A stretch of 32,000 nt of DNA, from contig NZ_CP060715.1 in assembly GCF_014396165.1 (NCBI RefSeq), positions 90,001-122,000 on the forward strand. Reading direction: 5' to 3'. Positions 1-32,000 of the stretch are shown one piece after another. Numbering within the stretch: position 1 is the stretch's first letter; each line of letters opens with the position of its first letter. Position numbers and translations under genes: made by a program. The notes under the pieces were generated by a model. That model did not search any database. It was not told the DNA's origin and saw nothing but the letters and a program-made list of their open reading frames with translations. This stretch comes from Erysipelothrix inopinata. GTDB lineage: Bacteria; Bacillota_I; Bacilli_A; Erysipelotrichales; Erysipelotrichaceae.

Positions 1-432
1 ATAAGTTCCGATGAGGTTTTGCGTGGATGGATAAACAAGTATAATAGACTTGAAACCATAAAGGATTACGATCCTAAAGGAGAAGTCTATATGACAAAAG
101 GTAGAAAAACAACGATTGAAGAACGTCAAGAAATTGTCGCACATTGTATTGAACATGACTACGATTATAAGGGAACAGCCGAACTCTACGGGCTTTCCTA
201 TGCTCAAGTTTACCAGTGGGTTCAAAAATATAACGAGATAGGATATGAAGGGCTTCTTGATAAACGTGGCAAACGAAAACAAGAAGATCAACTCAGTAAT
301 GAAGAACGTTTAGAACGTAAAATCAAACAACTCGAAAGAGAACTTGAACTGAAAGAACGTGAGAATATTCTATTAAAAAAAGTGAAGGAAATAGAAGGGC
401 GGCGATATTCTCCAAAGCAAAACAAGAAGTAA
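1..432 (+). CDS. IS3-family transposase OrfA (HTH + leucine-zipper part), 5'-truncated by the window
   Basis: Frame 1 is open from base 1 (ISSDEVLRGWINKYN...), so the true start is left of the window. It contains an HTH-like segment GLSYAQVYQWVQKYNEIGYEGLLDKRGKRK followed by the coiled coil LERKIKQLERELELKERENILLKK, the usual IS3 OrfA layout. Stop at 430-432. Confidence 0.85.
   Translation: MSSDEVLRGWINKYNRLETIKDYDPKGEVYMTKGRKTTIEERQEIVAHCIEHDYDYKGTAELYGLSYAQVYQWVQKYNEIGYEGLLDKRGKRKQEDQLSNEERLERKIKQLERELELKERENILLKKVKEIEGRRYSPKQNKK
375..381 (+). other. Programmed -1 ribosomal frameshift site (A AAA AAA heptamer) joining OrfA to OrfB
   Basis: The A7 run sits in OrfA phase as tta-AAA-AAA-gtg. 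The -1 frame (frame 3) opens at 363 and reads KKSEGNRRAAIFSKAKQEVKYLAVQELHHKHGWSIQWMCKVLKIARSSYYKW straight into the OrfB ORF. This is the established IS3/IS150 mechanism. Confidence 0.7.
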
Positions 433-485
433 AGTATCTCGCAGTCCAAGAACTTCATCATAAACATGGTTGGAGTATTCAATGG

Positions 486-1391
486 ATGTGTAAAGTACTT
501 AAAATCGCAAGAAGTAGTTATTATAAATGGACGCACCGTGTTGAAACAAGCAATGAAATTGAGAATCATGAGCTTTGTAATCTCATTCTTGATTATGATG
601 AAATGTTTGGACATATCTTAGGCTATCGACGAATGACAGATTGGATTAATGAGTTTAATAGAGTTCAGTACAATCCAAAGAGAATTCGAAGACTCATGAA
701 GAAGCTGGGTGTGAAATCAGTGATTCGGCAAAAGTCTAAAAAGTATTCACGAAGCACTCCTGAAATCACAGCTGAAAATATTTTAAATCGTAACTTCTTT
801 GCCTCTAAACCAAATGAAAAATGGTTGACAGATGTCACAGAATTTAAGATTAAAGGTTCAGGTAAGAAGCTGTATCTCAGTGCGATTATTGATCTTTATG
901 ATTTGAGTATTGTGGCGTACCACATAAGTGATCGTAACAATAATCAACTTGTGTTTGATACTTATCATAAAGCTATCACGAGATATCCAGAGGCAAAACC
1001 TTTATTTCACAGTGACCGAGGATTCCAATATACAAGTAGGGTATTTAGAAAACAGCTAGAAGATCAAGGAATGATACAAAGTATGTCTAGAGTGGGACAC
1101 TGTATTGATAATGGTCCTATGGAAGGATTCTGGGGAACTATCAAATCAGAAATGTACTATCCTAATGAATTCAATACTAAAAGCGAGTTAAAGAAAGCAA
1201 TTGATGTGTATATTGATTTTTATAACAACAAGAGACTTCAAAAACGATTTAAAAACAAAACACCAATGATGGTTCGAACTGAAGCATTAGGATCAGAGAC
1301 ACCTATAAGTTATTCAATTCCAACCAACAAGAAAATTGAAGCTTATTGGTCAAACATTAGAGAAAAGCAAATGCAGGCGACTGTAGCATAA
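486..1391 (+). CDS. IS3-family transposase OrfB (DDE integrase core), normally made as an OrfAB fusion
   Basis: DDE triad contexts are present: WLTDVTEF, HSDRGFQYTS and DNGPMEGFWGTIKSE. The frame is open from 363 and overlaps OrfA in the -1 phase. Confidence 0.9.
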   Translation: MCKVLKIARSSYYKWTHRVETSNEIENHELCNLILDYDEMFGHILGYRRMTDWINEFNRVQYNPKRIRRLMKKLGVKSVIRQKSKKYSRSTPEITAENILNRNFFASKPNEKWLTDVTEFKIKGSGKKLYLSAIIDLYDLSIVAYHISDRNNNQLVFDTYHKAITRYPEAKPLFHSDRGFQYTSRVFRKQLEDQGMIQSMSRVGHCIDNGPMEGFWGTIKSEMYYPNEFNTKSELKKAIDVYIDFYNNKRLQKRFKNKTPMMVRTEALGSETPISYSIPTNKKIEAYWSNIREKQMQATVA

Positions 1392-1613
1392 GAAAAGATG
1401 ATTCATCGTAAAGCGATAAATCATCTTGGGTATTTTATTTATTTCACCTGTCTACTTGACAGGGAGCAGTTCAAAAATTGAGTGCCTTTTAGTTTGAGTC
1501 TTGCTTAAAAACGTTACTCTAGAAGACAAAATGTTGATTGTAAAATAATTAAATAAGATGGCTTGAAAAAAATAGTCAAAGTAATAAAATGAAATTATCA
1601 GAAGGTGATGTGT

Positions 1614-2228
1614 ATGGATAAATTTGAAACACTCTCTAAAGAGAAGCAAAATAGAATTATTAATGCTGGGTTACACCAGTTTTCAAAATATGGGTATCAG
1701 AAGGCAAATACAGAAGATATTGCCTACGAAGCACACATAGCGAAAGGACTCCTCTTTTACTATTTTAAAAATAAAGAAGCATTCTATCTCTATCTTTGCG
1801 ATTTCTGTGAATCTTATTTTATGGAAGAATTCAGTAAAGGCATTGATACTACGATAACTGATTTCTTTGATTTCATCGAAGCTACAATTATATCCAAAGT
1901 TGATATTATCAAAACTTATCCTTATATGTTCGATTTCTGTATGATGCTGACATTGGCTCGACAAAAAGATAATCAAAAGGCTAACGATTTTCTTGTATCT
2001 CTCATGAGTCAATCTTATGAAGAATCATTTCGGCATATTGATTTTTCAAAATTCAAGGAAGATGTCGAACCGATGGAGATACTACAAATGATTTTATGGC
2101 TATCCGAAGGTTACTTACTTGATAAACAACGGCTCGACCAACCTATCACACTAGAAGAACTTTTGATTAACGCTCAAAAGTGGCAAGCAATGTTTAAAAG
2201 CGTCAGTTATAAGGAGGAATTTCTATGA
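1614..2228 (+). CDS. TetR/AcrR-family transcriptional regulator
   Basis: N-terminal TetR HTH (IINAGLHQFSKYGYQKANTEDIAYEAHIAKGLLFYYFKNKEAFY). Start moved to the ATG at 1614, 8 nt after GAAGG (1601-1605). The stop overlaps the next start (ATGA at 2225-2228). Confidence 0.85.
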   Translation: MDKFETLSKEKQNRIINAGLHQFSKYGYQKANTEDIAYEAHIAKGLLFYYFKNKEAFYLYLCDFCESYFMEEFSKGIDTTITDFFDFIEATIISKVDIIKTYPYMFDFCMMLTLARQKDNQKANDFLVSLMSQSYEESFRHIDFSKFKEDVEPMEILQMILWLSEGYLLDKQRLDQPITLEELLINAQKWQAMFKSVSYKEEFL

Positions 2229-3109
2229 ACCCCATTAAAGTAAATGCTCTAACAAAAGATTTTGGAAGTAACCGCGGAATTTTTAATTTGAATTTTGAAA
2301 TAAAAGCTGGAGAAGTCGTGGGTTTTATTGGTGCGAATGGCGCTGGAAAAACGACCACAATACGACATCTTATGGGATTCATGAAACCAGATTATGGTGT
2401 TGCTGAAGTACTGGGTTTTCACTGCTTTGAGCAAGCACCACAGATTCAAGAACATATTGGTTATCTACCGGGTGAAATCTCTTTATTTGATGATTTATCT
2501 GCACAAGAGTTTATTTATTACATTGCAGAATTAAAGGGAATCAAAAATACCCAAGAAGCTGATAACCTCATGAAGTACTTTGAACTCAGCAGTACCACTA
2601 AGATAAAGAAAATGTCTAAAGGTATGAAACAGAAGACAGCACTGGTTGTTGCTTTTATGCAACACGCTCCAATTTTAATTCTTGACGAACCAACGAGTGG
2701 GCTTGATCCCTTAATGCAACAAAAATTTATCGAGTTAATTAAAAAAGAAAAAGCATCCGGAACAACAATCTTAATGTCTTCTCATATTTTCGACGAAATT
2801 GAGCATACCTGTGATCGTGTTCTTTTGATTAAGGATGGGGAAATCAAAGTAGATGAATCCATGACAGATATTAAGAAGAAACGGAACAAACATTACGAAA
2901 TTGAGTTTACGAGTGAGTCCGACGCTGAAGAATTTAAGTCTTTTTATCCAAATAGTGTTACTCATAAAGCAAACTTAACACTTATTGATAAGAGTGATAT
3001 CACAGAGCTTTTGAATATATTACACCAATTTCCTATTGTTGACTTTAATTCTAGAGATCAAAGTTTGGAAGAAGTCTTTCTTAGTTATTATGGAGGAAAT
3101 GAATCATGA
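2225..3109 (+). CDS. ABC transporter ATP-binding protein (ABC-2 exporter type)
   Basis: Walker A GANGAGKTT, signature-like MSKGMKQK, Walker B ILILDEPTSGLD, H-loop SSHIF. ATGA overlap with the permease at 3106-3109. Confidence 0.9.
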   Translation: MNPIKVNALTKDFGSNRGIFNLNFEIKAGEVVGFIGANGAGKTTTIRHLMGFMKPDYGVAEVLGFHCFEQAPQIQEHIGYLPGEISLFDDLSAQEFIYYIAELKGIKNTQEADNLMKYFELSSTTKIKKMSKGMKQKTALVVAFMQHAPILILDEPTSGLDPLMQQKFIELIKKEKASGTTILMSSHIFDEIEHTCDRVLLIKDGEIKVDESMTDIKKKRNKHYEIEFTSESDAEEFKSFYPNSVTHKANLTLIDKSDITELLNILHQFPIVDFNSRDQSLEEVFLSYYGGNES

Positions 3110-3903
3110 ATCTATCACTATTTAAACACGAGATAAAATCAAATAGTAAACTGCTCGCACTCTTTCTAGCAATCATTACCCTATATGGAAGCATCATAAC
3201 ACTAATGTATGACCCCAAGCTTGGAGAAAGTATGAATCGTCTTGCTCAATCCATGCCTGAACTATTTGCTGCCTTTGGGATGAAAGATCCTGGCTCAACC
3301 ATGATTAGTTTTTTAGCGAACTATCTCTACGGTTTTATTTTAATTCTCATTCCATTTATATTCTCACTTATCTTAGCTTATAAACTTATTGGTAAATATT
3401 TATCTAATGGATCATTTGCGTATTTACTTAATAGTAATGTTTCAAGAACAGAAATATTTTTTACACAATTGCTCACTGCATTTCTAAATATATTAGTTTT
3501 GCTTTTATATACAGTTGGACTCGTCGTACTTATCAGTGAATTAAAATTTCCAGGTGATTTGGATATTGGTAAATTTATGATATTAAACGGTTGCTTATTG
3601 ATACTACAATGTTTCTTTTTATCCGTCTGTTTCTTTTGCGCAATTTCATGGGATGATACGAAATATTCAATGGGAATTGCAAGCATTGTCGGATTTGGCT
3701 CAATCCTTATTCAGATGTTATCTCAAGTCAACAGTAACACTGAGTTTTTGGAATACTTTACACCTCTAACGCTATTCAAACCCTTTGATATAATTAGTGG
3801 GCAATCTCAAAGTTACTTAATGGTAGGCATACTAAGTTTCATCACAATTATGATACTTATTATCTCTGTAGTACGATTCAAACGTCGAAACTTATTCTTA
3901 TAA
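3106..3903 (+). CDS. ABC-2 type transporter permease
   Basis: Polytopic hydrophobic protein with about 6 TM segments, translationally coupled to the preceding ATPase. Confidence 0.75.
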   Translation: MNLSLFKHEIKSNSKLLALFLAIITLYGSIITLMYDPKLGESMNRLAQSMPELFAAFGMKDPGSTMISFLANYLYGFILILIPFIFSLILAYKLIGKYLSNGSFAYLLNSNVSRTEIFFTQLLTAFLNILVLLLYTVGLVVLISELKFPGDLDIGKFMILNGCLLILQCFFLSVCFFCAISWDDTKYSMGIASIVGFGSILIQMLSQVNSNTEFLEYFTPLTLFKPFDIISGQSQSYLMVGILSFITIMILIISVVRFKRRNLFL

Positions 3904-3904
3904 G

Positions 3905-3950
3905 AAAAAGGGATTCAACGTGAAGCATTGCTTCATCTTGAATCCTTTTA
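3905..3950. terminator. Bidirectional rho-independent terminator
   Basis: Long hairpin GGATTCAA-cg-TGAAGCA-t-TGCTTCA-tc-TTGAATCC (3911-3945), flanked by an A-run on the left and TTTT on the right. It serves the ABC operon (+) and the small ORF (-). Confidence 0.8.
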
Positions 3951-3971
3951 TATTATTGATGTAATTTGAGC

Positions 3972-4133
3972 TTAGTCTGCCTTCTCTAAAAATGGTTTGA
4001 CTTCTTTTATATATTCTTCTAGAATTTTATTTTGCTTTTTTGTTTCTACTAAAAGCAATTCAATTTTCTTAACAATTCTGTCACCAACCATCGCAATAAC
4101 AAGAATCGTTCCAACAAAAGTTGCAAATTCCAT
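3972..4133 (-). CDS. Small membrane protein, 53 aa (below the ORF-track cutoff)
   Basis: Hand translation: MEFATFVGTILVIAMVGDRIVKKIELLLVETKKQNKILEEYIKEVKPFLEKAD. AAGGAG sits 7 nt upstream of the ATG at 4133. One N-terminal hydrophobic helix plus a charged helical tail. The terminator at 3905-3950 follows directly. Confidence 0.5.
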   Translation of the reverse strand: MEFATFVGTILVIAMVGDRIVKKIELLLVETKKQNKILEEYIKEVKPFLEKAD

Positions 4134-4262
4134 AGTTTTTCTCCTTCCTACTTTATGAAAATACGATAAATCTATCCTTAGTTTTATTATATATTAGCTA
4201 AAGTGGAAAGTAGTGAATTATATATGAAATCAAACAGGCTCAATTTATAGTGATAGTATCTA

Positions 4263-5048
4263 TTACATTGACATATATTCAATGAGATAACGGTATACAC
4301 CATTATCTGTATTAGCATAGGTCACATGTTTCGCTACAGCTTTAACACTTTCAGTAGCATTGTCCATTGCGATACCTACACCAACTCCAGCTACCATTTC
4401 AATATCGTTATCGGCATCTCCAAATGCCATTACATCTTTAATATCAATATCATGAGTTTCACAGAACCATTCAATTCCTGTAAGCTTGTTGACGCGAGGA
4501 TCCATAAACTCAATTAAGTCAGCTTGTGACATGAATGCTTTATAGGTCTCTTTTGGATGTTCTGCATCATATTCTGCTATTTTCTTGAGAACTTCTGGGG
4601 ACCCTCTGAAAATAATTTTCGCATGATGATCTTTTATAAGTGGTTTGATATCTCCCACCTCCACATCAACATATTTAGCCATCATCTTGCTGTATTCATC
4701 TTCAAAATCAATATGAAGAATATCATCAAATCCCAATATTGCATTACCACCTAAGGCACGACCAAAATCTAGGATTTCTGAAACATCAGATCCAGAGAGT
4801 GGATACTGTTCATGTACCTCACCACTGATAAAATCATGGATGTCTCCTCCATTGTTACAAATTGCGAAGTCAACTTGATCTTGAATACGATCAAATGCGG
4901 ATTCAGCCGAGAAAAATGGTCTTCCTGTTGCAATACCAAAGTAATAACCTTTATCACGAATTAATCGAATCAACATTTCCATCTCAGGGGTTAGTTGACG
5001 ATTTTCGTTTAGAAGTGTTCCATCTAGGTCAGTGACAAAAACTTTCAT
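4263..5048 (-). CDS. Cof-type HAD-IIB sugar phosphatase
   Basis: HAD motif I at the N-terminus (MKVFVTDLDGTLL) and motif IV GDADNDIEM. Start set at the ATG at 5048 (AAAGGAA RBS), because the longer ORF-track version runs through a terminator-like hairpin. Confidence 0.85.
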   Translation of the reverse strand: MKVFVTDLDGTLLNENRQLTPEMEMLIRLIRDKGYYFGIATGRPFFSAESAFDRIQDQVDFAICNNGGDIHDFISGEVHEQYPLSGSDVSEILDFGRALGGNAILGFDDILHIDFEDEYSKMMAKYVDVEVGDIKPLIKDHHAKIIFRGSPEVLKKIAEYDAEHPKETYKAFMSQADLIEFMDPRVNKLTGIEWFCETHDIDIKDVMAFGDADNDIEMVAGVGVGIAMDNATESVKAVAKHVTYANTDNGVYRYLIEYMSM

Positions 5049-5060
5049 AAATTTCCTTTC

Positions 5061-5093
5061 TATGAAAATAGCGGAGGGTTTCCCTTCCGCTAT
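5061..5093 (-). terminator. Terminator/attenuator hairpin between the GH4 gene and the HAD gene
   Basis: Minus strand TAGCGGAAGGG-aaa-CCCTCCGCTA with a one-base bulge, followed by TTTT. Located 9 nt after the GH4 stop. Confidence 0.5.
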
Positions 5094-5101
5094 ATTTTTC
5101 A

Positions 5102-6487
5102 TTAGTCAGCGATGTATTTAACGCCTTGTGCTTCTAATTTTTCAATTGTTTCTTTAAATTGTGGTAAGTGATCTTTGTGAGCCACTAACATTTCATTTAA
5201 GAGGTCAATTGTATAGTTTCCGCTTTGGATTAATGGATTAATTGTAAATGCTTGAACTGCTTTACCATAGTCTCCAGTAACAGCCGCTTCAATAACTGTT
5301 TCTTCCATAGCTTTCATTAATTGTAATTGTCCACGTGCTGCTGGTGGGAATGTTCCCCAGTTAAATGGTTCAGCACCATGGGATGTAATAACTGATGTAA
5401 CTTCAACGATGCAATCGTATGGTAAGTCAACTACAGTACCATTGTTTTGTGTACTTACAGTCATAACAGTACGTGAGTCGTTATGAATGGATGCAATGAT
5501 TTCACATGCAGCATCTGAGTAGTGTGCACCACCACGTTTTGTAAGTTGTTCTGGTTTGTAGTTCAATTCAGGATCTTTATAAAGTTCAAAGAGTTCTGCT
5601 TCAGTTGCTTTAACTGTTTCTGCACGTGTCTTGTGATCTTTAAAGTTTTGTAAGTTTTCGTCCAACATTTCACGTTCAATATAGTAGTAACGGTGGTATG
5701 GACATGGTAGCATACCTAAATCCTTAACTTGCTCGTATGTATAGTTGATAGCTGCAATATTTGCAACTTCAGCTTTTTTACTCTTAGCATATTCGCTTTC
5801 TGGGTTGTAGAATGCTTCAATCAATTGATCAGTAACTTCGCTTCCATCACGATCCCATACTCGGTGCCAGTGGAAGTGGTTTAAACCTGCAAATTTTTCG
5901 AATAAGATTTGATCATTTTCATCATATCCCATTGCTTCGTGGTTTGCTTTTGTTGCTCCAACAGGAATATTACATAATCCAATTGTACGTTTCCATCCAC
6001 CAACTTTAATAGCAGCTTCAGTAACCATACCTGCAGGGTTTGTAAAGTCGATTAACCATGCATTAGGGCAAAGTTCTTCCATATCTTTAATAATATCTAA
6101 GATAACTGGAATTGTACGGAATGCTTTGAAGATTCCACCTGCTCCATTTGTTTCTTGTCCCAATAAACCATATTTACCAGGGATTCTTTCATCTTTTACA
6201 CGTGCGCTTAATTGTCCAACACGAAATTGTGTAGTAACAAAGTCTGCATCTTTAAGTGCTTCGCGACGATCTAGTGTTAAAAATACTTTAGTATCAAGTC
6301 CTGATGCTTCGATCATACGTTGTGCCATTGCACCAACGATTTCTAATTTTTCGCGACCTTCTTCAACGTCAACTAACCATAGTTCTTTAATATCGAGACG
6401 ATCAGCACGATTAATAAAACCTTCCATTAATTCAGGTGTATAGGAACTTCCTCCACCAATTGTTACAATTTTTAATCTTTTGTTCAT
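5102..6487 (-). CDS. GH4 6-phospho-beta-glucosidase (ChbF/CelF/LicH-like)
   Basis: N-terminus KIVTIGGGSSYTPELMEGFI. Strong resemblance along the length to E. coli ChbF as I recall it (DRREALKDADFVTTQFRVGQL, GQETNGAGG, NPAGMVTEA, GLCNIPVG, GLNHFHW, RGGAHYSDAACE). Confidence 0.9.
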   Translation of the reverse strand: MNKRLKIVTIGGGSSYTPELMEGFINRADRLDIKELWLVDVEEGREKLEIVGAMAQRMIEASGLDTKVFLTLDRREALKDADFVTTQFRVGQLSARVKDERIPGKYGLLGQETNGAGGIFKAFRTIPVILDIIKDMEELCPNAWLIDFTNPAGMVTEAAIKVGGWKRTIGLCNIPVGATKANHEAMGYDENDQILFEKFAGLNHFHWHRVWDRDGSEVTDQLIEAFYNPESEYAKSKKAEVANIAAINYTYEQVKDLGMLPCPYHRYYYIEREMLDENLQNFKDHKTRAETVKATEAELFELYKDPELNYKPEQLTKRGGAHYSDAACEIIASIHNDSRTVMTVSTQNNGTVVDLPYDCIVEVTSVITSHGAEPFNWGTFPPAARGQLQLMKAMEETVIEAAVTGDYGKAVQAFTINPLIQSGNYTIDLLNEMLVAHKDHLPQFKETIEKLEAQGVKYIAD

Positions 6488-6670
6488 TAAAAATCCTCCT
6501 TGATACTTTTATTGTACCTACAAATTTTTAAATGTATAGTTATCCAATCTATTTAGTTCATTAATTTCATATTTTCTTTGAAATATCGTTACATTATGAA
6601 ATTAATTACCGTATCTAACCTATCCCCATGTTTATCCATTCATGATATGATTACACAAGGAGGCAATGAT

Positions 6671-7633
6671 ATGACTAAAATACTATTAGGTACTTATACA
6701 AAAAAAGAGAGTAAGGGAATCTATTCCATCGAATTGGATGAAACAACGCAAACTCTTCGAGATTTAAAATTAGTAACAGCCACACAAAATCCGACATATT
6801 TAGATTTTGATCCAAAAACTTCAACACTCTATAGTGTCTACCAAGAAGGAAAAAATGCTGGAATTGCCGCTTGGAATTTTAATGGGGATACAGCAGAATT
6901 ATTGTATACACAAACTCAAGAAGGTGTTCCACCTTGCTATGTCCGTTATCATGAAGCAGAGGCATCAATTTATGATGCAAATTATCATGGCGGATTCGTA
7001 CGTGTAACTCAAGACCAAGAACTTCACAAAATTATTCAATACCAAGAGGGTTCACACGCTCACTACGTTGACTATGATCCTAATGATGACTGTGTTTATG
7101 TTTGTGATTTGGGACTCAACACCATCCGTAAATACGAGCTAATGAATGAAATTGCTACTTTCAAAACTGAAGAAGGTATGGGTCCACGCCATATTGCGTT
7201 CCATCCAACTAAAAAGTTGCTCTATGCATTCGGAGAACACAACAACCAAATTATTACACTTGTTGATGAAGGCTTTGAACTCAAACAAATCCAATCCATC
7301 TCAACACTTCCAGATCCAGCTATCGAATCAGCGGGAGCTGCTATACGCATTAGTAAAGATGGACGCTTCGTATATGCTTCAAACAGAGGCCATGATTCAA
7401 TTGCTATCTTAAAAGTACTCGAAGATGATACACTTGAAAAAATTGATACCATTTCTACATATGGTGAACACCCACGTGACTTTGCAATCAGTCCCGATCA
7501 AAAATATCTCGTAGTTGCAAACCGCGATACCGATAACCTCACGCTCTATCTTCGTGATGAAGATACAGGACGCTTAACACTCTTACAAAAAGATGTTTAT
7601 GCACCTGAAGCAGTTGCAGTTTATTTCATCTAG
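6671..7633 (+). CDS. Lactonase, 7-bladed beta-propeller family (6-phosphogluconolactonase Pgl/YbhE-like)
   Basis: Start at the ATG at 6671, 8 nt after AAGGAGG (6656-6662). LLGTYT N-terminus and repeated blade motifs (GPRHIAFHP, HPRDFAISPD, YASNRGHDSI, VVANRDTDNL). Confidence 0.8.
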   Translation: MTKILLGTYTKKESKGIYSIELDETTQTLRDLKLVTATQNPTYLDFDPKTSTLYSVYQEGKNAGIAAWNFNGDTAELLYTQTQEGVPPCYVRYHEAEASIYDANYHGGFVRVTQDQELHKIIQYQEGSHAHYVDYDPNDDCVYVCDLGLNTIRKYELMNEIATFKTEEGMGPRHIAFHPTKKLLYAFGEHNNQIITLVDEGFELKQIQSISTLPDPAIESAGAAIRISKDGRFVYASNRGHDSIAILKVLEDDTLEKIDTISTYGEHPRDFAISPDQKYLVVANRDTDNLTLYLRDEDTGRLTLLQKDVYAPEAVAVYFI

Positions 7634-7656
7634 AATCTCTTCGGAGATTCTTTTTC
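7632..7656 (+). terminator. Rho-independent terminator
   Basis: AGAATCTC-ttcg-GAGATTCT followed by TTTT. Starts at the stop codon of the lactonase gene. Confidence 0.85.
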
Positions 7657-7690
7657 ATATGCTATAATTATTTTAAAAAAGAGGTTTCAT

Positions 7691-8520
7691 ATGAATTATC
7701 AAAACACACTCCTAAAAACCTATCGTAAAGATATTTGGTCGAAGTACTTAAAAGCCATCACTGATTATGATTTAATTCAACCAAATGATGCAATCGCAGT
7801 TTGTATTTCTGGGGAAAAGACAGTATGTTGTTGGCACTATGTTTCAAAACTTTAGTTCAATTCTCAGATGTTCCTTTTACCGTAAAATATCTTGTTATGG
7901 ATCCGGGTTATTCACCCGAAAACAGACAAAAAATTATTGATAATGCGAAAGAGTTAGAAATAGATGTCGAAATCTTTGATTCTTCAATTTTCGAAATTGT
8001 AGACAACATTGAAAAAAGTCCTTGTTATCTCTGTGCTCGAATGCGTCGTGGCTATTTGTATGAATTCGCAAGTTCACTTGGCTGTAATAAGATTGCTTTG
8101 GGTCATCATTATGATGATGCCATCGAAACAACTCTCATGAACCTATTTTATGGCGGACAGGTTGGAACCATGCTTCCAAGACTTACTTCTACAAGCCATC
8201 CTGATATGGAAATTATTCGCCCCCTCTATTATGTGCGTGAAGATAATATCATACGCTGGGTAAACTATACGGGACTTACTTTCTTAAAATGTGCTTGTAA
8301 ATTTACAGAACAGTCTGAAATTAACCCTCATGAATCAAGCAGTAAGCGAAAAGAAATTAAACAATTCATTAAAGACTACAAACAAATTAATCCCTTTATT
8401 GAAGCAAATATATTCCATTCAATGGAACGTGTCAATTTAAATAAAGTAATCTCTTACTACGATGATGATCAAACAGTTGACTTCTTGGATCGTTTTAAGG
8501 ACAAAGAAAAGACCGAATAA
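7691..8520 (+). pseudogene. ttcA: TtcA-like tRNA-thiolation PP-loop ATPase, interrupted by a 1-nt frameshift in the PP-loop
   Basis: ATG 7691 (AAGAGG RBS) reads ...NDAIAVCISGEKTVCC and stops at 7853-7855. The adjacent frame from 7801 reads GKDSMLLALCFK...CYLCARMRRGYLY...GHHYDDAIETTLMNLFYGG. One extra G in GGGG (7811-7814) would restore AVCISGGKDSMLL, the canonical SGGKDS motif. The total of 830 nt equals 3n-1. Confidence 0.65.
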
Positions 8521-8536
8521 CTTCGGTCTTTGTTTT
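8509..8536. terminator. Bidirectional rho-independent terminator
   Basis: AAGACCGAA-taac-TTCGGTCTT (8509-8530) followed by TGTTTT. The ttcA stop codon lies in the loop, and the A-run on the other side serves the minus-strand small ORF. Confidence 0.8.
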
Positions 8537-8675
8537 ATGATTCGAGTTTCTCTGTTCCAATATCCTCTCCAAAATCAATCAATTCTGATTGAAAGGATCC
8601 ACCTTCATAGTCTCTGAAGAGATCATAAATAGAAAGTTCTTCATCTTGTTTATTACTGTTAGTTTTCTTATTCAT
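8535..8675 (-). CDS. Small acidic protein, 46 aa (below the ORF-track cutoff)
   Basis: Hand translation: MNKKTNSNKQDEELSIYDLFRDYEGGSFQSELIDFGEDIGTEKLES. GAGGG sits 5 nt upstream of the ATG at 8675. It lies 15 nt downstream of the DJ-1/PfpI stop on the same strand. Confidence 0.4.
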   Translation of the reverse strand: MNKKTNSNKQDEELSIYDLFRDYEGGSFQSELIDFGEDIGTEKLES

Positions 8676-8690
8676 GATTACCCTCTATTT

Positions 8691-9209
8691 TTATTTAAGT
8701 GCCTCAATTAATAGTGGCAGATAGATGTGTAAATCCGGTGGACGACGGCCTGAAACAATATTATCATCTCTAACTGCTGCTTCATCAACCCAAGTCGCAC
8801 CTGCATACATTAGATCATGTTTAATTCCAGGTGTGCTGGTTACTTTACGACCTTCTAAAATTCCAGCCGATGATAAAACCCAGCCCGCATGACAGATCTG
8901 TCCAATCACACGATTATGTTTATCCATGTATTTAACAAATTCCAACACAGAATCTAAGCGTCTCAGATAATCAGGTGCCCAACCACCTGGAATTACCAAG
9001 CCATCATATTCTTCAATATTTACATCTGAAAATGACAAATTTGTTTCGACAGATAATCCATACTTACCTCGATATGAATGGTTTGCAATTTCCCCGGCAA
9101 TATCAACATGACATCCTGCCTCACGAAGACGGATAATTGGATACCACAACTCTAAATCGTCAAAATCCGGACTGACGATTGTTAAAACTTTTTTTCCTAT
9201 TAGTTCCAT
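8691..9209 (-). CDS. DJ-1/PfpI-family protein (class I glutamine-amidotransferase-like fold)
   Basis: Nucleophile elbow ICHAGWVL with the Cys-His pair, GGWAPDYLR, and typical length (172 aa). Confidence 0.85.
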   Translation of the reverse strand: MELIGKKVLTIVSPDFDDLELWYPIIRLREAGCHVDIAGEIANHSYRGKYGLSVETNLSFSDVNIEEYDGLVIPGGWAPDYLRRLDSVLEFVKYMDKHNRVIGQICHAGWVLSSAGILEGRKVTSTPGIKHDLMYAGATWVDEAAVRDDNIVSGRRPPDLHIYLPLLIEALK

Positions 9210-9328
9210 AAGCCCTCCTGACTATAGAGTATCAATCTTCCCATCTCATGTACATTGATATACCCAGTAGTTTCCTTGTCGGATGAGCTTTTTTCGTTTA
9301 TGATTAGTATATTATATGGAGGTATTGT

Positions 9329-10162
9329 ATGTTAACAATCGGATGTCACTTATCATTTGCAAAAGGCTATGAAGCATTAGGAAAAGATGCTTTAGAAATC
9401 GGAGCCAATACATTTCAGTTTTTCACACGAAGTCCACGTGGTGGGAAAGCGAAACCATTAAATTTAGAAGATGTTGAAGCTCTTAATAAAATTATTAAAG
9501 AAAATGATTTCAAACATATTTTAGCGCACGCACCGTATACATTGAATGCTTGTAGCAACAAAGAGTATACCCGTGAATATGCTGAAGAAGTTATGCTAGA
9601 TGATATTTATCGCATGAGTTTTATCAAAGGAAGTCTCTATAACTTTCACCCAGGTAGCCACGTAGGACAAGGGGTTGATGATGCGGTTGTTATGATTAGC
9701 GACATGCTAAATCGCGTTTTAACTCCTGAACAAGAAACAATTGTTCTTCTTGAAACAATGGCCGGTAAAGGTTCAGAAGTTGGCCGAACCTTTGAAGAAC
9801 TCAAGATGATTATTGATCGAGTTGAAGTGAAAGAAAAATTAGGAGTATGTTGGGATACCTGTCATCTTTACGATGCAGGCTATGATTTAGTGAACGACTT
9901 GGATGGTGTCATCGATGATTTTGATCGTATCATCGGTCTCGAGAAACTTCATGCAATTCATATCAATGATAGTAAGAATCCGTTTCATTCTCATAAAGAT
10001 CGCCATGAGAAAATTGGTCAAGGTTCACTGGGTCTAGATACCTTTGTAAACATTATCAATCATCCAAAACTTAAACACCTTCCATTTTATCTTGAAACAC
10101 CTCAAGATGATCTCGAAGGATATAAACAAGAAATTGCACTACTAAGAAAAAACTATAGATGA
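9329..10162 (+). CDS. nfo: Deoxyribonuclease IV (endonuclease IV)
   Basis: TIM-barrel AP-endonuclease motifs: [51 protein letters not shown]...[11 protein letters not shown]. Confidence 0.9.
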
Positions 10163-10248
10163 CATCTTACCTGTCATTTATGACAAGATAGCCATAATCC
10201 CTTTAGAATAAGGGATACTTATTTTATAGTGGAATAGGAGGAAGACTT

Positions 10249-10689
10249 TTGAAAATTAAAATAATTGAAAATCCAGATTTAGAAGATGAAGTTATTATTG
10301 AATGTAAAAAGTTAACTCCAGAAATTGAGCAACTCGTTTCCCAATTTCAACCACTTGAAATACGAGTACAACATCGTGGAACCGATTTAACAATTCCAAT
10401 TCATGATATTCTATTTTTTGAAACTGAAGGAGATAATGTCTATGTGCATCTCACTGACATTTCTTATAAATCAAAATACAGACTTTACGAACTGGAAACA
10501 CTACTACCCGATACATTCGCTCGAATTTCAAAGTCGACTATTGTAAATATTAAAAAAATATCAGCAATGGATCATCGACTTACCTCAGCTCGATGCATTC
10601 AATTTGTGAATTCTCATAAGTTAGTTTATGTATCGCGTATGTATTATTCTGATGTAAAAAACAAATTAGAAAGAAGGAGTTTATTATGA
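10249..10689 (+). CDS. Stand-alone LytTR-domain DNA-binding protein (no receiver domain)
   Basis: LytTR core IPIHDILFFETEGDNVYVHLTDISYKSKYRLYELETLLPDTFARISKSTIVNIKKI. TTG start 9 nt after AGGAGG. Only 146 aa, so there is no room for a REC domain. Confidence 0.8.
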   Translation: MKIKIIENPDLEDEVIIECKKLTPEIEQLVSQFQPLEIRVQHRGTDLTIPIHDILFFETEGDNVYVHLTDISYKSKYRLYELETLLPDTFARISKSTIVNIKKISAMDHRLTSARCIQFVNSHKLVYVSRMYYSDVKNKLERRSLL

Positions 10690-11405
10690 AAAAAAGAGAT
10701 TTTTTCTGGGGATCGTTCTTTATTGTTATTGCGGTAATTCTCATTGGTAATATCTTTGACTTATTCTATGTAGGTGAAGGGCTATTCCAAATTATTATCA
10801 CAATCTTCCTGATTGCACTCGCAATTAGTAACTTACCTGAAATGAGGTTCTATGGAATTATCATGCCGCTCGCTGTCGCACTTGTATTGAATCAAAGCTA
10901 CTTTGGCATGAGAAATAACTTCTGGTGGATTTTATGGGCTGGATTCTTCCTCAGTGCTGGTTTATCCCTCATCTTCAAACCAAAAAGACAAAAATACTTT
11001 GAAAAAGAATTTATTAATGCTGATGGAGGCTTTGAATCCTATGACGAATTCAAGTCAGGAGATAGCGAAAATGCTGACTTCGTAAGAATCAGTACTAACT
11101 TCGCTGATCGTACACGCTACTTACATTCTTCAAATTTCAAGGGCGGTTATATCGAAAACAACTTTGGTTCGGTCCGTGTTTACTTTGACCAATGTGCACT
11201 TAGCGAGACAGGAGCCAATGTTCAAATCGACTGTAACTTCGGTCAAATTCTTCTTTACATTCCTGCAACAATGCCGGTTATCAACAATATTCATTCAACT
11301 CTAGGTTCAGTAACTGATGAATTCAGACGTACTGAAGTTTCGGGTCCAACACTCGTCCTTCATGGTGATGTAACCTTTGGTAATGTAAAGATTATCTATA
11401 TCTAA
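10686..11405 (+). CDS. Membrane protein with 4 N-terminal TM helices and a LiaF-like (DUF2154-type) C-terminal beta-rich domain
   Basis: ATGA overlap with the LytTR gene. The C-terminus GSVRVYFDQCALSETGANVQIDCNFGQILLYIPATMPV...LVLHGDVTFGNVKIIYI resembles the repeated GD-I-I/IyiP pattern of LiaF/YvqF as I recall it. The domain call is by eye only. Confidence 0.6.
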   Translation: MKKRDFFWGSFFIVIAVILIGNIFDLFYVGEGLFQIIITIFLIALAISNLPEMRFYGIIMPLAVALVLNQSYFGMRNNFWWILWAGFFLSAGLSLIFKPKRQKYFEKEFINADGGFESYDEFKSGDSENADFVRISTNFADRTRYLHSSNFKGGYIENNFGSVRVYFDQCALSETGANVQIDCNFGQILLYIPATMPVINNIHSTLGSVTDEFRRTEVSGPTLVLHGDVTFGNVKIIYI

Positions 11406-11408
11406 TTA

Positions 11409-11432
11409 AAACTCGGGAAACCGAGTTTTTTC
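11409..11432 (+). terminator. Rho-independent terminator
   Basis: AAACTCGG-gaaa-CCGAGTTT followed by a T-run. Confidence 0.85.
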
Positions 11433-11440
11433 TTACATTA

Positions 11441-11462
11441 TTGTTCGCTTACTGTTCGTTTC
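11441..11462 (+). repeat. 11-nt-period direct repeat (TTGTTCGCTTA / CTGTTCGTTTC) upstream of the BceB-like permease gene
   Basis: TGTTCG occurs at 11442-11447 and 11453-11458. It lies just upstream of a poor -35 (TGGTTC), then 17 nt, then TATGAT (about 11491-11496). The repeat is directly visible; its function as an activator site is inferred. Confidence 0.4.
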
Positions 11463-11515
11463 ATCAATGGTTCCAACCAAGCTGAAAAGCTATGATTAAT
11501 CATGGAGGAACCCCT

Positions 11516-13309
11516 ATGAAACTTGCATTTAAAAACGTACAAAAAAGCTTTCGCGACTACAGCATCTATTTTTTAACCTTAACACTGTCAGTCGCATTCT
11601 TTTATGCCTTTAACGCATTTGAGGCACAACCTTCCATTCAAGCCCTGTCAGAAAATACAACTTCTGCCGCACGATCTCTTGTAAGACTTGTTGGATTAAT
11701 ATCAGTCGTAATCTCTTGTGTCCTATTCGGACTCATTCTTTACGCCAATCAATTTATCATGAATAAACGAAAGAAAGAAATGGCACTCTATCAACTGATG
11801 GGAGCCAGACATACCTTCACGCGAAATCTCTTATTAATGGAAAACATCATCGTTGGAAGCCTATCATTATTGGTCGGTCTTACCTTTGGAATTTTGTTTT
11901 CTTTCATTGTTTATCGTGCAACCGTACCACTAATACCTTTGTCAACAAACTATGGTTTTAAAATATCACTATCCAGTCTCTATCAGACATGTTTATCATT
12001 TAGCCTCAGTTTTATTCTTGTATCCATGATTGCTGCATTCTCACTCCAAAAACAAAAAGTTATCAATTTAATCCAGGCTCATCGAAAAAACAGTGTTATC
12101 AAAGAAAACCTTAATTTCACAATCGTAATCTTTATACTTTCTCTGAGTTGTCTAGGTTATACCTATTATTGGGCACTGCAGCCTTCAGAACTTCTAAAAC
12201 ATATGCCTATGATTATAATTCTAGGTTCTCTATCAACGTATGGTTTATTCAAATCCTTTGGAAATCTGTTGTTCTTTTGGAACCAAAAACACAAACCACG
12301 TTTCTTCAAAAACCTTAATCCAGTCGTATTTAGAAGTATCAGCAGCCATCTATCAACAACCACCAAAATAATGACAATGATCTGCCTCATGCTACTTCTA
12401 GGAATGGGAGCATTTGCTACTACCTCAAATATGAGTCTTACCATAAAAGCTAAAGTAGATTCACTGCCATATGCAACTTCTGTTATTTCGCATGAAAATT
12501 CTCAATCCAATGGAGATTTAAACATCCATGTTATTTCTGAATTCAATACCGAAACACTTTCTAGCCACAATATAATAAGTTATGATGATTTTAAGAATTA
12601 CGAAAGATACCACCATTTGGAGTCACTCAAGGTTGATCAATTTCCAATCCTCATTGTGACAGGAATCCACGATACTTCGATGAAATTTCCTCAAGTCGAT
12701 TTAGCCCACGACTATACAGATCGAAACTTCCCAAATCTCACCAATATGGAAATCATCGATGGCCCACTCCTCATCGTAGAAAGTCTTCCTGAACATTCGA
12801 GTTCGCCGCTTACAACCATTAACAACTATACTCATGAAACCACTCCGCTAAACAATGATGAGTCAACAGTGACGATTCAAAGAGCAGAGATGATGTTGGA
12901 GTTACAAGGTGTCATTCTTCTCTTTACTTATGTTGGGCTCTTTGTAGGCTTTATTTTCATCACTGCTTCTCTTGCATTGATTGCCCTTCAACAACTGTAC
13001 TCAAGCAAGGAAAAAGCTGAAGATTATCTTATTCTGTCTTATATGGGAGCAACACAATCAATGATTAGGAGATCTCTCTTCAAAGATCTCTTCATATCCT
13101 TTGGTCTGCCTCTCACATTGGCTCTTATACATACCTTATTCGGACTGAGAATCATGGAAGTTAACCTAGCTCTAGGTGGCTTAAATTCGATTTCATACAT
13201 TCCTGCAATAATTTCAATAACAGTATGTTTGATAATTTATTGTATATATTTTAGTGTTACCTATGTTCTTAGTTATCAAACCATCAAAAAAAGAAGCCTC
13301 ACACACTAA
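11516..13309 (+). CDS. BceB-type (FtsX-domain) ABC transporter permease, no adjacent ATPase gene
   Basis: Start at the ATG at 11516 after GGAGGA. N-terminus MKLAFKNVQKSFRDYSIYFLTLTLSVAFFYAF is typical of BceB/YxdM-type permeases. About 10 TM segments, with a hydrophilic loop of about 150 aa (KAKVDSLPYATSV...TIQRAEMM) before the last TM bundle. Confidence 0.75.
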   Translation: MKLAFKNVQKSFRDYSIYFLTLTLSVAFFYAFNAFEAQPSIQALSENTTSAARSLVRLVGLISVVISCVLFGLILYANQFIMNKRKKEMALYQLMGARHTFTRNLLLMENIIVGSLSLLVGLTFGILFSFIVYRATVPLIPLSTNYGFKISLSSLYQTCLSFSLSFILVSMIAAFSLQKQKVINLIQAHRKNSVIKENLNFTIVIFILSLSCLGYTYYWALQPSELLKHMPMIIILGSLSTYGLFKSFGNLLFFWNQKHKPRFFKNLNPVVFRSISSHLSTTTKIMTMICLMLLLGMGAFATTSNMSLTIKAKVDSLPYATSVISHENSQSNGDLNIHVISEFNTETLSSHNIISYDDFKNYERYHHLESLKVDQFPILIVTGIHDTSMKFPQVDLAHDYTDRNFPNLTNMEIIDGPLLIVESLPEHSSSPLTTINNYTHETTPLNNDESTVTIQRAEMMLELQGVILLFTYVGLFVGFIFITASLALIALQQLYSSKEKAEDYLILSYMGATQSMIRRSLFKDLFISFGLPLTLALIHTLFGLRIMEVNLALGGLNSISYIPAIISITVCLIIYCIYFSVTYVLSYQTIKKRSLTH

Positions 13310-13310
13310 A

Positions 13311-13336
13311 ATAAGCTCACAATTATGTGAGCTTAT
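13311..13336. terminator. Bidirectional terminator hairpin
   Basis: Perfect 11-bp stem ATAAGCTCACA-atta-TGTGAGCTTAT flanked by A/T runs. The stop codon of the convergent DUF1294 gene lies inside it. Confidence 0.8.
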
Positions 13337-13602
13337 TTAATGATATTTAGTATATTAACATAGAGTGCAAGACTTGCGAGAAAAGCAATTCCTATTTTAA
13401 ATTGGAAAGAACGCTTCTTCGTTTTATGACGAAACATTGAGCCACCTACTACAATTCCAACGATGCCACCAAGTAACGTAACAAACATAAATGTTACCTC
13501 CGAAATTCGTGGCTGATGCTTCAAGGCACGACTCTTATCACGCTTCATCAAATAAAACCCTAAAATATTCATCAAAGTTATTACACTATATATAATGTAC
13601 AT
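13333..13602 (-). CDS. DUF1294-family small membrane protein
   Basis: MKRDKSRALKHQPRISEVTFMFVTLLGGIVGIVVGGSMFRHKTKKRSF matches the DUF1294 signature as I recall it (DK..A......RI.E..L......GG..G......FRHKT.K..F). GAGG RBS. Confidence 0.75.
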   Translation of the reverse strand: MYIIYSVITLMNILGFYLMKRDKSRALKHQPRISEVTFMFVTLLGGIVGIVVGGSMFRHKTKKRSFQFKIGIAFLASLALYVNILNIIK

Positions 13603-13649
13603 TTTCTTACCTCTATAATTTCACTGCTTTTATTATAGCCGAGTTTCAC

Positions 13650-14207
13650 TTACTTTGATTTCTTTTTTGATTTTAGGTAGATTTCTCGGTAAAATTCAAA
13701 TTCATCATAGAGGGTTTCGACATTATATCCTTTTAAAGTATTCGCAGATATTGATATTACAGAGTAACCCATCTTTTGATTTGCCTTCGCACCAACTCTC
13801 ATTGAAGTACTCATGCTTGCAAGATATTCTTCCTCGTTTGTTAAATCAATGCATAAAAATGATTCAGAAAGGAGATCTCTTACTTCCATTGACGATACCT
13901 TATCCCATGCGATAAATGGCATTCTCTTAGAATAACTTTGTTTACGATTAACAAATCCCTCAGTACTGAGTTCAAGTACTGGTTTCCTAACAAAAACCTG
14001 TTTAAAACAAAAGAACGTTCCCATTGCAAAGAATGCAAATCCTATAATACCGATCGCCACCATACCAACTTTACGAGCACCTTCGAGTTCCCACGCCATA
14101 TTAAATATTACGACAGACAGAAGTGCCATCATTAAAGCCAAAAAACCAAGCAAGACATTCTTTATAATTCCTTCATATATTTTTAAATCATCAATCTTTT
14201 TTTCCAT
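13650..14207 (-). CDS. Hypothetical 2-TM membrane protein with a soluble C-terminal domain
   Basis: Start placed at the ATG at 14207 (AGGTGA 5 nt upstream). Two hydrophobic helices, then a domain of about 110 aa (PVLELSTEGFVNRK...IAWDKVSSMEVRD...) with a possible bacterial PH-like topology. No terminator before the DUF1294 gene, so the two are probably co-transcribed. Confidence 0.6.
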   Translation of the reverse strand: MEKKIDDLKIYEGIIKNVLLGFLALMMALLSVVIFNMAWELEGARKVGMVAIGIIGFAFFAMGTFFCFKQVFVRKPVLELSTEGFVNRKQSYSKRMPFIAWDKVSSMEVRDLLSESFLCIDLTNEEEYLASMSTSMRVGAKANQKMGYSVISISANTLKGYNVETLYDEFEFYREIYLKSKKKSK

Positions 14208-14280
14208 TTTTATCACCTACCAAATTGTATCATACCCCTTTAAGTATGTGATGATTTCTAAGTGAAACTTAAATTAGAAA

Positions 14281-14306
14281 GAAGATGACTCTCGAGAATC
14301 ATCTTC
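14281..14306 (-). terminator. Terminator hairpin after chbG
   Basis: GAAGATGA-ctctcgagaa-TCATCTTC, with an inner TCTCGAGA palindrome. On the minus strand it is followed by TTTCTAATTT. Confidence 0.5.
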
Positions 14307-14311
14307 CTTTG

Positions 14312-15061
14312 TTATAGTTTTGAGTAATTCACAAGCTCAATATTTTCTATTTCTTTGAGTCTCTTAGAAAAATCTGAATGAATCAGGAACTCAGTCACGT
14401 TAACACGATTTCTTAACAATGCTGATCCTTCAAAGATATCATAATCCAAATATCCAGGATGACACATAACTTCAACACTATCGTGAGTTTGAATCACATC
14501 AATAAGGTTGTTTAAATAGACTTGGATTCGCGATTCTTTTTCAGCACCAACATGGTCAAAGAGTGGCTCGAAATAACTGGTATGTCTGATATCTTCAGGT
14601 ATTTCAAAATTATTTCGAATTGGTAGATGATACTTTCTTGCTAACCGAATAATTACTGCGTTTTGTTTTGGAAAACTATGAACATGATGGTGGCTGTCTA
14701 AATGTGTTGGGGCAATGCCAGCTTCAATGATTTTCTTAATTTGAGCATCCCATTCTTCATATACCTCATCAATATCATATAAATTATCATTTTCAAAGAA
14801 TGATAGCTTTTTAAACATTCCCTTCTCATCCACAATGGTCTTATGATTTTTCAATAGTGGATAACCACACGTTAACGTTAGATGAACACCAATTCCTAAA
14901 TTGGGGTTGTCCTTTGACAGAGATACGGCATGATCAAATCCAGGCATCGCAGCCATCAATGTTGTGGATGTAAGAATCCCAAGACGATGCGAATCCACGA
15001 TTGCATAATTCATACCTCGGCTATAACCAAAGTCATCAGCATTAAAGATTACTTTTCCCAT
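14312..15061 (-). CDS. chbG: ChbG/YdjC-family carbohydrate deacetylase
   Basis: N-terminus IFNADDFGYSRGMNYAIVDSHRLGILTSTTLM and HLDSHHHVH are YdjC/ChbG hallmarks. Overlaps the EIIC gene by 20 nt. Confidence 0.85.
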   Translation of the reverse strand: MGKVIFNADDFGYSRGMNYAIVDSHRLGILTSTTLMAAMPGFDHAVSLSKDNPNLGIGVHLTLTCGYPLLKNHKTIVDEKGMFKKLSFFENDNLYDIDEVYEEWDAQIKKIIEAGIAPTHLDSHHHVHSFPKQNAVIIRLARKYHLPIRNNFEIPEDIRHTSYFEPLFDHVGAEKESRIQVYLNNLIDVIQTHDSVEVMCHPGYLDYDIFEGSALLRNRVNVTEFLIHSDFSKRLKEIENIELVNYSKL

Positions 15062-16280
15062 CTAATTCTCCTTGTTGTTTGTAATTTCGAACATATTTTT
15101 TCGTTGCTGGTAAATAAATACAGATTACGATTATCGCCAATATAATTTCAAATAGTAGTGTTTTCAAATCACCACCAGTACCGATGAGTCCCTTGATTCC
15201 AAACGGAATAAACCATGGAACTGCATAGATATATGGTTTCATTAGTCCAATAGAGGTTAAGAAATACGCCAGGGTGCTGGTTACCATAGGTGCCAAAATA
15301 AATGCCATTTTGAAGTCATCATTCATAATAATCGGAATTCCAAAAATTAACGGCTCATTAATATTAAATACTGAAGATACACTTGCATTATCAAGAACAT
15401 CGATTCGTTTCTCTTTTCTTACAAGATAATAACTGAGTAAGAGCCCACCGGTTAACCCAGCACCACTCACAGCAACAAAATTTGTATAGAATGTCGCATT
15501 AATAATAAACCGTGCTTCATAGCCATTTGCATGTGCATGCATGTTAAATAATGTTGCTAAAATAATTGCTGGTTCAAACAGTGCAGAAATGAGTGCGTCA
15601 CCGTGCATTCCTTGATACCAAAAATGTTGCATCATAAATACAAATATAAGAAATACGACTGGATACTGGTAAAGTTTAAACACCCCTTCGAAAAGTATTC
15701 GATGCATTGGGGTAATCACATCAATACCTACCGCTTTAATCACGATAACGATTAAGAAAACAACCAATAATCCAAAGCATAAGTTAAGAATACTTTTTAA
15801 ACTTGAAATTATTGAGGTAGGTATTTGTTTACGCGTTCCTTTAAATAAGTAAGAATTAATTCTTTCTATGCCCTGATAAATTAGTACTGATACGACAGGT
15901 AATACTATCGCTCCAGCAAGTGTTTCTATTTTCAAAAACGCTTGAAAATCGCGATCAGATTGATAGATAATTCCAGTCCATAAGCAGAGACTCATCATAA
16001 TAATATGAATCGTCTCAAACTTATATGCCTGTGCACAATAGTATCCAACAGATATAACTGTTAGAAACGGTAAGAGTGCCATAAAGCCGTTTAGGATTGT
16101 TTTCGGTTCCCACCCTTGCATCCACGACACGCCCATAAAACTTGTTGATACGTTTTGGAATATCATGAGGAGGGACAATCCAAAAAGAATCGTTAGGAGG
16201 GTACTTGCGTAGTTGTGAATCGCATTGATGATTCGAACTTCTTTGAGTTTATATAAAACTTTTTCGATATCTGATAACAT
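15042..16280 (-). CDS. PTS EIIC component, lactose/cellobiose (type 3) family
   Basis: Polytopic protein. FNINEPLIFGIPIIMNDDF...VPWFIPFGIKG matches the ChbC/CelB motif QINEPILFGLPIIMNP...APWTMP. No EIIB or EIIA gene is present in the operon. Confidence 0.85.
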   Translation of the reverse strand: MLSDIEKVLYKLKEVRIINAIHNYASTLLTILFGLSLLMIFQNVSTSFMGVSWMQGWEPKTILNGFMALLPFLTVISVGYYCAQAYKFETIHIIMMSLCLWTGIIYQSDRDFQAFLKIETLAGAIVLPVVSVLIYQGIERINSYLFKGTRKQIPTSIISSLKSILNLCFGLLVVFLIVIVIKAVGIDVITPMHRILFEGVFKLYQYPVVFLIFVFMMQHFWYQGMHGDALISALFEPAIILATLFNMHAHANGYEARFIINATFYTNFVAVSGAGLTGGLLLSYYLVRKEKRIDVLDNASVSSVFNINEPLIFGIPIIMNDDFKMAFILAPMVTSTLAYFLTSIGLMKPYIYAVPWFIPFGIKGLIGTGGDLKTLLFEIILAIIVICIYLPATKKYVRNYKQQGELDGKSNL

Positions 16281-17605
16281 TATCGAAGTTCAGGCCAGTA
16301 CCCTCTATTAGCTTCAATGAGTGCATCTAGCACTTGTTTTGCAACTAACATAGAAGGTACCGTTTGGTTCAATGTGAATGCTTGTAATGCTTTAAGATAT
16401 GATTGTTCAAAGAAGGCATCAACCCATAATTTTTCTGAAGCTACTTGCGCTTCCATTAATCCTTTATGGAAATCACAAATAGGTGTTGCAAGACGAATTG
16501 GTTCAACACCTTTTGAACTCACATATGCAGGCACTTCTACTACTGCATCTGCTCTTAAGTTCATAATTGCACCTTGATTTACAACGATTAGATTAAATCG
16601 TTTATTGAGGTCTTGATGCAACGATACCGCAATATCAATAATATATTGTCCATGAATTTCATTCTCCATATTATATGATTTCAAATCTTCCTCTGATTGA
16701 GACTCAATCGCTTCATAGAATCGTTGCATGTATTGATCTCGGCCATCCATGACATAATTAGCACGAGTATAGTTCTTATTTGCTTTCGCTACTTTTTCAT
16801 CACCCATTAGGTAATACTCGAGGTAATTATTAGGAATGCTATCTGGGAAGTATGAAATCATTCGACCCAAATTCACGTAAGTTTCTTTCCAGCTGTCATC
16901 ACCTTCATTGAGCCAAACACCGTCTTTGAGTGCACGCTCAATAATATCTGGAAGGACATCTCTATCTTCATGTTTATCATAAATAGAACGGAACCAACCA
17001 AAGTGATTCAAACCATAATATTCAGGTACCCATGCGTCATGATCATATTCATATATATCCGCCAATGTTTTACTGATGCTAATCGCCATATCACAGGCAT
17101 TAATAATTTTTGCTTCAGGATAGGCGCGTCGTACTGCTTCAGAAATTATTGTTTCGGGGTTTGTGTAGTTTAAGATCCATGCATTTGGAGCATAGCGAAT
17201 ACACTCACCAACTAAATCAAGAAATTGATTCATTGAGCGCATGCCATACGCAAATCCACCAACACCACACGTTTCTTGACCTACGAGACCAAACTCTAAT
17301 GGAATTTTTTCATCAAGTTCACGCATTTTTAATCCACCTGCACGAATTTGTGAAAAAATATAATCGACTCCTGTAAAGGCAACTTCTGGATCCGTTGTTT
17401 CAACAATCACTGTATCTTTTCCTGCCTTTTTCAGTAAGTAATCGACAATAACATAGGTACGATGATTTTTAGATTCTGATATATCATACAAACGAATTTC
17501 TTTAACAGGAAATTGTTCTTTCACTGTCAACATAGCTTGGATAATTCCAGGTGTATAAGTACTCCCTGCACCAGCTATACAAATAACTATTGGTTCTGTT
17601 TTCAT
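16280..17605 (-). CDS. GH4 6-phospho-glycosidase, closest by eye to 6-phospho-alpha-glucosidase (GlvA/MalH type)
   Basis: IAGAGSTYTPGII, IRAGGLKMRELDEKIPLEFGLVGQETCGVGGFAYGMRS, NACDMA (GlvA ICDMP), YGLNHFGW, TRANYVMD, and a C-terminal YWPELR (GlvA YWPELH). Confidence 0.85.
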   Translation of the reverse strand: MKTEPIVICIAGAGSTYTPGIIQAMLTVKEQFPVKEIRLYDISESKNHRTYVIVDYLLKKAGKDTVIVETTDPEVAFTGVDYIFSQIRAGGLKMRELDEKIPLEFGLVGQETCGVGGFAYGMRSMNQFLDLVGECIRYAPNAWILNYTNPETIISEAVRRAYPEAKIINACDMAISISKTLADIYEYDHDAWVPEYYGLNHFGWFRSIYDKHEDRDVLPDIIERALKDGVWLNEGDDSWKETYVNLGRMISYFPDSIPNNYLEYYLMGDEKVAKANKNYTRANYVMDGRDQYMQRFYEAIESQSEEDLKSYNMENEIHGQYIIDIAVSLHQDLNKRFNLIVVNQGAIMNLRADAVVEVPAYVSSKGVEPIRLATPICDFHKGLMEAQVASEKLWVDAFFEQSYLKALQAFTLNQTVPSMLVAKQVLDALIEANRGYWPELR

Positions 17606-17630
17606 AGTTTTGTTAACCTCTCTCGCTTTC

Positions 17631-17644
17631 TGTAAGCGTTTCCT
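17631..17644. promoter_or_regulatory. Candidate cre (CcpA) site
   Basis: TGTAAGCGTTTCCT compared with the cre consensus TGWAANCGNTNWCA: two mismatches, both in the right half. It lies between the divergent GH4 operon start (17605) and the araC-type promoter. Confidence 0.35.
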
Positions 17645-17672
17645 TGACCTTTGCGATGTTCATCTTTATACT
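17644..17672 (+). promoter_or_regulatory. Sigma-A-type promoter for the AraC-family gene
   Basis: TTGACC (17644-17649), a 17-nt spacer, then TATACT (17667-17672), about 40 nt upstream of the ATG at 17713. Confidence 0.45.
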
Positions 17673-17712
17673 ATATTTGTACATCGTATTTATTTTTACG
17701 ATAGGAGGAATT

Positions 17713-18621
17713 ATGAACCAGTTACATTACGAATTACACTACTTCAAAAATCCCAACTATCCGATTATTTTTCATTTTAATACGCTTTACAAGCATCATT
17801 CAGAGATTGTAGCGCATTGGCATGCAAACATTGAATTGTTGTATATCGTATCTGGTAAAGCTATCGTAGTCATTGATGATGAAACAGTTATCGCTCAACG
17901 TGGCGAGATTGTAATCATCAATTCTAATTCAATACATAGTGTTCAAAGTGAAACGGATGAGGTTGTATATTTTTGTTTAATCATGGACTCAACATTCTGT
18001 CGAAGCCTAAACTTTGATACAGTTAACTGCCGTTTTCACAATTTAACGAATGACTTAGAAATGCGAAATATTTTTCAAATTATCGCGAATGAAAGTCAAC
18101 AAGCTAAGCCATATTACCAAAAGGCAGTACGCGCATTATGTAATACCATGTTGATTCTTCTTTATCGTAATCAACTCATTGAATCCAGTGTTCAATCAGA
18201 ACCAATATCCGATCGCATGATCATAATTAAACAATCCATCGAATACATTCATCATAATTACAATCGCGATATTTCTCTCGATGAAATCAGTTCTGAAGTT
18301 GGGATCAGCAAGTTCTACTTCTGCCGCATTTTTAAGGAAGTAACTGGGATTACTCCAAATAATTATATTTTCCAAGTCCGATGCAACCAAGCCCATCAAT
18401 TACTGTCAGAGACAGATATCAGTATTGCGGAATGTGGTGAAGAATGTGGATTTAACTCGACTGCTTATTTCGCGAAATGCTTTAAATCGGTCTTTGGTTT
18501 CCCACCATCTCATATTCATCGTCATAAGGAAAATAGTGACTACCATAGTAAACGTGAAGCACTGCCACGACGAACTGTTTTTTCCACAAACAATGGTCAA
18601 TCTGAACCCGTTCCACTATAA
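17713..18621 (+). CDS. AraC-family transcriptional regulator (cupin sensor + HTH)
   Basis: Start at the ATG at 17713 after AGGAGG (17703-17708). N-terminal cupin (HWHANIELLYIVSG) and C-terminal AraC HTH (ISLDEISSEVGISKFYFCRIFKEVTGITPNNYIFQVRCNQAHQLL...GFNSTAYFAKCFKSVFGFPP). Divergent from the GH4-EIIC-ChbG operon, like ChbR in E. coli. Confidence 0.85.
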   Translation: MNQLHYELHYFKNPNYPIIFHFNTLYKHHSEIVAHWHANIELLYIVSGKAIVVIDDETVIAQRGEIVIINSNSIHSVQSETDEVVYFCLIMDSTFCRSLNFDTVNCRFHNLTNDLEMRNIFQIIANESQQAKPYYQKAVRALCNTMLILLYRNQLIESSVQSEPISDRMIIIKQSIEYIHHNYNRDISLDEISSEVGISKFYFCRIFKEVTGITPNNYIFQVRCNQAHQLLSETDISIAECGEECGFNSTAYFAKCFKSVFGFPPSHIHRHKENSDYHSKREALPRRTVFSTNNGQSEPVPL

Positions 18622-19923
18622 TTCCGATTCAAACGCTTCTTCAATTTCTTGAAGAAGTGTTTTATTTTGGAACACATATATTGCTGTTGTAGCAAGTACT
18701 TCTCCTGCTTTGATAATGCCTTTATGAGCTACATTTGATTTCCCATTATCTACCCATTGCCATGAATGCATTGGTGTATCAAAAGGTTCACAAGCAATGA
18801 ATAATTGTGCCGTTGGCACACACCAACTCACATCACCCACATCTGTTGAAACATAATCTTGATAGTGATATCGTGCATCTCTAATCTGAGTGTCAAAATA
18901 TAAATTTGTAGGATCATGACAATATTTTTCAAGATGAAGTTTATCGCTATCGTCTAATTCAATTTGTTTAGCACTTCGCATCACAGTTTCTAATGTTTGC
19001 GAGAGTGGAATACTTGCATTTAAATCGCGACACGATGCATCGACCTCAAACTTCATCTCAGTTTGCGTCATCAGTGCAGCGCCTTTCGCAATATCTTGAA
19101 CGCGATTGCACAATGATTCTACCTCATTCTTATTTTTGCCCCGAATAAAGTAATGAAGCTGTGCTTCTTTTTGTACAACATTAGCCGATGTTCCTCCTGC
19201 ATTTAAGTATGCATAATGGATTCGGGCTTCCATTGACATATGCTCTCGAAGGTAATTAACACCTACATTCATAAGCTCGCAAGCATCGAGTGCTGAGCGT
19301 CCTTTTTCAGGTGCTCCTGCAGCGTGGCTCGCAATACCAGCAAAGGAAATCGTTACTGTCTTTACTGCAAGTGTACGCTCAACCCATGCTTGTGTGAATG
19401 CGTTAGGATGCCACGTCAATATTATTGTAGCGTCGTTAAAAACTCCGGCCTCAGCCATGATGTTTTTAGCATAACCACTCTCTTCAGCAGGACAACCATA
19501 GACTTTAACTTGATAATCGAAACCATGATTCAGACAATAGTCTTTAAAAAGAAGTGCTGCATGAATCACACCAGTTCCTAAAAGATTATGACCACAAGCA
19601 TGGCCTGGTTCCTCTGATGTTACTTCTTGATAGCACTGAGACGGCTGGCCCATACCTGATAACGCATCATATTCTGCGAGATATCCTACAACAGGACCCA
19701 TATCACCCCATGAGGCCACAAATGCACAATCAATATTTGCACTGTTTCTTTCAATTTCAAACCCGTGTGACTCAAGATAATCACAGATTAGGTTTGTTGA
19801 TAGGGGAGTAGCAAACTTAACTTCAGCAAACTCCCAAATTTTATCAGCAATCTTAAATACATCACTTTTATATTTATCTGAGTATGACATTATTTCATTA
19901 AGTATTTTTTCTATTTTCTGCAT
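18616..19923 (-). CDS. M20-family amidohydrolase (AbgB-like)
   Basis: Metal and catalytic motifs HACGHNLLG and GCPAEESG. The length and N-terminal region resemble p-aminobenzoyl-glutamate hydrolase subunit B-type enzymes. Last gene of the long operon. Confidence 0.8.
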   Translation of the reverse strand: MQKIEKILNEIMSYSDKYKSDVFKIADKIWEFAEVKFATPLSTNLICDYLESHGFEIERNSANIDCAFVASWGDMGPVVGYLAEYDALSGMGQPSQCYQEVTSEEPGHACGHNLLGTGVIHAALLFKDYCLNHGFDYQVKVYGCPAEESGYAKNIMAEAGVFNDATIILTWHPNAFTQAWVERTLAVKTVTISFAGIASHAAGAPEKGRSALDACELMNVGVNYLREHMSMEARIHYAYLNAGGTSANVVQKEAQLHYFIRGKNKNEVESLCNRVQDIAKGAALMTQTEMKFEVDASCRDLNASIPLSQTLETVMRSAKQIELDDSDKLHLEKYCHDPTNLYFDTQIRDARYHYQDYVSTDVGDVSWCVPTAQLFIACEPFDTPMHSWQWVDNGKSNVAHKGIIKAGEVLATTAIYVFQNKTLLQEIEEAFESEL

Positions 19924-19932
19924 AACTCACCT

Positions 19933-20793
19933 CTAGCTTAGTTTCTCTAGTGCTTCAGTTCTCATGTCATTAATTTGATCTAAAGCTTTCATGATGCGTC
20001 CGGTTGTATCCAACGAAACAGGTGTTGTGTCGCTTTCAATTGCTTCACATAGCACATGAATGAGTCCCTCATACAGAGATTCATTCAATGCAAATTCTCG
20101 ATTATCCAATCTAATTTTGAAGTTTGGGTCTCCAACTTTGATCCAACGAATTTTAAAAGGTTTATTCGATACGGTTCCATACAAGTATTCTTCATCATCT
20201 GTTATTTCCAATCTTTCAATCTTAACTTCAGATGATAAAACAAACACCATTTCAAGACAGTGAATGCCGTACCAGTGGTATTCTGGTATCTCGTCAACAA
20301 AAGTAAGCGGTCCTTCAATTTCTATTGAATCCGCAAGATCAAAGTGAGCGTATGCATGAGTCATGAAGCTTGCAAATCTTAAAGTCGACGACGAGTATAC
20401 GCGTAAGTCTTTATCTTTTGTTAACTGACAAATTCGCTTGAAATCGTTATAGCTATAAGCTATCGGTTTATCAATAAAAATAGGTTTGTGTGTTTCTGGT
20501 AAATTATTTAATAAATCATAATGCGTTTCAGCATCCCCAGCAAGAATCCACCAAGCATCCACACCCTCTAAATCCATCTTATTAGTCACACGAATATCTT
20601 TGGGTAATGATTCTAATATTTGTGATCTTCGATTATTGTAGAATTGGCGAGTGCCACGTTGATCATCCACGACTCCCGCAATTTCAAACCGCCTACGAAA
20701 ACGGTTATCATGAATGATATATTCAACGAATGCCGACACATGAGATGTATCGGCACCGACAATCCCTATTCTATAGGGTCTTTTTGTTTGCAT
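19933..20793 (-). CDS. Gfo/Idh/MocA-family oxidoreductase (short form, 286 aa)
   Basis: N-terminal Rossmann YRIGIVGADTSH and FIDKPIA (a variant of the EKP motif). The start overlaps the upstream gene by 23 nt. Confidence 0.7.
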   Translation of the reverse strand: MQTKRPYRIGIVGADTSHVSAFVEYIIHDNRFRRRFEIAGVVDDQRGTRQFYNNRRSQILESLPKDIRVTNKMDLEGVDAWWILAGDAETHYDLLNNLPETHKPIFIDKPIAYSYNDFKRICQLTKDKDLRVYSSSTLRFASFMTHAYAHFDLADSIEIEGPLTFVDEIPEYHWYGIHCLEMVFVLSSEVKIERLEITDDEEYLYGTVSNKPFKIRWIKVGDPNFKIRLDNREFALNESLYEGLIHVLCEAIESDTTPVSLDTTGRIMKALDQINDMRTEALEKLS

Positions 20794-21841
20794 AACTGTT
20801 CCATAAGTCGCGGTTAGACATTACAAAGGCATCGTCGTTTAATGTCGGATATAAAGCATATACTTCATCAATATATTCTGACTGCCCTTCACTTAGACAT
20901 TCCTTGTCAAGTAAACACCAATTGCCTTTGAGCAGTCCTTGACGTGCTAACACTTCATTAATACCTGCAATACATCCTTTGAATCCATTTCGAACATCAA
21001 AGAATGCTGCATTCGCATCTGTAACATGAGTGCCAAGAGTTAAAAGTGATTCGATATTTTCATGTGTTTCTCGTGCATTTTGGATTTGATTAAAAAGTTC
21101 GACTGATGTTTTTGTCCAAACAGACCAATGTCCCAATAATCCACCCACAATACGTTTCGTTACCTGTTTTCCATCAATATCTAAGGAATAATCTGTCAAT
21201 AAATCAGGAACAATATTATCATCATTTCCAGTATAAACTGCAATTTCATCACATCGTTTCGACATCATTACAGCTTTCATGACATCAAGGGATTGATAGC
21301 GATTGAATGGGGCTATCTTAACTGCAACAACGCCATCAATGTTCATAAATTCTTTCCAAAATTCAAAAGAAAGAATACGACCTCCTGCAGAGGGCTGAAG
21401 ATAAAAACCTATCACAGGAATTATTTTTGCTACTTCACGAGCACGTTCAAGTAGCTGTTTCTCCGTATAATCTGGGAGATGGCCCATACTCAATAACGAT
21501 GCACAATATCCAAGTTTCTTAGAAATCTTCGCTTCACGGCATGCTTGATCTGTTGGCCCCGCTAACCCTGAAATCAGTAAAAAAGGACGCTCAAGTTTTC
21601 GTTTTGACACTTCTTCACTTGCAAGTGTCAATACTTTTTCATACAGGTTAAATTTTGGATCACGGATTTCAAATTGTGTTGTATGCACACCCACCGCAAT
21701 TCCCCCCACACCAGCATCGATGTAATAATGTGTCAATGCCCGTTGTGATAATTCGTCTAAACTTTTGTCTTCATTTAAGGCTAAAGGATGTGCCGGTATT
21801 ACGGTTCCTTTAAAGAGTAAATCGTGTTGATCTTGATTCAT
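20771..21841 (-). CDS. Dihydrodipicolinate-synthase-family (class I aldolase-like TIM-barrel) protein, function unknown
   Basis: GVGGIAVGVHTTQFEIRD and VVAVKIAPF resemble the DapA/NAL-family glycine-rich and Schiff-base-lysine regions. At 356 aa it is longer than DapA. The call is by eye. Confidence 0.6.
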   Translation of the reverse strand: MNQDQHDLLFKGTVIPAHPLALNEDKSLDELSQRALTHYYIDAGVGGIAVGVHTTQFEIRDPKFNLYEKVLTLASEEVSKRKLERPFLLISGLAGPTDQACREAKISKKLGYCASLLSMGHLPDYTEKQLLERAREVAKIIPVIGFYLQPSAGGRILSFEFWKEFMNIDGVVAVKIAPFNRYQSLDVMKAVMMSKRCDEIAVYTGNDDNIVPDLLTDYSLDIDGKQVTKRIVGGLLGHWSVWTKTSVELFNQIQNARETHENIESLLTLGTHVTDANAAFFDVRNGFKGCIAGINEVLARQGLLKGNWCLLDKECLSEGQSEYIDEVYALYPTLNDDAFVMSNRDLWNSYANKKTL

Positions 21842-22861
21842 TTAATACTTACCTTCTCTTTCTTGGAAGTGAGTTGGCTTGTCAATCATCGAACCATCAA
21901 GTTCAATCCACGTTGCAATAGTGTCGATCATTTCTCGAATACTTGTTTGAGGATATCCAAACAATTCATGAGATTTTGATGCATTGCTGAGAAGTGCATT
22001 TTCAGATTCCTCACCAACAATCGTAACTGCTTTTCCAAAACGTTCTGCAAAGCGCTCCGCAATCCAGCGTACAGATAAAGTTTCTGGTCCTGTAATGTTA
22101 ATTACATTAGCAGGTACTGTTGTGTGCAATAAACTTCTGATTGCCATTTCACTTGCATCGGGTTGCCAAATAACATTGACTTGACCCATTGTGACATCAA
22201 CAGGTCGATCATTATAAACATCTTTCGCAATTTCCACGAGCACGCCATAACGAACATCGATGGCATAGTTCAAGCGATAAATAGCCATAGGTGTTTTATT
22301 CTCTTTTGAGAAATGTTCGAAAATTCGTTCACGTCCAAGACATGATTGAGCATATTCTCCAATTGCTTCAGGCATTTGTTCTTCTGAAGGTGCTGCATAC
22401 TTTACGTTTACGAGAGGATAAACACACCCTGTAGAGAACACAACAATATTGGAGTCCTTAAATGTTTCTGCGATACGTCCGGGTAAATAACTATTAAGTG
22501 CCCAAGTATATGATTCATTACCCGTGCTACCAAATTTATATCCCACCATAAATATGACATTCTTAACATGAGGGAGTGATTTTAATGATTCATCATTCAT
22601 AAAATCAGCCACAAGTGTTTGGACTCCGATAGCTTCGAGAGCATCACGTGACTGATTACCATCAGAGAATCGTGCAACACCGTAAACCTTATTCTTAATA
22701 CCCGCTTTATTTAATGCATCCATCAATAAAGCAGCTAAGTTATAGCCAATTTTTCCACTGACACCAAGGATAATAATATCACCGTCAATGTGCTTCACAT
22801 CTTCAACAAGAGCTGAAGAAGCTGTATTCATTTTTTTCTCTATTTCATTCAATATCGTCAT
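21842..22861 (-). CDS. Extended-SDR (NAD-dependent epimerase/dehydratase fold) protein
   Basis: GVSGKIG dinucleotide motif and FSTGCVY. The active-site region reads EYAQSC where YxxxK is expected. TAA-ATG junction with the next gene. Confidence 0.75.
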   Translation of the reverse strand: MTILNEIEKKMNTASSALVEDVKHIDGDIIILGVSGKIGYNLAALLMDALNKAGIKNKVYGVARFSDGNQSRDALEAIGVQTLVADFMNDESLKSLPHVKNVIFMVGYKFGSTGNESYTWALNSYLPGRIAETFKDSNIVVFSTGCVYPLVNVKYAAPSEEQMPEAIGEYAQSCLGRERIFEHFSKENKTPMAIYRLNYAIDVRYGVLVEIAKDVYNDRPVDVTMGQVNVIWQPDASEMAIRSLLHTTVPANVINITGPETLSVRWIAERFAERFGKAVTIVGEESENALLSNASKSHELFGYPQTSIREMIDTIATWIELDGSMIDKPTHFQEREGKY

Positions 22862-23892
22862 ACTTTTTCCTCTTCTAGATCCTGATTCTTACCGTAAGTA
22901 AAACAATGTGTTAAATACGATGCACCTCTTTCAGAGAGCGTTCTATAAACTTCAGGATATGTTTCAATCGGAGTTGGCATATCGTAATATGCGTCTACTT
23001 TTATACGTTTTGCTTCTAAAAGTCGTATAAACTCCCCAACATTACGGCCCTCAGTCCAACGAACATATCCGTATGGATAATCTACGGCATCTTTTTCATA
23101 AGATGTGTTGTAACGTCCAGGTCCACCAGCTCTTGAAATACGAATATCAATTTCTTTAACAAACATTTTTTCTCTACTATAATTTGGTTGTATATCTCCA
23201 ACAATAACTGATTTGCCACGATCGCATAGCCAATCAATACTCTTGTCTGTTAAGTAGCTTGCGCCACTTCCCGCACATAGAAATACTGCATCAGCACCTT
23301 TACCACCACTCGCAAGCATCAAGTCCTTTTCAAGTTCATCTTCATCTGAGTATGTTTTAAGACCTGATACTTCGTGAAGTAACTCAGCACGTGAAGCTGA
23401 TCGGTTTAGTGCAAATACTACAAGTCCTGCGTTATGAGCAATCTGCGCAATAAGTTGCCCATATATTCCAAGTCCGACAACAACACAGATTTCGCCAAAA
23501 CGAAGATTTCCTTGACGCAATCCGTGAATTGCGATAGCACCCAATCCACCTAAAGAGGCGTCCTTAAGTGACACGCTTTCTGGAACTTTCACAGCGAGAG
23601 TTTTCGGTACAAGTAACTGCGAACGGTGTCCCACATAGGGTGCACCATAAACTGAAACTCGATCTCCAACTTTAAAATCATCAGCGCCATTACCCACAGA
23701 ATTTACGATTCCTGAGGCAGAATACCCAAGACGAACCACTTCTTCTTGAGAACCTTGACTCATCGTATTTTCTGTTCCTGGGCTTACAGCCGAATATGAG
23801 ACATCAACAAGGATATAGTTATCAATAACTGATAAATCCTCAGATTCGTATATTTTAATTTGCCCATTTTGGGCTCCTAAATAGTTCATCAT
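22858..23892 (-). CDS. MDR-superfamily (alcohol-dehydrogenase-fold) oxidoreductase lacking obvious zinc ligands
   Basis: GroES-like N-terminal domain plus Rossmann VVVGLGIYGQL. The positions of the catalytic-zinc Cys and His read AVSPGTE and LGYSASG instead of GICGSD and GHEASG. Confidence 0.75.
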   Translation of the reverse strand: MMNYLGAQNGQIKIYESEDLSVIDNYILVDVSYSAVSPGTENTMSQGSQEEVVRLGYSASGIVNSVGNGADDFKVGDRVSVYGAPYVGHRSQLLVPKTLAVKVPESVSLKDASLGGLGAIAIHGLRQGNLRFGEICVVVGLGIYGQLIAQIAHNAGLVVFALNRSASRAELLHEVSGLKTYSDEDELEKDLMLASGGKGADAVFLCAGSGASYLTDKSIDWLCDRGKSVIVGDIQPNYSREKMFVKEIDIRISRAGGPGRYNTSYEKDAVDYPYGYVRWTEGRNVGEFIRLLEAKRIKVDAYYDMPTPIETYPEVYRTLSERGASYLTHCFTYGKNQDLEEEKV

Positions 23893-23897
23893 AATTG

Positions 23898-24716
23898 TTA
23901 TTTAATACCTGTAAAGGCAATTCCTTTCGTAAAGTATTTTTGGAAAAATAGGAAGATCAAGAATGTCGGTATAAATGAAATAAATGCTCCTGCCATTTCA
24001 ATTCCAAAGTGTCCTTCTTTCGTAAGGAGTGATGCAAGTCCAACGGTAATAGGATACATATCATTACTTGTTGTGAAAATTAATGGAGTTAGAAAATCGT
24101 TCCACGAAGAAATGAATGCGAATGTACCCACTGTTGCGATAACGGGTTTTGATAGTGGAAGCATAATTGTAAAGAATATTTTTAAATCTCCTGCACCATC
24201 AATTTTTGCGGATTCTTCAAGAGAAGCCGGAATTTGTTGCATAAACTGTTTGACGAGGAACACACCCATTATTGACCAAACAAGTGGAATAATAAGTGCA
24301 GCACGCGTATTAACCCATCCAATCTCCGAGAACATAATATATCGAGGGATAATTAAAACTTGGGTAGGTATCATAACCACTGCCATCATCGTCCAAAAGA
24401 GTATATCTTTTCCCCAAAAATCTTTTCGTGCAAAGATATAACCTAAGACTGCAGCAAAGAACATTTGCAAGACTGTAGGGATTACAGAAACCACGATGGA
24501 ATTCCACATCCATGTTAGAATTGGTGAATATTTAAAAATATGTTGGAAATTCTTAATCGTGAGATCATGGGTAAATATCCATGTTAACGGATTACCTACA
24601 GGAACTTTTGCATCTACAAATGCACCAACAACCATTATTAGAAACGGCACCAGGAATGTAATTCCTAACAGAGTTAGAATTAATCCTTTTATAATTTTTA
24701 CTTTCTTATCGCTCAT
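23898..24716 (-). CDS. Carbohydrate ABC transporter permease (MalG-like)
   Basis: 6-TM protein with the EAA loop EESAKIDGAGDLKIFFTIMLPLSKP. Confidence 0.9.
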   Translation of the reverse strand: MSDKKVKIIKGLILTLLGITFLVPFLIMVVGAFVDAKVPVGNPLTWIFTHDLTIKNFQHIFKYSPILTWMWNSIVVSVIPTVLQMFFAAVLGYIFARKDFWGKDILFWTMMAVVMIPTQVLIIPRYIMFSEIGWVNTRAALIIPLVWSIMGVFLVKQFMQQIPASLEESAKIDGAGDLKIFFTIMLPLSKPVIATVGTFAFISSWNDFLTPLIFTTSNDMYPITVGLASLLTKEGHFGIEMAGAFISFIPTFLIFLFFQKYFTKGIAFTGIK

Positions 24717-24725
24717 AATTGCCTC

Positions 24726-25691
24726 CTAATTATAGTCAACTTGTTTTCCAAGGTAACGTTTCTGAATCATCGATACAGCGAAGATAAAGAAGAATAAGAC
24801 ATACGCTAATACACTTGCGTAACCAAAGTCATATGCTGTGAATCCCTGTTGATACATATAGTAAACAATAGTGTTTGTTGCATAGTTTGGGCCACCTTTT
24901 GTTAATAAGAACGCAGAATCGAAAATTTGAAATGATCCGATTGTTGTGGTAATCGCCACATACAAATGAATTGGCATTAAGAGTGGCATCGTAATTTTAA
25001 AGAAAGTTTTAAAGCGACCCGACCCATCAATTTTCGCTGCTTCATATACATCGTCAGGAATACCTTGTAATCCAGCATAGTAATAAATCATTGTATTTCC
25101 TACAACCTTATAGATTGAAAGTCCCGCAAGCACCATAAGTGCTTGACTGGAACTTGATAGAAAGAGTTGTTCTTGGATTCCGAAGAGTGCTAGGAATTGG
25201 TTAACAAAACCTTCAGCATTTCCTCGGAACATCCAAGCCCAAATCCCGGATATAACAACAAATGAAGTTACAACTGGAAGAAAGAAGACTCCTTTAAACA
25301 GTGTCGCCCAACGACGTTTTAGAGAATGAATTAATGTTGCGAATAGAAGTCCTAATGCCATCGTTGGTAAAATATAAAGTACTGAGAACATGATCGTATT
25401 CCAAACGGATTTCCATGCATTTGGGTCATTGAAGAACCGTTTCCAGTTATCAAGTGCAATAAATTCTGGTTTTCCTACGATTGGATAGTCCATGAATGTA
25501 ATCACAAAACTAAATACAATCGGACCGACGTAGAAAAATATAAAGTGCCCTAGAATCGGAACTAAAAACAAGTAAACTAATGAGTGCTTCTTGACATGTT
25601 TCTTTGCTCTTTCAAAAAACGACGGTTTCTTAGTTTCTTTTGGTAAGCTCGACCCTGTGAGTCCACGTTCAAGCGTGTTATTTTCTTCCAT
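24726..25691 (-). CDS. Carbohydrate ABC transporter permease (MalF-like)
   Basis: EAA loop YEAAKIDGSGRFKTFFKITMPLLMP. Start moved to the ATG at 25691 (GAGG 7 nt upstream) rather than the GTG at 25703. Confidence 0.9.
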   Translation of the reverse strand: MEENNTLERGLTGSSLPKETKKPSFFERAKKHVKKHSLVYLFLVPILGHFIFFYVGPIVFSFVITFMDYPIVGKPEFIALDNWKRFFNDPNAWKSVWNTIMFSVLYILPTMALGLLFATLIHSLKRRWATLFKGVFFLPVVTSFVVISGIWAWMFRGNAEGFVNQFLALFGIQEQLFLSSSSQALMVLAGLSIYKVVGNTMIYYYAGLQGIPDDVYEAAKIDGSGRFKTFFKITMPLLMPIHLYVAITTTIGSFQIFDSAFLLTKGGPNYATNTIVYYMYQQGFTAYDFGYASVLAYVLFFFIFAVSMIQKRYLGKQVDYN

Positions 25692-25712
25692 GTTAAACCT
25701 CACATTTCTAAT

Positions 25713-26954
25713 CTATTTAAGATAAGTTTTAATTGCTTCAGCAGATTTTGTTGCTGCTTCTTGTGGTGTAATTGAACCTTCTAACATTGCTTGTACAATT
25801 GCTTGTACATCTGGCATGAATACACGAGCTTGAGAGTTGATAACACCAGGACGTGCAATCTTAGTAAACTCTGCCATTTGTTTCATTTCTGGATTGTTAT
25901 CATAAATTGATAATGCTGCTTCACGTGCAGGAATAAATCCAGTAACCGTGTTGAATTCTTTCATGTTTTCTTCGTTAGTCATCACTTTGAGGAACTCAAC
26001 TGCTTTTTCTTTATTTGCTGATCCATTCGATACAACGAAAGCTCCAGTAGTACCAAATGTTGTTTCTACTTCTTCTTTCAATGGTGAACCAATTACAAAC
26101 TCAACATTGTTTTCTTTAGCTGATGCAATGAGATTATTTGCAGCCCACGCAGCCATTACTTTACCTTCTAAGAATAAAGGTGCTGAGTCTTCAACTGTGA
26201 TTGAATCTTTTGAGATGAATCCATCTTTGTACCATTGATTAATTTGAGTAAATGCTTTAACTGATTTTTCATTATCAATGAAAACTTCATTCTTATCATT
26301 TGCGATATCACCACCTGCTTGCCAGATTAGTGGGTATAGTGAAGAGTTAAGTGTATTACCACCATCGTATGTACGTGCGTAGTAACCTTTCTCTACAGCT
26401 TTTTTACCAAGTTCATTAAACTCTGCCCATGTCTTCGGTAAGTTATTAACATCAGCTCCAATTTCTTCTAGAATTTTCTTATTATAGAATAGTGATTGTG
26501 ATTCGCGTAAGATTGGTAATCCGTATAATTTATCTTTATATTTTACAGCTTGAATACTCGTATCTGAGAAACCTTCAAGATCTTTAGCAGGAACCATGTC
26601 ATCAATACTTGCAATTAAATCTTTATCCGCAAATTGAGTTACTTGGTCAGGAATTAAGTAAAAAATATCAGGTCCTTGTTTTGCAGCAAGTGTCGTTGTA
26701 AGTTTTTGTTCACGGTTTGCCCAAGGAATTTCTTCAAATGTTACGGTTGCATTTGGATTAGTCTTTTTGAACTCTTCAGTCATTTTTGCATAGACTGCTT
26801 CAATTTCTGATTTCTTTTCAGCACCAACGTAAGGGTGAACCCATACTGTTAAATTTACAGCTTCGTTTGATGTTGCTCCTTTTTTACTGCCACATCCGAC
26901 AAGTGTCAGTAATACTAACGCGACCAACATGGATCGCTTGAAAATCTTAGTCAT
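25713..26954 (-). CDS. Extracellular solute-binding lipoprotein (family 1, CUT1-type)
   Basis: Signal peptide plus lipobox LLTLVGC-GSKK, typical SBP_bac_1-like length (413 aa), and a strong GGAGGA RBS. Confidence 0.9.
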   Translation of the reverse strand: MTKIFKRSMLVALVLLTLVGCGSKKGATSNEAVNLTVWVHPYVGAEKKSEIEAVYAKMTEEFKKTNPNATVTFEEIPWANREQKLTTTLAAKQGPDIFYLIPDQVTQFADKDLIASIDDMVPAKDLEGFSDTSIQAVKYKDKLYGLPILRESQSLFYNKKILEEIGADVNNLPKTWAEFNELGKKAVEKGYYARTYDGGNTLNSSLYPLIWQAGGDIANDKNEVFIDNEKSVKAFTQINQWYKDGFISKDSITVEDSAPLFLEGKVMAAWAANNLIASAKENNVEFVIGSPLKEEVETTFGTTGAFVVSNGSANKEKAVEFLKVMTNEENMKEFNTVTGFIPAREAALSIYDNNPEMKQMAEFTKIARPGVINSQARVFMPDVQAIVQAMLEGSITPQEAATKSAEAIKTYLK

Positions 26955-27329
26955 GCTATATCCTCCTTATATTTCGAAAGCATGCTTGTTTCTATCTGAA
27001 ACAAAGATATTTGATAAGAACTCATGTTTTATTGGAATAATTCTAAACACTGCGTGATTTTGAATCTGTATCAAGGTAGTATTATGAGTGATTGCGATTC
27101 AAAAAATGTTAGAGAATTGATTTCTTGAGGTCATCATTTTGACTAAAACTAGGGCCTTATCACAATTTATATTTAAATTGTCATCAATTTTGCAGAAGTA
27201 TCTACTTCTTAATCCTGTATATCTGCTTCCTCCTTGAATACGCTTCCATTATATCTTTTTTGGTAGGTTTCTAATATTACCTAAATTGCCAAGAATCATA
27301 AAAATATTGCCATCAGAGATTAAATACCT

Positions 27330-27354
27330 AAAAAAAGGCTGATTTCTCAGCCTT
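27330..27354 (-). terminator. Rho-independent terminator of the surface-protein gene
   Basis: Minus strand AAGGCTGA-gaaa-TCAGCCTT followed by T7, 5 nt after the stop codon. Confidence 0.85.
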
Positions 27355-27359
27355 TTCTA

Positions 27360-30329
27360 TCATTCTTTCTTAAATTTCTTGATATTTAGGATTGTGAATC
27401 CAAGCACAATTACACCAATTCCAAGATAGAGTAAATTATTGTTTTGATAAATACCTGTTGCAGGTAATCCTTCTGATTCTGTTTTATTGTCAGTTTCTGG
27501 ATTTACAGGAACAGATGGTTCAATTGGTTCGACAGGATCCACCGGTTCAATTGGGTCTACAGGATCAATCGGGTCTACTGGATCCACTGGATCAATTGGA
27601 TCTACCGGATCGACTGGATCAATTGGTTTTTCCTTTAGCTTTAGACAACTCACTGAATCATTCAGTAAATCAAGTTGCGATTGGATCATTTCTTGAGTGA
27701 CTCGCTTTTCAAATGATTCAAGTGATATTCCGGTGATCATTTCTGCTTCTTGTTTTTCCAACAGACTTAACAGTTCAGAAGTAACTTTAATTTGTTTTTC
27801 TAAGTTTGCCACTGATTCATCGGTGTACTTCGTCGTATCCACTTCCATCGCATGTTTTAATGCATCGTTTATGTACGCAGTTTTACCTTTAATAACTTGA
27901 TGTTCTGATGTGAGTTTTACTGCGTCATAATATGCTCCACTCGTTTGGAAGTAGTTTGATGAACCAAAAGTTACATTTGTATAAACAGCTCCTTCGGGTG
28001 CAATCCCGGAAACGGTTATCTCATTCCATTTTCCATAATCACTACGAATATGTTTTAATGTTTCACCCTCAATATCTTTGCCAACCTGTTTACCACTTTC
28101 ATCAAAGAAACGAATGAACACAGTGTTTTGTCCATCAGTTAAATATTGTTGGACACTAGCCGTGTATTTTACACCTGAGTGTACCGGAATATTATCCGAC
28201 TTTACAAACACAGTTTCTTTATCAGATTGATCAACAATCTTAAGACTGTGCTCGCCTTCATAGGCACGTTCTGTTGTTACTTCAAATGAGACGTTCGCAG
28301 TAACTGCTTCAAAGAGTGATGACCACCCTGGAATTGTAGGATGATTTCCTGATAATTCACGTTTATTATCCATGTCTTCAAACCCACCATTTTTTAGTGG
28401 TTGAATTACTTGTGCATTGATAATTTCATCATTTTCTTCTAATGGGTCCACGTCAACAATTCGGATTTTTTCGATGTCATTTGGAGCATTTTGTAAGATA
28501 TAAATTGCTTGTTTTCCTTCAGCATCTTTGCTGAGTGTCATAAAGTCTACTTCTTTATCTGTAAGAATACGTGTGTGTTTCCAATCTTCTGTACTTGGAT
28601 CAACAACTGTCATTCTTCCAGCTAAGTCAGTATATAACAATCCATCTTCACCAAATTCAATATGAACCGGGCGCCACATCCCACGATTTTTTACGTCTGG
28701 GTAAATATCTTTATGCTTAGTAAATGACATTGTTTCTGGATCCATAGTAAACAGCACACCGTCTACCGCTCCCCATAGTTGTCCAGACTCATCAAATGTA
28801 AGTCCACTGATCATAGGTGTCTTTTGAATCTCTGGGAATGGAATTTCAATTTCTTTTACTTTTTCTTGTTTTTCAATATCCCAAACAAATATCACAGGTT
28901 TGCTTGCCATATCATCTGCTGATGCATCCAAACCACCTCTAATAGTGGTGGAGCCAAAGATTAAATTACCACGTTTTGCAAGCCCAACAATACTTTGGTT
29001 TTGAACAACGTTACGGTGAACTTCTTTTTCTTTTGTTTCGGGATTATAGAGTGCGAGTACGCCTCCTAATTCTTTATAATAAGGAATCGTTCCCATCATC
29101 AATAATCCATCTTGATAATCCATAATGTAGGGACGATCTTGAACATATTCATCTTTTAGATTAAATAATGTCTTAGATTCCAGTGTTTGTGTATCAAACT
29201 CTTGAATGATTGCCCCACTATAGAGTCCAAAATACATCTTATTTCCTTCACCAGCAGTCATTCCTTCAGCTTGCATTTGATTAAAGATATTTTTAGTATT
29301 GGTCTTTAGATTAACTTGCATCCCTTTAGGACCGCCTGGATAGGAGGATACATAAAGATTTCCATCATTATCTTTGCCTAAATTATGAAGCAACACCGGT
29401 GTTCCTTTTAATATGTTTTCTGTTTCATGATATTTACCGGTATCAAGATTAAAATGTGCTACATCTCCAAGTCGTTTTAGTGATACAAATTCTAAGCCTT
29501 CTTTAGATTGATACACAGCACCTCCACGGTGACCTAAGAATGATCCACCTACTGGTTTTGCTTCAAGTGTTTCAAGATCTACTTCATGTAATTTACGCTC
29601 ATATGTAACGTAGGTCTTGTTGTTATGAACTGCAAGTTGATCCCAACCGAACGCACCAAAATCATCAGGTCCCCCGTCATGTTTTTTCTTTAATGTTTTC
29701 TCTTCCCATTTTTCTTCAATGAGATTATAGAAGAGAATCGCCCCTTCGCCATTATCGTCAAAACGTGCCACGAGATAGTTTTCTGCCACTCCCATATTGT
29801 AGACATGGTTTAGATTTTCTTTATCATTAGGTTTATCAATGATATCATAAGCATTTTTAGTGATATCTTCTTTTTCACCTGTCACAGCATTCATTTTGAT
29901 AACACGAGAGCGTACTCCCGTGCCAAGATAAACATAACCATCATGATACGCAATCGAGCGAACGTACCCTGTTTCATTACCTTCAGTGGCTTTACCCATG
30001 TTTTTAAATGTCCCAAGCTCAACATCGTATTTAACAACACTACCTTCGTGTTCTTTATGAGTACCGATATAAACATTTCCTACATCATCCGTTGTAATTG
30101 ACCAGAATTGATGTCCAGGCATCGGTGTTCCTAAAAGTTCAACATTCTTCTCATTAGGTTTATATCGATAGAGTTGACCATCGTTATTAGGGCCTAATGC
30201 TGCAATATAGACATTCCCTTGTGCATCCGCTGTATGTCCCCAAGATTGTGATACTCCTGGCATTAACTGTGAATACACAAGTGTGTTTGATTCAACATCC
30301 AGAGCATTAAAATATCCACCATTCGTCAT
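27360..30329 (-). CDS. LPXTG-anchored surface protein body: beta-propeller repeats + CBM/galactose-binding-like domain + helical stalk + P-x-D/E spacer
   Basis: The C-terminus has LPATG, a hydrophobic helix and KKFKKE (sortase signal). Before it come 12 P-[IV]-[DE] triplets. The N-terminal ~640 aa carry recurring blade motifs (GNVYIAALG, GNVYIGTH, GYVYLGTG, GNLYVSSYPGG, GQLWGAVDG, GLLYTDLAG). NGGFEDMD...GWSS...EGEHSLKI resembles CBM4_9-type modules. The frame is actually open up to 30467, with no signal peptide in this frame. Confidence 0.85.
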   Translation of the reverse strand: MTNGGYFNALDVESNTLVYSQLMPGVSQSWGHTADAQGNVYIAALGPNNDGQLYRYKPNEKNVELLGTPMPGHQFWSITTDDVGNVYIGTHKEHEGSVVKYDVELGTFKNMGKATEGNETGYVRSIAYHDGYVYLGTGVRSRVIKMNAVTGEKEDITKNAYDIIDKPNDKENLNHVYNMGVAENYLVARFDDNGEGAILFYNLIEEKWEEKTLKKKHDGGPDDFGAFGWDQLAVHNNKTYVTYERKLHEVDLETLEAKPVGGSFLGHRGGAVYQSKEGLEFVSLKRLGDVAHFNLDTGKYHETENILKGTPVLLHNLGKDNDGNLYVSSYPGGPKGMQVNLKTNTKNIFNQMQAEGMTAGEGNKMYFGLYSGAIIQEFDTQTLESKTLFNLKDEYVQDRPYIMDYQDGLLMMGTIPYYKELGGVLALYNPETKEKEVHRNVVQNQSIVGLAKRGNLIFGSTTIRGGLDASADDMASKPVIFVWDIEKQEKVKEIEIPFPEIQKTPMISGLTFDESGQLWGAVDGVLFTMDPETMSFTKHKDIYPDVKNRGMWRPVHIEFGEDGLLYTDLAGRMTVVDPSTEDWKHTRILTDKEVDFMTLSKDAEGKQAIYILQNAPNDIEKIRIVDVDPLEENDEIINAQVIQPLKNGGFEDMDNKRELSGNHPTIPGWSSLFEAVTANVSFEVTTERAYEGEHSLKIVDQSDKETVFVKSDNIPVHSGVKYTASVQQYLTDGQNTVFIRFFDESGKQVGKDIEGETLKHIRSDYGKWNEITVSGIAPEGAVYTNVTFGSSNYFQTSGAYYDAVKLTSEHQVIKGKTAYINDALKHAMEVDTTKYTDESVANLEKQIKVTSELLSLLEKQEAEMITGISLESFEKRVTQEMIQSQLDLLNDSVSCLKLKEKPIDPVDPVDPIDPVDPVDPIDPVDPIEPVDPVEPIEPSVPVNPETDNKTESEGLPATGIYQNNNLLYLGIGVIVLGFTILNIKKFKKE
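27517..27626 (-). repeat. Tandem 9-nt (higher-order 27-nt) repeat encoding (P-[IV]-[DE]) x12
   Basis: Plus strand shows iterated GGWTCNAYNGG units (ggttcaatt ggttcgaca ggatccacc ggttcaatt gggtctaca ggatcaatc gggtctact ggatccact ggatcaatt ggatctacc ggatcgact ggatcaatt). Confidence 0.9.
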
Positions 30330-30394
30330 TGAATATGCATATAATTTGCCATTATATTCCGCAAATGTAGCGCTTATTACACTTGTTACTGTAT

Positions 30395-30565
30395 CTATTT
30401 GATTTCCGGTAGCTTCTGGTTCATAAAACCCCGGCCACTCAATACAGCATCTGGTTTTTCTGTTTCCTCAGAATCAGCATGAATTGTAGCGGTTGGTATT
30501 GTAGAAACAAACGCCATAAATAAAGCTAAAATTGATATGCTAAAAGATTTGATAAATCGAGTCAT
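30395..30565 (-). CDS. Signal-peptide-bearing N-terminal fragment (56 aa) of the surface protein, out of frame with the body
   Basis: AAGGAGA RBS, then MTRFIKSFSISILALFMAFVSTIPTATIHA/DSEETEKPDAVLSGRGFMNQKLPEIK*: a classic Sec signal with an AXA-like cleavage site. It overlaps the open upstream part of the 989-aa ORF frame (open to 30467). Confidence 0.7.
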   Translation of the reverse strand: MTRFIKSFSISILALFMAFVSTIPTATIHADSEETEKPDAVLSGRGFMNQKLPEIK

Positions 30566-30727
30566 TTCTTTCTCCTTTTATAAGAAAATATGTTCACGCT
30601 AACATAGTTTCTGAATTACGGAAATTGTTCACTCATCTCAATTTCACTCAAAGCATATCATGTAGGCGCTTTCAATATTAGATAGAATATTGCGCAACTT
30701 TATTAAATTCTTGCACTTCAACCATAC

Positions 30728-30759
30728 AAAAAGTAGACTTCTTAACTTAAGAAGTCTAC
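30728..30759 (-). terminator. Rho-independent terminator
   Basis: Perfect 11-bp stem GTAGACTTCTT / AAGAAGTCTAC (30733-30759), followed on the minus strand by T5. Located 16 nt after the stop of the upstream gene. Confidence 0.85.
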
Positions 30760-30775
30760 CTCTACCACCGTGAAA

Positions 30776-31945
30776 CTACTCTAATTTAAAGTTTATTACT
30801 TCTGGTTCTGTTCTGTACTTATCATTATTCTGCTCAAGAGGTGCATCTACGATCATCAGAAATTCATCACCAATCTTGACAACAGTAATAATTTCAAGGA
30901 TATTCTCAGGAAATTCGATTGGAACAAGTGAATTTCTTTTCTGATCCAATAAGTACATCTTTTTTTTGTAATTATCTAAAAAGATAATATTATCTTCATC
31001 AAGATAGATTGCTTCTCTATTCATTTTATCCTTGATGATGTTTGTTATTTCTCCACTACGTAAGTCATAACGATTAAACGAACTTACTTCATCATTATCT
31101 GAAGTATAGTAGATTGTATCATCTATTTTCCATGATGCTATCACTCTAGATGGAATTGTAACTGTTTTAACACCGTCCTCATAGTAGTATATGATAGAGT
31201 CACTTTTATTAGATAGTGTTTGTGTGAATGTATTATTTCCACAGCTGAGAGAAGCTGATCTATCATACCTTTCATCATCACCAGCATCAAAGTAGTTATT
31301 AAAAATATCGTTGCTCTCCTGACTTATACCGCTACCATTAATACTCCATAAGGATCCAGAAATAACTTTTTTACCATCTTTTTTTTCATCACCCATTGAA
31401 TATGTATAATATTCATCATTAACCTTACAGAACTTGAATTCTCCCCACACTGGGTGGCTTTCAAAATCCAAGAGGGTTATTCCATTTTGTTTGTTTCCAT
31501 CTAAGACTCTAACTCTCAATTTATCTTCGAAATCGTTCATTACTAGTATTAAATTTGATTCGGTTGAGTCATATATAAAACCATCAACATTCTGATATAG
31601 CTGAGCACTTTTTCGTGTTTTAAGATCAAATTCATAAACTTGATTTTCTGTTCTAATCAAATTATCGGGTATCTCTTTTGAATAAATACTAAATCTTAAT
31701 TTATCGTTTTTAATATTTTCGTGTCTAATAAAATCAGTATCTTTAAAGTTTGCGTCAGAATCAAAATAATCTTTAAGCAAAATTCTCTCCTTAATGATTA
31801 GCTTTCTTTCCTGTTCCACAGTAAGTATATCATATACTTTTTCGGGATCATCTCTTGAAAATTTACGTCCTACTAATGAGAGACACAACAAAAGTATGAG
31901 TGTTATGAGTACTATCATGAATGTTTTATTCTTTTTGTTTACCAT
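30776..31945 (-). CDS. Hypothetical N-terminally TM-anchored extracytoplasmic protein (beta-rich, possibly propeller-like)
   Basis: AGGAGG RBS. KNKTFMIVLITLILLLCLSLVG is a signal-anchor. The remainder is Asp/Asn/Tyr-rich with recurring IYY/YYT-type strands (IIYYYEDG, TIYYTSDND, AIYLDEDNIIF). No catalytic motif recognised. By eye it looks more AT-rich than its neighbours. Confidence 0.6.
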   Translation of the reverse strand: MVNKKNKTFMIVLITLILLLCLSLVGRKFSRDDPEKVYDILTVEQERKLIIKERILLKDYFDSDANFKDTDFIRHENIKNDKLRFSIYSKEIPDNLIRTENQVYEFDLKTRKSAQLYQNVDGFIYDSTESNLILVMNDFEDKLRVRVLDGNKQNGITLLDFESHPVWGEFKFCKVNDEYYTYSMGDEKKDGKKVISGSLWSINGSGISQESNDIFNNYFDAGDDERYDRSASLSCGNNTFTQTLSNKSDSIIYYYEDGVKTVTIPSRVIASWKIDDTIYYTSDNDEVSSFNRYDLRSGEITNIIKDKMNREAIYLDEDNIIFLDNYKKKMYLLDQKRNSLVPIEFPENILEIITVVKIGDEFLMIVDAPLEQNNDKYRTEPEVINFKLE

Positions 31946-32000
31946 TTTGTCCTCCTATTATAAATTCAGGAATTCATTAGATAATACTTAATAGTTAAGG

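Follow-up and report, generated by a model that had tools for sequence, protein, structure and literature searches.

A predicted eight-gene uptake and breakdown operon in Erysipelothrix inopinata that contains a widespread SDR-aldolase gene pair

Within the 32,000-nucleotide stretch of Erysipelothrix inopinata DNA analyzed here (the window), the minus strand from 18616 to 26954 carries eight head-to-tail genes that, judged from sequence, form a real nutrient-uptake and breakdown operon. We tentatively propose an inducible, kinase-free pathway in which an amidated or N-acylated sugar acid would be deacylated, trimmed by redox steps, and cleaved by an aldolase, yielding pyruvate and a small aldehyde that would then be reduced; we hold this with rather less than even confidence. 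A full-text literature search found no published characterization of the gene set or of any member. Consistent with the preliminary description, which could place the combination in no textbook pathway, no curated pathway model matched, and NCBIfam equivalog scores fell far under their cut-offs.

Results

Organization of the operon

The packing and junctions of the eight genes, as first described, were confirmed from the ORF list and the sequence, and the family assignments made then by eye all hold under HMM, PDB, or structure checks. The features are as follows.

17713-18621, plus: AraC/cupin regulator, convergent (HTH_18, HTH_AraC, Cupin_2, AraC_binding)
18616-19923, minus: AbgB-type M20 amidohydrolase, last operon gene (TIGR01891, 217 bits; cut-off, 153.75)
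19933-20793, minus: short Gfo/Idh/MocA oxidoreductase, 286 amino acids (PF01408 N-terminal domain only)
20771-21841, minus: NAL/DHDPS-superfamily Schiff-base aldolase-like protein, half of the core pair (DHDPS PF00701, 25.1 bits)
21842-22861, minus: atypical extended SDR, half of the core pair (Epimerase PF01370, 30.9 bits)
22858-23892, minus: zinc-ligand-less MDR oxidoreductase (ADH_zinc_N and ADH_N; best match, BchC)
23898-24716, minus: MalG/UgpE-like permease (BPD_transp_1, 78.5 bits; GlcU, MalG, and UgpE matches)
24726-25691, minus: MalF/UgpA-like permease (BPD_transp_1; UgpA, 127 bits); 24726-25703 from the alternative GTG
25713-26954, minus: lipoprotein solute-binding protein (SBP), CUT1 type, first operon gene (SBP_bac_8, SBP_bac_1)
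27235-27249, minus: cre-consensus site ATGGAAGCGTATTCA, the sole WTGNAANCGNWNNCW match in the window
27248-27253, minus: -10 box TATAAT, overlapping the cre-consensus site
27285-27310, minus: candidate AraC operator, direct repeat GCAAT-N16-GCAAT with a 21-bp period, abutting a poor -35
27333-27356, minus: intrinsic terminator hairpin (perfect 10-bp inverted repeat) and T-run, ending the upstream propeller gene
27360-30565, minus: LPXTG-anchored tandem beta-propeller and CBM-like surface protein (Reg_prop, CBM_4_9, LPXTG)
30689-30714, minus: second repeat, GCAAK-N16-GCAAK, upstream of the propeller gene

The SDR and aldolase-like genes abut (TAA/ATG, 21839-21844), the MDR and SDR genes share an ATGA overlap (22858-22861), and the aldolase-like and Gfo genes overlap by 23 nt (20771-20793). 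Gaps are 5 nt for MalG/MDR and 9 nt for both MalF/MalG and Gfo/M20; that between the SBP and MalF genes is 21 nt from ATG 25691 or 9 nt from GTG 25703. The ATG is preceded by a ribosome binding site and agrees with the 321-amino-acid call in an identical contig (L001). Shine-Dalgarno-like sequences precede the SBP (AAGGAGGA), MalF, MalG, SDR, aldolase-like, and M20 genes and are weak ahead of MDR and Gfo. The terminator at 27333-27356 and the 405-bp operon leader, with its promoter-like region, delimit the transcription unit. Profile searches found no glycoside hydrolase, kinase, ATPase, or regulator inside 18616-26954, and the importer ATPase, already noted as missing, is absent from the window as a whole.

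The SBP has a lipobox (LVGC) and matches SBP_bac_8 and SBP_bac_1 at E about 1e-41, while its best PDB relatives, such as the Lin1841 sophorose binder and GacH, reach only E about 1e-18. The CUT1 importer may take up a carbohydrate-derived acid or small glycoconjugate, with its ATPase presumably encoded elsewhere.

Regulation

The earlier statement that the operon has no regulator stands for 18616-26954 itself but not for its surroundings, in which the adjoining AraC/cupin gene probably regulates it. This gene starts at ATG 17713 behind a ribosome binding site, giving 302 amino acids as in L001, and its last 6 nt overlap the stop end of the M20 gene. Orthologs adjoin the cluster in four other lineages: those in loci L082 and L083 are 75% identical and occupy the same position, and those in Vagococcus fluvialis and L095 are 44-46% identical and divergently oriented upstream of it. 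In front of the SBP gene, the GCAA-N17-GCAA direct repeat is aligned and conserved in L082, L083, and L085, with a variant in L095; the TATAATGnAAGCGTATnCAAG block that holds the -10 and cre elements is shared with L082, L083, and L095. Downstream of the second repeat come TAATAT and a cre-like site with one mismatch. Control probably involves both an AraC-type activator and CcpA/cre, as might be expected of a substrate-inducible, catabolite-repressed catabolic operon.

The surface protein

The propeller gene carries a frameshift close to its 5′ end, where one G is absent at 30429-30432 relative to L001. The AF2 model of the protein has a pLDDT of 87, and its best Foldseek matches are Bacteroides HTCS sensor domains, e.g., BT4663. 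Homologs adjoin the core pair in L002, L004, L031, L034, L045, L083, and L093; the one within the Paenibacillus operon (L034) is signal-less, hinting at an enzyme. Apparently coregulated with the operon, the surface protein could capture, and possibly cleave, the extracellular parent glycan. The window also contains an IS element.

The SDR-aldolase pair and its conservation

The MDR, SDR, DapA-like, Gfo, and M20 genes, whose co-occurrence was raised in the preliminary description, do not travel as one set. In a neighborhood census of 80 related genome loci, 78, spanning eight or more phyla, had the SDR gene directly 5′ of the aldolase gene, compared with 8 loci for MDR (each time with a CUT1 importer), about 15 for short Gfo homologs (found also in L082, L083, L085, L094, and L095), and 4 for the window-type SBP. 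The pair is usually translationally coupled (most gaps, -4 to +30 nt) and occurs in hundreds of bacterial species, Actinomycetota and Alphaproteobacteria included; minimal loci consist only of the pair and a transporter, of types typical of small anions (TTT, MFS, or TauT-like ABC). The ABC importer, MDR, short Gfo, and tandem-propeller protein form a Bacillota-only accessory set, and accessory genes in general differ greatly among lineages.

That variability, with the frameshifted propeller gene and the IS element, could be read as an evolutionary mosaic lacking a single pathway, in which an SDR-aldolase cassette sits beside an unrelated importer and peptidase in a locus that may be decaying. 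We find this highly improbable, given that the 11-gene layout is whole in L082 and L083 at 50-87% protein identity, that L095, an unrelated contig, repeats the MDR-SDR-aldolase-short Gfo-M20 block together with the matching regulator and promoter block, and that none of the eight ORFs is disrupted and their junctions are coupled.

The SDR family retains GxxGxxG, with Y170-x-x-S-C174 in place of YxxxK; lacking the catalytic lysine, it is of uncertain competence for classical redox chemistry. Among solved structures, the TerB reductase comes closest to the SDR (E=1e-9). For the aldolase-like protein, the AF2 model (pLDDT 93.5) finds NanA structures as best Foldseek matches (E about 1e-15, target-normalized TM 0.82), and the invariant K175, Y147, and T54-T55 align with NanA K165, Y137, and S47-T48. 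NanA is also its best match by phmmer and profile, although the score there is 19.9 bits (equivalog cut-off, 382) and DHDPS scores almost equally; the NAL fold cannot separate an aldolase from the superfamily's dehydratases or deaminases.

One could envision from this a sialic acid-like route (nonulosonic acid, KDN, or Kdo), in which a NAL-like lyase would split an imported ulosonic acid into pyruvate and (N-acyl)hexosamine, the Gfo, MDR, or SDR enzyme would form an N-acyl-aminoaldonate, M20 would deacylate it, and, elsewhere, a serine dehydratase-type enzyme would deaminate it. CUT1 importers are known sialic acid carriers, and GDSL and AXE1 esterases, NagA, and NagB are found near the pair. 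BNR_2 sialidase-like genes lie in or beside it in L038, L055, L058, and L060 (order in the last, Nramp-BNR-SDR-aldolase), but these are only 4 of the 80 loci. Nonulosonic acids are reported to be widespread in environmental microbes (PMC8053191). Given the low NanA equivalog score, the near-equal DHDPS score, and the absence of NanE, NanK, and AGE among the 25 neighbor families listed, we regard this route as unlikely; the serine dehydratases described below also favor L-serine over a six-carbon amino acid.

Partner enzymes

The M20 enzyme matches HmrA (3RAM) at E=1.5e-38, and its nearest named relatives, at 40-45% identity, are annotated "aminobenzoyl-glutamate utilization protein B"; orthologs at 45-50% lie within the same cluster in L082, L083, L094, and L095. 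M20 proteins, from three nonorthologous subfamilies, are the commonest enzymatic partner of the core pair (about 21 of 80 loci). An Fe-S L-serine dehydratase gene is directly 3′ of the aldolase gene in 9 of the 80 and 3′ of the AbgB-type M20 gene in L094-L096. These Sda genes exceed L-serine ammonia-lyase equivalog cut-offs, which points to L-serine itself and away from a six-carbon amino acid. Such recurrence and coupling, as far as gene comparisons go, bear out the original hint of an amide bond. In L095 the order is MDR-SDR-aldolase-short Gfo-M20-SdaAB-SdaAA-GlpK behind the orthologous AraC gene; GlpK (716 bits, over its equivalog cut-off) was seen in this locus only.

Catabolism of an opine-like, Amadori, or modified amino acid, one example offered at the outset, would instead use M20, with GNAT in some relatives, for protection and deprotection, the logic of the Bacillus subtilis YxeL/YxeP 2-succinocysteine route. 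The frequency of M20 fits this, as do its weak PDB match to YxeP, the GNAT genes inside the Sulfitobacter, Tistrella, and V. fluvialis versions, nearby genes for serine dehydratase or D-serine ammonia-lyase, and the TauT-like ABC of alphaproteobacteria. The pathway that we propose does not account for the GNAT partners. Still, this alternative seems quite unlikely to us: neither the window nor the annotated neighbors yielded a deglycase or kinase of FrlB/FrlD type, an amadoriase, or an opine oxidase, the surroundings are dominated by carbohydrate functions (SusC/D PULs, TAT-Gfo, DUF1080, NagA/B, and a CBM-bearing propeller), and none of 20 plasmid records with the aldolase came from Agrobacterium or Rhizobium.

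The MDR protein scores 46 bits against BchC, far under the cut-off; with no Cys in its first 100 residues and no GHE motif, it has no zinc ligands. The short Gfo protein carries the EKP motif in its DKP variant and, by domain profile search, has no recognizable C-terminal domain. Gfo-initiated 3-keto glycoside cleavage, also suggested at first, would have Gfo and MDR oxidize C3 of an imported glycoside, elimination break the bond, and the aldolase and SDR process the aglycone or sugar fragment. Other loci do pair Gfo with xylose isomerase-like TIM barrels, DUF1080 "3-keto-disaccharide hydrolase," or an FAD oxidoreductase, and the window cluster lacks a glycoside hydrolase. However, the window holds no such lyase partner, whether xylose isomerase-like or DUF1080, the short Gfo has no recognizable C-terminal domain, and it is the SDR-aldolase pair, rather than Gfo, that is universal; the suggestion is thus very unlikely to hold.

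Discussion

In the pathway that we tentatively favor, the substrate would be an amidated or N-acylated uronic, aldonic, or ulosonic acid. M20 might cut an amide beside a free carboxylate, freeing a serine-like amino acid or removing an N-acyl group, after which the zinc-less MDR and short Gfo enzymes could trim the sugar skeleton through NAD(P)-dependent redox reactions. The NAL/DHDPS-like enzyme would form a Schiff base between Lys175 and a 4-hydroxy-2-oxo (2-keto-3-deoxy) sugar acid and release pyruvate and a small aldehyde; its fold and conserved catalytic Lys, Tyr, and Thr-Thr are consistent with this. We imagine that the SDR takes a neighboring step, most likely aldehyde reduction (glyceraldehyde to glycerol), alternatively keto-acid formation, so that the invariant module would end the pathway without a kinase. 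GlpK in the L095 cluster hints at glycerol, and the cre site and activator-type promoter fit the proposed regulation. Counting against the proposal, the window contains no dehydratase, serine dehydratase, or GlpK. Related loci contain partners that could make or feed sugar acids: an enolase-superfamily protein, sGDH-cytochrome c, TAT-Gfo, GMC, an Amidohydro_2-family protein, a CE15-like esterase, heparinase II/III, and BNR_2. The uronate version is weakened by the absence of GH88 and GH105 among the 25 neighbor families listed.

Comparison with known systems

The proposal is analogous to the fungal D-galacturonate route (GaaA/Gar1, GaaB/Lgd1, GaaC/Lga1, GaaD/Gld1), which runs kinase-free through a reductase, a dehydratase, a pyruvate-releasing 2-keto-3-deoxy aldolase, and a glyceraldehyde reductase, with NAD(P)H reductases, to pyruvate and glycerol (PMC5488244, PMC6353982). 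That route is eukaryotic, with no operon; its dehydratase has no window counterpart, and the window M20, ABC importer, and propeller, like the relatives' serine dehydratase, have no counterpart in it. The fungal dehydratase is an enolase-superfamily enzyme, and eight related loci have a partner from that superfamily; the TAT signal on most of these partners would separate them by compartment from the SDR-aldolase pair in the cytoplasm.

The KDG aldolase of the archaeal nonphosphorylative Entner-Doudoroff route and the Dahms KDX aldolases YagE/YjhH are NAL-superfamily enzymes that split unphosphorylated 2-keto-3-deoxy-aldonates into pyruvate and an aldehyde, which an oxidoreductase then handles. 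They partner with an aldehyde dehydrogenase and not, as here, with an extended SDR. The 50 Foldseek matches listed and the PDB profile matches included neither KDG aldolase nor YagE/YjhH.

NanA, from nan clusters with CUT1 importers, offers the closest structures and sequences, with the Lys, Tyr, and Ser/Thr-Thr residues aligned and the same importer type, and some core-pair loci have NagA/NagB or sialidase-like neighbors. In contrast, the aldolase-like protein is only 15-19% identical to NanA, with about 50 extra residues, NanE and NanK are absent from the 25 neighbor families listed, and the partner SDR is not known from nan clusters.

The surface protein shares tandem beta-propellers and Reg_prop repeats with Bacteroides HTCS periplasmic sensors (BT4663, BT4673, BT3049) but lacks a kinase or regulator module, is LPXTG anchored, and has a CBM-like sandwich (TM 0.25-0.32).

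Finally, the M20 enzyme resembles E. coli AbgAB and the TIGR01891 aminoacylases (HmrA, YxeP, and PM20D2-type Xaa-Arg dipeptidase), exceeding the family cut-off and carrying the HACGH motif. Unlike AbgAB, it has no AbgA partner or AbgT transporter and falls about 40 residues short of the typical AbgB length; it sits in a sugar operon, and its relatives are coupled to L-serine dehydratase.

The operon and its probable regulation

The locus is of a recognizable kind, a catabolic operon, presumably inducible, that includes an ABC importer, and every protein belongs to a known superfamily. The coordinates of the eight minus-strand ORFs reported in the preliminary description (18616-26954) exactly match the ORF listing, and its junctions can be read from the sequence: TAA and ATG abutting at 21839-21844, an ATGA overlap at 22858-22861, and a 23-nt overlap at 20771-20793. 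The remaining intergenic gaps, also read from the sequence, are 5, 9, and 9 nt, with 21 nt between the SBP and MalF genes if MalF starts at the RBS-preceded ATG 25691, the start called on L001, a public contig 100% identical to the window. Since the gene upstream of the operon is terminated at a perfect 10-bp hairpin and T-run (27333-27356) and a 405-bp leader precedes the SBP gene, the unit would run from 26954 to 18616. Pfam and NCBIfam upheld every gene family named, and the window has no Rfam match to a riboswitch or leader RNA.

The operon had been described as having no regulator. This is correct within 18616-26954 but misleading, given that the M20 gene faces a convergent AraC/cupin gene (17713-18621). 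Orthologues of the AraC gene occupy the same place in L082 and L083, two relatives with the window layout (75% identity). In Vagococcus fluvialis (46%) and in L095 (44%), an unrelated contig with a fuller enzyme block, they are upstream of the cluster and divergent from it; the GH4 operon is absent from both. In four lineages, a GCAA-N17-GCAA direct repeat with a 21-bp period abuts a poor -35 upstream of the first gene, and TATAAT and a cre-consensus block follow it. The corresponding features of the window are as follows.

Candidate regulatory elements in the window
27285-27310, minus strand: direct repeat, candidate operator, conserved in four lineages
27248-27253, minus strand: TATAAT, conserved in four lineages
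27235-27249, minus strand: cre-consensus block, the sole cre match in 32 kb
30689-30714, minus strand: second direct-repeat copy, upstream of the propeller gene

Thus, an adjacent conserved AraC gene, a repeat at -35, and a cre site, the sequence features of a predicted AraC/XylS-regulated, CcpA-repressed catabolic operon, are all present. The second repeat copy suggests that the operon and the upstream gene for a propeller surface protein form one regulon. An AAAWTGATGAC repeat with 50-nt spacing in the leader was rejected as an operator because it is not conserved in relatives.

A chb-like operon (14312-17605, minus strand) runs divergently from the AraC gene and encodes a GH4 6-phospho-glycosidase, a PTS EIIC, and a YdjC/ChbG-type deacetylase; its synteny with the cluster extends to L082 and L083 but not to V. 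fluvialis or L095. That AraC serves solely this GH4-EIIC-YdjC operon was rejected: orthologues flank the redox cluster where the GH4 operon is absent, and the repeat operator is missing from the GH4-AraC spacer.

Enzymes of the operon

The aldolase-like protein (20771-21841) is a weak Pfam match to the DHDPS family (25.1 bits versus a gathering score of 22.1). Its AF2 model (pLDDT 93.5) has the fold of the superfamily, a (beta/alpha)8 barrel with a C-terminal helical domain, and Foldseek returned NanA and DHDPS structures at E values of 1e-13 to 1e-15 and target-normalized TM scores of 0.82 to 0.87, with 15 to 19% identity. In the profile alignment, K175 corresponds to the Schiff-base lysine of NanA (K165), Y147 to its catalytic tyrosine (Y137), and T54-T55 to S47-T48, the S/T-T carboxylate-binding motif of the NAL superfamily; all are invariant in 16 and in 73 family sequences. 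Judging from these aligned, invariant residues and the NanA/DHDPS-like model, the protein is a true Schiff-base member of the NAL superfamily. The best PDB sequence match is NanA (E = 6e-4), and a sialic or nonulosonic acid lyase pathway might be envisioned on that ground. We consider such a pathway unlikely; identity with NanA itself was rejected, with scores of 19.9 bits for TIGR00683 (cutoff, 382) and 18.3 for NF003164 (cutoff, 281). A DapA function was also rejected, given a score barely above the Pfam gathering score, no NCBIfam DapA match listed, and the position of the gene in an importer operon.

The protein encoded just upstream (21842-22861) is a weak match to the extended SDR family (31 bits). 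The GxxGxxG Rossmann motif (G33, G36, and G39) is invariant across the family, as are S143 and Y170; the YxxxK triad is incomplete, with C174 at the position of the catalytic lysine in at least 90% of family sequences. A PDB search with the single sequence gave no match at E < 0.01, and a 23-sequence profile found only the TerB reductase and an archaeal GalE (E about 1e-9). A near-invariant R64 follows beta-strand 2 and may be an NADP-type signature.

For the other enzymes, the domains are clearer than the reactions. The MDR protein has the ADH_N and ADH_zinc_N fold domains; a search for its zinc ligands (Cys/His/Cys and a four-Cys loop) found no Cys in residues 1 to 100 and no GHE motif. M20 scores 217.5 bits against TIGR01891 (cutoff, 153.75) and carries the metal-binding GHACGHN; its named homologues, at 40 to 45% identity, are "aminobenzoyl-glutamate utilization protein B." The short Gfo (286 aa) matches the N-terminal domain PF01408 at 35.9 bits and has a DKP variant of EKP, with no C-terminal Pfam match and nothing below 0.1 in a PDB sequence search. 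Cleavage of a 3-keto-glycoside, a route raised earlier from the Gfo assignment, is in our estimate decidedly improbable; the short Gfo was found in only about 15 of the 80 best aldolase loci.

The importer consists of an SBP_bac_1/8 protein with a lipobox and UgpA/MalF-like and MalG/UgpE-like permeases, and the PDB matches of the SBP are too weak to name a ligand. No MsmX-type ATPase is encoded within the window, whose sole ABC ATPase (2225-3109) lies directly upstream of a different membrane-protein gene. None of the five operon enzymes reaches an NCBIfam equivalog. UxaC/UxuAB, KduI/KduD, KdgK/KdgA, and GH88/GH105 are absent from the window and from the 25 neighbor families listed. The preliminary description had proposed an opine-like or Amadori substrate, for which the M20 enzyme was the clue. 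We think this quite unlikely: the window ORFs and annotated partner families include no FrlB-type deglycase with FrlD kinase and no FAD opine/amadori oxidase, and a plasmid search found no Ti/Ri-type opine contexts.

The core pair and its partners across bacteria

A protein search with the aldolase family gave at least 8,000 members, all 8,000 of 8,000 candidates passing and all generically named, and the core module is present in at least 599 species genomes, scanned at one genome per species. Locus counts refer to the 80 best loci, obtained by tblastn and clustering; these come from Bacillota, Bacteroidota, Planctomycetota, Deinococcota, Acidobacteriota, Armatimonadota, Gemmatimonadota, and Verrucomicrobiota. 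The pair was also found in Streptomyces, Rhodococcus, Glaciihabitans, Sulfitobacter, Tistrella, and Nitratireductor.

When the MDR, SDR, DapA-like, Gfo, and M20 genes were checked for co-occurrence in these 80 loci, the SDR-aldolase core held: the SDR gene adjoins the aldolase gene in 78, in nearly all of which it comes immediately before the aldolase gene, and most gaps are -4 to +30 nt. However, none of the other window genes is universal: MDR is found in 8 loci, MalF/G-type permeases in 16, the window-type SBP in 4, and an AbgB-type M20, at weak identity, in 4. The pair is therefore a two-gene core within lineage-specific shells. The full layout (propeller, SBP-MalF-MalG-MDR-SDR-aldolase-shortGfo-[extra Gfo]-M20, convergent AraC, and GH4-EIIC-YdjC) is kept in Erysipelothrix urinaevulpis and a Logan contig at 50 to 87% protein identity. 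The variable shell might raise the idea of a nonfunctional mosaic, which, with this layout kept, we regard as very improbable indeed.

The transporters attached to the pair vary as well (CUT1 ABC, MFS, TTT, TauT-like ABC, and, in 22 loci, an Nramp-family protein). The Nramp-family gene lies directly upstream of the SDR gene (22 loci, L003-L071), and all 24 copies lack the DPGN and MPH metal motifs, with GPGS or GPSK instead; from these motifs, the proteins are probably carriers of organic substrates, not metal transporters.

The commonest enzyme partner is an M20 amidohydrolase, from three non-orthologous subfamilies, in about 21 of the 80 loci. In 9 of the 80, the alpha and beta genes of an Fe-S L-serine dehydratase (Sda) directly follow the aldolase gene. 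Homologues of the window M20 at 45 to 48% identity were found in two clusters. One, L094, has the order ABC-MDR-SDR ... M20-SdaAB-SdaAA; the other, L095 (4993-13458; Logan SRR27593205), reads MDR-SDR-aldolase-shortGfo-M20-SdaAB-SdaAA-GlpK with a divergent AraC gene, and its Sda and GlpK proteins score above equivalog cutoffs. Of the versions of the pathway seen, L095 is the fullest; its AraC gene is orthologous to that of the window, and the TATAAT/cre block is shared as well. In Enterococcus saccharolyticus (L096, 7808-12026), an MFS, AbgB-type M20, and SdaAB/AA unit occurs without the SDR-aldolase pair, an arrangement suggestive of a separate module that takes up and cleaves N-acyl-serine-like compounds.

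Other recurrent neighbors are a mostly TAT-tagged enolase-superfamily protein, sGDH-cytochrome c, TAT-Gfo, GMC oxidases, DUF1080, an Amidohydro_2-family protein, CE15-like esterases, ceramidase-like amidases, heparinase II/III, BNR_2 sialidase-like proteins, NagA/NagB, MurQ, and GNATs. The enolase-superfamily partner has a twin-arginine signal (RRxFVK) in the Bacteroidota loci L011, L030, L037, L044, L046, and L053, where it lies about +1.1 kb after the aldolase gene; copies in Paenibacillus (L023) and Olivibacter (L071) are without the signal. A periplasmic location is unusual for an enolase-superfamily enzyme.

The product of the propeller gene (27360-30565, minus strand; AF2 pLDDT 87) combines tandem beta-propellers with a CBM-like sandwich and a helical region, and it has a Pro-rich linker and an LPXTG anchor. 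In structure comparisons it is closest to the glycan-sensing domains found in hybrid two-component systems of Bacteroides, BT4663 being one. Homologues lie beside the core pair in Bacillaceae, Paenibacillus, and Bacteroidota, and since one Paenibacillus copy (L034) is inside the operon and has no signal peptide, the protein may have an enzymatic role. At 30429-30432, the window has G4 where the otherwise identical L001 has G5, so that, relative to L001, the signal peptide (ATG 30565) and the remaining protein are in different reading frames; this might reflect a sequencing error, phase variation of the homopolymer, or a gene that has only recently become a pseudogene. Upstream, a gene for a 389-aa membrane-anchored protein with no Pfam match (30776-31945, minus strand), also present in L001, is followed by a hairpin at about 30727-30757.

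Elsewhere in the window, an IS3-type transposase pair (an HTH ORF and then an rve integrase ORF; 19-1391, plus strand) lies at the left edge. A second GH4 gene (5102-6487), a Cof-type HAD phosphatase gene (4263-5102), and a divergent gene for a 7-bladed-propeller lactonase (6578-7633) look like another small sugar-phosphate locus (4263-7633), unrelated to the operon.

Discussion

What is new here is an SDR-aldolase module that is uncharacterized yet extremely widespread, together with its repeated coupling to M20 and serine dehydratase and its metal-motif-less Nramp-like and tandem-propeller partners. Full-text literature searches on the gene combinations, on N-acetylglucosaminic and N-acetylmannosaminic acid, and on nonulosonic acid catabolism returned nothing on this cluster, and no solved structure is close to the core module.

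The best fit, which we favor tentatively and which could well be wrong, is a kinase-free route from an acid sugar to pyruvate, with all of its chemistry inferred. We imagine that import would be followed by amide hydrolysis by M20; as the coupling to Sda indicates, one product would be L-serine or a serine-like beta-hydroxy-alpha-amino acid. MDR and Gfo would then carry out NAD(P)-dependent trimming, and Schiff-base cleavage of a 2-keto-3-deoxy acid would give pyruvate and a small aldehyde. The SDR would act in obligatory coupling on an adjacent step; GlpK in L095 suggests that this may be reduction of glyceraldehyde to glycerol. Such a route would explain the missing kinase noted in the preliminary description. 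Against it stand an SDR without the catalytic lysine, the lack of a dehydratase, Sda, or GlpK in the window, and the TAT-tagged enolase partner and GNATs, for which the model does not account. The probability not given to this route or to the alternatives weighed with the evidence goes to something else.

One can envision a broader reading, although we hold it to be doubtful: the translationally coupled core pair would be the terminal module of an unrecognized, very broad bacterial non-phosphorylative pathway from amidated or N-acylated sugar acids to pyruvate, glycerol, and serine, with the co-regulated propeller proteins a new surface family that cleaves or captures glycans and the Nramp-like proteins new organic acid carriers. 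Substrates would be, for example, uronic acids with amide-linked serine, oxidized amino sugars, or bacterial nonulosonic acids.

If the module does serve a kinase-free route from sugar acids to pyruvate, annotation gaps would be filled in many soil, marine, and animal-associated bacteria, recurrent "oxidoreductase-rich" loci without glycosidases and kinases would be explained, and an unrecognized class of amide-decorated acidic glycans would be implicated as nutrients. For finding the ligand, the conserved candidate operator of AraC and the SBP are direct experimental handles. The locus is a solid, testable orphan pathway rather than a categorical surprise. The archaeal non-phosphorylative ED and Dahms pathways both use NAL-family aldolases, and the proposed route would work likewise. 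In its end products, it would resemble the fungal GaaA-D route, which yields pyruvate and glycerol (PMC5488244; PMC6353982).
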